A stretch of DNA of 56,142 nt from positions 1 to 56,142 of the IMG/VR virus record IMGVR_UViG_3300017910_000401, one strand, 5' to 3'. Shown one piece after another: positions 1-56,142 of this stretch. Origin of the DNA: a virus. Taxonomy: Duplodnaviria > Caudoviricetes. Positions within the stretch are counted from its first letter, which is position 1, and every line of letters starts with the position of its first letter. The position numbers and the translations under genes were made by a program. The notes below the pieces were generated by a model. The model was not told the DNA's origin, did not search any database, and worked only from the letters and a program-made list of their open reading frames with translations.

Positions 1-17
1 AAAAAAATAATTCACCA

Positions 18-1394
18 GTGATAGGTTTTTCGTTTCAGGACTCTGGAAACACGATTGCAGTCAAATGGCGAACCGCAAATGGACAAAAGGATTTTTGGTG
101 GGATAACAACGCAACTAAGCTATGGGGAAGACAAATACACAACGACAGTCTGCCCTCGATAGACAAAACCATTGTCATAACTGAAGGAGAAATAGACCAA
201 TTAAGTATCAAAGAAGCTTTTCGTAATCATTCAAACATAGATGTTTACTCAGTTCCGAATGGAGCACCTAATAAAATCACAGATAGCAAGATAGACCCTA
301 GTGAAGATGGTAGATTCAAGTATGTTTGGGAAGAAAGAGACAAGTTCAGAGACGTAGAAAGGATAATTTTAGCGACAGATTCAGACGAAAACGGACAAAT
401 ACTAGCGGATGAATTGTCTCGTAGATTAAACAAAGCTAGATGCTATCTAGTAGATTACAAAGGATGTAAGGATGCCAATGAATTACTGACTAAAACTGAT
501 AGTCAAACTGTTAGAGAGCAAGTTCTCAATGCTGAACCTGTACCTTTACATGGTCTGAATAGCATTGACCATTACTCAGATGAATTTCAAAACCTTTATG
601 AACAGGGCAAACCAAGAGGAGTCAGCACAGGAATTGCTTCGGTTGATGAGTTATTTACCTTGCAAACAGGCTATCTAAACGTAGTCACAGGCTATCCGGG
701 AGACGGAAAATCAGCATTTATCGACCAAATAGTAGTAAATGTAGCTAAAACTCATGGATGGAAGACTTGTTTTTGTTCTTTTGAGAAACCGCCAACACTT
801 CACAGTGTGCAATTAGCACAATGTTTGGTGGGTAAACCCTTTTTTGAAGGGCAGAATCAACGTATGACACAGGAAGAGAAAGACTTTGCGGAAAATTGGA
901 TTACTGAACATATACTATTTCAAGATTATCAAGATGGTGGATTGCCAACAATTGAAAGCATTTTGGAAAAGGGAGCAAGTGCAGTAATGCGATATGGCAT
1001 AAGAATACTAGTTATAGACCCTTTCAACTTTATACAGACCGATTACAAAGGTTTAGAAACGGATATGGTCAGTGATATGCTCACTAAAGTTCAATTGTTT
1101 TGCAAACAGCATGACGTTTGTTGCTTTTTTGTCTCACATCCTACAAAACCTGCTGAACGTGGTAAAAAACAGATAGTCACAGGGGTTGATATAGCAAAAT
1201 CTATGGCTTGGTTTAGTAAAGCAGATATGGGATTGACAGTCTTTAGAGGAGAAGATAATGTTAGCATCAATGTTTGGAAAGCTAGGTGGGGATGGAGTGC
1301 AAAATGTGGCACAACAAATCTTACTTTTAACCCTGTAAATGGAAGATACAATGAAGCAGAAGAAGTCCAAGACGATTACGATTGGGAGTTCTGA
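18..1394 (+). CDS. Primase-helicase (Toprim plus SF4/DnaB-like helicase; T7 gp4/Twinkle-like), probably 5'-truncated by the window edge
   Basis: Toprim motifs ITEGEIDQLS and ATDSDENG, KDANE; Walker A GYPGDGKS; Walker B LVIDPFN; VSHPTK. The frame is open back to the window start. Confidence 0.9.
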   Translation: MIGFSFQDSGNTIAVKWRTANGQKDFWWDNNATKLWGRQIHNDSLPSIDKTIVITEGEIDQLSIKEAFRNHSNIDVYSVPNGAPNKITDSKIDPSEDGRFKYVWEERDKFRDVERIILATDSDENGQILADELSRRLNKARCYLVDYKGCKDANELLTKTDSQTVREQVLNAEPVPLHGLNSIDHYSDEFQNLYEQGKPRGVSTGIASVDELFTLQTGYLNVVTGYPGDGKSAFIDQIVVNVAKTHGWKTCFCSFEKPPTLHSVQLAQCLVGKPFFEGQNQRMTQEEKDFAENWITEHILFQDYQDGGLPTIESILEKGASAVMRYGIRILVIDPFNFIQTDYKGLETDMVSDMLTKVQLFCKQHDVCCFFVSHPTKPAERGKKQIVTGVDIAKSMAWFSKADMGLTVFRGEDNVSINVWKARWGWSAKCGTTNLTFNPVNGRYNEAEEVQDDYDWEF

Positions 1395-1890
1395 ACAGAA
1401 CCTACATCTTAACGACATAGGCAGTCCAAACTTACACAAAAATCATAAAGTTTGTGTTCGGTCAATCGATGACACCAAGCTAGGCAGAGCCATAGTCCTA
1501 GACCAACACATAATAGACGTTATGTTTCACGAAGACTATCTCAGTGCAAAACAACACAATGTTTGCAATAAATATCTAGGTATTATTTCACGTTCAGGTT
1601 GCTTCGCCAGTGCACCGGGGTTAGAAAAAATATTATTCGCTGGTGAGAGTAATTTCACCAAACCTGTTCCTAAAGCCTGTGTTTTATTAGGAGTTCAAAG
1701 ATTAATTAAGGAAGTTTGCGGTGGCGAAAAAGAAAAAATCTTCTGGAAAATCATGTCTGAGAATCCAAAAAAGGTAAATAGTGTACAGATTCACGTCACT
1801 TTGGAGTGTGCTGATGCCTTGCTAGATTTTTGGTATGTTAATCAGGAGAGTCCTGTATCTTTGTTTCAACAAGCCCTGACAAGCCCTTAG
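1339..1890 (+). CDS. Hypothetical phage protein
   Basis: 183-aa ORF overlapping the helicase stop; no recognised motif. Confidence 0.6.
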   Translation: MEDTMKQKKSKTITIGSSEQNLHLNDIGSPNLHKNHKVCVRSIDDTKLGRAIVLDQHIIDVMFHEDYLSAKQHNVCNKYLGIISRSGCFASAPGLEKILFAGESNFTKPVPKACVLLGVQRLIKEVCGGEKEKIFWKIMSENPKKVNSVQIHVTLECADALLDFWYVNQESPVSLFQQALTSP

Positions 1891-2095
1891 CAGGTTCAGA
1901 TAAACTGCCAGAATAAATCATTTTACCCTCTTCTTCAGCAGTATCTTCTTCTACTTCGAGACCTTTTAGGTCGGCTTCGTTGTGTATCATGTGGATAATT
2001 TGTTTGTTGAGAGAACGACTCTCTTTCTTTGCAAGTGCGTGAGCAAGTTCATAAGTTTCTTGCGAACACCTAATGAATAGATTCTTCATCTTCAA
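1838..2095 (-). CDS. Arc/ribbon-helix-helix-like DNA-binding protein
   Basis: N-terminus KNLFIRCSQETYELAHALAKKESRSLNKQIIHMI fits the RHH beta-strand plus two helices, with the RSLN signature. Confidence 0.7.
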   Translation of the reverse strand: MKMKNLFIRCSQETYELAHALAKKESRSLNKQIIHMIHNEADLKGLEVEEDTAEEEGKMIYSGSLSEPAKGLSGLVETKIQDSPD

Positions 2096-2396
2096 TTTCC
2101 TCGTCTAATTCTTTATAAATAATTACAGGAGATTCCTGTACCTCAGCAATAGCTACTGACTCTCTACCTAACTGATAAAATCTTTTCTTTTCTAATTGAT
2201 TGATAGCCGAGTCCAACATATATTCATTGGCTCTGATGAGTGGGTCATCTAACAATGATATAGCAAAGGTTATGGCATCAACCTCGTTCTTGAATATCCA
2301 AACCAAATGAACCCAATCTGCTTTGCTTTTAGTTGAATTGGGATTGTTAGGCTCAGGAATATCAATCTTATAAGTGTGTCTTACTACTGCAAACAT
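2070..2396 (-). CDS. Hypothetical phage protein, probably leaderless
   Basis: 108-aa ORF; TATAAT ends 7 nt upstream of the ATG and there is no SD. Confidence 0.65.
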   Translation of the reverse strand: MFAVVRHTYKIDIPEPNNPNSTKSKADWVHLVWIFKNEVDAITFAISLLDDPLIRANEYMLDSAINQLEKKRFYQLGRESVAIAEVQESPVIIYKELDEEIEDEESIH

Positions 2397-2435
2397 CTAA
2401 TTATTATAAGCAAAAAGCTATCACATTGAAAGCAA

Positions 2436-2451
2436 TGTTTCATGTGAAACC
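2436..2451. promoter_or_regulatory. parS-like palindrome
   Basis: TGTTTCATGTGAAACC, 14/16 match to the canonical parS TGTTTCACGTGAAACA. Confidence 0.5.
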
Positions 2452-2495
2452 AACACCACAGATTTCCATAGCTCCAAACGGAATCTGTAAAATAT

Positions 2496-2511
2496 TATTC
2501 ACTAGTGAATA
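2496..2511. promoter_or_regulatory. Perfect copy of a recurrent palindromic site, TATTCACTAGTGAATA
   Basis: 16-bp perfect palindrome; about 10 degenerate copies elsewhere in the window. Confidence 0.6.
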
Positions 2512-2582
2512 TAATTACATCTCAGAGCCTCTCTGGATTAATTAAGCTGTCTTGGAGCTTCGTACACCAGTGATAGATTAGG

Positions 2583-2618
2583 TGGACTATCATACTTCTG
2601 TGATGGACTATCACACTT
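2583..2618. repeat. Two 15-bp direct repeats, TGGACTATCAYACTT, with a 21-bp period
   Basis: Copies at 2583-2597 and 2604-2618. Confidence 0.6.
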
Positions 2619-2640
2619 TAGAAAAAAATTTGTGGATTTT

Positions 2641-2817
2641 TGGTCGAGGAGGATAGTAGTGCAGGTGGCTATTTCTCCTGCTTCTGTATACAACCAATCT
2701 TACTATCCCCCTTCGTTATATTGGTCAGGGAGGATAGATAGCTAAATATACAGTAATTCTATCCCCCCTTTCCTATGATATCTAACTTTTAGATATGGAG
2801 GTCTCTGTTAAGAGATT
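2641..2817 (-). ncRNA. Candidate structured small RNA with an anti-SD segment and two related stems ending in GACCA
   Basis: Sigma70-like promoter directly upstream; two 12-bp stems whose mismatches are G-U pairs only on the minus strand; no ORF. Confidence 0.5.
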
Positions 2818-2821
2818 CACT

Positions 2822-2851
2822 ACTCTATCATCAAATGATAGCAAATTGCAA
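2822..2851 (-). promoter_or_regulatory. Sigma70-like promoter for the candidate sRNA
   Basis: -35 TTGCAA, 18-nt spacer, extended -10 TGnTAGAGT. Confidence 0.45.
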
Positions 2852-2854
2852 GAG

Positions 2855-2886
2855 TTATTAACAATTTATCCACAGGTTTATCCACA
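2855..2886 (+). promoter_or_regulatory. DnaA-box cluster
   Basis: Perfect TTATCCACA at 2866-2874 and 2878-2886; degenerate TTATTAACA at 2855-2863; AT-rich DNA follows. Confidence 0.65.
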
Positions 2887-3041
2887 GATTTATTTACTGG
2901 TAAAAAATATTATTAACGCAGTGACATATATAAATTTTTACATTTTCTAGCTGTAAAAAAACACCCACGCTAGAACCCAGTAAATATATATCACTAGTGA
3001 ATATTTTTTTTCTATAAATCCTGGAGCCAGAAATTTCGACC

Positions 3042-3084
3042 AAAAAAAAAGGCGGTAGCTACCTGTAAAAGTAGCTACCGCCTT
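3042..3084 (-). terminator. Rho-independent terminator of the leftward early operon
   Basis: GGCGGTAGCTAC-8 nt loop-GTAGCTACCGCC followed by T9 on the minus strand, just after the stop at 3093. Confidence 0.9.
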
Positions 3085-3092
3085 AATTTTAT

Positions 3093-3842
3093 TTATTCCT
3101 CTTCTGGAATATAAATTATCTCTGATTCTCCACGACCATTAAGATATGCCAAAGCATCGTTCTTATTGATTGTTTTCTCAAAGAGATTTGTATTATGCCT
3201 TTTAGTCACGTTGGATTTGTCTCCTAAGTTGCCATTCATTAGCCACCTATCAGCAAACCAATTCGCCCTATCCTTATCTAGTGTCCAAGAAAACCCTTTA
3301 TCATCCATGCCACCACGAAAGATTGTTATCTCTTCAGGCAAAGAATCAAAAAAGGCTTTCTCTTTTTCATCCATCATTAGATGAGGATTTGCATATTGTT
3401 CTGTTAATAAACTTTTCCAAGAATATTTGTTTTGATATATATTCTCGGAGTCTATCCAAGCAGAAACAATAACATCCCAATATTCCTCATCGGAATCTGG
3501 AATCCACCAATCAGCATAAGCATTTAACAAAGCATCATGCCTGTAAGGTCTTTCATGCAAATAGATAAATCTATGAATATCGTTTTGTTCAATAGCATCT
3601 TGCACTTGAAGAACCTTAGCTTCATATTGCAAGTTGTATTGAGTTATATTCAAAGGATTATCTTCTGACATTGGCACGACAACCAACAAAGGATGATGAA
3701 TCATTTTTCCAAAAGAAGCTTCCTCGATTCTCTCTTTCAAGTCAGCATTCAATTCAACCTTCTTACTGAAGTCAAAATTAGTCATGCTTTCTAAAGAAAA
3801 GAGTTTACCAAGTTGTTCTTGTATTTCTCGCAGTCTATCCAT
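3093..3842 (-). CDS. Putative R-S-E-type ADP-ribosyltransferase-fold protein
   Basis: C-terminal ITIFRG ... GFSWT ... A..FA ... RGESEII resembles the ART catalytic R, S and ExE motifs. Confidence 0.5.
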   Translation of the reverse strand: MDRLREIQEQLGKLFSLESMTNFDFSKKVELNADLKERIEEASFGKMIHHPLLVVVPMSEDNPLNITQYNLQYEAKVLQVQDAIEQNDIHRFIYLHERPYRHDALLNAYADWWIPDSDEEYWDVIVSAWIDSENIYQNKYSWKSLLTEQYANPHLMMDEKEKAFFDSLPEEITIFRGGMDDKGFSWTLDKDRANWFADRWLMNGNLGDKSNVTKRHNTNLFEKTINKNDALAYLNGRGESEIIYIPEEE

Positions 3843-3846
3843 AACT

Positions 3847-4362
3847 CTATTTGATATCTGCTTTTCCGAACCATTTCATATACGTCTTTACGAGAAAATT
3901 CATAAGACGACTTGGATTATTTTTAAATCCAAAAGGCGGATAATAGCCTTTAGGATAAACCCATATATGATATTGGTTAGAAGTGTTTACAAGATGATGA
4001 GAAGGCGGAAATAATTCCACCCCCCATCTTTGCTTACCATCTGGCACTAGGGCATTTTTGATTTCGTATAAATCTTCCCAAGACCTTAGAGGTTTCTTAT
4101 CAAGTCTTTTGATAGATAGATAAGTCATACCTTCGGTCATTTCCCTAGAAAAAACATCGTTGCTTTCATGTACTAAAACTTGATAAGTATCGTTCATAAA
4201 AACAGGAGTTTTATCTTGGTCAGAAATTAATTTTTCCAATAACTTAGAATCAAAATTTATCCCTAGTTGAGTTTTCATAACTTTCTTTAAGTCTTTTACT
4301 CTTTCCTCCATTGGAAGATTGAGAGGATTAAAGTGTGCCTTTTCAAAGTTGTCAATACTCAT
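3847..4362 (-). CDS. Phage protein of unknown function
   Basis: Motif LSIKR...SWEDLYEIKN...VELFP....LVN..NQYHIW, recalled as a widespread phage family. Confidence 0.65.
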   Translation of the reverse strand: MSIDNFEKAHFNPLNLPMEERVKDLKKVMKTQLGINFDSKLLEKLISDQDKTPVFMNDTYQVLVHESNDVFSREMTEGMTYLSIKRLDKKPLRSWEDLYEIKNALVPDGKQRWGVELFPPSHHLVNTSNQYHIWVYPKGYYPPFGFKNNPSRLMNFLVKTYMKWFGKADIK

Positions 4363-4556
4363 GCTTCCTCCATGTTCGGATTATAAGCAACAATATCAAT
4401 CTTATATTTCAAAGTTTTTATTGTTTCCAAGTGGTATTTATTAAAAGTTTTTTGGTCAATTAACTTTGCGAATTTCTTTGCAGTGTTGCAAAAAGGATAG
4501 CAAAGGTCATTACCATAAACATTTTTATAGAATACCTTCATATTTAAATTATTCAT
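4359..4556 (-). CDS. Small hypothetical phage protein
   Basis: 65 aa, KNVYGNDLCYP motif, strong GGAGGT RBS. Confidence 0.75.
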   Translation of the reverse strand: MNNLNMKVFYKNVYGNDLCYPFCNTAKKFAKLIDQKTFNKYHLETIKTLKYKIDIVAYNPNMEEA

Positions 4557-4608
4557 AAGACCTCCATCTTATAAAAATTAGTTTAAAAAAGTTGGCTTGT
4601 AAGCCAAC

Positions 4609-4707
4609 ACCTAGACCAGAACAATCAGGTGAAAATTATTCGCTAGTGAATAATATTTTTTTATCTTGTTCTGGTTTCGATTGAATCTCACAATCTCCTC
4701 AGTAGGT
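4609..4707 (-). ncRNA. Hammerhead ribozyme HH-A (type I), predicted cut GUC between 4614 and 4613
   Basis: ACCUA-CUGAGGA-GAUUG(UGAGAUU)CAAUC-GAAA-CCAGAACAA...UUGUUCUGG-UC/UAGGU; complete core and three stems. Confidence 0.92.
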
Positions 4708-5343
4708 TTAAGTCTCTGTAAAAGTTATAGTTATACCATCACTTACAAGACCAGATACGTTTGCAAAAATACTCATAACAATTGTGTCAATTTCGTACTT
4801 TGCTTCGTAAAGTGTGTCGCATCTAAAATTTTTAGAAAAAGGCACAGCAGTTTCAAAATCATACCAAGCCATTTTGAAATTTGGATAAACGACATAATGT
4901 TTAAGATGATTATTTCTAGCAATAACAAAGTTTCGATAAAGATATTCTTTCCAATCTTTATTTTCTGATACTTTTGCTATTGCCATTTGATTACGAAGAA
5001 ACTCATAAGCTTCAGGAAAATCTTTATAAGCTTTTTGCACTTTGACTTTTGTCTTGTGCCAATCGCTTTCCTTTGGCTCTGCTTTCATTTTGTGATAAAA
5101 ATCTTTAAGACGTTTATTACACTTTTCAAAATCATCCATGAGCATAAGATATCTATGAGTTAGATTACCTTTTGCGATACAAACCTTATATTCAAAATCA
5201 AGTTTATTAAGAATATTTTTAATGGTATGTGACGTTGAATGATAACCGCTTTCATAGTAGCTTCGCATTGAATTAGGACAATTAGGATAACTGTCTAATT
5301 TTGTTTTGCTCATTTCTAAAGCATCTTTCAATAATTTTTCCAT
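4708..5343 (-). CDS. Hypothetical early protein
   Basis: 211 aa with GGAGGT RBS. Confidence 0.75.
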   Translation of the reverse strand: MEKLLKDALEMSKTKLDSYPNCPNSMRSYYESGYHSTSHTIKNILNKLDFEYKVCIAKGNLTHRYLMLMDDFEKCNKRLKDFYHKMKAEPKESDWHKTKVKVQKAYKDFPEAYEFLRNQMAIAKVSENKDWKEYLYRNFVIARNNHLKHYVVYPNFKMAWYDFETAVPFSKNFRCDTLYEAKYEIDTIVMSIFANVSGLVSDGITITFTET

Positions 5344-5370
5344 AAGACCTCCATCTTATAAAAGTTAATT

Positions 5371-5457
5371 AAACTGATTTCGGCTCTTTTGAGCCACCCT
5401 CCTAAAAGGGTACGTTTTCACGTTCATCAGGCAAAACACACATTTTGCTATCAGTTT
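5371..5457 (-). ncRNA. Hammerhead ribozyme HH-B (type III variant with extra hairpins), predicted cut AUA between 5449 and 5448
   Basis: AAACUGAUA/GCAAAA(UGUGUG)UUUUGC-CUGAUGA-[three hairpins]-GAAAUCAGUUU. Confidence 0.75.
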
Positions 5458-5500
5458 TTAAAATTAGACCTCCATACAGGCTCATAGAGGGCAAAACTAA

Positions 5501-5541
5501 TAGCAAGTGATATCTGAGTACCCCTCAAATATCACTCGCTA
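5501..5541 (-). other. 18-bp RNA hairpin after the VWA gene stop
   Basis: UAGCGAGUGAUAUUUGAG-GGGUA-CUCAGAUAUCACUUGCUA, with two G-U pairs on the minus strand. Confidence 0.7.
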
Positions 5542-5552
5542 ATAGAAAGTTT

Positions 5553-6893
5553 TTAGTCGTAGAATCTAGCAGTATCTACATAGACCACCTCGCCAAAGGC
5601 AAGACGTTCTGAATAACTGCTTTTTTCAGTACAACACCAAAACACAGGAACATCAGGCTCAACGTCTTCAGAAACGTCTCCCCAACCATCGGTAAAATAC
5701 ACTAAGGCTTGAACGTCTTCGGCATCATCAGTGTAGTCATTCAACAGATTAAATACAGGGTCAAACTCTGTACCGCCACCGCCACGAACTACTAACTCTA
5801 ATTCATCGCCTGAAGATAAATCATAGTAATCCCACCATTCCCCCTGTCCATTTTTACGAACAGTTGTGTCACAGTAGCAAACTCTGATTTTTTCAAGACC
5901 GCAGTCTTCCGCCATAGCTTGTATCTCAGTAGCAAATTTATTCAATTCGTATTGAGATACAGAACCTGAAGTATCGATTGCAACCGCTAACTCGCCACCT
6001 TGTGGAGACCTAGTTTTACTCGGCAAATTTAAACCTTGCCATGCAAACCTTTTATTCAGTCTCGACCATGAGTAATCGTTAGCAACAGAAGAACGTAAAA
6101 GGTCATTCAATTGTTCTTTCCAATCAATTGAAGTCTCTTTCAATTCTTCCATTCTGCCACCGCAAGACGAATTAGTACCGCTTCCAACAGCTACTTCTAG
6201 CTTGTCAGATAAGGCTACTGCTCTTTGAATCTCAGTTGAGATTTCTTGAATCTCAGCATCACTCAATGGCTTTCCTTCATCGTCAGTTGCATCCAACACC
6301 TCGCCAATAGTTGAAGGAATAGCATCTAAATCAATCGACTCAGATTCTTCGCCATCTTCGTCAGTTTCTTCATCAGAAATATTTCCTTCACTAGTGTCTG
6401 GTATTTCAGAATCTTGCGAATCATCCTCCATGTCCGCATTCTGATTTTGTTCCTTGACTTGCTCGATTGCTTCTTGCAGGTCATCTTCATTTTTAATTAA
6501 ATGTTGATAAACCTTTTCCGCAGACCAACCCTTGTATTTATGGTCAAGTAAACCGCCAAAAGGCAATTCAAAATTTAAATCCCAATACAAGTAAGCATTG
6601 ATAACGTAATCACAAGCAATATTCCATACTTTAGGATGACGTTTACCACGTCTTAGTGGATGTTCATAAACAACGTGCAATGCTTCGTGAACAAGTACAC
6701 CTCGCAATTCTGCTTCGGTTAATTTATCCACGAATGGCGGATAGTAAAAAATGTTTTTACCATCAGTCGCCATCGTATCGCACTTTGATTCTTCACATTC
6801 AACCAAGTCAAGATTAAGGAGCATACTAGCCATGCCAATATGCCCTTTCATCAATTTTGCTCTAGCCTTAATTATGGTTTCAAGAGTTTTCAT
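5553..6893 (-). CDS. DUF2201-type protein: HExxH metallopeptidase-like N-domain plus VWA domain
   Basis: TMATDG, LVHEALH, WNIACDYVIN, MIDAS motif DTSGS, GGGGTEF, YFTDG. The start is probably the ATG at 6893 (RBS GGAGGT upstream) rather than 6908. Confidence 0.88.
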   Translation of the reverse strand: MKTLETIIKARAKLMKGHIGMASMLLNLDLVECEESKCDTMATDGKNIFYYPPFVDKLTEAELRGVLVHEALHVVYEHPLRRGKRHPKVWNIACDYVINAYLYWDLNFELPFGGLLDHKYKGWSAEKVYQHLIKNEDDLQEAIEQVKEQNQNADMEDDSQDSEIPDTSEGNISDEETDEDGEESESIDLDAIPSTIGEVLDATDDEGKPLSDAEIQEISTEIQRAVALSDKLEVAVGSGTNSSCGGRMEELKETSIDWKEQLNDLLRSSVANDYSWSRLNKRFAWQGLNLPSKTRSPQGGELAVAIDTSGSVSQYELNKFATEIQAMAEDCGLEKIRVCYCDTTVRKNGQGEWWDYYDLSSGDELELVVRGGGGTEFDPVFNLLNDYTDDAEDVQALVYFTDGWGDVSEDVEPDVPVFWCCTEKSSYSERLAFGEVVYVDTARFYD

Positions 6894-7866
6894 CTTTCTT
6901 ACCTCCATAAATTTTGTCGAACAAATTGCCTTTCAATCCATCAATAGATTGTTCAAGACCTTCGGCAACCTGTTCACGTTTTTGCTTTCCTAAATCTGTT
7001 TCGTCTCTAAGAGAATCAACAGAATTTATTGTTGCAAGAACAGAACAAAGACTTTGATGAGCATCAGCAATATTTTTATTATTGCCTAGTACATCCTGAT
7101 TAATAGAAGGTAGCACTTCAACCGCTTGTCTCAATTTCTCGAAACTAGATTTGTTGAAGAATCCGCCCTTCTGCTTGTTGTCAGGGTCATACTCTTTGAG
7201 TTTAGTCGCAACGTGATTAACTTGTTCTAGTAAAGCATCAACAGTAATTGTCATTACGTTTTTGATGTTTTTGTTAGACCTGTTAATCGCATCCGCTTCT
7301 ATTCTCTGCCTTAACTTTTCTGAGACGTTAAGTCTAATATCGTTTCCGAAAGTAGGTACAGGAGTCATTTCAAATTGAAACAAAAACTTTTGTCTTAATT
7401 TGTCAAAATCAATGTAGTCACTTTCTCTGAAAGCATCGCCCAAGTTTCTCTTCGCCATTTCCATTTGTTTAGGATAGCTTCTGAGAAAGCCTTGAACTTC
7501 TTTATCCCAAACAAGAGTAGCTTGGTCTACTTCATACTGAAGTCGTTCAAGATTCGTGTTAGGGCAAAGTCGCCATTCCGATAAAACTTTTCCCTCGTCA
7601 TCAAGGGATGAAGAATCATCCCACGGCAAAGTTAAAGGTTTATAAAAGTCATTCCTAAACTTATCTAAAATTTGGCGAAACTCTTTATTGATATTTCGAC
7701 CAAAGATGTGTTTAGAAACACCTAACAATTTATCGTCTGATACTTTCGTATCTTCCGCTAAACCGCTTCTCAATTTCTTATCGACTTTAATGCCTGATGG
7801 ATGTCTTGCAGTAAGACGAACCAACATACAATTTTCCGATAAGGTATTTGTTAATTTTTTATCCAT
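6880..7866 (-). CDS. Helical partner of the AAA/VWA module (possibly DUF3150-like)
   Basis: 328 aa, TLPWDD...WRLCP motif; lies between the AAA and VWA genes. Confidence 0.55.
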   Translation of the reverse strand: MDKKLTNTLSENCMLVRLTARHPSGIKVDKKLRSGLAEDTKVSDDKLLGVSKHIFGRNINKEFRQILDKFRNDFYKPLTLPWDDSSSLDDEGKVLSEWRLCPNTNLERLQYEVDQATLVWDKEVQGFLRSYPKQMEMAKRNLGDAFRESDYIDFDKLRQKFLFQFEMTPVPTFGNDIRLNVSEKLRQRIEADAINRSNKNIKNVMTITVDALLEQVNHVATKLKEYDPDNKQKGGFFNKSSFEKLRQAVEVLPSINQDVLGNNKNIADAHQSLCSVLATINSVDSLRDETDLGKQKREQVAEGLEQSIDGLKGNLFDKIYGGKKDENS

Positions 7867-7896
7867 ATTAGAACCTCCATTCTGTTAGATAAAAGT

Positions 7897-7952
7897 TATC
7901 TGATTTCACAGTTTTCTGCTCGTCAGTTGGAATCACATTCCAATATCAGATA
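7897..7952 (-). ncRNA. Hammerhead ribozyme HH-C (compact type III), predicted cut AUA between 7944 and 7943
   Basis: UAUCUGAUA/UUGGAA(UGUGA)UUCCAA-CUGACGA-GCAG(AAAA)CUGU-GAAAUCAGAUA. Confidence 0.9.
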
Positions 7953-7958
7953 TTGAAG

Positions 7959-8013
7959 TGAGCAAGATGTAATTTTATTCACTAGCGAATAATATTTTTT
8001 TACATCTCGCCCA
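7959..8013 (-). other. Long RNA hairpin after the AAA gene stop, capped by the recurrent palindrome
   Basis: UGGGCGAGAUGUAA pairs with UUACAUCUUGCUCA (14 bp, two G-U pairs on the minus strand). Confidence 0.7.
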
Positions 8014-8027
8014 ATTCAGTTTTCAAC

Positions 8028-9077
8028 CTAGACTTCTAAGTCTTGATTCCTGATTTTAAAATCGGAATAAGTAGAAGTTTCTGCTAAGTCTGGAATTGCT
8101 CCAATCAAAGAACGAACATAGAAAATCGCAAATTCAGGAGTAGGTAATTTCTCAACATAGTTAAGACTATTTTGAAAATAATTAGCTACATTTGGATTAT
8201 CCATTTCCGATTTAAGAATCGAAACTAATGCACAAACTAGAGCATAAGATTTACCGCCCTCATCAATCATTTCTACGTCTTTGCCTTCACAAATATCTTG
8301 AACATTCGGCAAGTCATTTTTCAAAGACAAAAAGGTAAGAAATTCAATCGAAGCAGTCTCGCCAATATCCCCTTCACAAACTAGTTGCAAAATTTCTTTT
8401 GGCGGATTCGTTTTCAATGTATCAGAAAGACGAACCCAAGAACGTGGACTCGGCTGGGGAGTCGTAATTTTTGGGTCAAAGTCGCAAAGGTACTGAGGCT
8501 CATAACTAATGAATCCCAATACGTCAGGACTTACATCATTCTCAGTCGCCCAAGAAATCCAATCGTTAATGTTTTCATCTACATTCAACATTGTGCATCT
8601 GTCATTGACTTGCGTAGGAATTTTATTTGCTCCTGCTCTGTCAGTTGCCCTGTTTCCTGCACAAACAATTTTCCACCCATCAGGCAAAACGTACTCTCCG
8701 ATTTTTCTTTCATAGAGTAATTGTCCGCACACACACATGACCGAAGAATGAGCCTGAGCAAATTCATCAAAAAATAATATGCCCTCGCCACCAATTGGGA
8801 GATTACCTAAGAAGGCTCTCTTTTGTTGGTTATCTTCGTCTATGTAAGGCAAACCGCCTAAATCAACAGTCTCATAAAGTGACAGTCTAAAATCAATAAA
8901 TCCAAACTGTTTTTTAGTTGGATTGATTGAATTAACAATCTCTCTATCTTCTGCAAATTCTTCGGCTAGTTTCCTAACAATTGCACTTTTTCCAATCCCC
9001 GGTTTCCCTTGCAGGTAAGGGGTATTAGAACCCTTTAATATCGATTTCATCGATAATATAGCTTGACTCGGTTTCAT
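8028..9077 (-). CDS. MoxR/AAA_5-like AAA+ ATPase
   Basis: Walker A GKPGIGKS, Walker B LFFDE, AGNR, PSPRSW. Confidence 0.9.
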   Translation of the reverse strand: MKPSQAILSMKSILKGSNTPYLQGKPGIGKSAIVRKLAEEFAEDREIVNSINPTKKQFGFIDFRLSLYETVDLGGLPYIDEDNQQKRAFLGNLPIGGEGILFFDEFAQAHSSVMCVCGQLLYERKIGEYVLPDGWKIVCAGNRATDRAGANKIPTQVNDRCTMLNVDENINDWISWATENDVSPDVLGFISYEPQYLCDFDPKITTPQPSPRSWVRLSDTLKTNPPKEILQLVCEGDIGETASIEFLTFLSLKNDLPNVQDICEGKDVEMIDEGGKSYALVCALVSILKSEMDNPNVANYFQNSLNYVEKLPTPEFAIFYVRSLIGAIPDLAETSTYSDFKIRNQDLEV

Positions 9078-9130
9078 ATAAGACCTCCATCTTTTATACC
9101 AAGTTAGAATTCGTTAGCAGAATTGCTAAC

Positions 9131-9211
9131 ACCTAGAAGCAACCTTTTTACAGGCTAGACTTAAATCTATTTAATGCTTTTCGCTAGAGTTTCACTAGCA
9201 CGTCAGTAGGT
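9131..9211 (-). ncRNA. Hammerhead ribozyme HH-D (type I, A9U core variant), predicted cut UUC between 9136 and 9135
   Basis: ACCUA-CUGACGU-GCUAG(UGAAACU)CUAGC-GAAA-AGCA...UGCU-UC/UAGGU; overlaps the stop codon of the upstream ORF. Confidence 0.8.
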
Positions 9212-9625
9212 TTCTCTAAGAACTTCTTTTCCTAAAGTTAAATCGTAATGAATCTCCCTCGTTAGTTTAGGACTTTTAGTCTTGTCAATCCTAATCCAAT
9301 TATTAGATTCTTTGTCCTGATAAAGTCTAGGCTCAAAGTAAATATGAGTCTCGTTATCGTTCATTTGATATTTTTCAAATGAGGGAATCCAATCATCAGA
9401 TTCCATTCTCCAATCGATAAAATCATACCTAGTCATTACGTTGTCTTTTTTAATTAATTTAATTAAAGGCAAAATCTCTTTTACCAATTCAAGACTTTCA
9501 CTTGAAGAAATATCCTCAATTACGAACTCAGTTAATCCTTTAGGCTTCCAATAATCATTACCTTCCGCAGGATTTTCTACGTTGTAATTTGCAAATGTCT
9601 GAAAAGTTAATACTAATTTGCTCAT
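9203..9625 (-). CDS. Hypothetical early protein
   Basis: 140 aa, QTFANY...YWKPKG motif, GGAGG RBS. Confidence 0.75.
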   Translation of the reverse strand: MSKLVLTFQTFANYNVENPAEGNDYWKPKGLTEFVIEDISSSESLELVKEILPLIKLIKKDNVMTRYDFIDWRMESDDWIPSFEKYQMNDNETHIYFEPRLYQDKESNNWIRIDKTKSPKLTREIHYDLTLGKEVLRETY

Positions 9626-9680
9626 TTTTTTCTAACCCTCCATTAGTTAGTTATTAAAATAGTTGGCATTATTGCCAACC

Positions 9681-9743
9681 ACCTAGACCAACCCAAATTA
9701 ATTGAGTTGGTTTCGCCTGAATTTCACAGGCTCTTCAGTAGGT
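9681..9743 (-). ncRNA. Hammerhead ribozyme HH-E (canonical type I), predicted cut GUC between 9686 and 9685
   Basis: ACCUA-CUGAAGA-GCCUG(UGAAAUU)CAGGC-GAAA-CCAACUCAA(UUAAU)UUGGGUUGG-UC/UAGGU. Confidence 0.95.
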
Positions 9744-10049
9744 TTAGAATTGTTGAATAACATATCCTCCGCAATCAGTTTCTAAAACTGTGGTCACATC
9801 TTTTATGCTCTCCAATGTTGAATAAATTGTGCTTGTTCCATTGATTGAATAATCAGCAATCAATTCATCAACATTTTTATATTCCGCATAATCACAACAA
9901 ATGGCAATCACATCTAATTCTAAATTTTCCAATTCAGACAAATGCTCGTACAAAGCCTTTAACCCTTCTCTTGAAAAGTTGTTGGCATATTGTCCTGAGT
10001 TTCCAAATTCATTAATGAATTGATTTTCGTTTAAAGTTTTATATATCAT
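9744..10049 (-). CDS. Hypothetical early phage protein
   Basis: 101 aa, NFSREGLKALYE...ELDVIAICCDYAEY motif, GGAGG RBS. Confidence 0.75.
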   Translation of the reverse strand: MIYKTLNENQFINEFGNSGQYANNFSREGLKALYEHLSELENLELDVIAICCDYAEYKNVDELIADYSINGTSTIYSTLESIKDVTTVLETDCGGYVIQQF

Positions 10050-10093
10050 TTTCTATCCTCCACGATAGTTAGATAAGAGACTTAATTGTCTCT

Positions 10094-10159
10094 CCTCCTG
10101 AGTTTCTTGAATCCAATTAAGGATTCTCATTCAGCACGTTAATTCGTGGACTCTGGAGG
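10094..10159 (-). ncRNA. Hammerhead ribozyme HH-F (type III variant with kissing loops), predicted cut GUC between 10149 and 10148
   Basis: CCUCC-A-GAGUC/CACG(AAUUAA)CGUG-CUGAAUGA-GAAUCC(UUAAUU)GGAUUC-AA-GAAACUC-A-GGAGG. Confidence 0.8.
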
Positions 10160-10408
10160 GAGTCTCCCAATCGCAGTAATTATTCCAAACGTCACTACTA
10201 AACCGCAAAAGGGATTACAGGCTTCATGGCTTATGCTCGACCTGTATTGTTCATCGTACCCTGCACGTTGCAGACCTAGAGAACCCTCACTGTTTTAGGA
10301 CAATCGCTGTGAGCCGACCTGCAACAAATGACACTTTAATTCGCATATTGCATGACGAAAGACCCTTAAAAAAGGGAGGGTCAAAAGTCGCTGTTGTCTG
10401 TCCATGCA
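10160..10408 (-). ncRNA. Structured 5' leader or candidate ncRNA of the early operon
   Basis: No credible ORF on this strand; stems UGCAUG/CAUGCA, GACCCU/AGGGUC, GUUGCAGGUC/GGUCUGCAAC (G-U pairs), CUCAC/GUGAG and UACAGG/CCUGUA. Confidence 0.5.
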
Positions 10409-10411
10409 GTA

Positions 10412-10441
10412 ATTATAAACACAAGACACACCAGAACACAA
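10412..10441 (-). promoter_or_regulatory. Candidate early promoter
   Basis: Perfect -10 TATAAT at 10417-10412; weak -35 TTGTGT at 18-nt spacing. Confidence 0.5.
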
Positions 10442-10514
10442 CATCAAGAGCATATTATTTGATAGCACTTTGTGAGCATAGTATTTATTTCACTAGTGAC
10501 AGATAATATCTTGC

Positions 10515-11006
10515 ATGACGCAATCAAAAAAACCTGAACTCAAAATCGTAAAAAAAGAACGTGAACTTACCGCCAAACAAAGAGCCTTTGTACATGAAAT
10601 AGTAAAGGGCAAGTTGGACACTCATATTGACTGCTATATGAAAGTGTATGACGTGGCTAGAACCAAGACAGGAGCAATTCCAAAACACGCCCACGTGGAC
10701 TGCAGTAGGTTAATGAGCAACCCTAAAGTTATCCTAGCAATTAGGAAGGGATTAGAGAGAAAAGAAGCATCAACAGTGGCTTCATCTGTACGAACAAGGA
10801 ACTATGTTCTAGAAAGACTTATGAAGGAGAGCCAAGAAGCAGAATCAGACTCGGCAAGGATATCCGCATTGTCTCTATTAGGTAAAACAGTAAACCTATT
10901 CAGTGACACAGTAGAGATAAAGGACACTAGACCAAGCGAAGACATAGCGGAGGAGATAGAAGAGAAGATACTGAGCCTATTGCAGAAGGAAGAGCCTAAA
11001 ACCTAG
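10515..11006 (+). CDS. terS: Terminase small subunit
   Basis: LTAKQRAFV N-terminus, SRLMSNPKV, RISALSLLGK; lies upstream of terL. Confidence 0.8.
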   Translation: MTQSKKPELKIVKKERELTAKQRAFVHEIVKGKLDTHIDCYMKVYDVARTKTGAIPKHAHVDCSRLMSNPKVILAIRKGLERKEASTVASSVRTRNYVLERLMKESQEAESDSARISALSLLGKTVNLFSDTVEIKDTRPSEDIAEEIEEKILSLLQKEEPKT

Positions 11007-11407
11007 AAAGAACCCCCCTTTTCCGCAACCAAACCACAGGACTACTAAGACCCCATACCCCCCTTTCTACTGTCAAGTACCTAACTATCTATATATACAT
11101 AGTGATTTGCTCACTATAACCCCTATTTTTTCAATACCCCCCCCTATTTTATAGCGTTTTGCTAGCATTTTTGCACTAAATATAGGTTTTTTGTAGAAAA
11201 AGGCTTAGGAATCCTAGTACCCCCCATAATATTTTATAATTTTTTGTTGCTTTTTTTGTGAAGAGGGTGCAATATTGTAAAGTCTGTAGATATATATACC
11301 TAGTACATACCAAATAGGTAGTAAATACTCATTGGGTGCCAACCATTAGGTACTGAGTAAGTTTTTAAATTTATATGGTATTTACTTATTAAGTATATAA
11401 ACGGCTT

Positions 11408-11584
11408 ATGCAAGAATATATTGATTTAATTTTTGATATCTGTGTTTATATTTTACAGGTTATCGGAAATGTAACAGGTATGGGGTATAACCTAGCGAAT
11501 TTAGTGATATTTGTGGTTATTCAGCCTGCTTTAATCTTGCTTTTCTTCGTTTTATGGCGAAGAGCCTTGAAAAAACATGGATAA
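11408..11584 (+). CDS. Small membrane protein (58 aa; not in the ORF track)
   Basis: MQEYIDLIFDICVYILQVIGNVTGMGYNLANLVIFVVIQPALILLFFVLWRRALKKHG; overlaps the terL start. Confidence 0.6.
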   Translation: MQEYIDLIFDICVYILQVIGNVTGMGYNLANLVIFVVIQPALILLFFVLWRRALKKHG

Positions 11585-13073
11585 ATCTATTTTAAGCCAA
11601 GTAAAAAACTTATCTGGCGACCAACAACAAGAATTATTAGCTCTGTTAGAAGAATTAGAGCAAGCCAAAGCCAGAGAAAACTGCCAAAAAGACTTTTTAA
11701 ACTTTGTTGGCGAGATGTGGTCGGCTTTTATACATGGTCATCACCATGAAATAATGGCTAATGCCTTTGAGAGGGTCGCTAAGGGCGATTTAAAGCGTTT
11801 AATTATCAATATGCCTCCTAGACATACCAAGAGTGAGTTCGCCTCTTATTTGCTTCCTGCGTGGTTCTTAGGTAAATATCCAGATAAGAAGATTATTCAG
11901 ACTGCTCACACTGCTGAATTAGCAGTAGGATTTGGTCGAAAGGTCAGAAACCTAGTAAATAGCGATGATTTCAAACAAGTATTTCCTAATGTTAGCTTGC
12001 AATCTGATAGCAAAGCAGCAGGTCGTTGGAATACCAATCAAGGTGGCGATTACTTTGCGATAGGGGTTGGTGGTGCTGTAACTGGTAAAGGTGCGGATTT
12101 ATTGATAATCGATGACCCACATTCTGAACAAGAAGGTGCTAGTGCTGATATCAACGTTTTTAACAGGACTTACGAATGGTATACCTCTGGTCCTAGACAG
12201 CGTTTGCAACCGAATGGTGCCATCGTAGTTGTGATGACAAGGTGGCATAATAAAGATTTAACTGGACAAGTAGTCGATGCTAGCATAAAGCGAGGTGGTG
12301 CAGACCAATGGGAAGTTATAGAACTGCCTGCTATTTTGCCCTCTGGTAAGCCTTTATGGGGTGAGTTCTGGAAAATGGATGAACTCGAAGCGTTACGAGC
12401 TGAATTACCCAATAGCAAATGGATGGCTCAATACCAGCAAGACCCTACTTCTGAAGAAGGTGCTTTAGTCAAAAGGGATTGGTGGCAGGTTTGGGAAGGT
12501 AAAGAACCCCCACAATGCGAGTTTGTTATTCAATCTTGGGATACAGCCTTTATGAAAAATCAAAGAGCTGACTTTTCTGCTTGTACTACATGGGGTGTGT
12601 TCTACAAAGAAGATGACGAGGGTATGGTTGTACCCAATGTAATACTGCTAGATGCCTATCAAGAACGTCTAGAGTTTCCAGAATTAAAGAAAATGGCGAT
12701 GGAAAAGTATAAAGCTTATTCGCCTGATGCTTTCATTGTTGAAGCAAAAGCAGCTGGAATGCCATTAATCTTTGAATTAAGAGCTATGGGTATTCCTGTG
12801 CAAGAATATACTCCAAGCAGGGGTAACGACAAGATATCAAGAGTAAACGCAGTTTCAGACCTATTTGCTTCTGGAGTGGTACACGCACCAGAAACCAGAT
12901 GGGCAGAAGAAGTTGTTGAACAATTCGCAGGTTTTCCTAATATGGAACATGACGATTTAGTTGATAGCACTACGCAAGCTCTGTTAAGATTTAGACAAGG
13001 AGGTTTTATTCCTTTGCACTCAGATGAAGAAGATGAGCCTTTGGAACACAACCGCACCGCAAATTATTACTAA
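11577..13073 (+). CDS. terL: Terminase large subunit
   Basis: NMPPRHTKS Walker A, LIIDDPH Walker B, VMTRWH, SWDTA nuclease motif, HDDLVD. Confidence 0.95.
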   Translation: MDKSILSQVKNLSGDQQQELLALLEELEQAKARENCQKDFLNFVGEMWSAFIHGHHHEIMANAFERVAKGDLKRLIINMPPRHTKSEFASYLLPAWFLGKYPDKKIIQTAHTAELAVGFGRKVRNLVNSDDFKQVFPNVSLQSDSKAAGRWNTNQGGDYFAIGVGGAVTGKGADLLIIDDPHSEQEGASADINVFNRTYEWYTSGPRQRLQPNGAIVVVMTRWHNKDLTGQVVDASIKRGGADQWEVIELPAILPSGKPLWGEFWKMDELEALRAELPNSKWMAQYQQDPTSEEGALVKRDWWQVWEGKEPPQCEFVIQSWDTAFMKNQRADFSACTTWGVFYKEDDEGMVVPNVILLDAYQERLEFPELKKMAMEKYKAYSPDAFIVEAKAAGMPLIFELRAMGIPVQEYTPSRGNDKISRVNAVSDLFASGVVHAPETRWAEEVVEQFAGFPNMEHDDLVDSTTQALLRFRQGGFIPLHSDEEDEPLEHNRTANYY

Positions 13074-13079
13074 TATATT

Positions 13080-15560
13080 ATGGCAATAGAACGCAGACCA
13101 GCTACCCCAGTAGATGGACTTATTGAACAAGATACAGACGAAGAATTATCAATCTCCATTGAAAATCCTGATTCGGTAGCAATAGCTACCGATGACGGAG
13201 GTATGATTATTGATTTTGACCCTGATTCTATGCCAATAGGCGATGAAGGTTTCAATTCAAACTTAGCTGAGTTCATGGATGAAGACAAACTTCAAACACT
13301 TGGCAATGATTTAATAAGTGCTTTTAATGGCGATAAAGAGTCTCGTTCAGAGTGGGAAGAAACCTACACGAAAGGCTTAGACCAGTTAGGATTAAAAATT
13401 GAAGAACGTACAACTCCTTGGGCAGGAGCGTGTGGTGTTTTTCATCCCATGCTAAGTGAAGCTGTTATCAGATTTCAGTCACAGGCAATAACTGAAATAT
13501 TTCCTGCTCAAGGTCCAGTTAGAACTAAAATAGTTGGTAAAATAACTAGTGATAAGGAAAAACAATCACAACGAGTACAGGATTATTTAAATTATTTATT
13601 AACACATGAAATGTCTGAGTATCGCACTGAGACAGAAAAGATGTTGTTTTCTTTACCTTTGGCAGGCTCTGCTTTTCGTAAAGTTTATTTTGACCCAAGC
13701 CTAGATAGACCTAGCTCTATCTTTGTACCAGCTGAAGATGTAGTAGTTAACTATGGCGCAAGTGACTTAGAAACTTGCCAAAGAGCTACTCATGTGATGC
13801 GTAAATCATCTAATGAAGTCAGAAAAATGCAAGTAAATGGCTTTTATAGAGATATAGAATTACCACAACCTTCACAGAATATTTCTGATATTACTAAGAA
13901 ATACAATGACATTACAGGTGAACAAGATACCTACAACTACGATAGCAGTCATACAATCTTAGAAATGCAAGTAGATTTAGATTTAGAAGGTTTTGAAGAC
14001 ACTGATGCTACAGGTAAAAATACAGGAATAGCTATTCCTTATGTAGTCACAATTGACCATCCTAGCGGTAATATTTTAAGTATTCGTAGAAACTATTACG
14101 AAGATGACCCCAAAAAAATTAGACGTATGCACTTTGTGCATTACCAATACTTACCCGGTTTAGGGTTTTATGGGTTCGGTTTAATACATATGGTAGGTGG
14201 ATTAGCTAAATCTGCTACCTCAATTCTCAGACAATTAGTTGATTCAGGAACTCTCTCCAATCTTCCTGGCGGCTTGAAGGCAAGAGGTTTACGCATTAAA
14301 GGCGATGATACCCCCATCATGCCTGGTGAGTTTCGAGATGTTGATGTACCTGGTGGTGCTATAAGAGACAACATTACTTTCTTACCTTACAAAGAGCCGT
14401 CAGGAACCCTGTATCAACTATTGCAAAACATAGTAGAAGAAGGCAGGCGTTTCGCTAGTATTTCAGATATGAAGATATCTGATATGAATAATCAAGCTCC
14501 AGTAGGCACTACGCTAGCTTTGTTAGAAAGGAATCAAAAAGTTATGTCTGCAGTACAAGCAAGGCTTCATGCAGCCATGAAAAAAGAATTAAATATATTA
14601 GTTGGCATAGTTACAGACTTTACTGACCCAAGTTATCCTTATGAAACGGATGAAGAAGAATTTATTAAAAAGTCTGACTTTGATGAAAGAGTAGATGTTA
14701 TACCTGTTTCTGACCCCAATGCTGCAACGATGGCACAAAGAATCATGCAGTATCAAGCAGCTATGCAATTAGCTCAAGGTTCGCCTGATATGTATAACTT
14801 GCCAGAACTACACAGACAAATGTTAGAAGTTTTAGGTATTGATAATGTCGATGAAATCATTCCTGATAATGAAGATATCAAACCAGTTGACCCAGTGACT
14901 GCAGTACAGAATTTAATTAATGGCACACCAGTTAAAGCATTTATACAACAAGACCACGAAGCTCATATAGAAACAGTGGCAGCAGCACAACAAAATCCTG
15001 AGATTATGGCTACTGTACAACAGAGTCCTAATGCTGCAGGAATATTAGCTGCAGCTTCTGCATACGTTAATGAACATCTAACCATGAAGTTCAGAAAAGA
15101 AATAGAAAGAGAGATGGGTATAGAGTTGCCTCCAGAAGGAGAGCCTTTACCTGCTGATATTGAAAAACGTATTTCAAGTCTTGTAGCTGAAGCAGCTAAA
15201 CGAGTTCTTGGTACTTCACAACAAAGAGCAGAACAAGAACGAATTGAAGCACAACAGCAAGACCCTCTAATACAATTAAAAGAAAGAGAAATAGCTGTCA
15301 AAGAAGCTGAAGTACAACGTAAAGCTGAAGATGATAGAAATAGATTACAGTTAGATTCTGCTAAAGCTGCTAACAGAGATGCAATCGAAAGAGAGAGAAT
15401 ATCCAATCAAACAGAAGTTGCAGGTGCAAAAATAGGACAGCAGATTGCTAGCGATTTGCTAGAAAATGAACAGCTACAAAATAAACAAGCTGTAGAAGAT
15501 TTTATGAAAGGTGTTGACATGGCTAAAGATATAGTCAAAGATAGCACCATAGATGAATAA
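13080..15560 (+). CDS. Portal protein
   Basis: 826 aa directly after terL; GSAFRKVYFD, GFYGFGLIH; C-terminal coiled coil as in P22-type portals. Confidence 0.85.
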   Translation: MAIERRPATPVDGLIEQDTDEELSISIENPDSVAIATDDGGMIIDFDPDSMPIGDEGFNSNLAEFMDEDKLQTLGNDLISAFNGDKESRSEWEETYTKGLDQLGLKIEERTTPWAGACGVFHPMLSEAVIRFQSQAITEIFPAQGPVRTKIVGKITSDKEKQSQRVQDYLNYLLTHEMSEYRTETEKMLFSLPLAGSAFRKVYFDPSLDRPSSIFVPAEDVVVNYGASDLETCQRATHVMRKSSNEVRKMQVNGFYRDIELPQPSQNISDITKKYNDITGEQDTYNYDSSHTILEMQVDLDLEGFEDTDATGKNTGIAIPYVVTIDHPSGNILSIRRNYYEDDPKKIRRMHFVHYQYLPGLGFYGFGLIHMVGGLAKSATSILRQLVDSGTLSNLPGGLKARGLRIKGDDTPIMPGEFRDVDVPGGAIRDNITFLPYKEPSGTLYQLLQNIVEEGRRFASISDMKISDMNNQAPVGTTLALLERNQKVMSAVQARLHAAMKKELNILVGIVTDFTDPSYPYETDEEEFIKKSDFDERVDVIPVSDPNAATMAQRIMQYQAAMQLAQGSPDMYNLPELHRQMLEVLGIDNVDEIIPDNEDIKPVDPVTAVQNLINGTPVKAFIQQDHEAHIETVAAAQQNPEIMATVQQSPNAAGILAAASAYVNEHLTMKFRKEIEREMGIELPPEGEPLPADIEKRISSLVAEAAKRVLGTSQQRAEQERIEAQQQDPLIQLKEREIAVKEAEVQRKAEDDRNRLQLDSAKAANRDAIERERISNQTEVAGAKIGQQIASDLLENEQLQNKQAVEDFMKGVDMAKDIVKDSTIDE

Positions 15561-15756
15561 TGAAATCACTGAGCTATCACTTTCAGAACATCTGAAAGTT
15601 AAGTTTAATGAAATCAGAAAAGATTATACTAATCATTTAGGTTCAGGAGCTTGTAGAGATTTTTCTGAATATCAAAAAATGGTTGGTATTATCGAGGGTA
15701 TAAACCTCGCAGAACGAGAACTTGCTGATTATATCGATAGGTTCTTGGAGAAATAG
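15553..15756 (+). CDS. Small hypothetical protein
   Basis: 67 aa, coupled to the portal stop. Confidence 0.65.
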   Translation: MNNEITELSLSEHLKVKFNEIRKDYTNHLGSGACRDFSEYQKMVGIIEGINLAERELADYIDRFLEK

Positions 15757-15784
15757 GAACTCGACTCCTAAAGTCGTGCAACAT

Positions 15785-16192
15785 ATGAGTAAAGAAGCAA
15801 AATTAAAAGACATACCAGAACCAGAAAGTGTCAAAACTCCAAAGCTAGACAAAGAAGTTAAAAGTCAACTACCAGCTCCTACTGGCTGGAAGATTTTAAT
15901 TGCTATGCCTAAAGCAGACGAGAAAACAGAAGGTGGCATAATTAAAGCTACTTCAACTGTACAAGACGAAGAGGTTAGTAATATTTGTGGATATGTCTTG
16001 AAATTAGGACCTGAATGCTACAACGACACAAAAAGGTTTCCAAACGGAGCTTGGTGTAAAGAAGGCGATTGGGTCGTGTTTAGGGCTTATTCTGGCACTC
16101 GCATGAAAATGTATGGACAAGAGTTTCGTTTAATCAATGATGATACTGTGGAAGCAGTAGTAGACGACCCTACAGGAGTAGTTAGAGCATGA
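15785..16192 (+). CDS. groES: GroES/Cpn10-like co-chaperonin
   Basis: PTGWKILI, EKTEGGII mobile loop, VLKLGP, KEGDWVVF, YSG, RLINDD.VEAVV; ATG at 15785 preferred. Confidence 0.85.
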   Translation: MSKEAKLKDIPEPESVKTPKLDKEVKSQLPAPTGWKILIAMPKADEKTEGGIIKATSTVQDEEVSNICGYVLKLGPECYNDTKRFPNGAWCKEGDWVVFRAYSGTRMKMYGQEFRLINDDTVEAVVDDPTGVVRA

Positions 16193-17208
16193 GTGAAACA
16201 CAAATAATAAATGAAGAACCTAATATTCCTGAGACTCCTCCTCAGTCTCAAGAAGAAAAGTTTTTTGGTCAAAGCACTGAAATAAGCAATGAAATGCCAG
16301 AAGGTTTAGAAGTCGAGGTAGTTGACGATACTCCAGAAGAAGACCGCAGACCAAAAAAAGCTGAAGATGCTACACCTGATGTTGATGATGAAACATTAGA
16401 TAAAGAAATAGCAGATTACAGCAAAAGAGCTGGCGATAGAATTGCAAAAATTAAATACGAATATCACGAGGAACGTAGAGCAAAAGAAGCTGCTACGAGA
16501 GAATCTCAAGAAGCTGTAAAAAGATTACAATCTTTAATGTCTGAAAATCAAAGGCTACAAGCCATGATTGACCAAGGCGGAGAGGTTCTTAATAAACAAG
16601 CATACAATAATGCTTTATGGGCAAAACAGAACGCTCAAGCAGCATTTAAAAAAGCCTATGAAGAAGGCAATGCTGACGAAATGACAAAAGCACAGGAAAT
16701 GCTTGCAAAAGCTACTCTTGCAGAACAACAGTCATCTCAAGTTGCTGCATCTGTACAACAACAAATTGTTAATCAGATGCCTGAACCAGAACCAGCACAG
16801 CAACAAGTTGACCCTGAAATGCAAGCATGGGCACAGAAAAACCCTTGGTTTATGGGTTCAGAACCTGTGCACAAAGAAATGACTTCTTATGCTATGTATG
16901 TAGACCAGTCTTTACAAGCAAGAGGTATAGACCCTGCAACGAAGTCACAAGAATATTATGAATCAGTAGACAGCGAAATGCGTCAACGATTCCCAGATTT
17001 TTTTGGTGTCCAACCTCAACAACAAGAAATTGTTGAAGAAGTTGAGCCAACTAAACGACAACCATCAACAGTTGTTGCATCCGCAACGAGGGATAGCGGA
17101 AACAAAAAACCCACGCAAATACGTCTGACTCAGACTCAAGTTAAGCTAGCTCGCCAACTTGGTATAACGCCTGAGCAGTATGCAAATCAATTATTAAAGG
17201 AGACTTAA
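16189..17208 (+). CDS. Probable capsid scaffolding protein
   Basis: Acidic, coiled-coil-rich protein between portal and capsid; C-terminal ARQLGITPEQYA. Confidence 0.65.
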   Translation: MSETQIINEEPNIPETPPQSQEEKFFGQSTEISNEMPEGLEVEVVDDTPEEDRRPKKAEDATPDVDDETLDKEIADYSKRAGDRIAKIKYEYHEERRAKEAATRESQEAVKRLQSLMSENQRLQAMIDQGGEVLNKQAYNNALWAKQNAQAAFKKAYEEGNADEMTKAQEMLAKATLAEQQSSQVAASVQQQIVNQMPEPEPAQQQVDPEMQAWAQKNPWFMGSEPVHKEMTSYAMYVDQSLQARGIDPATKSQEYYESVDSEMRQRFPDFFGVQPQQQEIVEEVEPTKRQPSTVVASATRDSGNKKPTQIRLTQTQVKLARQLGITPEQYANQLLKET

Positions 17209-17730
17209 ATGTCAGAAGAAAATAACACTACAAACGTGGAGGAAGTTTCGACTGATACTTCTCCTGAAAACCAAGAGCGTACTCCTAGAGAGAACGATAG
17301 TCGAGAGACTACTCAGCATACAGAGAGCTGGGAAAACTCTGCTAATTTACCAACACCTAATCCACAAGATGGCTGGGTATTCAGATATATTAGAACTGCC
17401 TTGTTAGGGCAAGCTGATAATCCGAATGTATCTAGACGTTTTAGAGAAGGGTGGCAACCTTGTCGATTAGAAGACCATCCAGAATTACAAATACATATGA
17501 TGGACCATGCTTCTGAATGGGCAGCTAAAGGAAACATAGAAATTGGCGGACAATTGTTATGCAAAATGCCTGCAGAAAAAGCGAAAGCAAGAGACGAACA
17601 CTTTGCTAATTTAGCTCAGTCTCAAATGGAATCTGTAGACAATGTGTATTTCAAAGAACAAGATAGTCGAATGGCGACCAAACAAGTGTTTGAACGCAAA
17701 TCGAAAACTACTTTTGGTAAAGATTCTTAG
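17209..17730 (+). CDS. Head-module protein of unknown function
   Basis: GWVFRYIR, REGWQP, GGQLLCKMP motifs; position in the head module. Confidence 0.6.
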   Translation: MSEENNTTNVEEVSTDTSPENQERTPRENDSRETTQHTESWENSANLPTPNPQDGWVFRYIRTALLGQADNPNVSRRFREGWQPCRLEDHPELQIHMMDHASEWAAKGNIEIGGQLLCKMPAEKAKARDEHFANLAQSQMESVDNVYFKEQDSRMATKQVFERKSKTTFGKDS

Positions 17731-17789
17731 GAATTTTTTTTAAATTAATTGATATTGAGTTAATTCTCAATGTATAAAAGGAGACAATT

Positions 17790-18377
17790 ATGTCATCAAG
17801 TGCTACTCCACACGGAGCGAGACCTATTGGTACGATTGTTGGAAGTCCTTACCAAGGAAAAGTTACTCATTACAAAATTAAAAATGCTTATGGCACATCA
17901 ATATTTTTTGGTGATTTTGTAAAATGGGGTGACGACAACCCTAATACCACTATCCAAAAAGATACTGGTACGACTTCATTAACACCTATTGGTGTTTTTC
18001 TTGGTTGTGCTTACACCGACCCTACTACAGGTCAATTTACAACAAATCAATATTATCCAGCCTCTACAGCTGCAGATGATATTGTCGCATATGTTGCTAG
18101 CGACCCTTTCATACTAATGCAAATGCAATCAGACGAAGCTCTTACTCAAGACGACCTTGGTAAGAATTTTGCGGTGGTTCAAACTGCAGGAAGTACAGCA
18201 ATCGGAACTAGTAAAAATGCTGTCGATGGGAGCACGGCTGCTACCACAAACACACTACCTTTAAAACTCGTTGACTTTGTTGACGGACCAGATAGTGCTG
18301 TAGGTGATAGTTTTACAGACGTGCTAGTTATGTTTAATGTTGGACATCAGTTGTTGAATACAACTGGTATAGGTTAA
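17790..18377 (+). CDS. Putative head decoration/minor capsid protein
   Basis: Beta-rich 195 aa directly before the major capsid gene; AAGGAG RBS. Confidence 0.55.
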   Translation: MSSSATPHGARPIGTIVGSPYQGKVTHYKIKNAYGTSIFFGDFVKWGDDNPNTTIQKDTGTTSLTPIGVFLGCAYTDPTTGQFTTNQYYPASTAADDIVAYVASDPFILMQMQSDEALTQDDLGKNFAVVQTAGSTAIGTSKNAVDGSTAATTNTLPLKLVDFVDGPDSAVGDSFTDVLVMFNVGHQLLNTTGIG

Positions 18378-18388
18378 GGAGGCTTATT

Positions 18389-19303
18389 ATGGCTGCTATA
18401 TCAAGAGCACAAGAGCTTAAACAACTCCTTCCAGGATTAAATGCGTTGTTTGGCGAAGAATACGCTACATATGAAAATGAGCATGAAGAAATTTATGTAA
18501 CAGAAAACTCTGAAAGAAGTTTTGAAGAAGAGTTGAAGTTATCTGGTTTCGGAGCTGCTCCAGTCAAAGATGAAGGTTCAGCAATCAGTTATGATACTGC
18601 ACAAGAGTCTTTTGTAGCTCGTTACACTCACGAAACTATTGCTATGGGATATTCTATTACTGAAGAAGCTATGGAAGATAATCTGTATGTTTCTTTATCA
18701 GGTAGATACACTAAAGCACTAGCTCGTGCAATGGCTTACACAAAGCAAGTTAAAGCTGCTTTTCCATTAAATAATGGATTCAGCACTACTTTTTCAAGTG
18801 GTGATGGCGTGGCTTTATTCAGTACAGCTCATCCGTTAGTAAACGGAGGAACTAACAGTAACAGACCTTCTTCAGGTGCTGACTTGAATGAAACATCTCT
18901 AGAAGATGCAATTATTCAGATTGGCAAATACACTGATGAAAGAGGTCTTAAAATTGCTGCTAGACCTAGAAAGTTAATAGTACCATCTGACCTTCAGTTT
19001 GTTGCTACTAGACTTTTACAGAGTGACTACAGAGTAGGAACTGCTGATAACGATGTGAATGCTATCAAAACTAATGGAGTGATTCCTGAAGGTTACACAG
19101 TTAATCATTATTTAACTGATACTAATGCCTTCTTCATCACTACTGACGTACCTGATGGTATGAAGCATTTTGTTAGAAGTCCTATGACTACATCTATGGA
19201 TGGAGACTTCGACACTGGAAATGTCAGATATAAAGCTAGAGAAAGATACTCTTTTGGAGTTTCTGACCCTCTAGGTATATTTGGTTCGCCAGGTTCAAGC
19301 TAA
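18389..19303 (+). CDS. Major capsid protein (HK97 fold, Mu gpT-like family)
   Basis: ISRAQELKQLLPGLNALFG, GDGVALFSTAHP, LIVPSDL, DFDTGNVRYKARERYSFG; strong RBS; terminator follows. Confidence 0.88.
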   Translation: MAAISRAQELKQLLPGLNALFGEEYATYENEHEEIYVTENSERSFEEELKLSGFGAAPVKDEGSAISYDTAQESFVARYTHETIAMGYSITEEAMEDNLYVSLSGRYTKALARAMAYTKQVKAAFPLNNGFSTTFSSGDGVALFSTAHPLVNGGTNSNRPSSGADLNETSLEDAIIQIGKYTDERGLKIAARPRKLIVPSDLQFVATRLLQSDYRVGTADNDVNAIKTNGVIPEGYTVNHYLTDTNAFFITTDVPDGMKHFVRSPMTTSMDGDFDTGNVRYKARERYSFGVSDPLGIFGSPGSS

Positions 19304-19310
19304 AGAAATT

Positions 19311-19334
19311 AGGGCAGCTTCGGCTGCCCTTTTT
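19311..19334 (+). terminator. Intrinsic terminator after the capsid gene
   Basis: AGGGCAGC-TTCG-GCTGCCCT-TTTT. Confidence 0.85.
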
Positions 19335-19340
19335 CTCATT

Positions 19341-19395
19341 CTAGGAATACATAATTGTTTATCGACTGACCTAGCAGACTCGCCAAGACGATAAA
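19341..19395 (+). ncRNA. Pseudoknotted RNA element downstream of the capsid gene (possibly the Mu-gpT-DE motif)
   Basis: CUAGG/CCUAG interleaved with UUUAUCG/CGAUAAA, plus CUG/CAG. Confidence 0.5.
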
Positions 19396-19415
19396 TGTAA
19401 TTAAGGAGACTTAAT

Positions 19416-19922
19416 ATGGGCAAAACAACTTTTAGTGGACCAATTAAATCACTAGCAGGTTTTATATCTGCTGGTAATGCTAATGTGGTCAGTTTAACCG
19501 CAGATACTACTTTGACAGTAGCTGCACACGCAGGAAAAATTTTAACTTGTAATGATGCTGATGGTAAATTCACTTTACCAACAATTGATGCGTCAACACC
19601 TACAAGAGACGATGAACCTGACCAAACTAATAATTTAGGTGCTACTTTTACTTTTGTAGTTGAAACAGCAGCTACAGATATGGACATCTTAACTGATGGC
19701 ACTGACAAATTTGTCGGTGGTTTATACACAGGTAAAGATGATGCCACTGGTAAAACATTTATTTCTGGTGCATCGAATGATGTCATCACTATGAATGGTT
19801 CAACCAAAGGTGGATTAGCAGGAAGTATTGTAAAAGTAACTGCTATTGCTGATAACAAATATGCTGTTGAAGGTATAATTTTAGGCTCAGGCACTATAGT
19901 TACACCATTTGCTGACGCATAA
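19416..19922 (+). CDS. Virion structural protein
   Basis: MGKTTFSGPI N-terminus; G/T/A-rich beta protein; AAGGAG RBS. Confidence 0.6.
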   Translation: MGKTTFSGPIKSLAGFISAGNANVVSLTADTTLTVAAHAGKILTCNDADGKFTLPTIDASTPTRDDEPDQTNNLGATFTFVVETAATDMDILTDGTDKFVGGLYTGKDDATGKTFISGASNDVITMNGSTKGGLAGSIVKVTAIADNKYAVEGIILGSGTIVTPFADA

Positions 19923-19935
19923 TCAGGAGTAAAAA

Positions 19936-20343
19936 ATGGCTGATGCAGTAACTTCACAAACCATAATTGATGGTGAAAGAAATTGCGTTATGAAATTTAC
20001 AAATGTCAGTGATGGCACTGGCGAATCCGCTGTTGCTAAAGTAGATGTTTCTGCTTTAAGTTCTAACTCTGCAGGTAAAGCTTGTTCAGAAGTTAGAATA
20101 ATGCGAGTAAGTCATGCCATCGTTGGTATGTCCGTGCAAATATTTTTTAATGCTTCTACTAATGTTTTAGCTATGGAGCTAGCAGAAAGTAGTAATGGAC
20201 ATATGGATTTTAAATCTTTTGGCGGTATGCCAAATAACGCAGGGAGTGGTAAAAATGGTGATATCCTTTTTACTACAAAAGGACATAGTTCAGGTGACAC
20301 CTACTCTATTGTTTTAGAGATGGTAAAAGTTTATTCTGACTAA
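19936..20343 (+). CDS. Virion structural protein
   Basis: MADAVTSQTI N-terminus; beta-rich; AGGAG RBS. Confidence 0.6.
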   Translation: MADAVTSQTIIDGERNCVMKFTNVSDGTGESAVAKVDVSALSSNSAGKACSEVRIMRVSHAIVGMSVQIFFNASTNVLAMELAESSNGHMDFKSFGGMPNNAGSGKNGDILFTTKGHSSGDTYSIVLEMVKVYSD

Positions 20344-20357
20344 TAACGAGAAAAATT

Positions 20358-20672
20358 ATGGCAAAAATTAAAGATTACATAATATCTGAAACAGGTGAAT
20401 TTCCGCCACAATACAAAGTATTGCATATTGAAGAAGATGGTATTTGGAGACCAGTTTTTGGTCCAGACCCTGACCTACAAGATGCTGAACGTAAGTGTGC
20501 AGAAATGAACGGAGAAAGAGCAAGAAATGCTAAAGGACAACTTGTAGCTGACGACCCTTCGACTCCAGATATAAATGAAGCTTATGTTGGTGGGAAAAAA
20601 CCGCCAAAGAAAAAAACAAAAAAACCAGCAGCTAAAAAAAAGGCAAAACCTAAAAAAGCTGCGTCTAACTAA
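20358..20672 (+). CDS. Hypothetical protein with a histone-like lysine-rich tail
   Basis: ADDPSTPDINEAY motif; KKPAAKKKAKPKK tail. Confidence 0.6.
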   Translation: MAKIKDYIISETGEFPPQYKVLHIEEDGIWRPVFGPDPDLQDAERKCAEMNGERARNAKGQLVADDPSTPDINEAYVGGKKPPKKKTKKPAAKKKAKPKKAASN

Positions 20673-20674
20673 AG

Positions 20675-20902
20675 GTGAATAAAATGGCAGGAAAAAAAAC
20701 TAAATACATGGCAGGCGGTGGTAAATCCACTAAGTATATGGCTGGTGGCGGTAAGTCTACTAAATATATGGCTGGTGGAGGAAAAACTCCTAAAGTAGAA
20801 ATGTATAAAGACTACGTTCAAAGAATGTTTGGTGGCGGTGCGACTCCAAGAACCAAAGGCAAGTCTATGGGCGGTGGTCCAGCTATGAAAAAAAATAAAT
20901 AA
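20675..20902 (+). CDS. Small basic protein with TKYMAGGGK repeats
   Basis: Three tandem 10-aa (30-bp) repeats with synonymous divergence. Confidence 0.6.
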   Translation: MNKMAGKKTKYMAGGGKSTKYMAGGGKSTKYMAGGGKTPKVEMYKDYVQRMFGGGATPRTKGKSMGGGPAMKKNK

Positions 20903-20932
20903 CTAGTGAATAGTATTTACTAAATATTTTTT

Positions 20933-21235
20933 GTGACCAAAAGGAAACGAGAAACACCGATACCTAGAACCACTAAAGGTAAAAGTGCTAACTACAGACC
21001 TACTAAATCTGGTGCTGGGATGACCAAGAAAGGAGTTGCTGCATATCGAAGAGCAAATCCTGGGTCTAAATTACAAACAGCAGTTACAGGTAAAGTAAAA
21101 AAAGGCAGTAAAGCTGCAAAACGCAGAAAGTCTTTCTGTGCTCGTTCCTTGGGTCAATTGAAAAAGAGTTCAGCTAAAACTAGAAATGACCCAAATTCTA
21201 GAATTAGACAAGCTCGCAGAAGATGGAAGTGTTAA
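20933..21235 (+). CDS. Small basic phage protein
   Basis: GMTKKGVAAYRRANPGSKL...RRKSFCARS...RRRWKC. Confidence 0.7.
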   Translation: MTKRKRETPIPRTTKGKSANYRPTKSGAGMTKKGVAAYRRANPGSKLQTAVTGKVKKGSKAAKRRKSFCARSLGQLKKSSAKTRNDPNSRIRQARRRWKC

Positions 21236-21352
21236 ATGGTAATGTCTAGAGCAACGATGCAAAATCAAATTACAAAAGCTCCTGCATCAAAAAAGAAAAA
21301 TATCAAAACAACCCCTTCAGGTATTAAAATAACAAGAATAAAAAAAATATAA
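21236..21352 (+). CDS. Small basic protein (38 aa; not in the ORF track)
   Basis: MVMSRATMQNQITKAP...; fills the gap between the flanking genes exactly. Confidence 0.5.
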   Translation: MVMSRATMQNQITKAPASKKKNIKTTPSGIKITRIKKI

Positions 21353-21355
21353 TTT

Positions 21356-22051
21356 ATGGCAACAAGCGGTACGCATACATTTAATTTAGATTTAAGCGAT
21401 ATTATGGAAGAGGCTTATGACTTAGCTGGCGTTGAATTACGTTCAGGTTATAGTTATATGGGTGCTAAACGTGCTCTAAATTTAATTTTTTTAGAATGGC
21501 AAAACAAAGGTTTAAATCTTTGGACAATAGAGCAAGGCACAGTTAGTTTGTCTGCAGGTACAAATACCTATAGCTTAGATAGTTCTGCATTAGAAGTAGT
21601 AGATGCTTTTATAAGAACAGATTCTGGAGATGTAAATAAACAATTTGACCAAAGACTAAATAGAATATCTAGAACAGAATACAATCATCAAGCAAATAAA
21701 TTGAATCAAGCAAAACCTACACAGTTTTTTATTGATAAAAATACAGGCACTTTGCAAATAACTTTATGGTCAACACCAGATGATGCTGATACATATACTC
21801 TGGTTTACGACTACATACAAAAAATAGAAGATGCTGGTTCAGTGGCTAGTAACAATGCCGATGTTCCTGCTAGATATTTGCCATGCTTAACTTATGCTTT
21901 AGCATACAATTTAGCTTCTAAATATCCAGAAACACAACAAAGAGTGCCTTTGATAAAGCAAAGGTACGATGAACTTTGGAATGAAGTAAGTAACTCTGAT
22001 AGAGAAAGAGCAGCTGTAAAATTTGTTCCTGACTTAGCTACTTATAGATAA
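21356..22051 (+). CDS. Probable head-tail adaptor
   Basis: MATSGT, EWQNKGLNLW, RYLPCLTYALAY; position after the capsid genes. Confidence 0.55.
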   Translation: MATSGTHTFNLDLSDIMEEAYDLAGVELRSGYSYMGAKRALNLIFLEWQNKGLNLWTIEQGTVSLSAGTNTYSLDSSALEVVDAFIRTDSGDVNKQFDQRLNRISRTEYNHQANKLNQAKPTQFFIDKNTGTLQITLWSTPDDADTYTLVYDYIQKIEDAGSVASNNADVPARYLPCLTYALAYNLASKYPETQQRVPLIKQRYDELWNEVSNSDRERAAVKFVPDLATYR

Positions 22052-22392
22052 TGGCATATGCAAGAGGTAAGAAAGCTTTAGGTCAATGTGACCGATGTGG
22101 CTTTACTTATAAATTAACAGAACTCAAGTATGAGATATTTGACAGCAAAAGAAATGGTTTAAGAGTCTGCCATGATTGTTTAGATGAAGACCATCCACAA
22201 CTTAAAATAGGTGAATTAAATATAGTTGACCCTCAAAATTTATACAATCCAAGAGTAGATACTGGAGAGCAAGAATCAACAACGTATTTTTCTTTTAATC
22301 CTGTAGGAGGTGGAGTTACTGAGTTTGGTTCAAGTACAATGGGTTTAGATATAAAAGCAGAATTAGGAAAAATTAAGGTAGTAATAACATGA
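22051..22392 (+). CDS. Hypothetical protein with two CxxC motifs
   Basis: CDRC and CHDC. Confidence 0.6.
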   Translation: MAYARGKKALGQCDRCGFTYKLTELKYEIFDSKRNGLRVCHDCLDEDHPQLKIGELNIVDPQNLYNPRVDTGEQESTTYFSFNPVGGGVTEFGSSTMGLDIKAELGKIKVVIT

Positions 22393-23033
22393 GTTGGACA
22401 TTTACAACATTAAAATCAGCTATACAAGATTATACACAAAACACAGAGTCTACTTTTGTAAGCAACTTGCCAACTCTTATAGTACAAGCTGAAAATAGGA
22501 TAATAAAATCTCTAGAGCTACCAAACTTTAGAAAAAATGTAACAGGAACTTTAACAGCAAGCAATCCTTATTTATCTGCACCTTCAGACTATTTATATCC
22601 TTTTTCTCTTGCAGTGTTAGATGGCAGTAATAATTACGAATATTTATTAAATAAAGATGTTAGTTTTATTAGACAAGCTTATCCTTCTGCTAGTACAACA
22701 GGTACGCCAAAGTTTTATGCTCAATTTGATGACGATACTTTTATAGTGGCACCAACTCCTAGCACAGGATTTACTGTAGAATTACATTATTTTTATAAAC
22801 CAGAATCTATTACAGTGGCATCGAGTGGTACAACTTGGTTAGGAACAAATGCAACAGAAGCTTTATTGTATGGTTCACTTGTAGAAGCTTATACTTTTAT
22901 GAAAGGTGAGCCAGATATTTTGGCTAATTACGAAAATAGATTTAAAGAAGCACTAGGTAAATTAACATTAGAATCAGATGGTTATAATCGTAAAGATGCC
23001 TTCAGAGACGGACAAAGAAAAGTAAATGTTTGA
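22389..23033 (+). CDS. Probable head-tail adaptor / tail tubular A-like protein
   Basis: GTPKFYA, LLYGSLVEAYTFMK. Confidence 0.55.
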   Translation: MSWTFTTLKSAIQDYTQNTESTFVSNLPTLIVQAENRIIKSLELPNFRKNVTGTLTASNPYLSAPSDYLYPFSLAVLDGSNNYEYLLNKDVSFIRQAYPSASTTGTPKFYAQFDDDTFIVAPTPSTGFTVELHYFYKPESITVASSGTTWLGTNATEALLYGSLVEAYTFMKGEPDILANYENRFKEALGKLTLESDGYNRKDAFRDGQRKVNV

Positions 23034-23316
23034 TGTAGATATTAAAAGCACAATAGGAGAAGTTGGTGTTAAAACTACAAAAAATACTGGTTTAACTCCA
23101 GAATATTGGACAGAAAGAATAATGGAACGCTTAGTTCAAATCAGCGATAATGCTGACCCTTTAGTACAAGCTCAAGCAAGAGCTTTTAAAGAAAATATAC
23201 AGAAAGTAGTTTTATTATATATGAAACAAGCTATTGCCAGCGACAGAAGCACAGTAGCAGGTTTATTAGAAAAACAAGGTCATTGCAAAATGGCTGACAT
23301 CATAAGGAGGCTGTAA
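23026..23316 (+). CDS. Hypothetical protein
   Basis: 96 aa, translationally coupled. Confidence 0.6.
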   Translation: MFDVDIKSTIGEVGVKTTKNTGLTPEYWTERIMERLVQISDNADPLVQAQARAFKENIQKVVLLYMKQAIASDRSTVAGLLEKQGHCKMADIIRRL

Positions 23317-23747
23317 TGGCAATTTCACAAGCAATGTGTACCTCTTTTAAAAAAGAACTTTTAGAGGGTGTGCATAATTTCAAAAACTCAGGCGGTAATG
23401 ATTTCAAACTAGCTTTATATACTAGTTCTGCGTCTTTAGGTGCTGATACAACAGCATACACTACTTCTAATGAAGCTAGTGGTACTAACTATACAGCTAA
23501 AGGTTCTAGCTTAACTAGAGTAGACCCAACAACATCAAGCACAACAGCATTTACTGATTTTGCTGATTTAACTTTTAGTAGTGCTACTATTACTGCTAAT
23601 GGTGCATTAATATTTAATGATACTGCTTCAGGCGACCCAGCAGTATGTGTACTAGCTTTTGGTGGTGATAAAACTTCTACAAATGGAGATTTTACTATTC
23701 AATTTCCTACTGCCGATGCAAGTAACGCTATTATAAGAATAGCTTAA
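23316..23747 (+). CDS. Virion structural protein
   Basis: MAISQAMCTSFKKELL, FKLALYTS, FGGDKTST. Confidence 0.6.
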   Translation: MAISQAMCTSFKKELLEGVHNFKNSGGNDFKLALYTSSASLGADTTAYTTSNEASGTNYTAKGSSLTRVDPTTSSTTAFTDFADLTFSSATITANGALIFNDTASGDPAVCVLAFGGDKTSTNGDFTIQFPTADASNAIIRIA

Positions 23748-23752
23748 ATTAA

Positions 23753-24415
23753 ATGTCTAATATAACTGGCTGGGGTAGAGGCTCTTGGGATGAAGGCTCA
23801 TGGGGTCAACCAGTACCAGTTGTAGTCACAGGAGTTAGTGCTACTTCTAGTTTAGGCACAGTAACACAAGCCACTTCAAATACTGTACAAGTTACAGGCT
23901 TAGCAGCAACTAGTGCTTTAGGTAGTGAAACTGTAGTTGCACAAGCTACACAAGCAATTACAGGAAATGCAGGTACTTCTGCTCTAGGTGATGAAACAGT
24001 TACAGCTGCAGCTTTAATTGCAGAAACAGGCTTAGAAGCAACTTCTGCACTAGGTAATGCTATAACTGCTGGAGCAGCAGTCACAGGAGTTTCTGCAGTA
24101 GCTTCTACTTCTAATCTAGGTGATGAAGTTGTAGTTGCACAAGCTGTATTAACAACCACAGGAACAAGTGCAACTTCTGCTTTAGGAACTATAAGTTTAG
24201 TAACTATTAATAATTTATCGCCTACTGGGTTAGAAGGTACAACTGGTTTAGGCGAAGAAACAACAATTGCTAAGGCTGTTGTTTTACCTACAGGTAATGT
24301 CGGTACATTTGGAGACTTTTTTGTTAATGTTTGGAGTCTAGTAGACAAAAGTCAAACACCAAATTATTCAGAAGTATCTACTTCACAAACCCCTGATTGG
24401 GAAGAAGTAGCTTAA
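23753..24415 (+). CDS. Virion structural protein with A/T/G-rich repeats
   Basis: GWGRGSW..GSWG N-terminus; about 22-aa repeats of TG..ATSALG.ETV. Confidence 0.6.
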   Translation: MSNITGWGRGSWDEGSWGQPVPVVVTGVSATSSLGTVTQATSNTVQVTGLAATSALGSETVVAQATQAITGNAGTSALGDETVTAAALIAETGLEATSALGNAITAGAAVTGVSAVASTSNLGDEVVVAQAVLTTTGTSATSALGTISLVTINNLSPTGLEGTTGLGEETTIAKAVVLPTGNVGTFGDFFVNVWSLVDKSQTPNYSEVSTSQTPDWEEVA

Positions 24416-24437
24416 TAAAATTTTATGAGGAAAAAAT

Positions 24438-26120
24438 ATGGCAACATATGTAAATGATTTAAGACTTAAAGAAATCACTACTGGTGATGAGTCTGGAACG
24501 TGGGGAACGTCTACAAATACTAATTTAGAATTAATTGCAGAAGCATTCAGTTATGGTACTGAAGCTATAACTACTAATGCAGATACTCATACTACTACTA
24601 TCGCTGATGGCGCTACTGACCCAGGCAGGTCATTATTTCTTAAATATACAGGCACATTAGATTCTGCTTGTACTATTACTATTGGTCCTAATACTGTTTC
24701 CAAGCTATGGGTAATAGAAAACGCAACTTCTGGCTCACAAAATATAATAATTAAACAGGGTTCAGGTGCTACTGTAACTATCCCTAATGGTGAAGTTAAA
24801 GCTATTTATTCTGATGGTGCTGGTGCTGGTGGTGCTATGGTAGATGCCTTTGCTAATTTAAAAGTATCAGATGCAGCACAAACTAATATAACTAGCTTAG
24901 GAACTTTAACTACTTTAACAGTTGATGACATTACAATTGATGGTTCTACTATTTCTGATGCTGCTGATTTAACTGTAGACGTTGGAGGCGATATTGTTCT
25001 AGATGCTGATGGTGGTAATGTCACATTCAAAGATGGTGGTACTGCGATTGGAGATTTTGTAAATTCATCATCTGATTTTGTTATTGAGTCTAAAGTACAA
25101 GACAAGGATATTATTTTTAAAGGCGATGATGGTGGTTCAGGAATTACTGCATTAACACTTGATATGTCAGAAGCTGGTAATGCAAGTTTCAATGGCACAG
25201 TAACAGCTAATGCTGGTCTGATTGCTGACAACATAACTATAGATGGCACTGAAATAGATTTAAGTTCAGGAGACTTATCAATAGATGTTGCTGGAAATTT
25301 ACAAATAGATGCTGATGATAATGGTGAAGTTAGATTTCTTGATGGCGGAACTCAATATGCAACTATAAAAAAAGATGGTAATAATGCTCTTTTTCAATCT
25401 ATTGTAGCTGACGGAGATTTTGTAATCCAAGGTATTGATGGTTCATCAACTATTTCTGCTGTTACTTTTGATATGTCAGAAGAAGGAAGTGCAACTTTTA
25501 ACAAAAATATTTTATTTGCAGATAATGGCAAAGCTCTATTTGGTAATGGTATAGATTTAGCTTTATTTAGTGATGGCACTCATGGATTAGTACAAACACA
25601 AAACGGAAATTTTTCTGTTGATTGTGCAAATACAATAATACTTGATGCTGATGATGGTGAAATACAATTTAAAGATGCTGGTACAGAAGTTGGTGGTATC
25701 AATATGGCAAGTTCAAATTTTGCATTTGAATCTAAAGTTTCAGACAAAGACATACTATTTAAAGGCAATGATGGTGGTAGTGAAATTACTGCCCTTACGC
25801 TTGATATGTCAGAGGCTGGAGCTGCAACTTTCAATAATAACGTCACAGCTTTTTCAGATGAAAGACTGAAAGATAATATTGAAACTCTAGAAGATAGTTT
25901 AGACAAAGTCGAACAACTTAGAGGTGTAACTTATACCAGAGATGGCAGGGAAAATATTGGTGTTATTGCTCAAGAAGTAGAAAAAATATTACCAGAAATA
26001 GTATTAACTGCTGATGATGAAATGGGTACTAAATCTGTAGATTATAGTAGAATAACTGCTGTATTAATCGAAGCTGTAAAAGATTTATCAGCTAAGGTTA
26101 AAGAGCTGGAGAATAAATAA
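24438..26120 (+). CDS. Tail fibre with C-terminal intramolecular chaperone (peptidase S74)
   Basis: TWGTSTNTNL anchor; internal repeats; SDERLKDNI...LRGVTY...GVIAQEVE...VDYSRITAVLIEAVK. Confidence 0.85.
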   Translation: MATYVNDLRLKEITTGDESGTWGTSTNTNLELIAEAFSYGTEAITTNADTHTTTIADGATDPGRSLFLKYTGTLDSACTITIGPNTVSKLWVIENATSGSQNIIIKQGSGATVTIPNGEVKAIYSDGAGAGGAMVDAFANLKVSDAAQTNITSLGTLTTLTVDDITIDGSTISDAADLTVDVGGDIVLDADGGNVTFKDGGTAIGDFVNSSSDFVIESKVQDKDIIFKGDDGGSGITALTLDMSEAGNASFNGTVTANAGLIADNITIDGTEIDLSSGDLSIDVAGNLQIDADDNGEVRFLDGGTQYATIKKDGNNALFQSIVADGDFVIQGIDGSSTISAVTFDMSEEGSATFNKNILFADNGKALFGNGIDLALFSDGTHGLVQTQNGNFSVDCANTIILDADDGEIQFKDAGTEVGGINMASSNFAFESKVSDKDILFKGNDGGSEITALTLDMSEAGAATFNNNVTAFSDERLKDNIETLEDSLDKVEQLRGVTYTRDGRENIGVIAQEVEKILPEIVLTADDEMGTKSVDYSRITAVLIEAVKDLSAKVKELENK

Positions 26121-26761
26121 TGGCATTACCTACAAGCGGAGCATTAACTTTAGACGCTATTCATGTCGAAGCTGGTGGTACAACTGGCACTACTTGTTCT
26201 TTAAACGATACTGATATAAGAGGATTGACTCCAGGTTCTGGAAAAACTATTAATAGCACTCAAGGAACAACTGTAGATTTTGACGATTTTTATGGTGCTT
26301 CATCAGGCAATAGCTTGTCTATGACAGTTGGTCATAGTGTAGTTACTACGTCTGACCAATATACTACTACAACTACATCAAGAAGAGGTTTCGTAGCAAA
26401 CAGTTTTGGAAGTATCTCTCCTACTAGCTTTAGTGGTGTTATGGGAGGTGCAACTATAACTAACTGTTTTGTTTTTGGTTCAACCATAGCGACCACTCCG
26501 ACATTACAATTATCAAGTTTTCTTGCGGGCAGCTCTATACCAAATACTAATAGTTCATTTACAAGCATGACAGTAGACGGAAGCACTGTACAAAGGTCTA
26601 ATGCAACTTACACATCATCTCAAGTTAGCACTACACATTTTGCAGTTTGGACTTGGCAAGGCTCACCTGTAGCTTCTTCTGTTAACTTGAACGCTTCTGG
26701 TGCAGGAGACTACGACCCTTTTCCAGCTAGTGGTAATACTATAACAGTAACATTTCAATAA
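26120..26761 (+). CDS. Tail fibre tip / adhesin-like protein
   Basis: MALPTSGALTLDAIHVEAGG...DFYGAS N-terminus; S/T-rich. Confidence 0.55.
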   Translation: MALPTSGALTLDAIHVEAGGTTGTTCSLNDTDIRGLTPGSGKTINSTQGTTVDFDDFYGASSGNSLSMTVGHSVVTTSDQYTTTTTSRRGFVANSFGSISPTSFSGVMGGATITNCFVFGSTIATTPTLQLSSFLAGSSIPNTNSSFTSMTVDGSTVQRSNATYTSSQVSTTHFAVWTWQGSPVASSVNLNASGAGDYDPFPASGNTITVTFQ

Positions 26762-27801
26762 TGAGTGAGATTAAATTAAAAGAAGAAGAATATTTTAGTG
26801 ATAACACAGGCATTGTCTCTGATGTTGATGAAAACAATAATAGTTTTAATAGACTGTCTTTTAGTTTTAATAATAACAAGAATGAAAAACAATATTATCA
26901 ACTTAATAAAACTGATAGCGAAAATCTTTTAATACAAAAATCCGATGGAATATATGTTGAAGAAGACGATGTAACCTATTTAATTGAGGCAAATAATGTT
27001 GATGAGTATGTAACTAGATTAAGTTTTGCTTGGAGAAATGCAACTGAAACTATTGATGTGCCTAGCGAATGGTGGGATGACGTAAAAATAGTACCAAAAA
27101 ATAGTGCTATGTGGGATGAAGTATACGTTGATAAGGAAATAGTAAAAATTGATTATTCAGCTGGTGTTACAACTCCAGAAAAAACAGAAATGGAAGCATT
27201 AACAACTAAAGTAAATGATAAGTTTCCTGGCGAGGTAGATTTTTACGACCACCCTTATAATATTATTGGAAAATATGTAGATAATCATACGATTAGACCG
27301 CCATACAAATCTAATAATACAATTACTGTTTACCATATGTATTATAAAAAAAGTTGGTTTCAAGAATTATTAACAGAATATAAGTGCCCTAACTATGACT
27401 ATAAATACTGTTTTTGGTTTGGTTTTAAATACGATTTAGATGCTGGTGAAAGATATTTTAAAGTGGTTATAAGAGATAATGATATGACCAGTAATTATCA
27501 AACTAATCCAGATTCTTTTATACCTAGACCACAATTACCACATTGCAATGAACCTTACTTTGCAAAAATATATTCTCAAGATGGCACCGAAGCAGATGAA
27601 TACGATGTTTTCTTTTCTACTACTCCAGCCATTATGAAAGAGTATTGTGAAAAAAATAGTTTAAGTTTTCCTTTTCCAGAAGATAAAGAAACAGATTGGA
27701 TTTGGACTTATGGTTTGGTTTACGATAAAAAAACTCTTGAAATAAAACAAGTAAAAGGTTACATCAAAAAAGCACAAGATGCTTCAGACTGGGTAGTATG
27801 A
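26761..27801 (+). CDS. Hypothetical protein
   Basis: 346 aa, acidic and aromatic; no motif recognised. Confidence 0.65.
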   Translation: MSEIKLKEEEYFSDNTGIVSDVDENNNSFNRLSFSFNNNKNEKQYYQLNKTDSENLLIQKSDGIYVEEDDVTYLIEANNVDEYVTRLSFAWRNATETIDVPSEWWDDVKIVPKNSAMWDEVYVDKEIVKIDYSAGVTTPEKTEMEALTTKVNDKFPGEVDFYDHPYNIIGKYVDNHTIRPPYKSNNTITVYHMYYKKSWFQELLTEYKCPNYDYKYCFWFGFKYDLDAGERYFKVVIRDNDMTSNYQTNPDSFIPRPQLPHCNEPYFAKIYSQDGTEADEYDVFFSTTPAIMKEYCEKNSLSFPFPEDKETDWIWTYGLVYDKKTLEIKQVKGYIKKAQDASDWVV

Positions 27802-28024
27802 AAACACTAGATTCTGAACTTAAAGAAATTAATAAAAAATTTAACGAAAGAATTAAAGAAGAAAAAAAATTAAGAAAAGAATACAAAAAAAAGTTTAAAA
27901 GCAAAATAAATTAATTTTAAAAATGAGGAAAAATTAATGATAAAAAAATTAAAAACATTCTTAAAAAAAATTATTGATAGCATAATTACATGGATTAATA
28001 GTTTTAGAAAAAAGGATAAAAAAG

Positions 28025-28210
28025 ATGGCAACGATTAAAGATGCTTTAAATGCAATTGAGTCACATGAAAAAGAATGCAAGGCTCTTTACAAAAGTATAG
28101 ACACAAGATTAGAGTCAGGTTCAAAAAGATTTGATAAAATAGAAACTATGCTGTGGGCAGTATATCCATTTATACTAGCTACAGTGATAACAGCAAAATT
28201 TATAGGATGA
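28025..28210 (+). CDS. Small coiled-coil protein with a C-terminal TM helix
   Basis: HEKEC..Y..I..RL.SG.KRFD motif followed by a hydrophobic tail. Confidence 0.65.
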   Translation: MATIKDALNAIESHEKECKALYKSIDTRLESGSKRFDKIETMLWAVYPFILATVITAKFIG

Positions 28211-28392
28211 GTAGACAAAAAAAATCAACAGTAAATAAAGCAGGTAACTACACAAAACCTACCATGCGTAAAAATTTATTTAATAGAATTAAAGCAGGTA
28301 GTAAAGGTGGTAAACCTGGTCAATGGTCGGCAAGAAAAGCACAGATGTTAGCTAAACAATATAAAGCAAAAGGCGGTGGCTATAAGAGTTAA
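28207..28392 (+). CDS. Small basic phage protein
   Basis: AGSKGGKPGQWSARKAQMLAKQYKAKGGGY; ATG at 28207 overlaps the previous stop. Confidence 0.65.
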   Translation: MSRQKKSTVNKAGNYTKPTMRKNLFNRIKAGSKGGKPGQWSARKAQMLAKQYKAKGGGYKS

Positions 28393-29099
28393 TGCCTTAT
28401 TTAATAAGCAACATACCCCAATTTAAATGTTGGGTAAGAAAAGAATTTACAGCTAATCATCAGAAGTATCATGGTGAGTTTATTCATGCTATTGCTATAG
28501 CAGTAAATACAATCCCTGATAGGTCGTTAAGTTTTCAAGTGGTCTTTACAGGTTGTGAGATAGATAACCACGAAGATATGCCAAATGTACATGGTGGTGC
28601 AATGTGGGCAAGAATGCCTATTCAAGCTTTAGTAGCTGACATTCCTGTTGAAGAATGGGCACTACCGATGGAAGACCATTTAGCTCAACCTTGGGATTGT
28701 GAGTCAAGACATCATTCTGTAATTACTATGGACCGAGTAAGTTCTAGTCCTTGGATAGCAAAAATAAATAATCAGTTTTATCAAGCTAAATATTTATTTA
28801 CAGTTGATTACACTGACCATCCGATAGCTGATGACCCTGCTCAACATAAACAATCTCATGTTATGTATATAACAGAAGATTGTGAGTGGAAAGGAAATAT
28901 AGTGGCTCTGCCTAATAATAGAGTTAGAGCAACTAGTCCTGCTTTATGGCGTACTGGTGAAGGTGCTCCAGACTTTATGCCTTCTCAACATTTACATTCT
29001 GCTGAAGGACACGAAAGCTACCTTGACCCATTAATTACTTTTAATAATTTATATAGCGAGGGTTTTGAAGAAGAAGATGAAGAGGAAGAGAGACCCTAA
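28392..29099 (+). CDS. Phage protein of unknown function
   Basis: GGAMWARMPI, QPWDC, YLFTVDY, QHKQSH, ALPNNR motifs. Confidence 0.7.
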   Translation: MPYLISNIPQFKCWVRKEFTANHQKYHGEFIHAIAIAVNTIPDRSLSFQVVFTGCEIDNHEDMPNVHGGAMWARMPIQALVADIPVEEWALPMEDHLAQPWDCESRHHSVITMDRVSSSPWIAKINNQFYQAKYLFTVDYTDHPIADDPAQHKQSHVMYITEDCEWKGNIVALPNNRVRATSPALWRTGEGAPDFMPSQHLHSAEGHESYLDPLITFNNLYSEGFEEEDEEEERP

Positions 29100-29364
29100 A
29101 GTAGGAACTGGAAAAAAACCCAAAGGCAGTTCTAGAAGACTATATACAGACGAAAATCCCAAAGATACAGTAAGTATTAAATATGCTACACCTGCAGATG
29201 CAAGAAAAACTGTAGCCAAAGTAAAAAAAATTAACAAACCTTTTGCTAGAAAAATACAAATTCTAACTGTCCTAGAACAGAGAGCAAAAGTACAAGGTAA
29301 AAAACAACAAGCAGCTATTGCTAAAAAAGGTAAAGAAGCTATAAGAAAAAAAGAGGGTAAATAA
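29065..29364 (+). CDS. Small basic phage protein
   Basis: LYTDENPKDTVSIKYAT motif. Confidence 0.6.
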   Translation: MKKKMKRKRDPKVGTGKKPKGSSRRLYTDENPKDTVSIKYATPADARKTVAKVKKINKPFARKIQILTVLEQRAKVQGKKQQAAIAKKGKEAIRKKEGK

Positions 29365-29606
29365 TGCCATTAAAAAAGTCACAAAGAAGTTTGAAAAAAT
29401 GGACTGGACAAGATTGGACTACACCAAGTGGTAAAAAATCTTCTGAAACTGGTGAGGTATATGCACCAAAAGCACAAATTAACAGATTAAAGTCTACCCC
29501 TAGCGGTAGAAGAAAACTTGCAGCAGCTAATAAAAAGAAAAGAGAAGCTACAAGAAAAGGTAAACAACACGCAAGACACGGCTTGCATAAAGGTAAAAGT
29601 AGATAA
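29364..29606 (+). CDS. Small basic phage protein
   Basis: SQRSLKKWTGQDWTTPSGKKS motif. Confidence 0.6.
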   Translation: MPLKKSQRSLKKWTGQDWTTPSGKKSSETGEVYAPKAQINRLKSTPSGRRKLAAANKKKREATRKGKQHARHGLHKGKSR

Positions 29607-30034
29607 TGTACGAATATGGTTGCGAAGTAGATAGAGTAGTTGATGGTGATACCATTGATGTAACTCTAGATTTAGGTTTTGATATTTTATTTAAAACTAG
29701 AGTACGTCTTTATGGCATAGATACTCCTGAATCTAGAACTAGAAATAAAGATGAAAAAGCTAGAGGAAAGTTATCTGCTAAGTTTTTACAAGATGCAATT
29801 AATACAGCAGAACAAGTTGTAATAAGAACAAAACTCAAAGATTCGAGAGGTAAATTTGGTCGTGTACTTGGAATTGTAGTATGTGATGGCAAAGATATTA
29901 ATGAAGCTATGATAGATAATTTTATGGCTGCTAAATATTTTGGACAAAGCAAATCTGCTATAGAAGCAGTACATATGGCTAATAGAACAAAACTAATAGA
30001 ATCAGGAATTTTTGTTCCTATAACAAATGAGTGA
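29606..30034 (+). CDS. Thermonuclease (SNase-like)
   Basis: VVDGDTI, RVRLYGIDTPES, GKFGRVLG. Confidence 0.88.
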   Translation: MYEYGCEVDRVVDGDTIDVTLDLGFDILFKTRVRLYGIDTPESRTRNKDEKARGKLSAKFLQDAINTAEQVVIRTKLKDSRGKFGRVLGIVVCDGKDINEAMIDNFMAAKYFGQSKSAIEAVHMANRTKLIESGIFVPITNE

Positions 30035-30377
30035 GGCAGTACAATTAATAACAGAACTAGGATTTCCAATAGCTGCAGCTTTGGGTCTTGGTATATTTGT
30101 TTGGAAACTAATAAATAGAATTATAGATGGTATGGAATCTAAAATAGATGTAGTTGATGACAAGGTAAACGAACAGTTAAAAGCTATGGAAGATAGATTA
30201 CAAACTAAATTAGATGCACAGCAAGGTATTTTAGTTGCTTTGATAGATAGAGTTAGAAGTGTAGATAATGAAATAATTAGGCAAGATACATTGTTAAAAA
30301 CAATGTTAGGTGTGCCACAACTAGTTCAAAAGGATAAAATTGCAAAAGCAGAAAGAGATGACCAGAGAAAAGACTAA
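30027..30377 (+). CDS. Membrane protein, holin candidate
   Basis: N-terminal TM helix LGFPIAAALGLGIFVW followed by a coiled coil. Confidence 0.5.
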   Translation: MSEAVQLITELGFPIAAALGLGIFVWKLINRIIDGMESKIDVVDDKVNEQLKAMEDRLQTKLDAQQGILVALIDRVRSVDNEIIRQDTLLKTMLGVPQLVQKDKIAKAERDDQRKD

Positions 30378-30840
30378 AGATATTTTAGGTAAAGTTTTGA
30401 TTTATGGATTTTTAATAACTTGTATTTTTGTTTTTGCAGATAATATTTTTGCAGACCAAATTACCCATAAATTTAAATCTCCTAGTTTTAGTGGTAATGG
30501 TACTTCTAGTCACTATCTAACTATAGAAAATCAAGAATTTAGTAGAAAGATGACTATTAAAGAAGAGCTGCAAGCTTTGCAAGATGAAATTGAAAGAGAT
30601 GCAGAGAATACAACTTTAGCTAGATGTGTAAGAAATTTAGAATCTAGAATATATGCACAATTATCAAGACAACTTGTTGATAATTTATTTGGCGAAACAC
30701 CAATGACAGAAGGTACTTTCGCATTAGAAGGCAGCACAATCTCTTATGTAAGTGATGGCATAACTATAACTTTAAATGTAACAGACGAAAATGGAACAAC
30801 GACTACTATTACTATTCCTGTCGGCTCTTTTACTTTCTAG
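30358..30840 (+). CDS. csgF: Curli assembly protein CsgF-like
   Basis: Signal peptide, then ADQITHKFKSPSFSG; LESRIYAQLSRQL; TTTITIP C-terminus. Confidence 0.8.
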   Translation: MTREKTKDILGKVLIYGFLITCIFVFADNIFADQITHKFKSPSFSGNGTSSHYLTIENQEFSRKMTIKEELQALQDEIERDAENTTLARCVRNLESRIYAQLSRQLVDNLFGETPMTEGTFALEGSTISYVSDGITITLNVTDENGTTTTITIPVGSFTF

Positions 30841-31591
30841 TTGTAGTGTATTTAAAGTAATAGAAGATACTAAAAATCAAAGATTTCTAGAAAAACAAGA
30901 TGCTAGTATTTTAGGTTTATTTTCAGAAGAATTACTAAACGTAAAGCGACCTAAAGTTAAACCTGTAATAGCTGTTTATCCAAACAGTTTTACTGACCAG
31001 ACAGGACAAAGAAAAAGTAATAGTGAGTTTGCCTTATTTTCAACAGCATTAACACAAGCTCCACAAGCATTGTTGATAAGAGCTTTAAAACATACGGCTA
31101 GAGGAGATTTTTTTATAGTAGTTGAAAGAGTTGGTTTAGATAATTTAACAAAAGAAAGACAACTAATAAGGTCAACTAGAGAAGCTGAAAACGAAAAAAA
31201 ATTAAAACCTTTATTATTTGCAGGAGTAATTATAGAGGGTGCGGTTTTAGCTTACGATAATAATTTAAAAACTGGCGGTGCTGGTGCAAGATATTTAGGT
31301 ATTGGTGCTAGCACAGAATATAGACAAGATGCAGTCACTGTCAGTTTAAGACTGGTATCTGTTTTGACAGGTGAAATATTAATTGAAGTTTTATCAGAAA
31401 AAACTATATACAGTTATGGACAATCACAGGATGTGTTTAAATTTTATGAGCTGAATACTGAATTAGTTGAAATAGAATTTGGTAATGCAGCAAATGAAAG
31501 TCCTACAATAGCACTTCAAAAAGCTATAGAAAGTGCTGTTTTAGAAATAGTGAATATTGGATATGAAAGGAGGTTTTGGTCCTATGAGTAA
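30791..31591 (+). CDS. csgG: Curli secretion channel CsgG-like lipoprotein
   Basis: Lipobox LSSC; AVY..FTDQTGQRK; VVERVGLDNLTKERQLIRSTR; GGAGARYLGIG. Confidence 0.9.
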   Translation: MEQRLLLLFLSALLLSSCSVFKVIEDTKNQRFLEKQDASILGLFSEELLNVKRPKVKPVIAVYPNSFTDQTGQRKSNSEFALFSTALTQAPQALLIRALKHTARGDFFIVVERVGLDNLTKERQLIRSTREAENEKKLKPLLFAGVIIEGAVLAYDNNLKTGGAGARYLGIGASTEYRQDAVTVSLRLVSVLTGEILIEVLSEKTIYSYGQSQDVFKFYELNTELVEIEFGNAANESPTIALQKAIESAVLEIVNIGYERRFWSYE

Positions 31592-32306
31592 CTTTTTAAA
31601 AATATTAATTTTATTTTTCACAACAGTAATTGTTGCTGATAACGAAATTTATATAGACCAGTCAGGTGCAACTGCAAACTTAGATATAGAACAGCAAGGA
31701 GGTTCTAACTTAATTGGCGGATTGCTTTCTACTGCTAATTCTTTGACTCCATTAGATTTAGATGGAAGTCTTATGACTTTAGATATAAATCAAATAGGCT
31801 CTAACAATAAATTTTTAGGAGATATTTGGGCAGATAATTACACAGGTTTTTTTTTTTTTTTTGGAGATGGCAATATCTTTACTATGCAAACTGACCCATC
31901 AAATACTTTTGGAGCAGATAATTCCAATGTAAATGTACAAGTTACAGGTAGTACAAATAATTTAACATTTAATCAAGCCACCGCAGCATTGGCTTCAAAC
32001 CTTGATTTAGATTGGATAATTCAAGGTACAGGTAACAATATTACAGCATCATTAGATATTGATGGAGCTACCAACTATATGAATATAGATGGTAATGATA
32101 ATACGATAACTTATGATGGAGATGGTACAAATGCTAGTTCAGCTGGATATTTTAATTTAGTCCACAGTGGCGGTAATCAGAGAACTTTTAATGTTACACA
32201 ACAAAGCACGCTCAATAACGACTGGCTACGCATCATTAGTAGTGGTTCTAGTGGTACTTTCTGTATCAACCAAAACGACCAAGGCACAACCACTGGATGT
32301 CAGTAG
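31584..32306 (+). CDS. Curlin-like (CsgA/CsgB-type) repeat protein
   Basis: Signal peptide; DNEIYIDQSG; repeated Q-x-G-x-x-N motifs (INQIGSNN, IIQGTGNN); AGGAGG RBS. Confidence 0.65.
   Translation: MSNFLKILILFFTTVIVADNEIYIDQSGATANLDIEQQGGSNLIGGLLSTANSLTPLDLDGSLMTLDINQIGSNNKFLGDIWADNYTGFFFFFGDGNIFTMQTDPSNTFGADNSNVNVQVTGSTNNLTFNQATAALASNLDLDWIIQGTGNNITASLDIDGATNYMNIDGNDNTITYDGDGTNASSAGYFNLVHSGGNQRTFNVTQQSTLNNDWLRIISSGSSGTFCINQNDQGTTTGCQ
31847..31862 (+). repeat. T16 homopolymer inside the curlin-like gene
   Basis: Encodes GFFFFFG, in frame. Confidence 0.85.
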
Positions 32307-33330
32307 TATAGGCGATATATCAGAATTAAATGGCAATGCACAAATAGTAAGAGATAAAACTTACGATGCAAAATTAAAATTTGCCATACAACAAAACGAT
32401 GAAGCAGTTACCAAGAATGGTCGTTTAGCTATTAAATTTTTAGATGATTCACAGGTTAAGTTAACAGAATATTCTGAATTAGTTATAAACGAATATATCT
32501 TTGACCCAAATCCTAGTAAATCTAAAATGGCATTAAAATTTACTTTAGGCACAGCTAGATTTATAACAGGAAGTTTTAATAAAATTGATAAACAAAACAT
32601 AAAGTTATCAACTCCTACAGCCAACATAGCCATAAGAGGTACGGACTTTACAGCTACTGTAGATGAATTAGGCAGAAGTTTAATAATATTATTGCCTGAT
32701 AGATTAGGATTATCTAGTGGAGAAATAGAAGTAGTCACAGCCACAGGTAGTGTTTTATTAAACAAACCTTTTCAAGCTACTACTGTTTCTGTTTTTGAAT
32801 CTGCACCGACAAAGCCTATTATTTTAGATTTATCTTTGGATGCAATAGACAATATGTTAATTGTAAATCCTCCAAAAAAAGATGAAAAATTTGTAGAAGA
32901 AGAGCAGATAAAAAAAGATACAGTTCTAGATTTTAATGATTTAGATATAGATTATTTAGATGAAGATTTTTTAGATAATGAAGAAGAATTAGAATTTACT
33001 GAATTAGATATAAATTTTTTAGATGTCAATTTTTTAGAAGATTTGTTAGATATAGTTGATGCTTTAGCTATAGAAGAAGAAGAAGATAAACTTAGTCAAG
33101 TGACAGGTATAAATTTAGTTGGTACTGAGTTGGGTCAGGACAAAGACACACAGATTACAACTTTAGTCACAGGTCAAATAATAAGTTTTAGACGTAATGT
33201 AAATCAAAATTTAAGATTAGATATTGATGGTAGTAACGCTTACACGATAATTTTTGTACAAGATGGGGTTAGCAGAACAATAAAAGTAAATGGAGGTGGT
33301 GATTCAACCATAAGCTTGAGTCAACAATAA
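32191..33330 (+). CDS. FecR-domain periplasmic protein with an acidic tail
   Basis: FLDDSQVKLTEYS, GTARF, TPTANIAIRGTDF; the start codon is uncertain and overlaps the curlin gene. Confidence 0.8.
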   Translation: MLHNKARSITTGYASLVVVLVVLSVSTKTTKAQPLDVSSIGDISELNGNAQIVRDKTYDAKLKFAIQQNDEAVTKNGRLAIKFLDDSQVKLTEYSELVINEYIFDPNPSKSKMALKFTLGTARFITGSFNKIDKQNIKLSTPTANIAIRGTDFTATVDELGRSLIILLPDRLGLSSGEIEVVTATGSVLLNKPFQATTVSVFESAPTKPIILDLSLDAIDNMLIVNPPKKDEKFVEEEQIKKDTVLDFNDLDIDYLDEDFLDNEEELEFTELDINFLDVNFLEDLLDIVDALAIEEEEDKLSQVTGINLVGTELGQDKDTQITTLVTGQIISFRRNVNQNLRLDIDGSNAYTIIFVQDGVSRTIKVNGGGDSTISLSQQ

Positions 33331-33331
33331 T

Positions 33332-35098
33332 ATGAAAAAAATTATTTTGCCTTTGCTTTTAATTTTGCTTATACCTGTTTTTTTTAATATTTTTTTTATA
33401 GAGATTTTAAAATTAAAAACTTTTGACCTGACAGTAAAAAAACAAGAACCATCAGGTAATTTTGTAATCTTGAATATTACTGAAAAGAATGTGACAGATA
33501 GAGGGGGTTATCCTTTTCCTCGACAAGACTATGCAGATATTCATGTTGAGTTATTAAATAAAGGAGCACTAGGTGTCGGTTGGGTTTTCTCATTTAGTGA
33601 AAAAGATAGGTTTAATGGCGATGAAAAATTTTCAAAGGCTTTAGCACTATCACCCTCTATCCTAGCTATGTTTGAAAACAACAGTGGTAATTTTCCTAAA
33701 ACATCTGGCACTGTTTATTTAGGTGACGGCATACCGCAGTCAATAAAATCTCAAGGTGTAGTAGAAAACATAAGTATACTTAAACAGAATGCAAATCAAG
33801 GCATAGCCATTGCACCTACAGATATAGATAATTTAGTAAGACGTATACCTTTATTAGTGCAAACACCAGATGGATTTGTAAGTGCATTTGGAACTGAGGT
33901 TTTAAAATCTTTAACAGGTGCTAAAACTTACATAATTAAAAGCAATCAGAATGGTATTGAAGAAATTACTGTACAAGGTTTGCCACCAGTTAAAACAGAT
34001 AGATTAGGTAGAAAATGGATTAGTTGGGTTGATACCCCACAAACAAATTTAGATGAAATGGAAGTTTTTGGTAAATTTGTATTTATAGGTGTAACAGCTA
34101 ATGGTGTAATGCCACAAATAGCAACTCCTGTAGGTTTATTAGAACCACATAAAATACAAGCTGCTTTATCAGAATCTTTATTAATACAAAATAGTCCTTA
34201 TATTCCTGATTGGAGTAAGTTAGCAGAAACAACAATTTTAGTAATTTCTTGTTTAGCCATTTGGTTTGTTTTGTTTTATTTAGGAATTACAACAGGAATA
34301 CTATTCACTAGTGTAATATTTTTTGCTACAGCTATATCAGGGTTTTTTCTTATACAAAAAGGTCTGTTAGTAGATGTAACATGGAGTTTAATTTCACAAT
34401 TTATAGTAGCTGCAGTAGCTTTTTATTTAAGATTTAGAGAACAATTCAAATTACGTTTACAAATAAAAAAACAATTTGAACATTATTTAGACCCAAAACA
34501 AGTAAAACGTCTACAAGACAATCCTAGTTTATTAAAATTAGGTGGTGAAACTAGAACAGCAACATTTCTTTTTACTGATGTCATAGGCTTTACAGCTATG
34601 TCAGAAAAACTAAAACCTGAAGATGTTACTTATATTATGAATAAAGTTCTGACTGCTCAACAAAAAGCAGTACAAAATCATGGAGGAATGGTAGATAAAT
34701 ACATAGGTGATGCAATGATGGCTATATTCAATGCACCTCTAGATTTGAAAGACCATGCCAAAGCTTCAGTTGATTGTGCTCTAGAGATTATAGAAAACAT
34801 AAAAGAATTAGCAACAGAGCTGCAACTAGAAAGATTGCCTAAAATAGCAATAGGTATAGGAATAAATACAGGTCCTGCTGCAATAGGTAATATGGGTTCA
34901 GAAACTAGATTTGATTACACAGCTATAGGTGATGCAGTCAATGTTGCAGCTAGGCTAGAAAGTGCAACAAAAGAAAGAAAAGTAGATTTACTTATAAGTG
35001 AAACTACAGAAAGTTTGTGTGGTTATAATTTAAAAGAATTAGAACCAGTTTCAGTAAAAGGAAAAGTATTTCCATTAAAAATTTATACATATGAGTAA
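33332..35098 (+). CDS. CHASE2-domain class III adenylate/guanylate cyclase
   Basis: YPFPR and DNLVRRIPL (CHASE2), three TM helices, LFTDVIGFT, DKYIGDAMM, DYTAIGDAVNVAARLES; the K and D residues suggest ATP specificity. Confidence 0.92.
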   Translation: MKKIILPLLLILLIPVFFNIFFIEILKLKTFDLTVKKQEPSGNFVILNITEKNVTDRGGYPFPRQDYADIHVELLNKGALGVGWVFSFSEKDRFNGDEKFSKALALSPSILAMFENNSGNFPKTSGTVYLGDGIPQSIKSQGVVENISILKQNANQGIAIAPTDIDNLVRRIPLLVQTPDGFVSAFGTEVLKSLTGAKTYIIKSNQNGIEEITVQGLPPVKTDRLGRKWISWVDTPQTNLDEMEVFGKFVFIGVTANGVMPQIATPVGLLEPHKIQAALSESLLIQNSPYIPDWSKLAETTILVISCLAIWFVLFYLGITTGILFTSVIFFATAISGFFLIQKGLLVDVTWSLISQFIVAAVAFYLRFREQFKLRLQIKKQFEHYLDPKQVKRLQDNPSLLKLGGETRTATFLFTDVIGFTAMSEKLKPEDVTYIMNKVLTAQQKAVQNHGGMVDKYIGDAMMAIFNAPLDLKDHAKASVDCALEIIENIKELATELQLERLPKIAIGIGINTGPAAIGNMGSETRFDYTAIGDAVNVAARLESATKERKVDLLISETTESLCGYNLKELEPVSVKGKVFPLKIYTYE

Positions 35099-35486
35099 AA
35101 TATTATTAGGTGTAGTAGGTATATTGTTTTTAGCTTGTACCTTTCTATATTGGCAAAATTCAAGATTAGCAGAAATTAATCAGGCTTTTGAACTAAGAGA
35201 TAAAGAACAAAAAGCAGCAATAGAAAACTTGCAAAATGATTTCAAATTACAAACAGAAGGTTTGTTAGAATTACAATCAAAGAATCAACAATATGAAGCA
35301 GAAATGCAAAGATATTTAGATGTTTTTAAAAGACATGATTTGAGTAAATTAGCTTTTGCCAAACCAGGTTTAATAGAACCAAGAGTAAATAAAGGAACTA
35401 AAAATGTATTTGAGAGTATTGAAGAAATCAGTCGTAATATTGACGTGCTTGATGATGGTCTACAGTTGCAGTCTGCTGCCGACTAA
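35091..35486 (+). CDS. Probable i-spanin (Rz-like)
   Basis: N-terminal TM helix plus coiled coil, overlapping a lipoprotein gene, next to lysozyme. Confidence 0.6.
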   Translation: MSKILLGVVGILFLACTFLYWQNSRLAEINQAFELRDKEQKAAIENLQNDFKLQTEGLLELQSKNQQYEAEMQRYLDVFKRHDLSKLAFAKPGLIEPRVNKGTKNVFESIEEISRNIDVLDDGLQLQSAAD

Positions 35487-35775
35487 ACAAGTAGAAGTAA
35501 TAACAAAACCATTAGAAAAAACTATTGTTCAGCCAGTATTACCTAGAGAGATAGATTTAAAGGAACCTTATTGGTATGTAGTATCAACTAAAAACTTAGA
35601 AGATTTTTTAGCTCAAATTGAGAAAGACCAAGGTAAAGTTGTTTTTTTAGCAATGTCTGTACCTGACTATGAATTGATGGCTTACAATACACAAGAGCTA
35701 AAGAGGTATATAAATGAACTTAAAGAAGTTGTGGTTTACTATCGAAAAGTTACTACAAACGACAAAGGGGAATAA
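35404..35775 (+). CDS. Probable o-spanin (Rz1-like lipoprotein)
   Basis: Lipobox-like VYSC, proline-rich segment, overlaps the i-spanin gene. Confidence 0.6.
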   Translation: MYLRVLKKSVVILTCLMMVYSCSLLPTKQVEVITKPLEKTIVQPVLPREIDLKEPYWYVVSTKNLEDFLAQIEKDQGKVVFLAMSVPDYELMAYNTQELKRYINELKEVVVYYRKVTTNDKGE

Positions 35776-35776
35776 A

Positions 35777-36220
35777 ATGAAAATATCTGAAGAAGGCAAA
35801 GCTCTAATTAAAAAATTTGAAGGTTGTAAATTAGAAGCATATTTATGCCCTGCTAATAAATGGACAATAGCTTACGGCAGAATCAAAGATGTAAAAGAGG
35901 GTGATACTTGTACACAAGAACAAGCAGAAAAATGGTTAGACGAAGAACTAGAAGAATATGAAGGTTATGTAGAAAATGCAGTTGAATTGCCTTTATCACA
36001 ATGTCAATTTGACGCACTTGTTGCATGGACATATAACTTAGGTCCTACAAATTTATCTTCATCTACGATGTTAAAATGTCTGAACAAAGCAGAATTTGAC
36101 AGAGTTCCATCAGAAATAAAAAGATGGAATAAAGCAGGCGGTGAAGTTTTAGATGGTCTTATTAGAAGAAGAGAAGCTGAAGCTTTATTATTTCAAGGTA
36201 AAGACTGGCATGAGGTGTAG
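35777..36220 (+). CDS. Endolysin, GH24 phage lysozyme
   Basis: IKKFEGCKLEAYLCP..KWTIAYG, QFDALV, RWNKAGG.VL.GL.RRREAE. Confidence 0.93.
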   Translation: MKISEEGKALIKKFEGCKLEAYLCPANKWTIAYGRIKDVKEGDTCTQEQAEKWLDEELEEYEGYVENAVELPLSQCQFDALVAWTYNLGPTNLSSSTMLKCLNKAEFDRVPSEIKRWNKAGGEVLDGLIRRREAEALLFQGKDWHEV

Positions 36221-36223
36221 TTA

Positions 36224-38089
36224 ATGCCATTAGCTAAATATATTTTTAAACCAGGAATAAACAAAGAAGCTACTAATTATAGTAATGAAGGTGGTTGGTT
36301 TGATGCTGATAAAGTTAGATTTAGAAAAGGTAGACCTGAACGTATAGGAGGTTGGGTAAAAAATACAACTGCAAGTTTTATAGGAACTTGTAGAAAACTT
36401 TATAACTACAAAGCTTCTAGTGGTACAAATCTAACAATATTAGGTACACATCAAAAACTTTATGTAAAAAGTGGTAATGCAATACATGATGTAACTCCTA
36501 TAAGAAAAACTAGTACCAATACTTTAAGTTTTGCTGCAACTAATGGTTCTAACATAGTTACAGTTACTGATTCTAATCATGGTGCTGCTGCAGGAGATTT
36601 TGTCACAATATCAGGTGCATCAAGTTTAGGTGGCAATATAAACTCTGCTGTTTTAAATCAAGAGTATCAAGTAGCTTCTGTTGTAAGTTCAAACAGTTAC
36701 ACTATAGAAGCTAAAAATACTTCAGGTAATTCTGTTACTGCTAATGCAAGTGATAGTGGTAATGGTGGCGTAAGCGTAAGTGGTGTTTATCAAATAAATT
36801 CAGGACTAGATGTTTATTTACCAGGTACAGGTTGGGGAATAGATAGTTGGGGTGCAGGTGCTTGGGGTTCAGCTTCAGACCTTTCTCCATTAAATCAATT
36901 GAGATTATGGTCAATAGATAACTTTGGTGACGACACAATAGCTGCAGTAAGAGCAGGTGGAGTGTATTACTGGGATGAATCAGATAGCACAGGAGTAAGA
37001 GCAATAAACGCTACGAGTTTACCTAACGCTAGTAATGTACCTACAGCTGTATTACAAATTATGATGTCAGATGTAGATAAACACGTCATAGCTTTTGGAT
37101 GTAATCCCATAGGCGGTACTGCAATTGACCCATTGTTAGTAAGATTTTCTGATACTGAGAATGCTGCTAATTGGACACCTACTGCTACAAACCAAGCTGG
37201 AGGGGTACAACTTTCATTAGGCTCTACGATAATTGCTGCATTAAGAACTAGACAAGAAATACTTATTTGGACAGATGGCGGTATAGTTTCTATGCGTTTT
37301 GTAGGCGAACCTTTTGTATTTTCTTTTACAGAAGTAGCTACAGGTCCATCTTTGATATCTCCAAATGCCATGATAAATGCTAACAACAGAGTATTTTTTA
37401 TGGACCGAGGTGGTTTTTATGTTTATACAGGTGTTGCTGAAAGATTACCTTGCACTGTATTAGATTACATTTTGTCAGATATTAATATGACACAAGCATT
37501 TAAAATCTTCGCTGGCACTAATGAAAATGTAAATGAAGTAATATGGTTTTATCCATCAAGTTCTAGTTCTGAAATAGATAGGTATGTTATCTATAATTAC
37601 TTAGAAGGCGTTTGGTCTATAGGCACAACAGCTGACGATTTTGTTAGAACAGCTTGGAATGATTCATCTACTTTGAAATTTCCATTAGCTGCAAGTAAAA
37701 ATGATGATACTAACAATAATTATCTCTTTGACCATGAATCAGGTCATAGCAATGATGGTAGTAATTTTGCCTCTTTTATAGAATCTAGTGATTTTGATTT
37801 AGCACCAGATGGTGAAAAATATACATTTATTTCAAAACTGATACCTGATTTAGAATTTAGAAATCAACAATCCAATGAAGACACTGTAACTTTTACAATA
37901 AAGGGTAGAGATTTTCCCTTAGAAAGTTTAAATACCTTGCAAACAGTTGATGTTACACCTAGTTCTACTTTTGCTAATACTAGAGCTAGAAGCAGACAGG
38001 CTGCACTAAGAGTCTCTAACAATGCTAGTGATTTTGGATGGAGATTAGGCGACATAAGATTAGAAATTAAACCTGATGGAAAACGCTAA
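36224..38089 (+). CDS. Tail hub/nozzle-like virion protein
   Basis: KPGINK, DKVRFRKG, VRFSD.E, EVIWFYPS, RARSRQ, WRLG; precedes the ejection proteins. Confidence 0.65.
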   Translation: MPLAKYIFKPGINKEATNYSNEGGWFDADKVRFRKGRPERIGGWVKNTTASFIGTCRKLYNYKASSGTNLTILGTHQKLYVKSGNAIHDVTPIRKTSTNTLSFAATNGSNIVTVTDSNHGAAAGDFVTISGASSLGGNINSAVLNQEYQVASVVSSNSYTIEAKNTSGNSVTANASDSGNGGVSVSGVYQINSGLDVYLPGTGWGIDSWGAGAWGSASDLSPLNQLRLWSIDNFGDDTIAAVRAGGVYYWDESDSTGVRAINATSLPNASNVPTAVLQIMMSDVDKHVIAFGCNPIGGTAIDPLLVRFSDTENAANWTPTATNQAGGVQLSLGSTIIAALRTRQEILIWTDGGIVSMRFVGEPFVFSFTEVATGPSLISPNAMINANNRVFFMDRGGFYVYTGVAERLPCTVLDYILSDINMTQAFKIFAGTNENVNEVIWFYPSSSSSEIDRYVIYNYLEGVWSIGTTADDFVRTAWNDSSTLKFPLAASKNDDTNNNYLFDHESGHSNDGSNFASFIESSDFDLAPDGEKYTFISKLIPDLEFRNQQSNEDTVTFTIKGRDFPLESLNTLQTVDVTPSSTFANTRARSRQAALRVSNNASDFGWRLGDIRLEIKPDGKR

Positions 38090-38292
38090 TGGCTGATATA
38101 AAAAATATTGCTTTACCTATACCAAGCTTAGAATATGATAATAATAATGAAGCGGTTACTAGAAGAACTTTAGAACAAGCTATTCAGGATTTAAATAATA
38201 AAATAATTACTGTGCAAAAAATGCAGTCACCAGTGACTAGTAAAGCTTCAAAAAAACATCAGTTTTTATTAATGGGTATGAAACATGGCTGA
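38089..38292 (+). CDS. Small hypothetical virion protein
   Basis: 67 aa, translationally coupled. Confidence 0.55.
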   Translation: MADIKNIALPIPSLEYDNNNEAVTRRTLEQAIQDLNNKIITVQKMQSPVTSKASKKHQFLLMGMKHG

Positions 38293-38623
38293 CGATTTAA
38301 AAGTATTAGGTCAAGTTGACCCAGCAGCTACGACAACTACAGTTTTATATACTGTGCCAGATATGACACAAACTACTGTAAGTTCAATTGTTGCAGCTAA
38401 TCGTACAGGTTCTCCAATTACATTTAGACTTAGTGTTCATGTAGCAGGAGCAAGTGCAGACGATAAACAATTTATTTTTTATAACAAATCAGTCGCAGCT
38501 AACGATTCGTTTGCCATAGTTTTAGGAATAACTCTAAATCAAACAGATGTATTAAAAGTTTATACCAGTGCAGTAGATATGAGTTTTAATGTGTTTGGTT
38601 GTGAAACTAAAGAGGAAAGATAA
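38285..38623 (+). CDS. Small virion structural protein
   Basis: KVLGQ, LYTVP, LGITL, SFNVFG.E beta-sandwich pattern. Confidence 0.6.
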   Translation: MADDLKVLGQVDPAATTTTVLYTVPDMTQTTVSSIVAANRTGSPITFRLSVHVAGASADDKQFIFYNKSVAANDSFAIVLGITLNQTDVLKVYTSAVDMSFNVFGCETKEER

Positions 38624-41600
38624 TGGTATTCATGCCTACAGAAATAAAAATTAGAAAAGGCGATACTTTAAGTCAGATAGCTCAAACCTTTGGCACAACT
38701 GTATCTGAATTAGCTAGATTAAATAAAATAGAAAATGTAGATTTTATTAAAGCAGGTGATACTTTAAAACTTCCTAAACCTAAAAAAAAATATAAAAAAA
38801 GTAAAAGCAGTAAAAAAATAGATGGTTCTATACCTATAGATACAGGAACAAAACCACCTGCTAGAGATAAATCATTAAGTAGACAATCTAAAGATTCTGA
38901 AGCTTTGTTGCCTATAAATGTAAGACAATTTTTTAATCCTGAACAAGATAGAACAGCAGCAGATTTATCTGAACAAGAGTTAGATGCTTTAAAAAAAGTC
39001 GTAGACTATAGTCAACGAGAAGATGTAAGACAAGCTAAAATTGAAGCAGGTATAAATCCAAATACAATTAGATATTCTGATTACAATGCTTTAGGTGCTG
39101 GAGATTTGTCACAAAAAAATACAAAAGGCAGTCTTATAAGCAAAGTTACAGACCCCTTAACTATTATGAAATCTACTTTAGGTAGAGCAGCTGTAGAAAA
39201 AACAGACGATGATAAATATGTTGTAAGAGATGTTTTTGACTTTGCACCAAAAACAGCAGAAACAGGTTTAGGAAAATTAGTTGATTATTTAAGCAGCATT
39301 CCAAGTTATGGATTGAATCCTTACAGTCAATTAAGAAATTATATGGGTTATTATGGACCGCAAGAAGGCACAGGAGCAGGTGGTAAATTTAACATTGCTT
39401 TAGCAAGTGGTGGTCAAATACACAATTTTAATAAAGGTGGAAGTATGAATGAAACGCAAAAACAAGTAAAAAATATAGCTTCAAAAGGTCGCTATGGCGA
39501 TACCATGTTGATGCACGTCAATCCTATGGAAGTTAATGCGATAGCACAACAAGTGCCATTAACAATAAATCCTGAAACAGGACAACCAGAAGCCTTTTTA
39601 CCTTTTTTAGCTCCCATAGCAGGTTCATTAATAGGTGGTAGTCTATTAGGTGGTACAGCTTTAGGAGCACTAGGAGCTTCTGCTTTGGGTTCAGGTTTAG
39701 CTCAATATGCAGTTACAGGAGACCTTAAAAAAGGATTATTAGCTGGTTTAACAGGATATGGTATAGGAACAGCCTTACAAGGTGCAGGAGCTGCAGCAAA
39801 AGGTGCAGAAGCAGCACAAGCAGCCACAGATGCTGCTACAAATATTGCTAATACTGATGCTTTAACAACAGCATTAGCTGACCCAAATTTAACTAAAGCA
39901 GGAGTTGCATTACCTGAAACTTTAGCTACTGGTGCTTATCCAGGTGACCCAACAAATTTATTAAATCCAGCTGGTGTAGAACAAGTTACTACACAAAATG
40001 TTGCTGCACAACCTCAAATATCTGCTATTGGAGACCAAGCAGCAATTTCAGGTTTTGGAGATTTAGTTGGTGAAGCAGGTTACTTAGCTGACGCTCCTGA
40101 CAGTATATTACAATCTGGTAAAGATGCTTTTTCTGGAGGATTCAAAGAGGGAGTTGGAAATCTCACAACAGGATTAATGAAACCTGCTGCATACTTGCCT
40201 GCAGGTATAGGCATGGGTGGTACAGCTATAATGGAATCACAAGAAGCTTTTGAACAAGACTTGTTAGATGCAAAAAGAAAAAGAGAAGAGGAGAGAGCAG
40301 AAATGCTAAGGAATACTCCAGAACCTGTTTTATATAGTGCAACTGGTGGATTAACTCAGTTTGATGGTGGAGGTGACACTGACTTACCTCAAATTTTTGC
40401 ACCTGATAGAACAACCTATGCAGTAAATCCAAATTTTATGCCAGGTTTTTCTCCTGAAACTATGTATTTTAATCCTTCTACTGTATCTGCACCTGCAGCA
40501 CAGTTATCACCTGCAGGAGCAACACCTCCTCCAATTACAGATACTTATACAGGTTCTAAAGGTGGTTACGGAGGTTTACAAGCATCAATAGCTCCACAAG
40601 GAGTAATAAATCCTTTTGAGGTTTATACAGGTGCTGCTCCACAAGGACTAGTATTTCAAGATACTCCAATACCTATGGCTATGAATACAAATTCTGGCAT
40701 GACTCCATATACTCCACCTACTAGCACAACACCTAATCCTGCAATGATGACTAAAGATGAATTCAGAGCAAAATACGAACAAGAACATGGAAAACCAATA
40801 AAAGGTGGAAAAGCAGGCGGAGCTAAAGCTAGAGAAGCATATGAAAAAAAGTTTAATGAAGCATATGATGATTTTAGAAATTCAGGTGTACCTGTAATAA
40901 CTACTTCACCTAGTATTCAATATTCTAATATGCCAACTACTACTCCTCTGAGTGGTTTTGCACCAGAACAAATAAATCAATCTGTATCAATGGCACCTAT
41001 AAGTCCAATGCCAATGTATGATATTGGTCCTATAGATAATAGTGATTATATTGATATTGGAGGATTTGAAGCTGGATTCAACCAAGGTGGTGATACAGAA
41101 AAAAATTTAAAACCTATACCACCAGATAACAAAGGATTACCTAAATTACCAAAAAGTGTAAGAAACGAAATGGGTTATATGCAAGCAGGTGGTGATACAG
41201 ATTTAGCTCCTGAAATGCAAACTGACCCATTAATCAATGAAGTCACTAAATTTATATTAGGAGAATCTGATAACAATGAAGTTTTAAATGCCTTTATAGC
41301 AAAATATGGAAATGAAGCTTTCATGGATTTAAGACAAAGAGTTCTTGAAAGTATTGTGCCAGGTGCACAAACTGAAGGCTTGATAGCTGGAGAAGGTAAT
41401 GGTGGCATGGATGATGACCTTAGAGGTATGATTGGTGCTAAAGAAAGAATAGCGGTATCGCAAGATGAGTTTATAGTGCCTGCAGATGTTGTCTCCATGT
41501 TAGGAGATGGTAGTTCTGATGCTGGCTCTAAAAAATTATACGAAATGATGGATAGAGTCAGAAATGAAAAAACAGGTAAAACAGAACAAGCACCTATGAT

Positions 41601-41628
41601 AGACACACAAAAAGTATTACCAGCATGA
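38623..41628 (+). CDS. Internal virion/ejection protein with an N-terminal LysM domain
   Basis: IRKGDTLSQIAQTFGTTVSELARLNKI...IKAGDTLKLP; GRYGDTMLMHV, TINPETGQPEAF; DEFIVPADVV. Confidence 0.75.
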   Translation: MVFMPTEIKIRKGDTLSQIAQTFGTTVSELARLNKIENVDFIKAGDTLKLPKPKKKYKKSKSSKKIDGSIPIDTGTKPPARDKSLSRQSKDSEALLPINVRQFFNPEQDRTAADLSEQELDALKKVVDYSQREDVRQAKIEAGINPNTIRYSDYNALGAGDLSQKNTKGSLISKVTDPLTIMKSTLGRAAVEKTDDDKYVVRDVFDFAPKTAETGLGKLVDYLSSIPSYGLNPYSQLRNYMGYYGPQEGTGAGGKFNIALASGGQIHNFNKGGSMNETQKQVKNIASKGRYGDTMLMHVNPMEVNAIAQQVPLTINPETGQPEAFLPFLAPIAGSLIGGSLLGGTALGALGASALGSGLAQYAVTGDLKKGLLAGLTGYGIGTALQGAGAAAKGAEAAQAATDAATNIANTDALTTALADPNLTKAGVALPETLATGAYPGDPTNLLNPAGVEQVTTQNVAAQPQISAIGDQAAISGFGDLVGEAGYLADAPDSILQSGKDAFSGGFKEGVGNLTTGLMKPAAYLPAGIGMGGTAIMESQEAFEQDLLDAKRKREEERAEMLRNTPEPVLYSATGGLTQFDGGGDTDLPQIFAPDRTTYAVNPNFMPGFSPETMYFNPSTVSAPAAQLSPAGATPPPITDTYTGSKGGYGGLQASIAPQGVINPFEVYTGAAPQGLVFQDTPIPMAMNTNSGMTPYTPPTSTTPNPAMMTKDEFRAKYEQEHGKPIKGGKAGGAKAREAYEKKFNEAYDDFRNSGVPVITTSPSIQYSNMPTTTPLSGFAPEQINQSVSMAPISPMPMYDIGPIDNSDYIDIGGFEAGFNQGGDTEKNLKPIPPDNKGLPKLPKSVRNEMGYMQAGGDTDLAPEMQTDPLINEVTKFILGESDNNEVLNAFIAKYGNEAFMDLRQRVLESIVPGAQTEGLIAGEGNGGMDDDLRGMIGAKERIAVSQDEFIVPADVVSMLGDGSSDAGSKKLYEMMDRVRNEKTGKTEQAPMIDTQKVLPA

Positions 41629-42098
41629 ATCAACCAGCAATAGAAACAACAGAATCAGGCGAATATGAAATATCTTTAGTGCCTAAAGACCAAGTAATAT
41701 TAATCTGGAATGTTGTAGAAAAATTTATACAGAAATCATCTAATCGTTCAAATGGTAGAATAAGACCACAAGATGTTTTAAATGATTTATTAAATAATGG
41801 TTCACAGTTGTGGATAATTTTTGATACAGGTAGTTTTGATATTATTGGTGTGCAAATAACTTTATTTAATTATTATCCAACAGGTAAAAAAATGTTAAAT
41901 CTAGAGCATACATCAGGTAAGAAAATGCAAGAGTGGATTGAAAAAGGTTTAGAAGTAGTTACTAAATATGCGAAAGATACAGGCTGTCATGGTTTAGAAG
42001 GTATGGGCAGGCATGGACAATGGAATTGGGTTAAAAATAAAAAGGGTTGGAAAAAACCAGCTACATTTTATGAATATAATTTCGAGGATGACGTATGA
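41625..42098 (+). CDS. Hypothetical protein (acetyltransferase-like fold possible)
   Basis: 157 aa between ejection genes; AKDTGC..LEG.GR.GQW. Confidence 0.55.
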   Translation: MNQPAIETTESGEYEISLVPKDQVILIWNVVEKFIQKSSNRSNGRIRPQDVLNDLLNNGSQLWIIFDTGSFDIIGVQITLFNYYPTGKKMLNLEHTSGKKMQEWIEKGLEVVTKYAKDTGCHGLEGMGRHGQWNWVKNKKGWKKPATFYEYNFEDDV

Positions 42099-43198
42099 GA
42101 AGATATAAAGGCGGAGGAGGCTCTGCACCTACAGAAACTACAGTTACTCAAACTGATTTACCAGAATATGTAGAACCTTATTTTAAAAGACTTTTACAAA
42201 GAGGTGAGGCAGAAAGTATACAAGGTTATGACCCTTATGGTGGTCAAAGACTAGCCTATTTTTCTCCTGATGAATTAACTTCACAAGCTATGACCAGAGG
42301 TTTTGCAACATCAGGTACACCTCAACAATTTCAAGATGCAACAAACCGATACAATATGCAAGGTGTTATAGGTTCTGGATATTTAGCACAACAAGCACAA
42401 CCTAGTTATCAAGCAGGTGTGGCAGGTCCAGCGTATACACCTATGAACTACGAGCAAAATATAAGTAGGTTCATGTCACCTTATCAACAAAATGTTATAG
42501 ATATTCAAAAAAGAGAGGCAACAAGAGCTTCTGACATTATGGGTAAAGGTATTGAAGACCAAGCTACAGCAGCAGGTAGTTTAGGCGGATATCGAGAAGC
42601 AATTTTACAAGCAGAACGTCAACGTAATTTAGGACAACAATTAGCTGATATACAAGCTGCAGGTTCACAAAGAGCATTTGAATCAGCACAACAACAACTC
42701 GCTAGAGAAAGAGCTGCAGGTCTTGGTGCTTCGCAATTAGATTTACAAAGATTTCAACAGCAAGAATTAGCCAGACAAAGACAAGCTCAATTAGGTTTAT
42801 CTGCTGCAAGACAAAATGAAGCTGCTAGACAAGCTCAAGAAAAATTAGGTCAATCAGCTTATGATTTATCTAGTCGTTTTAATCTACAAGCAGCTCAAGG
42901 ATTATTAGGTGCAGGTGAAGCTACGCAACAGGATGTAGTATCTAGAATTCAAGCCTTACAAGGAATTGGTTCGCAACAAAGAGCATTAGAACAAGCTAGC
43001 TTAGACATGGGATATCAAGACTTCTTAAGACAAAGAGATTATGCAAAACGACAATTAGCCGACTTTGGAGGTTTGTTAAGAGGTGTTCCTGTAAGACCTG
43101 AACAAACTATTAGTACATATCAACAACAACCAGGATTGTTTCAAACTGCAGTAGGTGCAGGTTTAACTGGTCTGGGTTTATATAGAGGTTTAAACTAA
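42095..43198 (+). CDS. Internal virion/DNA-ejection protein
   Basis: KGGGGS N-terminus, LPEYVEPY, MSPYQQNVID; Q/A-rich helical; glycine-rich hydrophobic C-terminus. Confidence 0.65.
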   Translation: MRRYKGGGGSAPTETTVTQTDLPEYVEPYFKRLLQRGEAESIQGYDPYGGQRLAYFSPDELTSQAMTRGFATSGTPQQFQDATNRYNMQGVIGSGYLAQQAQPSYQAGVAGPAYTPMNYEQNISRFMSPYQQNVIDIQKREATRASDIMGKGIEDQATAAGSLGGYREAILQAERQRNLGQQLADIQAAGSQRAFESAQQQLARERAAGLGASQLDLQRFQQQELARQRQAQLGLSAARQNEAARQAQEKLGQSAYDLSSRFNLQAAQGLLGAGEATQQDVVSRIQALQGIGSQQRALEQASLDMGYQDFLRQRDYAKRQLADFGGLLRGVPVRPEQTISTYQQQPGLFQTAVGAGLTGLGLYRGLN

Positions 43199-45021
43199 TG
43201 AATTTAGTAGAATTATCTGAAGAATTAGAATTCATGCCAAAAGATGCTTTGATACAATTATCACAAAATCCTAATTCTAATTATCCACCTTATTTGGTTT
43301 TAGCTGAAATACAAAGGCGTACTCAAATGGAAAAAATGTATGCAGCAGCTAGACCTAAACCACAGAATACAGTAGCAGAAGAAGTAGTAACGGATTTTGC
43401 TATGTCTACTCCCAATGCAGGTATATCCATGATGGATGGTTCAGCTCCAACTGAAAGATTCTCCCCTAAGTCCAGCGATATACCTGCTCCAGTATTAATG
43501 CAAACTGCAGCTAGTGGTGGTCTGACTGCCTATGCTAATAAAGGAAAAACTGAAACCACTGGTTCTAAAATAAAAAACTTTTTGACTGCACCTATAAGAG
43601 CTATTTCAGAGTTAGGTAGACTACGATATGAAGCAGGTAGAGATATGTCAAATCAACTTAGAGAGAATGCTTCTATGAGAGCTGACATCAGAAATGACTT
43701 AATAACAAAGTCTTTGCCAGTTATAAAAGGAGAAAAAACCTTAGAAGAATTTAAAAATGAAATGAGAGAACTTTATAATAATGATTTTATTAAAGATGAT
43801 AAGGGTTATAGAAATTCAATTAAAAATTATTATTACAATTTTGAACAAAAATTTCTACCTAGGTTTCAGAAAGAGATAGCAGAAACAGGTAAAATGCCAA
43901 AAGATGTTATAAAGCATTACGATGATTATGAAAATTTTAGAAATAGTAAGCAATACCTAAACAAATTTGATACAGGATATGAAAGACCTGACTTAACATT
44001 ACCATCAAAAGCTGGTGGTGGTATAACAGGTTATCAAAATAGAGGTCAAACTATGATAGAACAGTCTCTATCAAATCCTCAAGAAAGAGGATTTTTTGGT
44101 AAAACTTTTGACTACATAAAAGAAAACCCAGGTACTACAGCATTAAATGTAGCTAGTGCAGGTCTGATGTTTGTACCAGGTATAGGATTAGTATCTTTAG
44201 GTTTGAGAGGACTGCAAGCTGCAAGAGCATTAAACTATGCACAAGGAGCAAAAAAAGCTTACGATGTTGCAAAAAGAGGAACTATAGCTACAGGTAAAGC
44301 ATTAAATCCTAAAGTATTATATTCAAGACCTAATCCTATTTTTAGTAATTTACAACAAGGCACAAGAAGAGTGCTTCAAAAAGATGGAACATATAAAGTT
44401 ATAGATACTGCTACAGGTAAAGCGATAAAACCTAGAGTATTTTCTATGAAAAGAGCAGCACCTACTTCAATAGCTGGAGCAGCAGGTTTGCAAGCAATAA
44501 ATTATATGAATCAAGATGATAAAGTTATTAATCAAATGCCACCTCCTGAAAGAGAATTGTCTGCTGAAGATTTAGAAATTTTACGTTTACAAAATGAAGC
44601 TGCTATGGCAGAAACAGAAACTAAACCTAAAGGATTTGATGACCAAGCTTTAAATTTAATTAGTTTAGGTGGCACAATTATGGGTGCTCGTAATATGTCT
44701 GAATTAGGTCAAGGCTTAACTAGTTTTGCAACTGCTAAACAAGCAGCTAAAGGTGATGAAGCACAACAAGCTTATTACGCAGCTAGTGCAGCCAAAGCTC
44801 AGGCAGAAGTTGAAAATATGCCACTCGATAGAGTTATTTCTAGTATTGAAGCAATAACTGAGCAGCAAGAAGCAGCTTTAGAAAATAATGATACAGAAAC
44901 AGCAACAGCACTTGGATTACAACTACAAATTCTAAATCAAAGAGCTTTAGAATTACAAGGCATAGATGTGCAAACACAAGCTAGTATAGACAAAAACTTA
45001 ATTGCATCTTTTGGAACTTAA
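43198..45021 (+). CDS. Internal virion protein
   Basis: PPYLVLAEIQRR; helical; position in the ejection module. Confidence 0.55.
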   Translation: MNLVELSEELEFMPKDALIQLSQNPNSNYPPYLVLAEIQRRTQMEKMYAAARPKPQNTVAEEVVTDFAMSTPNAGISMMDGSAPTERFSPKSSDIPAPVLMQTAASGGLTAYANKGKTETTGSKIKNFLTAPIRAISELGRLRYEAGRDMSNQLRENASMRADIRNDLITKSLPVIKGEKTLEEFKNEMRELYNNDFIKDDKGYRNSIKNYYYNFEQKFLPRFQKEIAETGKMPKDVIKHYDDYENFRNSKQYLNKFDTGYERPDLTLPSKAGGGITGYQNRGQTMIEQSLSNPQERGFFGKTFDYIKENPGTTALNVASAGLMFVPGIGLVSLGLRGLQAARALNYAQGAKKAYDVAKRGTIATGKALNPKVLYSRPNPIFSNLQQGTRRVLQKDGTYKVIDTATGKAIKPRVFSMKRAAPTSIAGAAGLQAINYMNQDDKVINQMPPPERELSAEDLEILRLQNEAAMAETETKPKGFDDQALNLISLGGTIMGARNMSELGQGLTSFATAKQAAKGDEAQQAYYAASAAKAQAEVENMPLDRVISSIEAITEQQEAALENNDTETATALGLQLQILNQRALELQGIDVQTQASIDKNLIASFGT

Positions 45022-48000
45022 TGGAAAAAATAAATTTACCTGATGGACAGGTAATAAATATACCAGACAATATAGACCCAATAAAAAGGTCTGAATTAGC
45101 TGGTGCTATAAAAAGACAATATGACATAGATATAGATAAAGTATCTATTTTAGATAGAGTTGTAGATGCTCCTAAATCAGTAGCTAGAGGTACTATAAGC
45201 ACAGTAGCTAATGTACCATTGGGTTTGGCATCACTATTTGATATAGGCAACGATAGTGAAGTTGTAAAAGGTTTGCAAGGTTTTCGTGATTATCTTAGAG
45301 AAGATTCTATATTTGCTTCTGACCCATCATTAAGAAATAAATATTCTACTAAACTAGCTGAAGGTTTTGGTTCATTTGGACCATTTTTGGGTGCAGGTTT
45401 AGCAGGTCGTGCTTTAGCTAGGAGAGGTGTAGTAAGTCCTGCAGTAGGTACATTCGGACTACCAGCTGCATTAGCTGTACCAACAGGTATTTCTGAACAA
45501 GTAGACCGATTAGAAATAGCTAGAGATATGGGCGAAGAAGCTAATGCTGGTCAGGAAATATTATCTGAACTTATTGGTGGTGCTATTGGTTTATCTGAAA
45601 TTGCACCAATAGCTGCTTTTCTTAAAAGAGTACCTAAGTCTGCTGCTCGTAATCCTGAAATAAATGCTCGTATAACACAAATAGCTAAAGACTTTACAAC
45701 AGGTTTTGCATTTGAAGGTGCACAAGAATCTATTGCAAGTTTAACTCAAGATTTAGTTGCTAGAGGTTTATACAGTGATACTTTGCCAATTGGAGAAAGT
45801 TTCTTTGATGAGTTAACTATAGGGGGTATTGTTGGTGGTACTGCAAAAGCTGTAATAAATAGTCTTGGTCGTAAACAAGGAATTAAAAGTGAATATGCAG
45901 AAGAAAAAATAAGGCGTGAACAAGAAAATAAAAAAGATTTATTACGAGCTAAAAAATTCCAACAAGCACAAGAACAAGGAACACTTACAGAAGTGCAAGA
46001 TGTACCACAAGTTGTTAAGCCAGAGCTTGTTGTACCTGAAGCAACTCTACCAGAACCTGATTTAACAGTTGTTAGTTTGCCTAACAACACCTTTTCTATT
46101 GTTGATAACAACAATACGACACAACCAATAGTTGAAACTTTTACTAGTGAAGCTGATGCTTTATCTAAAAAAGAAGAGTTACTAACTGACTTTAATAATC
46201 AACGTCTTACCCAAGAATTAAACAAACAATTATATTTACAAGGCAATATAAATAGTGCGACTGCTTTTGAAATAGGGCAATCGTTACTTGACCCTATAGC
46301 AACTACAGTAACGCCTAATGATATTATTGCTTTTAAAACTAAAATATCCGACAAAGCTAAACAAAGTTTTTTAGAAAACAATACAAAACCTCTAACTCTT
46401 GAGGAGGCTAAAAATAATTTAACTAAAAAAGAATTCAATGATTTAGCTAGTTCTTTAGCTAGAGCACAGTTAAAAGCTAATGAAAAAAATGGACAACCAT
46501 CTATAACTGCAGGTAAAGACACCATAAACACTACTCCCAAATATATTAAAGAATTAGCTGAATCTAAAAATATAGATAACTTTAATCCTAATTCACCAGC
46601 TATAGCTCATGCACTAAAAATTTATACAGGCTCTAATGATTTAAAAGGCATGAGTAAAGGTCAAAAAGATTTATTAGTTGCTAGATTACACGCCCTTCCT
46701 AAATTTAATCAAAAACAAGAATTTCCTGATTTTAGACCTAAAGAATATTCTGCTAAAGATATGGCAGATTTTATTTCTAAAATAGACAAAGCTTCATTTA
46801 CTTTAAAAGATGTTGAAAATAATTTTGATGGCGATAAAGGTAAAGCTGCAATGTTTATCAGTCAATTACAAAAAAGTGGCAGAGCAGAGTTTTTAAAAGA
46901 AGAAGGTGCTTATCGAATAAAAGATAATTTTGAGTTTGAAATTGCAAGAAGAGCAGAAGCTTTTGACCAGACACCAGAAGAGTTTGGTGCATCCCTTAGA
47001 GAGCAAGGCACTTTATCTGAAGATGTAATAGCTAAATTAGTAGAAGAAGAAACTGTAAGACAAGAAAAAGTTTTACCTCCAGAAGAAATAGAACCTAAAT
47101 TAATTAACTTTGCTGAAGCTATTGAAGAAGGTAGAACTAATAAGTTTGCTAAAGAAATAAGAAAACAATTAGATAAGTTTGGTCTATCAGATACAGGTGT
47201 GGTTGTAAGTGATGATATTTTATCAACCACAACTCTTAGACAAACTACAGATGGTGTAGCTTTTGACCCTAGAGAAGTTAGAGAAGAAAGAATTGAAGGA
47301 GAATACGATAGAAATACAGACATAATCTTTTTATCTTTGAATGCTGTAAATCCTGATGGTAATGCGACAGATTTTGAAATAGAACAAAGATTAAGAAACA
47401 TAGTTAATCACGAAGTAATTCATGCTTTACGAGCAAAAGATTTATTAACAGAACCAGAATATAACTATTTACGAAAATTAGTTAAACAAAGAAAAGTGCC
47501 TAAAGATTTTGATGAAAATTATGCTAATAGAACTTTTTATGACCGAGCAGTTGATATAAATAGAGGAACAATAGAAGCTCGTAGACAAGCAGGTTTAAAT
47601 ATAAGTGATGAAAGAGCAGAAGAACTCTACATTGAAGAAGCTATAGCAGAAATGTATCGTGCTAAAGATATTGGACCAACCATGCCAAACAAAGTGGATG
47701 GCATCTTTAATAAATTTATAGAGTTTTTTAAAGGCATAGGACAAGCCATGCGTACATCAGGTTATAAAAATGTAGCTAATGTATTTGCTGAAATAGAACA
47801 AGGTCGTGTTGGTCGTAGAGCTAGAGGTGAATTAAGAACCACTAGAGAGCTTGATAGAGGAGCAGCCATAAGTCAGTTACCTCCAGATTTGCAAGCAGAA
47901 AAAGACCGCAGAGATAGAGCTGCTGCTGAAGCACAATTAAAACCAGATGAAATAGAAAGAGGTGCAGTTATAAAAACTGAATTATCACCACAAGAACTTT

Positions 48001-51000
48001 CTAGATTAGAGCCTGTTGCACCTACAAGACCAACACCTCCACCTCCGCCTCCACCACCCCCACCTGTAGTTGAAGAACCAACTATTGAGCCAGAAGTAAA
48101 ACCTGAAGTTCCAGATGCTAGACCTCCTGTAAAACCTGAAGAGCCAGCTATAGAAACTACATCTATTCCTAATACTATTTATGATTCTACAAAAAGAACG
48201 CTAGAAGAAAAAATTATAGAAGAGGCTTATATTGCACATGGATTAGCTGCTGCAGGAGTAATTACTGTAGAACAAGCTGACAGAATAGGTAGAGGTCAAG
48301 GTGTAAGGACTAAAGGCGATACTATAAAAATGTTGAAATGGTTTACTAAAAATTCTCCTAGTGAAGATTATAGAATTTTAGCTACTAAAGCTTTAGAAAC
48401 ATTAAACAAGTTAAAAAAATATGGAGTTACACTACCTTTTTCTATAAGTTCAGTTCAAGCTCAAGGTCGAGTTGCATTTCAATATAGTCTGAATTTAACA
48501 GACTCTATTAGTAATTTTGAACTTGGAACGAAGGACATGAAAATGACTATAAATTCCAAAACTGGTTTAGATTTTGAAACTATTTTGCATGAAACTTTAC
48601 ATTCTTCTTCTCTCTTACAATTAAAACTATTTGAAGTTTTAGAAAAACAAAATCTTGCTAGAAAGAGAAAAGGTTCTACAAAACCATCAGAAATAAGTAA
48701 AGTTCCAGAAAAGATACTTTCTACTAAAACTATAAAAGCATTTAGAAATTTAAATGAACAAAGACAAAGAGTTTTAAATTATATTGAAAATCAAAAAGTT
48801 GTTCTTCTTCAAGATTATAAAAATTTTGAAAGAAACAAAAAAACAGGCGACCGATATTATCGTAAAGATTTAGATAATAATCCTATTTTAAAACAATTGG
48901 CATTTGCTATAGCTGAAAAAGAAATGACTGGTCGTTCAACTTCATTACAGCAATGGGATAGAGTATATGTAGATTATTATCTTAAAGGTAGGCAAGCAAC
49001 AAGAAGTAGAGAAAATGATTCTTCTGAATTTATTACATTTGGTTTTACAAATAGACCATTTCAAAATTTTTTAGAAAACATACCATATGATGATAAAGGT
49101 AAAAAAACTGTTTGGAATAAATTTGTTGAAGCCATTAGAGATATTTTAAATTTACCAGCTAAATTAGATACAGAATTTGCAGCTTTTTTAAATAATGCAG
49201 CAGATATATTTTACAACCCTGAAGTAACACAAGAAAAATTAAGAGCACCTCCTACTAGTATTGATTCAAGACGTGCAGAGATAGAAGAAAAAATATTTGC
49301 TGCTGAAGATATGATTTATCGTTTAGAACGAGAAGAATATTTAGAGGGAGATGTAATGACTGTTGGTAGTTTGAATAGATTACAAGGCAGGATTAGACAA
49401 CAAAAAAGAAATTTAGCTTTTTTTAAAAATGAATTAGCTAATCTATCAGAAGAAATAGTAGAGCCTGAACAATTACCTTTATTTTCTAAAGGAGTTAGAT
49501 ATAACAAAAACAAAAATTCATCAGAAAGTAGACAGCTACAAGAGGCTGTTACAAAGGCTGAAGAACAGGCAAAGTCACAACCTAGAGGGGGTATACCTAG
49601 ATACAATACAAATGCCTCTGATATAGCTCTAAAAACAGCTATAGATTTTGAAAATGACCCTACTATGTCTGTACCTGATGACATACCTAATTGGTCAAAA
49701 CCAACACTAGATGGTGTAGACAACGATATTAGAGCAGGTATTAATCGTACAGGTGGTCAAAAAGCTCCAGAAAAATCTTTTGGTGCTAGATTATTAGAAA
49801 CATTAAAAGACCCTGTAACTAATATTGGTTTTTATTTTAGAGATTTTCGTCAAAATTATGTTGATAAATTAGATAAAACAGATAAAAAAATATTAAAAGG
49901 TATTCAAAAAAATGAACAAGTAAGAGCTTTTAACAATACTGCAGACACAGCTACTATGGCAGCTTTACGTCTGGCTGATAGAGCTAGAGGTTTATTTCAA
50001 GGTTTACTTACAACTGGCACCATTTCAGACAAAATAGATGGTGTAGCTGCTTTAGCAAATGTAGTTAAAAGTGAAGATGGTGGACTAATACAAATACTAG
50101 CACCACTTTATAGTAGACCAGAAGTAGACCAAGAATCTATATTTAAATTTTATGCTAGTTTAAAACGTACCGAACAATTTCAGAAAGATGGTCGTGTGGT
50201 TAAATCTCCTATTAAAGAAGAAGATTTAGCTTTAATAAAAAAAATAGAAGTTCAATATCCTGATGTAAAAAATGTTTTTGAAGCTTATCAACGTTGGAAT
50301 AATACTTTAATTACCTTTGCAGAAAATAAAGGATTGTTAAGTAAATTTAAATCTAACAATAAAATAATAGAAGAGTTAGAAAAAAAAGGTATTGACCAAG
50401 CTACTTTAGATAGATTAGCTCAACTATCAAAAGAAAATGGTGGCAGAAGCGTTCAAGAAATAAGAGAATTTGCTGTACAAAATGATATAGATATCAGAGG
50501 ACAAGCAGACCTTTGGCGAGAACATTCTAGTTATTATCCTTTTTATCGTGACATGGTAGATGATACAGGTATTACTGCTCCTACTGTAGCTGGTGGGTCT
50601 TTGCCTAATAATCCATTAAGTATTTCTTTAGAAGGTTCAGAAGACCCTTTAAATATAAATCCTTTAGAAGCTATATCTAGAAACTCTTTATCAATACTTA
50701 CTGCATCATTAAAAAATGATGGATTAGCAAAACTTATAAGAGACTTAGAACTTATGGGAGAAGCTAAAGAAGTAACACCAAAAGAGTCTGCTAAATTAAA
50801 TACTATATTTGTTTTTGATGAAGGTATTAAAAGACACTACGAAGTAGATGTAGAGTTGGTAAACGCTTTGCAATCTGTAGGTGGTACACAAAGAGGCATG
50901 ATAGAAAAAGTATTAGCTATGCCTGCAGGATTTTTACGAGAAACTGTTACTAGAGACCCAGGTTTCGTTGTGGTAAACATTTTAAGAGATACCTTTTCTA

Positions 51001-52538
51001 CTATGGTTACTTCAGGTGCAGACTTCGTGCCTGTTATAGATTCGTTTAAAAATCTAGTAGGCGACATGGAAAACCTTAAAAAGTTTGGTGTGCTAGGTGG
51101 TTATGACTTTTCTAATGATGAAGGTAGTGTCAAAGAATATATCACTCGAACTATGCGTAGAGAGGGATTAACACCAGATAACGGAATGTCGGCACAAAAA
51201 CTATTTTTTAAACTTTGGGATGGTTTGGGTGAATTAACTACAAGGTCAGATGGTGCAACAAGACAAGCAGTCTATGATGGAGTTTATAAAAAATTAATTA
51301 AAGAAGGTTATAACGAAGCACAGGCACAATCAGAAGCAGCTTATCAAGCTCTAGAAATAATTAACTTTGGTCGTAGAGGATTAAATCCTACGTTTAAAAT
51401 AATTACTGCAGCAATACCTTTTTTCAATGCCAGAATACAAGGTTTAGATATTATTTATCGTGCAGGTAGTGGTAAATATTCTGCTGTAGAAAAACTGCAA
51501 CAAGGTGAAACTTTAAAAGATGTACAAGGTCGTATCTTAAAAAATGTTGCATTAAAATCTGGAGTTTTATCGGCTATCACTCTTATATATTATTTATTAG
51601 TACATGATAGTGATGAATATAAAAATCTTAAACGAGAAGTAAGAGATGATAATTGGGTAGTTCCAGTAGGATTTAATCATGCAGTAAAAATACCAATACC
51701 TTTTGAAGTAGGATTTTTATTTAAAGTAGTTCCTGAAAGATTTTTTGATATGACTTTAGGAGATGAAGCTTTTACTAGAAGTTCAGTAAACGAAGCAGGA
51801 ACCTCTATATCTAGAGGTTTAGGTACTTCTCTTGCAATACCTTTCTTTGATGCTGGGGGTGTACAAGCATTAAAACCAATAGTAGAAGCATTAATAAATA
51901 AAAACTCTTTTACCAAACAAGACATTGTTCCTTACTATCAACTACAAAAAGAACCTGCATTGCAATTTAGAGAAGGTACAAGCCAACTAGCAAAAGAAAT
52001 AGGAGAACAACTAAACATTTCTCCTGCTAAAGTAGAGCACGTTTTTAGAGGGTACACAGGCACTCTAGGAGGCTATGTGGTGGCTTTGTCAGACACAATC
52101 ACTAGATTGGTCACAGGTGAACCTTTAATGCCTAAAAATGCTAGTTTCTTGCAGAATACTCCACTTAGAAGATTGCTTTTAGATTATGATAAATCTGGTG
52201 GTTTGCAACAACAATTTTATGAATTACGAGGAGAGGTGGATAGAGCAGTAGCAACTATCAACTCATTAAAAAAAGAAAAAAGATTTGATGAACTATCAGC
52301 TTATAGGACTAACAGAAAAGGTGTATTGGATATCAAAGGTCAAATTAGAGCCTTAGAAAAATATCTAGCAAACTTTAGAGAAAGACGTAATAGACTATTA
52401 CTAAATGAGAATATATCCGTTGCAGAGAAATCTGAACGACTCAGACAAATGGAAATAGAACGTGATAAACGACTAGCTTTTGTACCAGAGTTAAGAAAGA
52501 GAGCCAATCTCCCTGTTATTAATATGAACCCTTTCTAG
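45021..52538 (+). CDS. Giant internal virion / large polyvalent protein with a C-terminal LPD38-like domain
   Basis: 2505 aa; two HExxH motifs (NHEVIHAL, LHETLHS); INFGRRG, IPFFNARIQG, KIPIPFEVG, ISPAKVEHVFRGYTGTLG. Confidence 0.75.
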   Translation: MEKINLPDGQVINIPDNIDPIKRSELAGAIKRQYDIDIDKVSILDRVVDAPKSVARGTISTVANVPLGLASLFDIGNDSEVVKGLQGFRDYLREDSIFASDPSLRNKYSTKLAEGFGSFGPFLGAGLAGRALARRGVVSPAVGTFGLPAALAVPTGISEQVDRLEIARDMGEEANAGQEILSELIGGAIGLSEIAPIAAFLKRVPKSAARNPEINARITQIAKDFTTGFAFEGAQESIASLTQDLVARGLYSDTLPIGESFFDELTIGGIVGGTAKAVINSLGRKQGIKSEYAEEKIRREQENKKDLLRAKKFQQAQEQGTLTEVQDVPQVVKPELVVPEATLPEPDLTVVSLPNNTFSIVDNNNTTQPIVETFTSEADALSKKEELLTDFNNQRLTQELNKQLYLQGNINSATAFEIGQSLLDPIATTVTPNDIIAFKTKISDKAKQSFLENNTKPLTLEEAKNNLTKKEFNDLASSLARAQLKANEKNGQPSITAGKDTINTTPKYIKELAESKNIDNFNPNSPAIAHALKIYTGSNDLKGMSKGQKDLLVARLHALPKFNQKQEFPDFRPKEYSAKDMADFISKIDKASFTLKDVENNFDGDKGKAAMFISQLQKSGRAEFLKEEGAYRIKDNFEFEIARRAEAFDQTPEEFGASLREQGTLSEDVIAKLVEEETVRQEKVLPPEEIEPKLINFAEAIEEGRTNKFAKEIRKQLDKFGLSDTGVVVSDDILSTTTLRQTTDGVAFDPREVREERIEGEYDRNTDIIFLSLNAVNPDGNATDFEIEQRLRNIVNHEVIHALRAKDLLTEPEYNYLRKLVKQRKVPKDFDENYANRTFYDRAVDINRGTIEARRQAGLNISDERAEELYIEEAIAEMYRAKDIGPTMPNKVDGIFNKFIEFFKGIGQAMRTSGYKNVANVFAEIEQGRVGRRARGELRTTRELDRGAAISQLPPDLQAEKDRRDRAAAEAQLKPDEIERGAVIKTELSPQELSRLEPVAPTRPTPPPPPPPPPPVVEEPTIEPEVKPEVPDARPPVKPEEPAIETTSIPNTIYDSTKRTLEEKIIEEAYIAHGLAAAGVITVEQADRIGRGQGVRTKGDTIKMLKWFTKNSPSEDYRILATKALETLNKLKKYGVTLPFSISSVQAQGRVAFQYSLNLTDSISNFELGTKDMKMTINSKTGLDFETILHETLHSSSLLQLKLFEVLEKQNLARKRKGSTKPSEISKVPEKILSTKTIKAFRNLNEQRQRVLNYIENQKVVLLQDYKNFERNKKTGDRYYRKDLDNNPILKQLAFAIAEKEMTGRSTSLQQWDRVYVDYYLKGRQATRSRENDSSEFITFGFTNRPFQNFLENIPYDDKGKKTVWNKFVEAIRDILNLPAKLDTEFAAFLNNAADIFYNPEVTQEKLRAPPTSIDSRRAEIEEKIFAAEDMIYRLEREEYLEGDVMTVGSLNRLQGRIRQQKRNLAFFKNELANLSEEIVEPEQLPLFSKGVRYNKNKNSSESRQLQEAVTKAEEQAKSQPRGGIPRYNTNASDIALKTAIDFENDPTMSVPDDIPNWSKPTLDGVDNDIRAGINRTGGQKAPEKSFGARLLETLKDPVTNIGFYFRDFRQNYVDKLDKTDKKILKGIQKNEQVRAFNNTADTATMAALRLADRARGLFQGLLTTGTISDKIDGVAALANVVKSEDGGLIQILAPLYSRPEVDQESIFKFYASLKRTEQFQKDGRVVKSPIKEEDLALIKKIEVQYPDVKNVFEAYQRWNNTLITFAENKGLLSKFKSNNKIIEELEKKGIDQATLDRLAQLSKENGGRSVQEIREFAVQNDIDIRGQADLWREHSSYYPFYRDMVDDTGITAPTVAGGSLPNNPLSISLEGSEDPLNINPLEAISRNSLSILTASLKNDGLAKLIRDLELMGEAKEVTPKESAKLNTIFVFDEGIKRHYEVDVELVNALQSVGGTQRGMIEKVLAMPAGFLRETVTRDPGFVVVNILRDTFSTMVTSGADFVPVIDSFKNLVGDMENLKKFGVLGGYDFSNDEGSVKEYITRTMRREGLTPDNGMSAQKLFFKLWDGLGELTTRSDGATRQAVYDGVYKKLIKEGYNEAQAQSEAAYQALEIINFGRRGLNPTFKIITAAIPFFNARIQGLDIIYRAGSGKYSAVEKLQQGETLKDVQGRILKNVALKSGVLSAITLIYYLLVHDSDEYKNLKREVRDDNWVVPVGFNHAVKIPIPFEVGFLFKVVPERFFDMTLGDEAFTRSSVNEAGTSISRGLGTSLAIPFFDAGGVQALKPIVEALINKNSFTKQDIVPYYQLQKEPALQFREGTSQLAKEIGEQLNISPAKVEHVFRGYTGTLGGYVVALSDTITRLVTGEPLMPKNASFLQNTPLRRLLLDYDKSGGLQQQFYELRGEVDRAVATINSLKKEKRFDELSAYRTNRKGVLDIKGQIRALEKYLANFRERRNRLLLNENISVAEKSERLRQMEIERDKRLAFVPELRKRANLPVINMNPF

Positions 52539-52862
52539 GTCTGCTATTCTTTTTTCTTCCTTAAAAGGCTTTAATCTAAAGAAATCAGAATGTTCAGGAT
52601 AACGAGCATGAAATAACCTAGCATAAAAACTAATGTAATTATTACTGATTTTAAACTCCCCACTCTTGGTTTCTATTTCACTATGCCAACGTATTCTGTT
52701 GATAATCGCCCATTGGGAATAGTGCTTACGACCAGAAGCAATAGCCTCTAAGGTGTACTCTTCAAACTTATCCCACACTTTGGGATTGGCTTTGTGCCAC
52801 TCCCACCATTCTTCTTTTCTTTCCTGCAAATCTCTTTGCAATTGTTCAACTAACATATTCAT
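52491..52862 (-). CDS. Hypothetical phage protein
   Basis: WHKANPKVW..FE...RIRW...FKISNNY..FYARLF. Confidence 0.7.
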   Translation of the reverse strand: MNMLVEQLQRDLQERKEEWWEWHKANPKVWDKFEEYTLEAIASGRKHYSQWAIINRIRWHSEIETKSGEFKISNNYISFYARLFHARYPEHSDFFRLKPFKEEKRIADLERVHINNREIGSLS

Positions 52863-53290
52863 ATATCGGCATCTCCTTGTGCGACAATATTTGTCACCAG
52901 TGAATAATATTTTTTTGGCGTAATAACAAGCTCACATCTAGCGTCACTTTTATCCACACCCCCAAACTTATAGACTATTTTATCTATCTCGTTATAGCTA
53001 TCATCTGCTAACACACCTGCTTTTACTAAAGCATCACAGGTAAATTTGTCTATTATGGAACAAGGATTGCTCACATCTAAACGTCTCTTGCTCTTGGCAA
53101 AATAAGTGTATTCCAAGATAACAGGCTCAGTAAAAGGCTTTATGCCCTTTAAACTAGCTTGTAGGTTCTCTGAGTACAACTTTTTAGCAGTAGCTAACAC
53201 CCTGTAATGTGCGTTGCGATAATTATTTAAGTTCAAGATAAACTTCTTATTCTTTGAATAATAAACTTCTAGCGGTAATTTAATCTGCAT
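52859..53290 (-). CDS. rusA: RusA-like Holliday junction resolvase
   Basis: RRLDVSN...DALVKAGVLADDS acidic catalytic pattern. Confidence 0.7.
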   Translation of the reverse strand: MQIKLPLEVYYSKNKKFILNLNNYRNAHYRVLATAKKLYSENLQASLKGIKPFTEPVILEYTYFAKSKRRLDVSNPCSIIDKFTCDALVKAGVLADDSYNEIDKIVYKFGGVDKSDARCELVITPKKYYSLVTNIVAQGDADI

Positions 53291-53879
53291 CGTGTTCTTC
53301 TACTATGGATTTTCTATAATCTAGTAAAGCTTTGCCTCGCAACATACTATTTTGTGTCTTATCTTTCTTTCTTTTCCGCCAAATACTAGCATCCTTTTCC
53401 TTCTTGCTAGGCTCTAAAGATTCAAAACCAAACATATCTTTTTCTAATTCTTTATACCAAACATTGATATCTCGCATCCTTCTAACTCCGCCTTGTTGAA
53501 TATCAATACATCTAAAGTCCATTAATTGCCAAAATCTATTTGCAGATATATCACTGCCACATCTTAGAGATATGCCTTTCTTAAAATTAATTTTACACAT
53601 ATCCTCTAAAGTATTTACTAGTCCTGCTCCATACCAATTCCCTCTAAGGTCATACTCAATACAAGCTTGATGTATTTTTAGATTCACTGAAGAAAAACTA
53701 CCATGATATAAATAACCTGCGTGTTGATTATTGACCAAAGCTAATAAAATTCTTTGTTTATCCAACTCTCTCTCGAACACTTGCTTGGGATAAAATGACA
53801 AATCTTCTGCATTTTTCTTTTGCAAATAATCTATAAACTTTAAATCGTTTTGGTTTGCATATCTAATGTCTAGTTTCAT
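53280..53879 (-). CDS. GNAT-family acetyltransferase
   Basis: IRYA..DL, QACIEYDLRGNWYGAGLV (motif A-like), ANRFWQLMDF. Confidence 0.75.
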   Translation of the reverse strand: MKLDIRYANQNDLKFIDYLQKKNAEDLSFYPKQVFERELDKQRILLALVNNQHAGYLYHGSFSSVNLKIHQACIEYDLRGNWYGAGLVNTLEDMCKINFKKGISLRCGSDISANRFWQLMDFRCIDIQQGGVRRMRDINVWYKELEKDMFGFESLEPSKKEKDASIWRKRKKDKTQNSMLRGKALLDYRKSIVEEHDAD

Positions 53880-53943
53880 GGCTCTGATAGATTGATTTTA
53901 CAGTCACTGGTGAATATTATTTCGCAGCCAGGCTCTCCAGGCT

Positions 53944-54255
53944 TTATTTAATAAAAAAATCATCATCTTTTTCTAATAACTCTTCGACTTGTTTTAATAG
54001 TTCTGCTTCTGTTCCGTAGGCTTCTTCAAACCTTTTTTTATTTGGGTGTCTGCTTATGGGGTGTCTGTGACTGCCGTTTCTGTGATGATAGGAACACAAA
54101 GGCAAAACCTTCATGTGACTACGTTTTCCATCTATTATGTGGTGTATTTCAGCAGGGGTAGAAAGATAGCCATTATTACGACAAACAATACATCCTAACT
54201 CTCTAACTTTGTTCATGTGAGCAAGTTCCTTTTTGGTAGGAGGTTTACCCTTCAT
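53944..54255 (-). CDS. Ref-like (recombination enhancement) HNH nuclease
   Basis: LGCIVC, AEIHH, VLPLC..HH, FEEAYGTEAELL. Confidence 0.75.
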   Translation of the reverse strand: MKGKPPTKKELAHMNKVRELGCIVCRNNGYLSTPAEIHHIIDGKRSHMKVLPLCSYHHRNGSHRHPISRHPNKKRFEEAYGTEAELLKQVEELLEKDDDFFIK

Positions 54256-54587
54256 GCTCCGTATCTAGCTTGTTCTTTCCTCGCTGATACTTGTTCGGTT
54301 CGCCATTGTTCAAAACCAATCTCTAAAGCCTTCAATTGTACTTTTAAGGCACTTAAACCACTCTTAAAACGTGCAATTTTCAGTCTAGCTTCAAACAATT
54401 CTTCTTTGGATTCAGCATAAGTGTCTTGTGCAGATGAAGTTTTAATGCCTTCGCCTAATGCTTTTACCTTTAAGATGGCTTGTAGTTTCTTCACTTCGGC
54501 TTCAGATTTAAGAACATCATACTCAGTCTTTTCTATTAACACAGCAAGTTCTCTGATTTTGTGCATCCAATTCTCAACTTCAATCAT
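54252..54587 (-). CDS. Coiled-coil hypothetical protein
   Basis: 111 aa, helical; C-terminal FEQWRT. Confidence 0.6.
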   Translation of the reverse strand: MIEVENWMHKIRELAVLIEKTEYDVLKSEAEVKKLQAILKVKALGEGIKTSSAQDTYAESKEELFEARLKIARFKSGLSALKVQLKALEIGFEQWRTEQVSARKEQARYGA

Positions 54588-54748
54588 TAGCTTTTCTCCG
54601 TCATTGCATTTTCTTCGTTCTCTATATCACTAAGCCATTCATCAAAAGGTTGTCTAACCCATTCTGGCATATCATTCATAAGAACAACTAACTTTGGGTT
54701 ATCATTCCATTCAACAGCTATTTGACTAGCTACTATTCTTCTCTTCAT
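54587..54748 (-). CDS. Small hypothetical protein (53 aa; not in the ORF track)
   Basis: MKRRIVASQIAVEWNDNP...; start and stop both overlap the neighbouring genes. Confidence 0.55.
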   Translation of the reverse strand: MKRRIVASQIAVEWNDNPKLVVLMNDMPEWVRQPFDEWLSDIENEENAMTEKS

Positions 54749-54996
54749 GCTTCCCCCTTTTTTATATCATGCTTCACATTTTTTAATCTTTCAGATAAAT
54801 CATGTTCATTTGTTTTGATTTTTTTGTGACCAAACATTTCATTAAATACCTGTTGAGCCATACTTCTTGAGTACGGCTCTTCGTTATGACCCAACTTTTC
54901 TTTCGTGTTCATAAAAAACCATCTAGTAAAATTAGCTTCGTATGGTTCGCTGTCTTCAAATTCAAACTTCATCTGTGCCTCCAAAATATTATTCAC
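54745..54996 (-). CDS. Hypothetical protein
   Basis: 83-aa ORF; the internal ATG after GGAGG may be the true start. Confidence 0.55.
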   Translation of the reverse strand: MNNILEAQMKFEFEDSEPYEANFTRWFFMNTKEKLGHNEEPYSRSMAQQVFNEMFGHKKIKTNEHDLSERLKNVKHDIKKGEA

Positions 54997-55204
54997 TAGT
55001 TAAGAGATTTTTTGTCATTTCACTCAGTTCATACAAAACCATTTTATAACTATGCACAGGTATCTCTTGGTTATTGTCATTAGCTGACTCGAAATGATTA
55101 ATACAATACTCAATATGATTGTGTATTTTTTCTAAACCCTCTTTTAACTGACGTTTTTCTACGTCTCCCAATTTCTTGATAGACTTAGAACGGAATGTCG
55201 TCAT
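54989..55204 (-). CDS. Hypothetical protein
   Basis: 71-aa ORF in the leftward operon. Confidence 0.5.
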   Translation of the reverse strand: MTTFRSKSIKKLGDVEKRQLKEGLEKIHNHIEYCINHFESANDNNQEIPVHSYKMVLYELSEMTKNLLTSE

Positions 55205-55487
55205 CGCTAATCTCAGGTTTAGGTTGAGCCACAGGTGTAGCAGGTTCTACTTTTCGTTGTGGTTGTGGAATATCTAAACGAGCATACTTGTAGTCATTCC
55301 CATTTTTACTTCTTCTATCCCATAAAGCTACTCGCATTTCTGCTTCTTCGCCATTCTTAACCTTCTCTACTAAAGCTTTTAGTAGTTCCTTATCCAAAGC
55401 AACTTTACCTGTCCAATCAGGTTGTTTGTCGTTTTGTTTGTAATTATTAGTGTAGATTGCTCCGTCACTTTGCATACGTTCTTCCAT
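55185..55487 (-). CDS. Single-stranded DNA-binding protein-like (DUF736-type)
   Basis: KQPDWTG, RVALW, acidic C-terminal DDDIPF tail typical of SSBs. Confidence 0.7.
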   Translation of the reverse strand: MEERMQSDGAIYTNNYKQNDKQPDWTGKVALDKELLKALVEKVKNGEEAEMRVALWDRRSKNGNDYKYARLDIPQPQRKVEPATPVAQPKPEISDDDIPF

Positions 55488-56137
55488 TATTCATCCTCCT
55501 TTGGTGGTAGTTTATTAACGTGGTGTTGTATGTTCGCATCTAGTAAGTCTTTGTAGTCTGGAAATTTATCTTTGAGTATGCCAATAGATTCACTATTAGC
55601 TTTATATAAATCAACTACGTCTTGTCTAGTTTTAAAAGCTTCTATAACTTTTGTTGTACCTTCTACGAAAGTTTTCGCCCATCCTTCGTCATGTTCAACA
55701 CTTCTATCAATGATAGTTTCAGGCTCTAACTCTTCTACTTTTGGTTCTGGTTCTTTCTTGCCTTTCGGTTGTTTATCCTTTTCGGCATCAGGCAAAGTAT
55801 CATCCGACATACCTGCAAATACTGAAATGCCTAAACCAAACATAGCGACATTCTTAACTAAACATCGCATCGCATTATCAGATACTTGCCTAGCATGAGG
55901 ATTGACCACAGGATTATTCTTATAATCCATTACAGGTAATCGCATTTCCCTGACTAGGTTATCGATAGTTATTCTAGTAGCAACTTCGGTACTACCATCT
56001 GGTAGAGTTTTATAAGGTACTCCGTCAAACTCAATAAATTCATATTGTGCTTGTGGATATTGACTCATTAAAAGCATCCACATTCTGCTCCAAGATAAAT
56101 AAGTAAGTTTCATCTTCTCCTCTGTGTACTCTGACAC
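55487..56137 (-). CDS. Sak/Rad52-like single-strand annealing protein (DUF1071); may start beyond the window edge
   Basis: LTYLSWS, LPVMDYKN, MRCLVKNVAMFGLG. Confidence 0.8.
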   Translation of the reverse strand: MSEYTEEKMKLTYLSWSRMWMLLMSQYPQAQYEFIEFDGVPYKTLPDGSTEVATRITIDNLVREMRLPVMDYKNNPVVNPHARQVSDNAMRCLVKNVAMFGLGISVFAGMSDDTLPDAEKDKQPKGKKEPEPKVEELEPETIIDRSVEHDEGWAKTFVEGTTKVIEAFKTRQDVVDLYKANSESIGILKDKFPDYKDLLDANIQHHVNKLPPKEDE

Positions 56138-56142
56138 ATCCA

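Follow-up and report, generated by a model that had tools for sequence, protein, structure and literature searches.

Our findings identify a predicted small RNA (sRNA) gene on the minus strand of the window, by which we mean the whole 56,142-nt stretch of phage DNA analyzed here, and place it in a real, conserved gene family that occupies one syntenic position with one architecture in 31 loci (the window and 30 others, drawn from about 28 uncultured phage contigs). The architecture, a covarying secondary structure, an invariant unpaired core and complementarity to ribosome-binding sites (RBS) of the phage are the observed properties of this family. On these grounds we consider it fairly probable that the conserved sRNA would pair with the RBS of non-structural, probably early, genes of the same phage and thereby repress their translation. 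The features of the locus and its predicted targets are collected in Table 1.

Table 1. Features of the candidate sRNA locus, its surroundings and its predicted targets in the window.
Feature	Position	Strand	Details
108-aa gene, conserved downstream neighbor	2070..2408	minus	TATAAT 2408..2403, 6 nt, ATG (2396), no SD; leaderless arrangement
Hairpin B, GGGGGAUAGUA ... UACUAUCCUCC	2645..2715	minus	second copy of hairpin A, specific to the window; direct repeat D4, spacing 81 nt
Hairpin A, GGGGGGAUAGA ... UCUAUCCUCCC	2723..2773	minus	at the place of the relatives' terminator hairpin, no U-run
Candidate sRNA locus	2851-2776	minus	TTGCAA, 18-nt spacer, TGaTAGAGT, 5' hairpin, unpaired CCUCC, second hairpin
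Second hairpin, AUAUCUAA-AAG-UUAGAUAU	2778..2796	minus	minimum-free-energy fold
Anti-RBS segment AGACCUCCAU	2795..2804	minus	CCUCC 2801..2797 unpaired between both hairpins
5' hairpin, UCUCU-UAAC-AGAGA	2802..2815	minus	minimum-free-energy fold; RNA 5' end predicted at ~2815-2817
Predicted sigma-70-like promoter	2822..2851	minus	-35 TTGCAA 2851..2846, spacer 18 nt, TG 2830-2829, -10 TAGAGT 2827..2822
Three DnaA-box-like 9-mers, head-to-tail	2855..2886	minus	TGTGGATAA 2886..2878, TGTGGATAA 2874..2866, TGTTAATAA 2863..2855
DnaA-type boxes relative to promoter		minus	starts 35, 23 and 12 nt 5' of the -35 hexamer
Intrinsic terminator, upstream minus-strand gene block	3049..3084	minus	
Predicted target RBS AUGGAGGUCU, gene 4359..4556	4558..4567	minus	in hairpin AUAAGAU-GGAG-GUCUUAU; best duplex -26.8 kcal/mol, two helices
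Predicted target RBS, gene 4708..5343	5345..5354	minus	-26.4 kcal/mol
Fourth AUGGAGGUCU copy, not an RBS	5466..5475	minus	within a hairpin between genes, 5' of 4708..5343; kept in L008
Predicted target RBS UGGAGGU, gene 6880..7866	7873..7879	minus	AUCUAAC upstream; -24.1 kcal/mol
Predicted target RBS, MoxR-like ATPase gene 8028..9077	9081..9090	minus	-24.3 kcal/mol
RBS GGAGGAUAGA, gene 9744..10049	10052..10061	minus	complements hairpin A 3' arm; duplex with RNA 5' part -19.0 kcal/mol

The architecture common to the family consists, from 5' to 3', of two to four helically phased DnaA-type boxes, a sigma-70-like promoter embedded in a TTGCAnnnTGCAA palindrome, a sequence-variable 5' hairpin, the unpaired and invariant ACCUCC, a second hairpin and an intrinsic terminator. 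ACCUCC is without variation in 31 of 31 loci, and a -35/-10 pair, recognized by consensus and conservation, is kept at one position in all of them. At the matching position the relatives carry TTGCRT followed, after a 17-nt spacer, by TATATT, TATAGT or TACAGT; the distance from the promoter palindrome to ACCTCC is 34-151 nt (30/30 loci), and a T-run of at least six residues lies 47-85 nt past ACCTCC in 28 of the 30, an intrinsic terminator that is absent from the window. Sixteen of the 17 first-found versions have a predicted RNA length of 85-103 nt. The window and the relatives L008 and L010 share a 38-nt block spanning hairpin 1, CCUCC and hairpin 2 with 100% identity, against 80-90% identity in the DNA around it. 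This architecture was recovered in 19 of 22 pattern matches from viral contigs, and a promoter-pattern scan, for which at least one DnaA-type box had been required for selection, added 14 further, more divergent loci. A scan with the DnaA-box pattern yielded at least 120 stretches and, among 114 new loci, one new member (L077) and one false match, and the pattern ACCTCCAT-N6-16-AGTTAG occurred in at least 113 stretches of viral contigs, with the architecture in none of the 129 loci examined (L132-L260). In one genome per prokaryotic species a pattern scan returned 34 matches, none with boxes, promoter or architecture, and these therefore give no host or prophage lead. A DNA search of phage records with positions 2300-3200 returned no match, and the relatives found in a protein search with the ATPase all fall below 32% identity, which indicates that there is no close cultured relative.

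Selection on the RNA structure is evident from the alignment of 19 members, in which 99.1% of pair cells are paired compared to 73.9% in shuffles (0/500), although we acknowledge that this alignment was fitted to the model, which favors the structure. Sliding the partners reduces the paired cells in the same alignment to 36-46%. Compensatory, two-sided changes occur in 22 of 28 pairs, including eight of the nine pairs of helix 1 across relatives, and G-U pairs, which can form on the minus (RNA) strand only, are numerous. The succession of hairpin, unpaired CCUCC, hairpin and hairpin is the minimum-free-energy fold of all 17 first-found versions. In the window, the minus-strand fold of minimum free energy is exactly the two hairpins with CCUCC left unpaired, reproducing what the initial annotation had claimed from the sequence. 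A second conserved motif, AAGUUAG, is held in the second hairpin and is complementary to CUAACUU-type leaders 5' of the RBS. The family model R2 recovers further members at E 7e-7 to 9.5e-3 and gives the window copy 18.5 bits (E 0.4), a low score that reflects divergence of its 3' part and the missing U-run; neither hairpin A nor hairpin B has one adjacent, and the nearest U7 3' of hairpin B lies at 2628..2622. No Rfam family overlaps region 2600-2860 at E up to 1, and none attains its gathering score in 10 relatives; for the L013 copy the best hit has E 0.79 and 18.6 bits, compared to a gathering score of 90.

The minus-strand promoter proposed in the initial annotation (TTGCAA, 18 nt, TGnTAGAGT) is present where it had been placed, its -35 hexamer within the palindrome-like TTGCAAtttGCTA, yet the match to consensus is weak (8/12 hexamer positions plus TG) and counts against our main reading. 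It is missing from the output of a promoter scan requiring 9/12, in which an overlapping candidate is listed instead, and promoter-like sites show no excess in the region (11 vs 15.3 expected). The promoter is credible because it is kept in the relatives and not because of its score. The predicted RNA gene lies downstream of the terminator of the upstream gene block and would thus need a promoter of its own. Two marine metatranscriptome runs contain 6% of sampled words, and the metatranscriptome contigs on 1900-5700 cover just 3172-3507 and 42 nt at 5459-5500, carry no strand or end information and are uninformative on expression of the RNA locus.

The predicted targets are concentrated among the minus-strand non-structural genes. 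The 10-mer ATGGAGGTCT is found five times in the window against 0.10 expected (0/100 shuffles gave five), once on the plus strand at 2795-2804 and four times on the minus strand (4558, 5345, 5466 and 9081), and the RNA segment AGACCUCCAU is the exact complement of AUGGAGGUCU, which occurs four times on minus-strand mRNAs. All four perfect 10-nt complements listed in the initial annotation were found; genes 4359..4556, 4708..5343 and 8028..9077 have three of them as their RBS 'AAGATGGAGGTCTTATG', and the copy at 5466 is not an RBS. A further claim, that a later arm of the RNA complements the RBS of 9744..10049, also held, with UCUAUCCUCC (minus strand, 2742..2733) pairing to GGAGGAUAGA. The sole non-coding minus-strand ACCTCC within the window is the one in the RNA locus. 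Among 51 gene starts, the five best duplexes all belong to minus-strand non-structural genes, and the mean duplex energy, computed without accessibility, is -18.7 for this group (n=10) compared to -8.7 for the others (n=41; Mann-Whitney p=2.4e-5). When the flanks were shuffled with ACCUCC held fixed, none of 1000 shuffles matched the observed top-3 mean of -26.8 (null -17.9, sd 2.3). GGAG is placed within a hairpin loop in seven of nine RBS of minus-strand non-structural genes, and CTAAC, whose background frequency is 0.0009 per nt, occurs in four of nine windows taken upstream. Late (plus-strand) genes have AAGGAG-type RBS or no SD, and not U-GGAGG-U; the target genes are probably early, a label drawn from gene content only. 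A tRNA scan of the window found none. In combination, the covariation, the predicted targets, the flank shuffles and the loop-placed GGAG support the idea put forward in the initial annotation that a phage RNA may pair with the looped-out SDs of its own minus-strand genes.

A first alternative to this self-directed role, which we judge unlikely and which the initial annotation had raised as a decoy against host mRNAs, is that the RNA is aimed mainly at the host, mimicking the anti-SD tail of 16S rRNA and sequestering strong host SDs or titrating a factor that recognizes the anti-SD, with the matches to phage RBS as a by-product. The invariant portion is exactly the generic anti-SD core ACCUCC, the conserved leaderless neighbor would be spared if SD-dependent initiation were blocked in general, and all sRNA versions are predicted to bind the RBS sets of all phages reasonably well, a phage's own sRNA ranking 1st to 9th of 14 by duplex energy. 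Against this stand the flank shuffles above, in which the natural flanks raise complementarity to the phage's own leaders, and the observation that flanks vary between phage clades in step with the RBS; the AAGGAGG-type SDs of late phage genes would, moreover, also suffer from a general decoy. In favor of the self-directed role, and with kinship ignored, mean contiguous pairing is 7.33 for own-phage RBS vs 6.92 for those of other groups (sd 0.116, p=0.0003), and the fraction with at least 9 bp of pairing is 0.24 vs 0.14 (p=0.002). Fisher tests on three flank classes (p=0.003, 4e-5 and 0.002) and a duplex-energy test of own vs other phages (p=0.0001) likewise ignore kinship. On the protein tree these patterns reduce to just two independent contrasts for the 3' flank and one for the 5' flank; the RBS trait agrees in about one and shows no difference in the other, and with only 1-3 independent contrasts a phylogenetically controlled test of the sRNA-RBS match is impossible. 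In two lineages, L077 and L306, the 3' flank is not the best match to the phage's own RBS. Specificity past the SD core is modest.

The surroundings of the gene raise a second alternative, that the boxes, promoter and repeat-rich DNA form a phage replication origin whose transcript would activate or prime replication, as at origins that combine a promoter with an unwinding element, instead of controlling translation. Two to four DnaA-type boxes (consensus TTATNCACA) with an 11-12-bp phase sit directly 5' of the -35 hexamer in 31 of 31 loci, with the same phasing of -12/-23/-35 and sometimes -47 throughout, counting the 14 loci selected for at least one box. Region 1990-2886 contains three of the window's five perfect TTATCCACA boxes, the DNA separating the RNA gene from the following gene has palindromes and direct repeats of GATAGTC, and a convergent primase/helicase gene is found 1-3 kb from the RNA gene in every locus reaching that far. 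What makes an origin transcript quite unlikely as the explanation of the RNA is the selection on its secondary structure, seen in compensatory changes and G-U pairs, together with an invariant unpaired ACCUCC that is not expected of a primer or R-loop RNA. A strong terminator would free the RNA in 28/30 loci, which a primer or R-loop RNA should not need, and GC skew tracks only the coding strand and gene orientation, giving no origin signal. An origin role and a translational role are compatible with each other.

The constant synteny, in which the RNA gene and the 108-aa gene always adjoin on the same strand, could also be taken to mean that the element acts in cis on that gene, as a leader or attenuator, rather than as a free small RNA. 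Past the second stem, the hairpin of the window and of its two closest relatives lacks an adjoining U-run, and transcription could therefore read through towards 2396. This reading is very improbable in light of the T-run terminator in 28/30 loci and of the conserved TATAAT that the 108-aa gene itself carries 6-8 nt upstream of the ATG in all 22 loci, a leaderless arrangement; with its own TATAAT so near the ATG the mRNA would be leaderless and would offer no SD for an anti-SD leader to mask. The 108-aa protein belongs to no Pfam or PHROG family, its matches in the Atlas are only to viral hypothetical clusters, and its AlphaFold model (pLDDT 77) has no PDB match at E <=0.001. Hardly credible, finally, is the reading of the GGAGG as an orphan RBS on the plus strand, the alternative named in the initial annotation, or as a decayed one or part of a small gene there. 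In its favor, ATGGAGGTCT on the plus strand resembles phage RBS, a 51-codon ORF (2795..2950) begins at its ATG, and some distant relatives have an ATG 8-11 nt past plus-strand GGAGGT, which would also agree with descent of the RNA gene from an inverted copy of an RBS and start codon. The reading fails on the lack of any ATG, GTG or TTG 3-13 nt past GGAGG in the window, on an overlapping-ATG ORF that measures 51, 52 and 35 codons among the three close relatives and 4-23 in other loci, on ORFs from downstream starts that are non-homologous (2-29 codons) and keep no common length across the 31 loci, and on a promoter, terminator and G-U pairs that all indicate the minus strand.

Returning to the preferred reading, repression of the phage's own non-structural genes by a pairing sRNA, we propose the following course of events, in which transcription of the RNA, its repressive action, its timing and any role of DnaA are what we infer from sequence. 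Host RNA polymerase would start the RNA at ~2815 from a sigma-70-type promoter abutting the phased DnaA boxes, and the transcript would fold into the 5' hairpin, a short single-stranded ACCUCC(A) and the second hairpin, followed in the relatives by the predicted intrinsic terminator, which in the window appears to be replaced by two GGGGGAUAG/CUAUCCUCC hairpins. ACCUCC and its flanks, aided by the downstream AAGUUAG, would then pair in trans with the SD regions of non-structural genes on the minus strand of the same phage, which are predicted to show U-GGAGG-U in hairpin loops, often with CUAAC upstream. By competing with the 16S rRNA tail the RNA would lower translation of this gene block and probably the stability of its mRNA, and the leaderless 108-aa neighbor would escape repression. 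We further put forward, tentatively and as a doubtful extension, that the RNA is a mimic of the 16S anti-Shine-Dalgarno tail at the core of a replication-coupled translational switch. Host DnaA bound to the boxes would gate the promoter, and multiplication of the genome would titrate DnaA so that the RNA accumulates and silences RBS with U-GGAGG-U in a loop (those of early phage genes and possibly strong host SDs), while translation of the leaderless neighbor and of late AAGGAGG genes would continue; the RNA gene itself may have arisen as an inverted early-RBS cassette. What is known of the timed silencing of early genes in lytic phages mainly concerns proteins, such as RegB, RegA and anti-sigma factors, and an RNA bearing the ribosome's anti-SD and aimed at a class of phage RBS would, if the proposal is true, be an RNA answer to early shut-off. 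The compact module of DnaA boxes, sRNA and leaderless gene would likewise link replication status with SD-dependent and leaderless initiation.

Such an RNA was not found described in the open-access literature searched, and several known systems share parts of the proposed logic. In the C-rich sRNAs of Firmicutes (RsaE/RoxS type) and in P22 sar, unpaired C-rich or anti-RBS segments in or between hairpins pair with the G-rich SDs of several mRNAs; RsaE/RoxS are chromosomal sRNAs and sar is a cis-antisense RNA, and no Rfam model for either matched the RNA locus or the relatives examined here. The C4 antisense RNA uses two-site a'/b' pairing. In the account of C4 from phages P1/P7 (immI) given in PMC12197685, exposed segments pair around the RBS and block expression. 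Our candidate resembles C4 in that a small RNA of a phage shares the strand of its targets and pairs (here by prediction) at the RBS. C4, however, arises by processing of a precursor and acts on one operon (icd/ant) in temperate-phage immunity, whereas the RNA family described here has its own predicted promoter and, in the relatives, terminator, a generic anti-SD core and several predicted RBS targets, in phages without sign of lysogeny in the stretches examined; the two have no homology in sequence or structure, and there is no Rfam match. According to PMC3014915, T4 RegB cleaves GGAG in the Shine-Dalgarno sequences of early messages, leaving most middle and all late mRNAs uncut. RegB and RegA are comparable as phage factors that inactivate many of the phage's own early mRNAs at translation-initiation regions, as proposed here, but they are proteins, while the effector we propose is a base-pairing RNA. 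The lambda RNA LPR1/PreS is a phage trans-acting base-pairing sRNA of the lytic cycle that, according to the preprint (bioRxiv 10.1101/2024.10.31.621285), regulates host genes and boosts dnaN translation. The RNA in our loci, which has no homology to LPR1/PreS, is instead predicted to act as a repressor by pairing with RBS of the phage itself. If our reading is correct, it would add to the small number of phage sRNA families that have been defined in uncultured marine viruses, and the 13 versions of the sRNA core present among the natural variants could be used for compensatory tests.

Our findings point to a new family of phage small RNAs, a conclusion that we consider well supported, and the observation at the locus itself is confirmed. 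The sequence statements of the initial annotation were all correct when checked against the window, and its two hairpins with CCUCC unpaired between them are exactly what the minus-strand fold of 2640-2830 gives (-57.2 kcal/mol, z = -3.17), the plus strand of the same region folding slightly worse (z = -2.60). The promoter in the window is weak as a consensus match, and no excess of promoter-like sites was found in the region. The window, which is the complete IMG/VR record (a linear sequence of 56,142 nt with an estimated completeness of 95%), is a tailed phage, and no cultured close relative was found among the phage records searched. The RNA element sits in a 696-nt gap (2397-3092), 3' of the terminator that closes the minus-strand block.

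Coordinates of the small RNA gene, its 3' hairpins and the surrounding gene blocks
Feature	Position	Strand	Content
Promoter	2851..2846, 2830..2822	-	TTGCAA, 18-nt spacer, TGaTAGAGT
Hairpin 1	2815..2802	-	
CCUCC	2801..2797	-	
Hairpin 2	2796..2778	-	
Hairpin A	2773..2723	-	stands where relatives have the terminator
Hairpin B	2715..2645	-	tied to hairpin A by an 81-nt direct repeat
Primase/helicase genes	3..1890	+	
Strong terminator closing the minus-strand block	3084..3049	-	
Non-structural block	10049 down to 3093	-	small ORFs, MoxR-like ATPase, DUF2201/VWA protein
Structural block	10.5 to 52.5 kb	+	terminase, portal, tail fibre, 2505-aa protein

With the upstream protein (3093..3842) as query, six loci were recovered, and the window shares an identical 38-nt stretch, spanning hairpin 1 to hairpin 2, with L008 and L010, the two close loci from related uncultured phage contigs that reach the gap. 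The flanks of this core are 80-90% identical to the window in both, and different DNA follows hairpin 2. A core-derived pattern matched 22 stretches of viral contigs, 19 of them with the whole architecture; these and the window make 17 distinct versions, to which a promoter-palindrome pattern added 14 further, more divergent loci. The palindrome TTGCRnTnTGC(A/T)ATC is followed 34-151 nt downstream by ACCTCC in 30 of 30 loci tested, and a run of at least six T comes 47-85 nt after ACCTCC in 28 of the 30, the window and L010 lacking one. DnaA-type 9-mers, two to four per locus at offsets of -12, -23, -35 and sometimes -47, lie 5' of the -35 hexamer in all 31 loci, at least one DnaA box having been a selection criterion for the 14 promoter-scan loci and not for the 17 core-found versions. 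Synteny is constant: ATPase, 328-aa protein, DUF2201/VWA protein, variable small genes, the RNA element and, sharing its strand, a 108-aa gene, past which come the genes of a 183-aa protein and the primase/helicase in convergent orientation.

In each of the 17 first versions the fold comprises a 5' hairpin, 5-7 unpaired nt that include CCUCC, a second hairpin and the hairpin of a terminator, and the predicted RNA is 85-103 nt long in 16 of them; hairpin 1 is wholly different between groups in sequence and length (5 to 12 bp). With 19 members aligned to a covariance model built on five, standard pairs occupy 99.1% of pair cells, versus 73.9% in shuffled alignments (0/500) and 36-46% with slid partners; an alignment fitted to the model favours structure, the margin being large nonetheless. 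Both sides have changed in 22 of 28 pairs (helix 1, 8/9; helix 2, 3/7; terminator, 11/12), and G-U pairs, possible on this strand only, are numerous. Against a second model, the remaining members gave E values of 7e-7 (L291), 1.1e-3 (L008), 1.8e-3 (L010) and 2e-3 (L311/L312), the weaker ones about 3e-3 (L289/L309/L344) and 9.5e-3 (L263). The window copy reached only 18.5 bits (E 0.4), and its family membership rests on the identity of its 5' half with L008 and L010, plus synteny. Rfam gave no family at E up to 1 for the window locus, none for the copy in locus L013 and no match at gathering score in 10 relatives, and no description of such an RNA was found in the open-access full texts searched. 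In relatives, the family models also gave weak second matches (E 0.01-0.9) on the strand of the RNA gene, at a constant distance of about 300-390 nt on its 5' side (e.g., L020 4769-4843, L017 3467-3547, L013 4951-5032). Their window counterpart is the block terminator (3043-3114), and they are probably terminator-driven false positives.

Hairpins A and B of the window occupy the place of the relatives' terminator (GGGGUAGG ... CCUAUCCC with a U-run). Their arms, GGGGGAUAG and CUAUCCUCC, form G-U pairs on the minus strand that would be A-C mismatches on the plus. A later arm had been proposed to complement the RBS of 9744..10049, and the 3' arms of both hairpins are indeed complementary to GGAGGAUAGA; the anti-SD in these hairpins is sequestered in the stem. 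The pair is possibly a second module, and may equally be the by-product of a decayed, duplicated terminator.

The reading with the best support is that the small RNA acts on RBS of the phage itself, and we judge it moderately probable from sequence comparison. The motif ATGGAGGTCT occurs five times in the window versus 0.10 expected, once on the plus strand, at the RNA locus, and four times on the minus strand, where three copies are the RBS of 4359..4556, 4708..5343 and 8028..9077. The looped-out SDs of the initial annotation were borne out: predicted folds place GGAG in a hairpin loop for seven of nine minus-strand RBS, one marginally, as in AUAAGAU-GGAG-GUCUUAU, whose 3' arm holds the AUG. 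When duplexes of the RNA's first 40 nt with all 51 gene starts were computed, the best five were at 4556 (-26.8), 5343 (-26.4), 9077 (-24.3), 7866 (-24.1) and 10049 (-19.0), with means of -18.7 for the ten block genes versus -8.7 for the other 41 (p = 2.4e-5). In the best duplexes one helix joins the anti-SD to AUGGAGGUCU and a second joins the AAAAGUUAG region to a leader of the CUAAUUUUUAU type, and the top-three mean of -26.8 was reached in 0/1000 flank shuffles that kept ACCUCC fixed. In other groups, UAACCUCCAU of the RNA matches the RBS cassette CUAACUAAUGGAGGUUAG, and the RNA loop UAGUUAG matches CUAACUA. Late plus-strand genes have an AAGGAGG-type SD or none, so that GGAGG is preceded by U in the targeted class and by A in the late class. 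This U is complementary to the A after CCUCC in the RNA. In the short motif of the 16S tail, CCUCC is followed by U, which fits the A of the late class.

We propose that host RNA polymerase would transcribe the small RNA from a promoter adjoining phased DnaA boxes, and that two parts of this RNA, the single-stranded ACCUCC(A) and the AAGUUAG motif, would bind the SDs displayed in loops and the CUAAC leaders of the non-structural block by base pairing. Such pairing would keep 30S subunits off the mRNA and might also yield duplexes open to RNase cleavage. The 108-aa gene, which has a leaderless arrangement in 22 of 22 loci (TATAAT or TACAAT, 6-8 nt, ATG, without an SD), would thus escape the RNA. 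The window copy of this gene (2070-2408, minus strand; TATAAT, 6 nt, ATG) is conserved above its neighbours (46-93% identity), and the protein has an acidic C-terminal tail ending in ..SIH, with no Pfam or PHROG family and no PDB fold match for its predicted model. A functional parallel to the proposed RNA may be seen in T4 RegB, which, according to PMC3014915, cleaves early SDs at GGAG but leaves most middle mRNAs and all late ones intact; a structural one is the C4 RNA of P1/P7 (PMC12197685). Involvement of DnaA in timing is speculation, and an origin-associated role of the transcript is a rival reading, which may coexist with RBS targeting.

The RNA flanks and RBS were compared across 29 loci with enough sequence, representing 13 core versions (nnnACCUCCnnn). 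Contiguous pairing was 7.33 bp with RBS of the same phage versus 6.92 bp with those of other groups (p = 0.0003), and the fraction of at least 9 bp was 0.24 versus 0.14 (p = 0.002). RNAs ending in CCUCCAU go with AT before GGAGG, and those ending in CCUCCAA with TT (34:21 versus 6:19, p = 0.003); AGACCUCC accompanies GGAGGTCT (9/42 versus 1/108, p = 4e-5) and UAACCUCC accompanies GGAGGTTA (8/72 versus 0/78, p = 0.002). An energy-based own-versus-other test gave p = 0.0001, with the own RNA ranking only 1st to 9th of 14, and in loci L077 and L306 the flank is not the best fit to its own RBS, which counts against co-variation. The DUF2201/VWA protein tree offers only 2 and 1 phylogenetically independent contrasts, with the RBS trait changing in the same direction in about one and unchanged in the other, so shared ancestry is a possible source of the flank match. 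A plus-strand gene was rejected, the overlapping-ATG ORF having 51, 52 and 35 codons in close relatives and 4-23 elsewhere; some distant members have short plus-strand ORFs of 2-29 codons. The orphan plus-strand RBS offered as an alternative fails, with no start codon 3-13 nt after the window's plus-strand GGAGG and no conserved peptide. This pattern fits an RNA gene that arose when an RBS with its start codon was copied in inverted orientation.

Hammerhead-ribozyme-like elements directly follow minus-strand ORF stop codons at 9681-9763, 4590-4707 and about 9110-9211 (minus strand). The first scores 35.5 bits against Rfam RAGATH-1-hammerhead, below the gathering score of 56.3 (E 0.00017 on 301 nt), and its core reads CUGAAGAG ... 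CGAAAC ... GUC, with ACCUA/UAGGU as stem I; further copies of the motif ACCTACTGAnGnG lie at 4695-4707 and 9199-9211. On visual inspection the core is complete in the 4707 copy, where stem III contains a long insertion, and deviates in the 9211 copy. If active, these elements would cut polycistronic RNA just 5' of RBS predicted as small-RNA targets. The palindrome TATTCACTAGTGAATA (0-3 mismatches; 9 matches versus 0.85 expected) is intergenic in the minus-strand block at 2496-2511, 2988-3003, 4637-4652, within that stem III insertion, and 7976-7991, with a further TCACTAGTGA immediately 5' of 10515; possible roles are operator, promoter element or RNA stem. The interval from the RNA gene to the 108-aa gene carries GATAGTC-bearing direct repeats at 2583-2618 (plus strand; TGGACTATCA, 21-nt spacing), which may be a protein-binding motif. 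The relatives' equivalent is AAGATAGTC-N7-AAGATAGTC followed by the palindrome GTTTCAnnTGAAAC, and GATAG is present too in the 108-aa gene's promoter spacer and in the terminator stems.

Part of gene 3093..3842 (3172-3507) is matched at 95-100% identity by contigs from two marine/seawater RNA libraries, the only RNA libraries with part of the region; this is presence in RNA libraries, not proof of transcription. The 2505-aa ORF that ends the structural block (45021-52538, plus strand) matches only two PHROGs, both of unknown function, in its C-terminal ~650 residues. A 465-nt non-coding gap (10050-10514), without an ORF or an Rfam match at E up to 1, separates the two divergent blocks of genes. 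Some 300 nt of it (about 10090-10400, minus strand), 5' of the first minus-strand gene, are richer in G+C, and it may represent a structured leader or a further RNA.

Follow-up and report, generated by a model that had tools for sequence, protein, structure and literature searches.

Shine-Dalgarno sequences in hairpin loops of a marine podophage operon: a putative ribozyme-linked ribosome-binding module

Why should a phage carry the Shine-Dalgarno (SD) sequences of one of its operons in the loops of small hairpins? The question is raised by a minus-strand operon (10049→3093) in a viral genome of 56,142 nucleotides (IMG/VR record IMGVR_UViG_3300017910_000401; hereafter the window, by which the whole stretch is meant). 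The phage family to which the operon belongs is one of marine podophages, distant relatives of pelagiphage HTVC023P, and the portal protein is 43% identical to those of SAR11 phages. A sequence-only reading of the window had reported seven such hairpins, with differing stems but preserved pairing, and proposed a translational switch shared by all processed units, by analogy to CsrA/RsmA and T4 RegB.

All seven hairpins are present in the sequence, at or around the positions first given (Table 1), and pairing holds at each of them, but because g3, g6 and g7 are built on one cassette, AAGAUGGAGGUCUU, the window contains five independent stems and not seven. At g2 the preferred reading is a stem of 6 bp closing a loop of 7 nt (9632-9650), and the stems of g6 and g7, which have a 23-nt cassette in common, are longer than first described and hold the AUG within their 3′ arm. 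In g3 and g4 the SD hairpin caps an outer helix (9099-9104/9066-9071 and 7886-7894/7857-7865, respectively), which encloses the AUG in the former and takes in the UG of the AUG in the latter, and the g1 hairpin lies 7 nt upstream of the AUG at 10049. Six of the seven are predicted to be stable, those of g3 and g4 (-1.8) being, like that of g5 (0.0), marginal at 37 C. The g5 site, within the end of the g4 coding region, includes two G.U pairs, is predicted not to be stable (0.0 kcal/mol, 37 C) and retains its hairpin at only 8 of 22 orthologous sites. The eighth SD-bearing gene, g8, is coupled to g7 via an AUGA overlap.

Table 1. Positions of the ribosome-binding sites (RBSs), ribozyme-like elements and terminator-like hairpin of the operon.
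Feature	Position	Strand	Remark
Type-III hammerhead-like element, operon head	10064..10173	-	covariance model R1: 79.6 bits, E 1.3e-17
Anti-SD hairpin GACUC-CCUCCA-GAGUC	10149..10164	-	within head element
Head element, stem I hairpin	10135-10148	-	
Head element, box CUGAAUGAG	10126-10134	-	
Head element, stem II	10109-10126	-	
Head element, AAGAAAC	10102-10108	-	
Head element, stem III 3′ strand ACUCAGGAGG	10094-10103	-	pseudo-SD, no AUG follows
g1 RBS hairpin CUAUC-GUGGAG-GAUAG	10053..10068	-	dG37 -3.9 kcal/mol
Type-I hammerhead-like spacer, g1/g2	9682..9742	-	motif reading; RAGATH-1 hammerhead 35.5 bits
g2 RBS hairpin CUAACU-AAUGGAG-GGUUAG	9632..9650	-	dG37 -3.2
Hammerhead-like spacer, g2/g3	9132..9210	-	motif reading only; then hairpin 9113-9130
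g3 (MoxR-like ATPase) RBS hairpin AAGAU-GGAG-GUCUU	9080..9093	-	dG37 -1.8
Type-III hammerhead-like spacer, g3/g4	7897..7953	-	motif reading only
g4 RBS hairpin AGAAU-GGAG-GUUCU	7870..7883	-	dG37 -1.8
g5 (DUF2201) RBS UUUAU-GGAG-GUAAG	6898..6911	-	dG37 0.0; weakest of seven
Type-III hammerhead-like spacer, g5/g6	5371..5457	-	motif reading
g6 RBS hairpin, 11-bp stem, GGAG tetraloop	5338..5363	-	dG37 -8.0
Type-I hammerhead-like spacer, g6/g7	4610..4706	-	motif reading only; then hairpin 4591-4608
g7 RBS hairpin, 10-bp stem, GGAG tetraloop	4552..4575	-	dG37 -7.5
g8 RBS AUGGAGG	4363..4373	-	without tight hairpin
Strong terminator-like hairpin + U-run	3045..3083	-	ends operon 3′ of g9

Taken singly these sites are unremarkable, a 5-bp stem having a probability of 0.06-0.19 at each of them in flank shuffles. 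Their joint occurrence at 7 of the 8 SD-bearing starts of the operon, on the other hand, exceeds the shuffled control (P = 4.5e-6; 1.4e-6 when the two innermost bases are kept fixed) and compares to 4/45 putative RBSs elsewhere in the genome (Fisher p 1.6e-5). By the same rule, hairpins are found at 4/37 putative RBSs of the plus-strand block and at none of the eight in the minus-strand block at 52.4-56.1 kb, and none occur in the Sak/RusA block, a module of the usual early/middle kind. The claim that a hairpin-bearing RBS follows every ribozyme is true for the spacers upstream of g1, g2, g3, g4, g6 and g7, although only one of these six ribozyme-like spacers has any Rfam match, below threshold: that of g1/g2 to RAGATH-1, at 35.5 bits (gathering score 56.3), which is followed by a hairpin at 9662-9680. 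The g2/g3 spacer has an atypical core, CUGACGU, in a box containing the g2 stop codon; the stem III 3′ strand of the g3/g4 spacer ends some 25 nt upstream of the g4 SD; and upstream of the g5/g6 spacer, at about 5470-5495, a duplex search pairs a decoy AUGGAGG with CCUCUAU.

The comparison was extended to relatives of the phage, as 80 related viral contigs (178 operon RBSs after dereplication). Stems of at least 5 bp surround the SD at 110 of these 178 operon GGAG RBSs, with differing stem sequences, as opposed to 50 of 324 late-gene RBSs from the 80 capsid loci (62% against a 15% background; p 5e-26, with RBS sets that are the output of a simple gene caller and related sequences that are non-independent), so that the hairpins are not equally frequent around the putatively early genes of the operon and the late genes. 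On the opposite strand they are present at 5/34 GGAG RBSs. Orthologous sites carry stems as varied as AGAAU/GUUCU, UGAAU/GUUCA, AAUAAU/GUUAUU, UAAUU/GAUUA and UAGAU/GUCUA, over a range of ATPase identity of 57-100%, and in a fixed tetraloop register pairs 2-5 are formed in 54-61%, compared to 36-48% when partners are permuted (sd ~0.03). The hairpins accompany the spacers: they are found at 97/153 RBSs past spacers longer than 60 nt vs 13/57 coupled RBSs, and at 87/128 RBSs with a hammerhead-core pattern upstream and 26/87 without it. The RBS region as a whole is more structured than its shuffles (z -0.86), whereas predicted pairing of the SD itself is lower (0.34 vs 0.50, p 7e-13). Pairing of the start codon over all operon RBSs shows no excess (0.54 vs 0.53 shuffled), and the outer helices, with modest covariation (five double-change cells), are therefore gene-specific. 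These results support the hairpins being a genuine common feature, maintained by covariation, specific to the operon and marking the first gene past each ribozyme-like spacer.

The RBSs of the operon also form a class apart from those of the late genes in their sequence. Their consensus is W-U-GGAG-G, with U at position -1 in 84%, a position where late-gene RBSs have A in 78%, and this U is retained when unpaired (37/43 in-loop sites and 26/41 sites with no hairpin). One phage thus has two RBS classes for separate gene sets, UGGAGG-in-hairpin and plain AAGGAG, which offers a simple means of controlling translation class by class.

As to what the hairpins interact with, the data point to an RNA, namely the conserved CCUCCA anti-SD loop in the hammerhead-like element at the operon head. 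This loop (10154-10159) and UGGAGG, the operon SD, are exactly complementary, and the 3′ arm of the loop hairpin runs as far as C17 (10149), the base at which cleavage is predicted. The R1 model matches 74 of 80 related loci, in every case on the operon strand. Pairing in stems I and II reaches 99.5%, double-change cells number 51, and the covariation score is 0.437 (0.142 shuffled; reached by 0/500 shuffles). In stem III the pairs A15.1-U16.1 and C15.2-G16.2 occur in 34/34 sequences, and pair 15.3/16.3 is A-U in 16 of these and U-A in 15. The element thus has, with support from covariation, the three helices of a hammerhead, the first two closed and the third open. C17 occupies the cleavage site in 34 of 37 aligned head elements, and the triplet there is of the NUH type, GUC in 34/37 and GUA in 3 (three variant-class rows were read by eye). 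The CUGANGA box reads CUGAUGA or CUGAAGA in most of the 37, and CUGAAUGA, i.e., the box with one extra base, in the window and several other sequences; GAAAC is near-invariant, the main class having AA inserted between stem II and GAAA (CAAGAAAC). Searches of the window and 12 relatives against Rfam yield no family that reaches the gathering score, and no match at E<=10 at the head element.

In the relatives the distal part of the ribozyme stem III is supplied by the SD of the gene that follows, the SD:anti-SD duplex spanning 6 bp or more in 31/34. In all 34 the same anti-SD strand folds into a hairpin of 5 bp or more, a share that falls to 12% after swapping arms between lineages, and the 3′ arm of this hairpin stops exactly at C17 in 26/34. 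The two alternative folds are predicted to be near-isoenergetic (-21.5 vs -22.1 kcal/mol), and in the 3′ product the predicted probability of GGAG being unpaired is 0.72. We give about even odds to the proposition that the seven hairpins are a conserved cis-acting RBS module, representing one state of an SD/anti-SD arrangement in a hammerhead-like ribozyme. The module would consist of W-U-GGAG-G-W and short complementary arms, keeping the SD unpaired on top of a weak, local hairpin with its A/U-rich flanks paired and, in g3, g4, g6 and g7, pairing the start codon as well. Before cleavage, the RNA of the relatives would have the following gene's SD paired with CCUCCA as distal stem III, with the ribozyme in its active fold and the SD masked. 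The cut at GUC would then let both strands refold locally, the anti-SD strand into the hairpin ending at the cut site, and the SD strand into the SD-in-loop hairpin, now open to the 30S subunit. We therefore regard the SD hairpin as most plausibly the state in which an RBS module linked to a ribozyme, once released, displays its SD; this suggests that RNA cutting is tied to the switching-on of translation in this operon. Sequence, conservation, covariation, operon specificity and predicted accessibility are the observations from which we infer self-cleavage, refolding and any translational effect.

The window itself departs from this scheme, as its element is present once, with a pseudo-SD as the stem III partner, and none of the seven RBS hairpins is a direct partner of stem III. 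An anti-SD in cis is found only for g1 and g6, and is singly non-significant (P 0.11 and 0.12). The most likely role of the window's seven hairpins is SD display or insulation, shielding the SD of each unit from structured neighbour RNA, and a common switch for all processed units, as first proposed, would be a further step. Since the GGAG tetraloop must open for pairing with the 16S anti-SD, the hairpin might damp as well as help translation.

Of the other explanations, action of the anti-SD in trans is unlikely. The 5′ cleavage product of the leader would, by its CCUCCA hairpin, kiss all the UGGAGG loops of the operon over 6 bp (predicted duplex -8.6 kcal/mol, 37 C) and thereby repress their translation, or set its timing, in concert; it might, at the same low likelihood, be a ‘decoy ribosome’ made of RNA, mimicking the ribosomal anti-SD and jointly timing or shutting off all processed units. 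The two sequences are exact complements, each in the loop of a covarying hairpin, the hairpin's stop at the cut is what one expects of the stable 3′ end of a released RNA, and SD hairpins are present at 79/138 RBSs having no CCUCC within 150 nt. Moreover, since the U at -1 is kept where it is not the closing pair, it is left unexplained by a hairpin for display only, and equally by 16S pairing, the late genes carrying A; that it exists for pairing with the A of the CCUCCA loop is, again, an improbable answer. However, the window has one anti-SD per about seven RBSs, the 6 bp require opening of the GGAG tetraloop, the near-invariant loop leaves no loop/RBS covariation to be scored, and in the relatives the complementarity is already accounted for in cis by the adjacent RBS.

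Less probable still is a protein operator, in which an RNA-binding protein or nuclease of host or phage origin, whether CsrA-like, RegB-like or of another kind, recognizes the GGAG-loop hairpin and represses or cuts all units. CsrA prefers A(N)GGA, and its targets, like those of RsmA, are short hairpins that overlap the SD and carry GGA in the loop; by the pairing rule this feature is present at 7/7 sites, with AUGGA at 6/7. Conserved loops and first flanking bases on variable stems are, furthermore, as in protein-binding hairpins, and the AUG enclosed in the g6 and g7 hairpins recalls coat-protein operators. Yet the GGAG loop is closed by U.G and is not ANGGAN, the loop varies in size (tetraloop in 64, 2 nt more in 26 and 3 nt more in 13 of 110), and a second GGA, although CsrA dimers usually bridge two such sites per target, is found in 3/6 processed leaders (in g1, g4 and g6; not in g2, g3 and g7). 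Neither analogy of the sequence-only reading is supported by the search of this 95%-complete phage genome, where CsrA (PF02599) and RegB (PF10715) have no match at E<=1. The sites do resemble RegB targets in placing GGAG in the SDs of one phage gene class, but secondary structure is reported to inhibit RegB, and an A-rich 3′ element to be required (PMC1702504). With GGAG stem-enclosed here and not unstructured, and no regB-like match in the phage genome, the RegB-target reading is not supported.

We see very little chance that the hairpins are stability elements shielding the A/U-rich, ribosome-free RBS flanks from RNase E-type endonucleases, so that monocistronic units outlast. The flanks do end up paired in a region more structured than its shuffles, each unit, which processing would separate from its neighbours, also carries a 5′-proximal hairpin, and 5′ hairpins are reported to raise transcript stability (PMC6206723); this would leave unexplained the centring of the SD in the loop and the retained U at -1, and the equally A/U-rich late mRNAs of the same phages have no hairpins. 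Disfavoured most is the lack of any present function (the pattern being left over from RBS cassette duplication, produced incidentally by base composition, or palindromic at the level of DNA), since the cassette common to three window sites, the frequency of lone 5-bp stems in shuffles and a capsid-gene RBS hairpin of the window that is not conserved in relatives are outweighed by the different stems of orthologous sites, the excess over background and a U.G closing pair (143/178 sites) that is a mismatch in DNA and on the opposite strand.

Returning to the ribozyme-linked module, several known systems come close to it. Engineered hammerheads that mask the SD and free it by cleavage are functional in E. 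coli; in these RBS-masking aptazymes, like here, a stem of a hammerhead in the 5′ UTR holds the SD and cleavage exposes the RBS, but they are synthetic, type-I and ligand-gated (PMC7445771), whereas the phage element is natural and type-III-like, with no aptamer seen, hairpins competing on both strands, and cleavage that is predicted. RiboJ also removes upstream RNA by self-cleavage, and its residual mRNA hairpin is thought to aid RBS exposure and stabilize the 5′ end (PMC6206723). That hairpin, however, is upstream of the RBS, whereas the loop of the phage hairpin is the SD itself, in an arrangement repeated ahead of every gene in a natural operon. SD sequestration is a common cis-regulatory mechanism (PMC5737381). 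Riboswitches of this type, like the phage element, have two exclusive folds, in one of which the SD is paired to a CCUCC-type anti-SD, but the phage element is without a ligand-binding domain, and scission of the strand would make the switch irreversible. Two hairpins with fully complementary loops are likewise found in the kissing systems CopA/CopT, RNA I/RNA II and TAR/TAR*, the difference being that here the two loops are an SD and a mimic of the 16S anti-SD, in what would be a comparable interaction. A full-text search of literature open without journal subscription returned no title or abstract on a ribozyme stem III built from SD and anti-SD or on a UGGAGG-in-hairpin RBS class.

Why hammerhead and twister ribozymes lie beside particular bacterial and phage genes is, in the passage cited, stated as unknown (PMC10085705). 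If true, the interpretation put forward here would make this phage family a concrete, testable answer for one case of such placement. A stem III made of an anti-SD strand and the following gene's SD would couple self-cleavage to RBS unmasking, and would be the natural counterpart of the independently designed RBS-masking aptazymes and RiboJ.

Seven minus-strand hairpins presenting GGAG in their loops had been noticed at the RBSs of this operon in the sequence-only reading, and all seven are recovered by a mechanical scan for GGAG in a loop of up to 7 nt closed by 5 or more contiguous pairs, G.U included. The stems at g6 and g7 (genes g1 to g9 are numbered in order of transcription) are longer than that reading gave, reaching 11 and 10 bp respectively, with the AUG in the 3′ arm of both; a 23-nt cassette is common to these two hairpins and its core is also found in g3. 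If RBSs are taken from start codons that open a frame of 60 codons or more and have a GGAG, GAGG or AGGA core 3-12 nt before them, the hairpin occurs at 7/8 true operon starts, as opposed to 4/37 starts in the plus-strand block and 0/8 in the other minus-strand block (Fisher p 1.6e-5 for enrichment in the operon). The sole SD-bearing operon start devoid of it, that of g8, is coupled to g7 via an AUGA overlap, and g9 has no SD. Permuting 12 nt on each side, with GGAG held fixed, produces at least 5 bp with a probability of 0.05-0.26 per site, and therefore no single 5-bp site is remarkable; jointly, the 7/8 hairpins do exceed the shuffles (4.5e-6, or 1.4e-6 with the inner AU...GU also fixed). 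Given their predicted stabilities (see table), six of the seven hairpins are therefore credible, and the g5 site, within coding sequence, is doubtful.

Minus-strand operon features, with predicted RBS hairpin stabilities (kcal/mol)
Feature	Coordinates	Strand	Hairpin, 37 C	Hairpin, 15 C
g1	9744-10049	minus	-3.9	-7.3
g2	9203-9625	minus	-3.2	-6.7
g3, MoxR-like ATPase	8028-9077	minus	-1.8	-3.6
g4	6880-7866	minus	-1.8	-3.6
g5, DUF2201 metallopeptidase/VWA protein	5553-6893	minus	0.0	-0.4
g6	4708-5343	minus	-8.0	-13.3
g7	4359-4556	minus	-7.5	-11.9
g8, DUF7694	3847-4362	minus
g9	3093-3842	minus
Strong terminator-like hairpin closing the operon	3045-3083	minus

The operon runs from about 10300 to the terminator-like hairpin, in a viral contig of 56,142 bases (35% G+C, rated 95% complete) that found no match in a DNA similarity search against 50,697 phage records, and whose portal protein shares 43% identity with the portals of Pelagibacter phages HTVC023P and HTVC027P. 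Among the plus-strand genes are those for a large terminase, a major head protein and tail fibres. The other minus-strand block (52.4-56.1 kb) has Sak-like and RusA-like genes and resembles a typical early/middle module more closely than the hairpin operon does. Two metatranscriptome runs contained 5-7% of the sequence words and yielded 12 short contigs of coding parts, with neither transcript ends nor joints, and are thus uninformative on processing and expression. The g3 ATPase has hundreds of homologues in marine metagenomes (44-70% identity), and a profile search provided 80 IMG/VR loci with ATPase identities of 57-100%, hereafter the relatives. A contig of 3.6 kb from the genome contigs (L084), whose ATPase is 100% identical, sits in a Flavobacteriales MAG, but it is too short for its binning to count as host evidence; such placing would also be odd for a phage relying on strong SDs.

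The relatives bear out the claim that the stems differ whilst their pairing is kept. The SD flanks before the orthologous ATPase start are lineage-specific in sequence and mostly retain complementarity, and the orthologous g4 sites show at least 10 different stems, most of them still complementary. With RBSs called at the first SD-bearing start whose open frame has 80 codons or more, and dereplicated on 33 nt, stems of at least 5 bp are present at 110/178 GGAG-type RBSs on the operon strand vs 5/34 on the other strand. Nor are they equally frequent at late genes, where 80 loci around the capsid gene have them at 50/324 dereplicated GGAG RBSs (15%), equal to the shuffle expectation; the operon vs late-gene difference gives p 5e-26, in sets that include kin sequences and some miscalled starts, such that p-values from the relatives overstate independence. 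The hairpin at the window's own capsid-gene RBS (18369-18387) was considered as a general hairpin of efficient translation and rejected, being not conserved in the 80 capsid loci, and HTVC023P has no SD hairpins at its 27 annotated starts.

In a fixed tetraloop register, at all 178 sites and with hairpins not preselected, pairs 2-5 occur at frequencies of 0.61, 0.55, 0.54 and 0.59, compared to 0.48, 0.36, 0.37 and 0.41 with permuted partners (sd about 0.03) and 0.35-0.48 with slid ones; pairs 6 and 7 do not exceed background. At g3 and g4 the hairpin tops a longer helix joining a conserved 5′-UTR word to codons 1-4. Scored in the relatives as a hand-set helix, the outer helix of g3 has 84.5% of cells paired vs 13-44% with slid partners, and five double-change cells; RNAalifold on a MAFFT alignment of the g3 leaders returned no structure, owing to gaps. 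Partition-function folding of the region -45 to +20 around the relatives' operon RBSs predicts SD pairing of 0.34 vs 0.50 in shuffles (p 7e-13, with the same overstated independence), in a region more structured than shuffles (mean z -0.86), whereas other-strand controls give 0.49 vs 0.49. Across all operon RBSs, pairing of the start codon equals that in shuffles (0.54 vs 0.53), and its sequestration was rejected as a general feature of the family.

Most operon RBSs have the word CUAAC ahead of their SD. In the window it is found 5-20 nt before the g1-g4 SDs on the minus strand (e.g., 10069-10073, 9651-9655, 9103-9107 and 7884-7888), upstream of g2 as UAACUAACUAA, which places stop codons in three frames; it is also found upstream of the widely spaced gp23-gp27 of HTVC023P.

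Operon and late RBSs form two classes. The 178 former read W-U-GGAG-G, 84% having U at -1 and 93% G at +1; the 324 latter read A-A-GGAG, 78% having A at -1 and only 17% G at +1. Pairing with the ribosomal anti-SD at the 16S 3′ end predicts A at -1, not U. The U closes the tetraloop as U.G in 143/178 sites, but it is retained unpaired in larger loops (37/43) and even where there is no hairpin (26/41), and therefore hairpin closure is no full explanation of it.

A search for CCUCC in hairpin loops on the operon strand of the relatives yielded one conserved hairpin per locus, with covarying stems and the loop CCUCCA, the exact complement of UGGAGG. What follows on its 3′ side is constant in layout: GUC, a hairpin of 4 bp (loop AAUUAA), CUGA(N)GAG, a second hairpin of 6 bp, (AA)GAAAC and, after a short spacer, the next gene's UGGAGG in its own hairpin, then AUG. 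As read from sequence, the arrangement has type-III hammerhead topology. Its stems I and II have 99.5% of 370 cells paired, with 51 double-change cells, and a covariation score of 0.437 vs 0.142 in shuffles (0/500 as high) and at most 0.099 with slid partners. Regarding stem III (strands 15.x and 16.x in hammerhead numbering), A15.1-U16.1 and C15.2-G16.2 are invariant in 34 main-class sequences, pair 15.3/16.3 is A-U in 16, U-A in 15 and mismatched in 3, and past an internal loop the downstream gene's SD forms a duplex of at least 6 bp with CCUCC(A) in 31/34. The same 16.x strand is also the partner of the anti-SD hairpin's 5′ arm, and the hairpin's own stem reaches at least 5 bp in 34/34 vs 12% when arms are exchanged between lineages. 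Base 17, the predicted cleavage base, is C in 34/37 sequences, and C17 is the last base of the hairpin's 3′ arm in 26/34, the arm running one base further in 7 and four further in 1. A covariance model built from the element (R1) has a single match in the window, at the operon head (10064-10173, 79.6 bits, E 1.3e-17; next best E 0.2), and 104 matches at E<=0.01 in the relatives, all on the operon strand and in 74/80 loci, as read from the table of matches. In some relatives the element stands before several successive genes, with three or four copies before successive small genes in L044, L047, L054, L055 and L065, and some of these multi-copy elements have degenerate anti-SDs (CUUCC, CCUUU) or none.

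Two mutually exclusive folds are thus predicted. In one, each hexamer sits in the loop of its own local hairpin; in the other, stem III is complete and masks the SD. Their energies are almost equal (-21.5 vs -22.1 kcal/mol, the stem III fold being lower in 19/32), and in the predicted 3′ product GGAG would be unpaired with P = 0.72. In the window the 3′ strand of stem III is ACUCAGGAGG (10094-10103, minus), a pseudo-SD followed by no start codon, with the g1 hairpin 30 nt downstream. A duplex search of each window spacer found a cis anti-SD for g1 (the CCUCCA loop) and g6 (CCCUCUAUG, near 5483-5491) only, neither significant alone (P 0.11 and 0.12), and SD complementarity below shuffles in the g2, g4 and g7 spacers. 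The hairpin is found at 31/40 RBSs of the relatives with CCUCC within 150 nt upstream vs 79/138 without, and the module is therefore not restricted to anti-SD units. The hairpin would then be a common operon RBS module holding the SD exposed beside highly structured RNA, and in anti-SD units it would additionally be the released state of a cleavage-coupled switch. On the 5′ side of the ribozyme-like element between g5 and g6 (5470-5495, minus), a decoy AUGGAGGUCU, identical to the g6 RBS word and followed by no start codon, can pair with CCUCUAU, and may be a second SD/anti-SD arrangement. On the operon strand between 3000 and 10400, CCUCC is present only at 10155-10159 and 10375-10379 in 7.4 kb (32 genome-wide, same strand), which hints that anti-SD words are avoided inside the operon mRNA.

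The sequence-only reading placed a hairpin at the first gene after each ribozyme. Every window spacer with hammerhead-like boxes does precede a hairpin RBS, though the boxes are mostly motif readings: only 9681-9763 has a relevant Rfam match at E<=10, a sub-threshold RAGATH-1 hammerhead, and the other spacers were called by motif. Hairpins occur in the relatives at 80/124 RBSs after spacers of 61-300 nt, 17/29 after longer ones and 13/57 coupled RBSs, and at 87/128 with CUGANGA...GAAA within 220 nt upstream vs 26/87 without. The g2-g3 spacer (9132-9210, minus) has hammerhead-like helices and a box, CUGACGU, with U where A9 is expected and the g2 stop codon inside it; it may be a variant or dead copy. 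Competition of the g3-g4 ribozyme's stem III 3′ strand with the g4 start region was rejected as a switch, its pairing not being conserved in relatives. One G/C-containing hairpin (GUUGGC.../GUUAGC...; 9662-9680, 9113-9130, 4591-4608, minus) follows each type-I-like spacer, 5 nt past the predicted cut (UAGGU), and these would be 5′-terminal hairpins of processed mRNA. A palindrome with A/T-rich flanks, TTC(A/G)CTAG(T/C)GAA (2498-2509, 4639-4650, 7978-7989; near-copies around 3005 and 54990), recurs in spacers of the operon, caps long hairpins in those of g3-g4 and g6-g7, is also found downstream of the terminator, and could be a DNA-level operator or promoter element. The sole UGGAGG-class RBS outside the operon, that of gene 54745-54972, has a near-copy of it, AACUAGUGAAUAAUAUUUU, upstream (54973-54990, minus).

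As for other interpretations, the released CCUCCA hairpin might act in trans, which would account for U at -1 everywhere and for both partners being presented in loops; we consider this rather unlikely. A protein operator, in line with the CsrA and RegB analogies drawn earlier, is possible, but it is without positive support: the phage has no member of either family, loop size varies, and RegB is reported to be averse to RNA structure (PMC1702504). Neither a relic nor a stability role alone can account for the operon specificity, the U.G pairs or the placing of the SD at the hairpin's centre.

The evidence points to RNA, not CsrA or RegB, as the partner of the hairpins. The original observation is right, and stronger than could be known from one sequence; its interpretation holds by half, the shared module tied to ribozyme-like spacers standing and the protein analogy falling. 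Compared to textbook hammerheads, the element has an AA insertion before GAAA and, in the window and some relatives, an extra base in the CUGANGA box, and Rfam at gathering score matches nothing in the window or in 12 relatives, for which reasons we only infer its catalysis. It could already stand in the supplementary ribozyme catalogues of PMC3088659 or PMC10085705.

What the first reader, a model, noticed from the sequence alone, without database searches (positions are those of the whole stretch)
4591..10159. Early operon punctuated by six hammerhead ribozymes: a self-processing polycistronic mRNA
Seen: the leader and all five large intergenic gaps of the leftward operon contain a sense-strand hammerhead fold (CUGANGA-like core...GAAA...NUH, with stems I-III). 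Positions are 10094-10159, 9681-9743, 9131-9211, 7897-7952, 5371-5457 and 4609-4707; predicted cuts follow 10149, 9686, 9136, 7944, 5449 and 4614. Stem sequences differ between copies while pairing and core are kept (stem II GCCUG/CAGGC, GAUUG/CAAUC, GCUAG/CUAGC). HH-A and HH-E start at the first base after a stop codon. Established: hammerheads self-cleave to leave 2',3'-cyclic phosphate and 5'-OH ends; 5'-OH RNAs are poor substrates for the 5'-monophosphate-stimulated RNase E pathway; T7 cuts its early polycistron with host RNase III. Inference: this phage gets T7-like segmentation of its early transcript with no protein, producing separately stabilised mRNA units. Scattered hammerheads are known in phages and metagenomes, but I am not aware of a description of a whole operon punctuated this way.
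Basis: partly seen in the sequence, partly recalled or inferred. Interest (0 to 1): 0.97.

Follow-up and report, generated by a model that had tools for sequence, protein, structure and literature searches.

The report
Hammerhead ribozymes punctuating a phage operon
An uncultured marine phage has a self-cutting hammerhead RNA motif in the leader and in every gap of one operon, probably to cut the long message into separately protected pieces; the layout is real and conserved but has been known in phages since 2011.

Summary
All six hammerhead-shaped elements are on the sense (minus) strand at the stated coordinates, and the predicted cuts follow 10149, 9686, 9136, 7944, 5449 and 4614.

Three are canonical: 9681-9743, 7897-7952 and 4609-4707. 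Three are variants:
- 9131-9211 has U in place of A9.
- 5371-5457 has a 28-nt two-hairpin insert between A9 and stem II.
- 10094-10159 has an 8-nt CUGAAUGA box and an extra AA before GAAA.

A strict descriptor finds 3 hits in the window, against 0.08 per shuffled window. In 58 related marine viral contigs, a relaxed descriptor finds 201 sense-strand hits and 0 antisense. Hammerheads sit at the same intergenic sites (53 of 54 loci, 44 of 45 loci), and their stems covary strongly. Rfam's curated hammerhead models miss all of them at their thresholds.

The best reading is cis self-cleavage that splits one transcript into about six units. I also found a design rule: type I copies carry an extra hairpin just 3' of the cut, and type III copies carry one just 5' of it, so every product has structured ends.

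Perreault et al. 2011 described and tested clustered hammerheads in prophage polycistrons, and this scan has noted such arrays many times on other DNA. No cleavage or RNA-end evidence exists here, and "early" is not shown.

The parts
10094..10159 (-). Stem III is GAGU/ACUC, extended by CCUCC/GGAGG. C17 is at 10149. Stem I is CACG/CGUG with loop AAUUAA. The core is the 8-nt CUGAAUGA. Stem II is GAAUCC/GGAUUC with loop UUAAUU. An extra AA precedes GAAA.
   Evidence: Sequence. MFE fold -21.9 kcal/mol, z -3.56. A class of 27 distinct relatives was found by loop motif alone; in the 22 subclass-1 members 7 of 14 pairs show compensatory changes and 95.5% of cells are paired. Not found by R1 or R2.
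9681..9743 (-). Canonical type I hammerhead. It starts at the first base after the stop codon of ORF 9744-10049. Cut after C at 9686.
   Evidence: 76.6 bits; z -4.16. Rfam RAGATH-1-hammerhead scores 35.5 bits, below its gathering score of 56.3.
9662..9679 (-). Companion hairpin GUUGGCA-AUAA-UGCCAAC, one base 3' of stem I. It would lie near the 5' end of the downstream product.
   Evidence: Sequence. Flank statistics for type I copies. Homologous hairpins with different sequences in relatives.
9131..9211 (-). Type I hammerhead variant with core CUGACGU (U at position 9). The UGA stop codon of ORF 9203-9625 is U4-G5-A6 of the core. Stem III is branched into two hairpins. Cut predicted after C at 9136.
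   Evidence: R1 scores 47.4 bits, E 1.3e-9, not in training. U9 is kept in L004, L005, L006 and L007. Homologues L039 and L046 have canonical A9. Weak fold, z -0.91, with U9 paired to G12.
9113..9130 (-). Companion hairpin GUUAGCA-AUUC-UGCUAAC directly 3' of stem I.
   Evidence: Sequence.
7960..8012 (-). Long companion hairpin 5' of the type III hammerhead. Its tip is the palindrome AAUAUUAUUCGCUAGUGAAUAA. It would be the 3'-terminal structure of the ATPase mRNA unit.
   Evidence: Sequence. Present with covarying outer stem in all listed AAA|p328 gaps. Flank statistics. Palindrome copies.
7897..7952 (-). Canonical type III hammerhead with a G-U pair at 10.1-11.1. Cut after A at 7944.
   Evidence: (66.3 bits). 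A hammerhead at the syntenic site in 53 of 54 loci. 14 of 16 pairs show compensatory changes.
5469..5541 (-). Two companion hairpins (5541-5501, 18 bp; 5490-5469, 8 bp) between the DUF2201/VWA stop codon and the next hammerhead.
   Evidence: (listed as terminator-like stems).
5371..5457 (-). Type III hammerhead with a 28-nt insert of two abutting hairpins (ACGU-GAAA-ACGU and ACCCUU-UUAG-GAGGGU, as folded) between A9 and stem II (GGCUC-AAAA-GAGCC). Cut predicted after A at 5449.
   Evidence: local match 30.7 bits; z -5.40. The same insert architecture occurs in 10 distinct insert sequences at two genomic sites in relatives, with compensatory changes. Uninserted orthologues carry the same stem II (L007).
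4609..4707 (-). Canonical type I hammerhead. It starts at the first base after the stop codon of ORF 4708-5343. Stem III has 10 bp and carries the palindrome hairpin in its loop. Cut after C at 4614.
   Evidence: (63.9 bits, not in training).
4591..4608 (-). Companion hairpin GUUGGCU-UACA-AGCCAAC followed by U6. It is either a 5' hairpin of the last unit or a weak terminator.
3049..3084 (-). Strong terminator-like hairpin (16 bp followed by T7) that probably ends the transcription unit.

Best explanation
The minus-strand, non-structural operon of this uncultured marine phage runs from a promoter somewhere above 10160 to the terminator near 3049. It is transcribed as one RNA that carries six cis-acting hammerhead ribozymes.

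Self-cleavage leaves a 2',3'-cyclic phosphate and a 5'-OH. If all six copies cut, the units are:
- leader
- p101, 463 nt
- p140, 550 nt
- ATPase, 1192 nt
- p328 plus DUF2201/VWA, 2495 nt
- p211, 835 nt
- p65-p171-p249, about 1570 nt

Each unit ends in structure on both sides. A type I ribozyme stays on the 3' end of the upstream unit, and a separate hairpin heads the downstream unit. A type III ribozyme stays on the 5' end of the downstream unit, and a separate long hairpin caps the upstream unit.

The likely benefit is gene-by-gene control of mRNA stability and ribosome-site context, independent of host RNases. This resembles the engineered RiboJ insulator.

Shown: the motifs, their strand, synteny, covariation and core conservation, and the companion hairpins. 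Inferred: co-transcription, cleavage itself, and its effect on stability. The three canonical copies very probably cut. The U9, 8-nt-core and branched copies may be slow, conditional or inactive.
For: 1. Strict descriptor: 3 hits in the window, all sense strand, against 0.08 per shuffled window.
2. Relatives: 74 sense and 1 antisense strict hits in 516,618 bases of 58 related loci. Relaxed descriptor: 201 sense and 0 antisense. Model R1: 91 of 91 matches on the sense strand.
3. Synteny: a hammerhead lies between the ATPase and p328 genes in 53 of 54 loci, and after the VWA gene in 44 of 45 loci.
4. Covariation with invariant core letters:
   - Type I: 12 of 18 pairs compensatory, 100% of cells paired, slid controls 21-39%. 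RNAalifold predicts the same fold unaided.
   - Type III: 14 of 16 pairs compensatory.
   - Leader class: 7 of 14 pairs compensatory, in sequences not selected for pairing.
5. In two complete relatives (59.7 kb and 57.7 kb), every R1 or R2 match lies in one block of about 5 kb.
6. Companion hairpins:
   - Type I: 30-nt 3' flank MFE -6.9, 5' flank -2.3, background -2.9; the 3' flank is the more stable in 44 of 52 contexts.
   - Type III: 75-nt 5' flank -22.2, 3' flank -10.7, background -13.4; the 5' flank is the more stable in 80 of 85 contexts.
7. Stop codons: in 33 of the 41 type I contexts that have an upstream ORF, the stop codon abuts or overlaps the ribozyme.
8. Precedent: triple hammerhead arrangements in prophage polycistrons cleave in vitro and in vivo (PMC3088659).
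9. RiboJ (a hammerhead plus a hairpin ahead of the ribosome site) raised transcript abundance about 2-fold and protein 2- to 10-fold in E. coli (PMC6206723, passages).
10. No terminator-like site with a convincing U-tract lies between the genes, except the hairpin at 4608-4591. A strong one lies at 3084-3049.
Against: - No Rfam hammerhead family reaches its gathering score. The whole window gives 0 matches, and 12 of the 58 related loci give 0. RF00008 reaches at best 16.5 bits against 48.5. RF00163 gives nothing. RAGATH-1-hammerhead reaches 35.5 against 56.3.
- Three of the six copies break the core consensus:
  - U9 at 9131-9211 can pair with G12. From my own knowledge, G12 is the catalytic general base.
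  - An extra base after A6 at 10094-10159 is a change reported to give low activity (PMC3088659 section 8). This copy also has an extra AA before G12.
  - A 28-nt insert interrupts the core at 5371-5457.
- There is no direct evidence of transcription as one unit, of cleavage, or of RNA ends. The promoter scan found no sigma-70-like site for the operon.
- The host is unknown. In hosts with RNase J-type 5' exonucleases, a 5'-OH can promote decay rather than protect (recalled from glmS work, not from a call).
- Related sequences share ancestry, so the flank statistics and shuffle controls overstate independence.
Confidence: 0.75

Rival explanations
1. The elements are hammerhead-derived structures that no longer cut. 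They would be kept only as stable RNA folds: 3' or 5' end protectors after host RNase processing, ribosome-spacing devices at stop codons, or protein-binding sites.
For: Rfam hammerhead models fail at threshold. Three of the six window copies carry core deviations. Long perfect hairpins beside the type III copies could themselves be RNase III-type sites.
Against: The letters that stay invariant across the aligned copies are those of the catalytic core (CUGA-GA, GAAA, U16.1), while all helices change freely. A purely structural role would not hold single-stranded core letters fixed. Canonical copies meet the criteria under which Perreault et al. found activity.
Confidence: 0.08
2. Some copies are conditional. 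In the leader class, an anti-Shine-Dalgarno CCUCC lies 6-7 nt 5' of the cut and pairs with GGAGG 3' of stem III. Cleavage, followed by self-folding of the released 5' piece, would free the ribosome site. The branched 5371-5457 type would respond to a ligand or protein through its inserted arm.
For: 21 of 22 subclass-1 leader hammerheads carry CUCC 6-7 nt before C17, and 21 of 22 have GGAG downstream of the core. In relatives that GGAGG is the start-codon-proximal ribosome site. In the MFE fold of the window copy, CCUCC/GGAGG extends stem III. The 16-nt 5' product folds into a hairpin using the stem III strand in 21 of 22 by RNAfold; in 19 of these the upstream strand pairs with stem III's 5' strand around the CCUCC loop, in three covarying versions. 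The inserts are conserved and covarying. The 8-nt and 7-nt core forms alternate between close relatives: 11 of 27 have 8 nt.
Against: In the window itself, the paired GGAGG (10098-10094) is not the ribosome site of p101 (10061-10057). The 5' hairpins are weak (-1.8 to -4.7 kcal/mol). CCUCC/GGAGG cannot covary, so the pairing is not proven. No ligand or factor is suggested by any result.
Confidence: 0.2
3. Cleavage mainly marks RNAs for decay or sets a timer (down-regulation), as with glmS. It would not stabilise the units.
For: The host is unknown. 5'-OH ends are degraded by RNase J1 in some bacteria (recalled, no call). Slow core variants could act as delay elements.
Against: Companion hairpins are placed exactly where a product end would otherwise be unstructured. 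That is hard to explain if products are meant to be destroyed. RiboJ-like processing raises expression in E. coli.
Confidence: 0.1
4. The conserved ribozyme modules act chiefly at the DNA level, as recombination linkers that let small accessory genes be swapped between phages. RNA cleavage would be secondary.
For: Close relatives keep the same leader hammerhead and the same U9 hammerhead but have different small genes between them. Stem I arms of type I copies are nearly invariant in sequence: ACCWA/UWGGU, with 3 of 5 pairs never varying.
Against: This does not explain compensatory changes in stems II and III or the strict sense-strand bias. It is compatible with, not an alternative to, RNA function.
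Confidence: 0.1
5. Units excised between two ribozymes that share arms re-ligate into circular mRNAs through the reverse hammerhead reaction.
For: The three type I copies share identical stem I arms (ACCUA/UAGGU). The two canonical-type type III copies share CUGAU/AUCAG in stem III.
Against: Perreault et al. looked for spliced or circular products of clustered hammerheads and detected none (PMC3088659). Shared arms are partly forced by the core-adjacent consensus.
Confidence: 0.04

Closest known systems
Clustered hammerhead ribozymes flanking single genes or short gene blocks in prophages (Perreault et al. 2011, PMC3088659)
   Same: Several cis hammerheads of mixed types lie on the coding strand between genes of one phage transcription unit. 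The flanked genes vary. Processing into gene-length mRNAs was proposed. U10.1-U11.1 mismatches, very short stems and an insertion after A6 occur as natural variants.
   Different: Here there are six in 5.6 kb, one in every gap plus the leader, in a non-integrated marine phage lineage with no cultured relative (best ATPase identity to any phage record 31.5%). I did not see the following rules in the parts of that paper I read: companion hairpins reciprocal to ribozyme type, stop-codon abutment, and a recurrent two-hairpin insert at A9/10.1.
RAGATH-1 hammerhead (Rfam RF03152)
   Same: Type I layout with a 5-bp stem I, a GUC cleavage triplet and a long closed stem III. It is the only Rfam family that aligns end to end with 9681-9763.
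   Different: The score of 35.5 bits is well below the gathering score of 56.3. The Rfam consensus has a nearly absent stem II and an upstream hairpin. The phage copies have a regular 5-bp stem II with a conserved 7-nt loop (UGARAYU), and coding sequence lies upstream.
RNase III processing of the phage T7 early polycistronic mRNA
   Same: A long phage transcript is cut between cistrons, leaving hairpin structures at product ends. This is functional analogy only, recalled from textbook knowledge.
   Different: In T7 the cut is made by a host protein at double-stranded sites and leaves 5'-phosphate and 3'-OH. Here the RNA would cut itself and leave 5'-OH and a 2',3'-cyclic phosphate.
RiboJ synthetic insulator (sTRSV hammerhead plus a 23-nt hairpin upstream of the ribosome site; PMC6206723)
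   Same: The order of parts matches the type I units here: ribozyme, cut, hairpin, ribosome site. RiboJ removes upstream context and raises transcript and protein levels in E. coli.
   Different: RiboJ is engineered and used singly at promoter junctions. In RiboJ the ribozyme body stays on the downstream RNA.

Membership tests
Hammerhead ribozyme (consensus criteria as in Perreault et al. 2011, Methods) | Core letters C3 U4 G5 A6 N7 G8 A9 ... G12 A13 A14 A15.1 ... U16.1 H17 are all present and uninterrupted. | tested here: inconclusive
   Met by 9681-9743, 7897-7952 and 4609-4707. 5371-5457 has every letter but a 28-nt insert between A9 and 10.1. Not met by 9131-9211 (U9), nor by 10094-10159 (extra base in the box and AA before G12).
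Hammerhead ribozyme (consensus criteria as in Perreault et al. 2011, Methods) | Three helices radiate from the core and are supported by compensatory changes. | tested here: met
   Type I: 12 of 18 pairs. Type III: 14 of 16 pairs. Leader class: 7 of 14 pairs. Slid-register controls reach only 21-45% of cells paired. RNAalifold agrees.
Hammerhead ribozyme (consensus criteria as in Perreault et al. 2011, Methods) | No mispair directly next to the core (10.1-11.1, 1.1-2.1, 15.1-16.1). | tested here: met
   All six window copies have A15.1-U16.1 and paired 1.1-2.1. The 10.1-11.1 pair is G-C in five copies and G-U in 7897-7952. Many relatives have U-U there: 11 of 16 in alignment A4. That paper reports this mismatch as tolerated.
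Hammerhead ribozyme (consensus criteria as in Perreault et al. 2011, Methods) | A tertiary contact between stems I and II (loop-loop or pseudoknot) that gives fast cleavage at low Mg2+. | tested here: inconclusive
   Leader copy: loop 1 AAUUAA is the exact complement of loop 2 UUAAUU (lead from e1-6337838). In relatives loop 1 is invariant and loop 2 is partly complementary. Type III copies keep a UGUG-containing loop 1 and an A-rich loop 2. Type I copies keep loop 2 as UGARAYU, but no partner was identified.
Hammerhead ribozyme (consensus criteria as in Perreault et al. 2011, Methods) | Site-specific self-cleavage that gives a 2',3'-cyclic phosphate and a 5'-OH. | not testable with these tools
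   No biochemical tool is available. The two RNA runs holding parts of the region gave only sparse contigs of 151-194 nt.
Rfam hammerhead families (RF00008, RF00163, RF03152 and the others) | A score at or above the family's gathering threshold. | tested here: not met
   0 matches at gathering in the window and in 12 of the 58 related loci. RF00008 reaches at best 16.5 bits against 48.5. RF00163 gives none. RF03152 reaches 35.5 against 56.3.
Clustered hammerheads processing a phage polycistronic transcript | Several hammerheads lie on the coding strand between co-oriented genes of one unit. | tested here: met
   Six in 4609-10159, one in each of the five gaps longer than 4 nt plus the leader. 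All matches in complete relatives lie in one block.
Clustered hammerheads processing a phage polycistronic transcript | The genes are co-transcribed, so that the ribozymes are internal to one RNA. | not testable with these tools
   This is inferred only. Genes are tightly packed or overlapping, no sigma-70-like promoter was called for the operon, and one strong terminator lies at 3084-3049.

The most novel reading that the evidence does not exclude
Two of the six copies would be natural ribozyme devices, not plain cutters.

1. The 5371-5457 type would be an active hammerhead built on a perfect four-way junction. A GNRA-capped hairpin and a second hairpin are inserted with no linker between A9 and stem II. 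This architecture recurs at two genomic sites in many relatives and could be a new active topology or an allosteric arm.
2. The leader class would couple cleavage to translation. An anti-Shine-Dalgarno CCUCC just 5' of the cut holds the ribosome site in an extension of stem III. After cleavage the released piece folds on itself and lets go. A one-base insertion in the CUGANGA box, toggled between close relatives, would tune the rate.
Probability: 0.2. Interest if true: 0.65.

Novelty: new member of a known kind. Interest (0 to 1): 0.38.

Why it matters
What bacterial and phage hammerheads are for has been open since 2011. A 2019 review still says more work is needed to define their purpose (PMC6765202).

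This phage group offers a clean comparative data set: 58 contigs with up to seven retained hits per locus (six in the window). It yields explicit, testable design rules:
- One ribozyme in every gap of the window's operon.
- Type I copies start at the stop codon.
- A companion hairpin always lies on the side of the cut that lacks the ribozyme body.

These rules predict that cleavage creates mRNA units with protected ends, which can be tested with ordinary reporter and half-life assays. The standard Rfam pipeline misses every copy, so such arrays are probably under-annotated in viral metagenomes. The finding does not reveal a new kind of system.

Tried and rejected
Approaches that led nowhere:
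- Rfam at gathering thresholds, on the window and on 12 of the 58 related loci, gave nothing. RF00008 and RF00163 searched directly on the record gave 16.5 bits and nothing. I therefore built my own descriptors and models.
- blastn of the 6.2-kb region against 50,697 phage records found no match. tblastn with the ATPase found only distant hits, at most 31.5% identity, in cyanophage, Vibrio, N4-like and other phages. No cultured relative is available.
- RNA evidence: two marine metatranscriptome runs hold about 5% of the sampled words. Laid on the region, they gave eight short contig pieces (151-194 nt) in or near coding parts, no joints and no pile-ups of ends. This says nothing for or against cleavage, expression or circular forms.
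- The type III model R2 did not find the leader element. It aligned the first inserted hairpin of 5371-5457 as if it were stem II. I rejected that register because uninserted orthologues (L007) carry the same GGCUC/GAGCC hairpin as their stem II.
- The first MAFFT alignment of all 25 type I copies (A1) misaligned the long stem III variants. I rebuilt it without six rows: the two long window copies (9131-9211 and 4609-4707), L006a, L039b, L046a and L054a (A2). A 30-row type III alignment (A3) mixed two stem II registers, so I reduced it to 16 rows (A4). The dropped rows were then recovered as matches or by the descriptor.
- In the flank statistics I dropped relaxed-descriptor hits with inserts over 45 nt as probable false positives: 10 of 201.
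- No tRNA lies in the window.
- The hairpins after type I copies are not general terminators. Only some are followed by a U-tract.
- Paper searches for a natural hammerhead with a hairpin insert at A9/10.1 or a four-way junction, and for marine-phage hammerhead operons, found no description. These searches cover only the held open-access library. Perreault's supplementary alignments and figures were not readable, so I do not claim these are absent from print.

Full report
WHAT THE WINDOW IS

The window is a 56,142-base viral record, estimated 95% complete, with no end repeats. GC content is 35%.

The plus-strand block from 10515 encodes small and large terminase, portal, tail-fibre and other virion proteins. 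The ends of the record carry primase/helicase and a Sak-like annealing protein.

The finding lies in a minus-strand block that is divergent from the terminase gene. Its ORFs are:
- 9744-10049 (101 aa)
- 9203-9625 (140 aa)
- 8028-9077 (349 aa, ATPase; PHROG 1297; weak Pfam AAA)
- 6880-7866 (328 aa)
- 5553-6908 (451 aa, DUF2201_N metallopeptidase-like plus DUF2201 VWA-like)
- 4708-5343, 4359-4556, 3847-4362 and 3093-3842

A 16-bp terminator-like hairpin with a T7 tail follows at 3084-3049. The block is non-structural. That it is "early" is an assumption.

CHECKING THE OBSERVATION

I read the minus strand and wrote a strict hammerhead descriptor. It returns three hits in the whole window on both strands, all in this operon and all on the sense strand: 9743-9681, 7952-7897 and 4707-4609. 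One hundred dinucleotide shuffles gave 0.08 hits per window and never three.

A relaxed descriptor allows a U-U pair at 10.1-11.1 and an insert after A9. It adds 5457-5371.

A covariance model of the type I form (R1) was built from 18 relatives plus 9681-9743. It scores the two untrained window copies at 63.9 bits (4609-4707) and 47.4 bits (9131-9211). The next hit in the window scores 12.8 bits.

The leader element 10094-10159 is found by neither model. It belongs to a class of its own (see "Variants" below).

All six sequences adopt the hammerhead-compatible fold as their minimum-energy structure. Each of the five gaps longer than 4 nt has one element.

No Rfam hammerhead family reaches its threshold. 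Only RAGATH-1-hammerhead aligns, to 9681-9763 at 35.5 bits against a gathering score of 56.3. Twelve of the related loci are also blank at gathering thresholds. I read this as a limit of the Rfam seeds, because of the comparative evidence that follows. It must still be counted against formal membership.

COMPARATIVE EVIDENCE

The DUF2201/VWA protein retrieved 58 related loci from viral contigs, at 24-97% identity. All but the most distant keep the ATPase-p328-VWA core.

Strand bias. Loci are oriented with the operon on the plus strand.
- The strict descriptor finds 74 sense hits and 1 weak antisense hit in 516,618 bases.
- The relaxed descriptor finds 201 sense and 0 antisense.
- R1 finds 91 matches at E of 0.01 or better, all on the sense strand.

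Synteny.
- A hammerhead lies between the ATPase and p328 genes in 53 of 54 loci. The exception, L005, has an 8-nt-box variant visible.
- One lies after the VWA gene in 44 of 45 loci.
- One lies within 250 nt upstream of the ATPase gene in 38 of 54 loci by the descriptor. R1 finds more, and the U9 form accounts for others.

Confinement. In two complete relatives (59.7 kb, and 57.7 kb with terminal repeats), every R1 or R2 match lies in one block of about 5 kb.

Covariation is strong while the core letters stay invariant.
- Type I: 12 of 18 pairs have compensatory changes and 100% of cells are paired. Slid controls give 21-39%. RNAalifold finds the same fold on its own.
- Type III: 14 of 16 pairs.
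- Caveat: the type I and type III sets were chosen by a descriptor that already demanded 3-4 pairs per helix, and the sequences are related. The helices are much longer than demanded, and the leader-class set below was not chosen by pairing.

VARIANTS IN THE WINDOW

9131-9211
- The core reads CUGACGU. The UGA stop codon of the 140-aa ORF is U4-G5-A6.
- The same U9 form is kept in four close relatives, once at a different genomic position. More distant homologues with the same branched stem III have A9.
- In the MFE fold U9 pairs with G12, and the fold is no better than shuffles (z -0.91).
- I rate this copy the least likely to cut well.

5371-5457
- All core letters are present, but 28 nt lie between A9 and stem II.
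- Orthologues without the insert have a single U there and the same stem II.
- The insert is not a one-off. Ten distinct insert sequences occur at both the ATPase|p328 site and the post-VWA site in 21 loci.
- Nine of the ten fold into two abutting hairpins with no linker: a 3-4 bp stem capped by GAAA, GCAA or GAGA, then a 6-11 bp stem. In the tenth (L022) the scanner-delimited insert shows 5 unpaired nt between them. Compensatory changes are present.
- That would make a perfect four-way junction. Selection clearly keeps it. Whether it cuts, cuts faster or is regulated cannot be told here.
- This scan has noted branched stem II hammerheads in other genomes too. Those notes are unchecked by me.

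10094-10159
- I recovered 27 distinct relatives by their invariant loop 1 (AAUUAA) followed by CUGA.
- In the 22 members of the main subclass, 7 of 14 pairs show compensatory changes and 95.5% of cells are paired.
- All 22 have AA between stem II and G12.
- 11 of the 27 have an 8-nt CUGAANGA box, and close relatives differ in this.
- Perreault et al. report low activity for an insertion after A6, and tolerance of U10.1-U11.1 (section 8).
- 21 of 22 carry CUCC 6-7 nt 5' of C17, and 21 of 22 carry GGAG 3' of the core. In the window, CCUCC (10159-10155) pairs with GGAGG (10098-10094) as an extension of stem III. In relatives that GGAGG is the ribosome site of the next gene. In the window it is not; the p101 site is at 10061-10057.
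- The 16 nt 5' of the cut can form a small hairpin that uses the stem III strand, in three covarying versions. This suggests a switch or a product-release device. It is only a suggestion.

HOW IT MOST LIKELY WORKS

Two regularities point to processing that creates protected mRNA units.

Stop-codon rule. Of 50 distinct type I contexts, 41 have an upstream ORF of at least 40 codons. In 23 of these the stop codon ends at the base before stem I. In 8 it is U4-G5-A6 of the core. In 2 it overlaps the arm. The ribozyme body therefore becomes the 3' tail of the upstream message, with its stop codon intact.

Companion-hairpin rule. The extra hairpins are reciprocal to ribozyme type.
- Type I: the 30 nt after stem I fold to -6.9 kcal/mol on average, against -2.3 before it and -2.9 for background. 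The 3' flank is the more stable in 44 of 52 contexts.
- Type III: the 75 nt before stem III fold to -22.2, against -10.7 after it and -13.4 for background. The 5' flank is the more stable in 80 of 85 contexts.
- In the window these hairpins are 9679-9662, 9130-9113 and 4608-4591 (after type I copies), and 8012-7960 and 5541-5469 (before type III copies).
- Every predicted product thus starts and ends in structure. The contexts are related, so the p-values overstate independence. The effect is large.

The engineered RiboJ part (hammerhead plus hairpin before a ribosome site) raised transcript about 2-fold and protein 2- to 10-fold in E. coli (PMC6206723). That shows such processing can raise expression.

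Cleavage, co-transcription and the stability effect remain inferred. The two metatranscriptome runs that hold fragments of the region were uninformative.

COMPARISON WITH WHAT IS KNOWN, AND NOVELTY

Perreault et al. [quoted passage not shown] They showed cleavage for three triple arrangements in vitro and for one in vivo, and they looked for circular or spliced products without finding any.

A 2019 review repeats the processing idea and calls the purpose unresolved.

This scan has flagged hammerhead-punctuated operons on other DNA many times, with up to 33 in one phage. I did not check those notes, and they do not count as support.

The architecture is therefore a new, clean and well-conserved member of a known kind.

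I did not find the following described in the parts of the literature I could read or search:
- the reciprocal companion-hairpin rule
- the stop-codon rule
- the recurrent linker-free two-hairpin insert
- the leader class with an anti-ribosome-site strand

VERDICT

- Observation: confirmed.
- Interpretation: partly supported.
- Probability that the canonical three self-cleave and segment the transcript: about 0.75.
- Probability that all six cut efficiently: perhaps one in three.
- Interest: 0.38.

Noticed in passing
window 2491-2516, 4632-4657, 7971-7996, 52886-52911, 54985-55006: A 22-nt palindrome (AATATTATTCRCTAGYGAATAA, up to 3 mismatches) occurs at five places, against none in 100 shuffles. 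All five lie in the minus-strand, non-structural parts of the genome. Twice it forms the tip of a longer hairpin beside or inside a hammerhead. It could be an operator for a dimeric regulator or an RNA hairpin (RNase III-like site). Relatives keep a similar ATTTACTRGTAAAT core in the ATPase|p328 gap.
   Followed up: partly
window 10160-10420 (minus strand): About 250 nt upstream of the leader hammerhead has no convincing sense ORF. The 371-nt stretch folds better than shuffles (z -2.67, 1 of 100 shuffles as good). If transcribed, cleavage at 10149 would release it as a separate structured RNA. No Rfam match. No sigma-70-like promoter was called here.
   Followed up: partly
L004, L005, L007 against window 9100-10160: Close relatives (ATPase 95-100% identical) keep the same leader hammerhead and the same U9 hammerhead but have different small genes between them. 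p101 and p140 of the window were found in none of the 58 loci. The ribozyme modules look like fixed boundaries of a variable gene-cassette region.
   Followed up: partly
leader-class hammerheads in L004-L058 (alignment A5): The catalytic box alternates between 7 nt (CUGANGA) and 8 nt (CUGAAUGA or CUGAACGA) among close relatives. 11 of 27 distinct sequences have 8 nt, which suggests repeated gain and loss of one base at a position where insertion is reported to slow cleavage.
   Followed up: partly
window 9636-9655, 7868-7885, 5344-5362, 4557-4575 (minus strand): The Shine-Dalgarno GGAGG of the operon's genes sits in the loop of a small hairpin whose stem differs from gene to gene (for example CUAAC...GUUAG, AGAA...UUCU, UAAGA...UCUUA). 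This was seen by eye.
   Followed up: no
window 5553-6908 (minus strand): PHROG 1314 labels this protein 'HNH endonuclease'. Pfam shows DUF2201_N (putative metallopeptidase) plus a DUF2201 VWA-like domain. The PHROG name looks like a mislabel. The ATPase-plus-VWA pair is widespread in N4-like and other phages.
   Followed up: no
type I hammerheads, window 9744-9735 and 4710-4701, and relatives: The usual context is TAA ACC WAC TGA, that is, two in-frame stop codons. The second is U4-G5-A6 of the ribozyme core. When the first is missing, the ORF simply ends in the core, as at 9203-9205.
   Followed up: partly

Follow-up and report, generated by a model that had tools for sequence, protein, structure and literature searches.

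What hammerhead ribozymes do when they are clustered between the genes of a phage has been a standing question since 2011 in the papers that discuss them (PMC3088659, PMC6765202). The window analysed here, a stretch of 56,142 nucleotides from a tailed marine phage, raises this question again, as five such motifs lie between genes on its minus strand and ribozymes of one type have matching arms. Such arms could let the ends of a released RNA find each other and close into a circle, or the messages could stay linear. The five motifs were located by reading the strand and with two descriptor scans:

9681..9743, minus strand: HH-E, type I; predicted cut between 9686 and 9685; stem I ACCUA/UAGGU; core CUGAAGA; cleavage triplet GUC; fold z -4.16
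9131..9211, minus strand: HH-D, type I, stem III branched, core position 9 a U; predicted cut 9136/9135; stem I ACCUA/UAGGU; core CUGACGU; triplet UUC; fold z -0.91
7897..7952, minus strand: HH-C, type III; predicted cut 7944/7943; arms UAUCUGAU/AUCAGAUA; triplet AUA; fold z -2.86
5371..5457, minus strand: HH-B, type III; predicted cut 5449/5448; arms AAACUGAU/AUCAGUUU; triplet AUA; fold z -5.40
4609..4707, minus strand: HH-A, type I; predicted cut 4614/4613; stem I ACCUA/UAGGU; triplet GUC; fold z -3.22

The three-helix junction was the minimum free energy (MFE) fold for all five, with the z-score of HH-D being the weakest and insignificant. CUGANG and GAAA lie between the three helices in each motif, the exceptions being the U9 of HH-D and an insert in HH-B, and every cleavage triplet has the form NUH with an A15.1-U16.1 pair. 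In HH-C a G-U pair closes stem II. The same descriptor scan of the window gave only three further sites, which were weak and had 4-bp helices, and no type II hammerhead was found. Rfam had no match to the five sites at gathering thresholds; at E up to 10 the sole match was that of HH-E to RAGATH-1-hammerhead (RF03152), with 35.5 bits under a gathering threshold of 56.3. The identity of the five as hammerhead ribozymes is confirmed at the level of the motif.

The sequence-only reading of this DNA had started from the arms, and its observation was confirmed. Stem I is ACCUA/UAGGU in all three type I copies, and the 550-nt piece from 9685 to 9136 begins with UAGGU and ends with the ACCUA half and UUC, so that a complete type I hammerhead, its stem I 5 bp long, would be reassembled from the two ends. 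The 2495-nt piece from 7943 to 5449 likewise begins with the HH-C core and ends in CUGAUA, and 5 bp of stem III could re-form there. A common arm had also been claimed for HH-C and HH-B; CUGAU-A/AUCAG is indeed shared, but only as the five core-proximal pairs of the 8-bp arms.

Two of the five motifs depart from the consensus. In HH-D a U replaces the conserved A9 and can pair with G12 in the MFE fold, and in the L009 copy of this subtype C and U are additionally mismatched at 15.2-16.2. In HH-B two hairpins, together a 28-nt insert (5423-5396), separate A9 from stem II at the A9/G10.1 joint. Together with the CUGACGU core and low z-score of HH-D, these features could mean that the five include relics or regulated switches, with only partial or conditional processing of the block; Perreault et al. 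2011 (PMC3088659) found core variants to be slow and suggest regulated cleavage in phages. We find this explanation rather unlikely for the block. The U9 subtype occurs also in L007, L008, L010 and L069/72/73, and at least two distant clades (that of the window and L069/72/73) have retained it, with compensatory changes in the branched stem III. The two-hairpin insert is missing from the L010 orthologue of HH-B, and four versions of it, which covary, are spread over two sites. The kept subtype and the recurring, covarying insert argue for function, and one or both of HH-D and HH-B may be slow or regulated.

The genes and hairpins around the sites are, in the 5' to 3' direction of the minus strand:

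9661..9680, minus strand: 8-bp hairpin directly 3' of the HH-E 3' arm, then a Shine-Dalgarno-like GGAGG; putative 5' end structure of the released message
9203..9625, minus strand: cassette ORF, 140 aa, without a Pfam or PHROG family; the TGA stop falls within the CUGA of HH-D
[quoted passage not shown]
8028..9077, minus strand: MoxR-like AAA ATPase (phrog_1297, 2.9e-73), first gene of a conserved module
7954..8018, minus strand: long hairpin between the ATPase stop and HH-C; MFE -23.9 kcal/mol, z -4.48 or -5.48
6880..7866, minus strand: ORF of 328 aa (partner gene), no family
5553..6908, minus strand: protein with DUF2201_N metallopeptidase-like and VWA-like domains (4e-39, 4.4e-16)
5469..5545, minus strand: two hairpins between the stop of the VWA gene and HH-B; MFE -38.9 kcal/mol for 5552-5458
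4708..5343, minus strand: ORF of 211 aa, no family; its stop adjoins HH-A
4591..4608, minus strand: 7-bp hairpin directly after HH-A, then UUUUUU, terminator-like

The arms of all three type I ribozymes begin at or over the upstream stop codon, HH-E adjoining the TAA stop of ORF 9744-10049. Cassette ORFs were small and mostly orphan, with no Pfam family in 7 out of 10. A DNA search with positions 4500-10100 gave no match among 50,697 phage records, and at the protein level the ATPase search turned up relatives in N4-like and other phages, all below 60% identity.

We then used 80 related phage loci to ask how regular this arrangement is. Strict descriptors found type I motifs 120 times on the gene strand and never on the opposite strand, and type III motifs 107 times against none; a loose descriptor gave 254 matches against 4 in the same loci (588,938 b). 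Over 363 loci (2,979,140 b) the count was 433 to 0, comparing the better strand of each contig with its other strand. The helix positions of 160 unique type I motifs each showed many pair types, although the descriptor itself had demanded pairing; the strand asymmetry (120 to 0 and 107 to 0) is a support independent of that demand. The positions of the motifs were regular as well. In the family TAA stood directly before the type I arm in 60 of 90 cases, and a Shine-Dalgarno-like motif followed within 70 nt after the arm at 86 of the 90 sites. The 80 nt before the arm were strongly structured in 56 of 60 unique type III cases, as against 22 of 76 for type I.

We propose with moderate confidence that the ribozymes are natural insulators and processing sites between exchangeable cassettes, that the messages are linear and that the arms are not devices for making circles. 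The block from 4609 to 9743 on the minus strand of this phage of about 56 kb would be transcribed as one long RNA and cut between genes by the five hammerheads. After a type I cut, the folded ribozyme with a 2',3'-cyclic phosphate would form the 3' end of the upstream message, and the downstream message would start with a 5'-OH, an immediate hairpin and then the ribosome-binding site. After a type III cut the ribozyme would stay at the 5' end of the downstream message, and a separate strong hairpin just upstream would become the 3' end of the preceding one; hairpin 7954..8018 could serve the ATPase message in this way, and the hairpins at 5469..5545 the message upstream of HH-B. With structured ends left by each cut, stability and translation of each gene may be uncoupled from those of its neighbours, while a stem I of 5 bp would allow fast product release. 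Contrary to the insulating role, a hairpin of at least 5 bp directly 3' of the type I arm was present at 3/3 sites in the window but at only about half of the family sites (44/90). RNA data were too sparse to bear on cleavage or circles: in two marine metatranscriptomes with 5-6% of words, the only RNA runs found to contain the stretch, seven contigs of 151-194 nt lay on positions 4500-10100, all inside ORFs and with no joints or ends other than one loose end at 5500.

Whether matching arms are kept between neighbouring ribozymes of related genomes had been set as a test beforehand. They matched in 18 of the 23 multi-ribozyme genomes of the family and were shared in 4 of 20 outside it, where matches in all or some pairs were seen in 10 of 20; no shared arms were found in 15 of all 43. 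Since matching is largely retained in the family, the outcome that would have spoken against circles did not occur. By these counts the shared arms are a lineage trait. Among 109 non-identical pairs within genomes, stem I was shared in 71, stem II in 24 and stem III in 22, and, counted by genome, paralogues shared stem I more often than stem II in 26, less often in 4 and equally often in 13. Between unrelated lineages stem I was instead the least compatible (0.7% of pairs, against 7.8% for stem II and 1.8% for stem III). Plain descent does not fully explain the excess within genomes together with the incompatibility between lineages, and a need for matching arms at the RNA level would explain both. 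Stem I could, for example, be a genome-wide address code, which makes all cut ends of one phage mutually compatible and lets the ribozyme or a host RtcB re-join them into circular translatable mRNAs, or splice out and reorder cassettes. It would account for identical 5-bp arms in paralogues despite drifting stems II and III, and for lineage-specific arms, but we consider such a code improbable. The phylogenetic test for concerted arm change within the family had no power, with only 2 independent contrasts (sign test p 0.5), and outside the family the arm-sharing excess was 8 versus 4 genomes.

A purely structural constraint is another possible source of common arms, in which a sequence-specific tertiary contact of loop II (conserved as UGARAYN) with the 5 bp of stem I would fix them with no role in cross-talk or recombination. 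Phage lineages that differ greatly have kept both loop II and the 5-bp length, an A comes before the 5' arm in 232 of 262 cases, and the family arms are near-invariant (RCCWA/UWGGU) while stems II and III vary. However, other lineages with the same subfamily and loop II have a very different stem I, with at least 40 different 3' arms, and the 0.7% of cross-compatible pairs between lineages means that no universal sequence is required. The A-U or U-A state at pair 2 was also uniform, not mixed, in 71 of 72 family rows. We consider a purely structural cause of the matching rather unlikely. Separately, the arms were considered as mimics of Shine-Dalgarno or anti-Shine-Dalgarno sequences and this was rejected, as other lineages have unrelated arms. 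In a motif scan of cellular genomes (120 loci), 42 loci had a type I motif by the descriptor and six had two; the arms were common in 2 of these 6, and there stem II was identical too.

In the reading put forward with the original observation, excised ends would re-pair through the matched arms and then be joined, with either the hammerhead or an RtcB-type ligase of the host as catalyst; the products would be exonuclease-resistant circles of mRNA, or units re-joined ('spliced') to one another. Perreault et al. 2011 (PMC3088659) had already raised circular mRNAs for clustered phage hammerheads. The required geometry is exact for 9685-9136 and partial (5 bp) for 7943-5449, and both the matches among related genomes and the greater sharing of stem I fit it. 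As had been stated, hammerhead products can be re-ligated, and the units of viroids and satellites are closed into circles, in many cases with a ligase of the host (PMC6765202); ribozyme-flanked circles are likewise described as established in viroids, satellites and retrozymes (PMC6765202, PMC5680766). Several results speak against circles here. Stem I was kept at exactly 5 bp in 219 of 262 cases, the two duplexes are worth only -3.8 and -3.1 kcal/mol, and end-to-end pairing was predicted at only about 1.5% and 9%; in the predicted fold of the 550-nt piece, its own hairpin at 9661..9680 takes up the UAGGU arm. The hairpins before type III cuts (56/60) suit a linear 3' end and not a circle. 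No ligase gene of the RtcB or Rnl2 type was found in the phage, in searches covering these two types. Neighbours with non-matching arms exist in near-identical relatives (type I in L009, type III in L008, and L084), and the genomes without shared arms (15/43) and the few contrasts given above point the same way. Perreault et al. 2011 (PMC3088659) state, with data not shown there, that spliced or circular products of clustered phage hammerheads were sought and neither was detected. The indirect evidence leans towards linear products over circles, and we regard circular or re-joined messages as quite unlikely.

The origin of the identical arms was addressed by comparing the DNA of relatives. Among 108 locus pairs with an ATPase at least 95% identical, 82 had unrelated sequence over the 150 nt that precede the proximal ribozyme, and the same 82/82 pairs were at least 80% identical downstream of it. 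In alignments of the five closest relatives, three of the sites had junctions that fell at the arms or within them. The hairpin 9113..9130 is kept in these five, with unrelated sequence upstream of the ribozyme. In L007 and L008 the interior of HH-C has been replaced, with the junctions within the arms. The 55-nt module after HH-E (arm, hairpin and Shine-Dalgarno motif) is common to L009, with different flanks on both sides. Stem II and stem III alleles reassort, giving 4 four-gamete quartets, and one stem III allele was combined with either arm state and with 5 alleles of stem II; the four-gamete signal points to recombination within ribozymes, but in part it may come from recurrent compensatory changes. 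L009 contains, as DNA, an HH-D-like body fused to an HH-E flank, which makes a back-junction in contigs ambiguous between an RNA circle and a DNA recombinant. Judged from these alignments, the ribozymes sit at the joints of cassette swapping in related phages. Identical arms would then be inherited and, as DNA recombines, reshuffled together with the ribozymes, with selection probably removing chimeras whose arms do not match; common descent combined with recombination of the DNA at ribozymes accounts for the arms at least as well as circle formation would. The suggestion that units are re-joined in new orders was right about the new orders, which were however seen as DNA mosaicism between genomes, and the original interpretation as a whole is partly supported.

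Mixed-type hammerheads between single genes or short blocks, with variable gene identities, were described in the phage and prophage clusters of Perreault et al. 2011 (PMC3088659), where processing of long transcripts was proposed and circular or spliced products were explicitly considered; processing is suggested for such clusters in PMC6765202 as well. Unlike those, the present cluster is from a marine metagenomic phage, and in its type I subfamily stem I has 5 bp and the arms are uniform across a genome. Its sites also coincide with recombination junctions, and none were seen in the account of those clusters (PMC3088659). The available portions of the literature on natural circular mRNAs from phage ribozymes and on RAGATH-1 gave no paper that deals with the matching of arms or places ribozymes at junctions of recombination. 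RAGATH-1 (RF03152) is likewise of type I, has 5 bp in stem I and a short stem II and comes with an accessory hairpin, and HH-E aligns over the whole 77-position model; the differences are the score of HH-E (35.5 below 56.3 bits) and the hairpin, which is 3' of the ribozyme here and 5' in the model. Like the units of viroids, satellites and retrozymes, as outlined in two sources (PMC6765202, PMC5680766), the excised pieces would have complementary halves at their ends, and cleavage would leave termini open to ligases, a 5'-OH and a 2',3'-cyclic phosphate. Those units are described there as tandem copies of a single non-coding element that replicates or retrotransposes. The units between the sites in this DNA phage are instead different protein-coding genes and not tandem repeats of one unit, and share only 5 bp. 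The phage family offers a dense set for comparison, as its 80 loci contain more than 200 ribozymes of two architectures at conserved positions, along with matched end hairpins and cassette-exchange junctions, and the uniform arms are a clean experimental handle for separating the linear-processing model from the circular or re-joining one.

The synthetic insulator RiboJ reportedly goes back to Lou et al. in 2012. As described in a later source, RiboJ consists of the sTRSV hammerhead and a 23-nt hairpin, and it removes the upstream context and gives a uniform 5' end (PMC8794103). The same order of hammerhead, immediate hairpin and ribosome-binding site was found at all three type I sites of the window. 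In contrast to RiboJ, the phage sites are natural and lie inside a putative operon and not after a promoter, the hairpin is present at only 44 of 90 family sites, and we infer the insulating effect from this arrangement. If this reading is correct, phages would have arrived at the RiboJ principle, which would make acquired genes plug-and-play, and the ribozymes would mark, and perhaps promote, modular recombination.

The IMG/VR virus record of 56,142 b was estimated to be 95% complete, and the large terminase, portal, major head protein and primase/helicase that it encodes identify it as a tailed phage. An ORF that runs to as many as 2505 aa (45021-52538, plus strand) lies in its structural region. 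Five hammerhead ribozyme motifs, HH-A to HH-E, were confirmed, each at the place where the sequence-only reading had put it and all confined to one block of the minus strand, 4609-9743.

Hammerhead motifs in the window
9743-9681, minus strand: HH-E, type I, predicted cut after 9686
9211-9131, minus strand: HH-D, type I, predicted cut after 9136
7952-7897, minus strand: HH-C, type III, predicted cut after 7944
5457-5371, minus strand: HH-B, type III, predicted cut after 5449
4707-4609, minus strand: HH-A, type I, predicted cut after 4614

The three-helix junction was the minimum free energy fold of all five motifs, and we take them as genuine, with self-cleavage itself predicted. The HH-D core reads CUGACGU, with U replacing the conserved A9, and its fold (z -0.91) was no better than shuffles. 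A G-U pair closes stem II of HH-C. An Rfam search of the window at gathering scores gave no matches; at E up to 10, HH-E alone of the five motifs had a match, to the RAGATH-1 hammerhead, whose cut-off of 56.3 bits it missed with a score of 35.5 bits.

In HH-B, A9 and stem II are separated by a 28-nt insert with two hairpins (5396-5423, minus strand). This optional module of type III hammerheads, which combines a GNRA-type tetraloop hairpin with a variable one, was also found at type III sites of the related phage loci L018, L019, L025, L029, L047, L066, L069 and L084. Four covarying versions of it were seen, spread over two genomic sites, and close relatives such as L010 lack it. Type I hammerheads with ACCUA/UAGGU arms and an insert inside stem III were found just downstream of the MoxR-like ATPase gene (L060:3326-3590, L063:2000-2265, L065:3065-3270, L071, L081:3116-3320 and L082). 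With the conserved insert, stem III measures 146-305 nt, blocks are common between loci, and the ribozyme may here host a distinct structured RNA.

Related loci were gathered via the ATPase gene, and the best 80 of 206 relatives (588,938 b) formed the family set. In this set a loose descriptor gave 254 matches on the gene strand and 4 on the opposite strand, a stricter type I descriptor 120 and 0, and a type III descriptor 107 and 0. The ribozymes keep their places in related loci: just upstream of the ATPase gene, about 60-85 nt beyond the ATPase stop codon, and downstream of the VWA gene. For a wider sample, viral contigs were scanned for the subfamily motif, a 5-bp stem II with loop UGARAY. 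Among the 363 loci listed (2,979,140 b), at least 433 type I matches lay on one contig strand, meaning the better strand of each contig; the opposite strand had none. This stem II and loop motif was also seen in many bacterial and archaeal assemblies (L364-L483), with record titles naming Legionella, Nitrosopumilales and other Thaumarchaeota, Clostridia and Paenibacillus; by descriptor, type I hammerheads were present in 42 of these 120 cellular-genome loci, among the matches listed.

Comparison of the loci indicates that the ribozymes are recombination joints. In 82 of 108 pairs of listed loci with ATPase identity of at least 95%, the stretch of 150 nt preceding the proximal type I ribozyme was unrelated (identity at shuffle level), and downstream identity was at least 80% in all 82. 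Within these pairs the ribozymes were at least 85% identical in 52 cases and less than 75% identical in 22. Across nine ATPase clades, up to 6 different upstream sequences were found per clade. At HH-D, homology within the window's clade begins at the ribozyme, whose place is taken by a different one in L009; the interior of HH-C is swapped in L007 and L008, with junctions within the arms. At HH-E, the window and L009 have only about 55 nt in common (UC, UAGGU, the hairpin and the SD), with unrelated flanks. L009 also has an HH-D-like body fused to an HH-E flank. The sequence-only reading had envisaged units re-joined in a new order; L009 shows such an arrangement, though in its DNA. Reassortment was also seen among the alleles of stem II and stem III, part of which recurrent compensatory change could explain. 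The ORFs of the exchangeable cassettes are small and mostly orphan.

A gene-by-gene processing model, in which linear products are made and insulated at the cassette joints, seems to us reasonably probable. A long leftward transcript would be cut co-transcriptionally at every hammerhead site, and each gene would be given structured ends, the 5' end being fixed, regardless of its neighbours, which would suit a region of frequent neighbour exchange. Cleavage, polycistronic transcription, stabilisation and insulation are inferred from the motifs, positions, hairpins and junctions established in this analysis. All three type I sites of the window have a 7-8-bp hairpin directly 3' of the ribozyme and then GGAGG, a layout that would give fixed structured gene ends whatever adjoins. 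The hairpin right after HH-A (4591-4608, minus strand) is followed by UUUUUU and scores terminator-like; if it terminates, HH-A would remove merely a short tail. The start of each type I site adjoins or overlaps the stop codon of the gene upstream (TAA 9746-9744, TAA 4710-4708, and TGA 9205-9203 inside the core), and TAA abuts the 5' arm in 60 of 90 family type I sites in the best 80 of 206 relatives. A consensus scan found few promoter-like sites, 18 where shuffles would give 31.9. A strong hairpin of 14-16 bp, flanked on either side by T runs (3049-3084, both strands), lies at the end of the leftward block; it accounts for a weak L20_leader match and looks like a bidirectional terminator. 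The promoter scarcity and this putative terminator fit a single long transcript, without being proof of it.

The alternative is that matched arms let excised pieces close into circles. The geometry is correct: the 550-nt piece 9685-9136 has UAGGU at its start and, at its end, ACCUA, core, stem II, stem III and UUC, and the three type I copies are indeed identical in their 5-bp stem I, ACCUA/UAGGU. For HH-C and HH-B, five core-proximal pairs (CUGAU/AUCAG) and the cleavage-site A are common as claimed, but the outer three of 8 bp differ. Against circles, 219 of the 262 unique type I sites among the matches listed had a stem I of exactly 5 bp. An A lies directly 5' of the 5' arm in 232 and A or G follows the 3' arm in 215 of these listed sites, so stem I cannot extend. 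The duplexes are worth only -3.8 kcal/mol (ACCUA/UAGGU) and -3.1 kcal/mol (CUGAU/AUCAG). Predicted end-to-end pairing, which ignores tertiary contacts, was about 1.5% for the 550-nt piece, whose UAGGU is absorbed by its own 5' hairpin in the predicted fold, and about 9% for the 2495-nt piece. Dedicated hairpins also precede the type III arms:

Structured stretches 5' of the type III arms
8018-7954, minus strand: hairpin before HH-C
5545-5469, minus strand: hairpins before HH-B

In the best 80 of 206 relatives, 56 of 60 unique type III cases had strong structure in the 80 nt upstream, compared with 22 of 76 type I cases. A type III cut leaves the upstream product a short arm only, so a dedicated hairpin is what a linear 3' end needs; after a type I cut the folded ribozyme itself stays on the upstream product. 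A search of the phage for RtcB and Rnl2-type ligase genes found none. Two marine metatranscriptomes with 5-6% of words, which speak neither for nor against circles, gave seven short contigs inside ORFs and none at a joint. A 151-nt contig (run X1) matches 5459-5500 and continues past 5500 with 103 nt of unrelated sequence; it is probably from a relative with a different neighbour beside HH-B. The indirect evidence leans towards linear products, and we consider circles improbable.

The sequence-only reading had counted loss of shared arms in relatives as part of a case against circles, and common arms are in fact mostly retained. Family type I arms are RCCWA/UWGGU, and the second pair from the core has one state (A-U or U-A) across all type I copies in 71 of 72 rows. 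This state changes 5 times on the ATPase tree. Only 2 independent contrasts for concerted arm change were available within the family (p 0.5), so descent alone could explain the uniformity. Exceptions occur among the closest relatives, with ATPases 99-100% identical; L009 has GCCUA/UAGGU beside AUCAA/UUGGU, L008 a CUGU-C beside a CUGAU-A type III, and L084 AUCAA/UUGAU beside ACCAU/AUGGU.

Across lineages stem I is highly diverse: of 8,337 between-cluster pairs among the matches listed, stem I was cross-compatible in 0.7%, stem II in 7.8% and stem III in 1.8%. Forty-three genomes among the matches listed had at least two different type I copies. All arms were common in 18 family genomes and none in 5; in other lineages the listed counts were 4 for all, 6 for some and 10 for none. 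Non-identical pairs within these listed genomes were compatible in 71/109 for stem I, 24/109 for stem II and 22/109 for stem III. Per genome, stem I compatibility was higher than that of stem II in 26, lower in 4 and equal in 13 (outside the family 8, 4 and 8), again among the matches listed. Paralogues thus show a real tendency, not a universal one, to retain one stem I, and its statistical support is weak when the family counts as one lineage. If a gene pool recombines at ribozymes and chimeras function only with matching arms, arms would stay uniform; such a requirement on DNA chimeras would do this without RNA-level joining. A residue for which the insulator reading does not account is that stem I is preferentially kept uniform among paralogues.

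Clustered phage hammerheads are a known kind, of which this block is a variant. Perreault et al. (2011, PMC3088659) describe hammerheads flanking prophage genes and propose processing of long transcripts. The circle idea for phage hammerheads is published there too, and the authors report that they detected neither spliced nor circular products (data not shown in that paper); this old hypothesis is disfavoured by the anatomy of the present sites, and we give it little credence. The synthetic insulator RiboJ consists of a hammerhead and a 23-nt hairpin (PMC8794103), and the type I sites of the window resemble it in that a ribozyme is likewise followed by a hairpin (7-8 bp) and then GGAGG.
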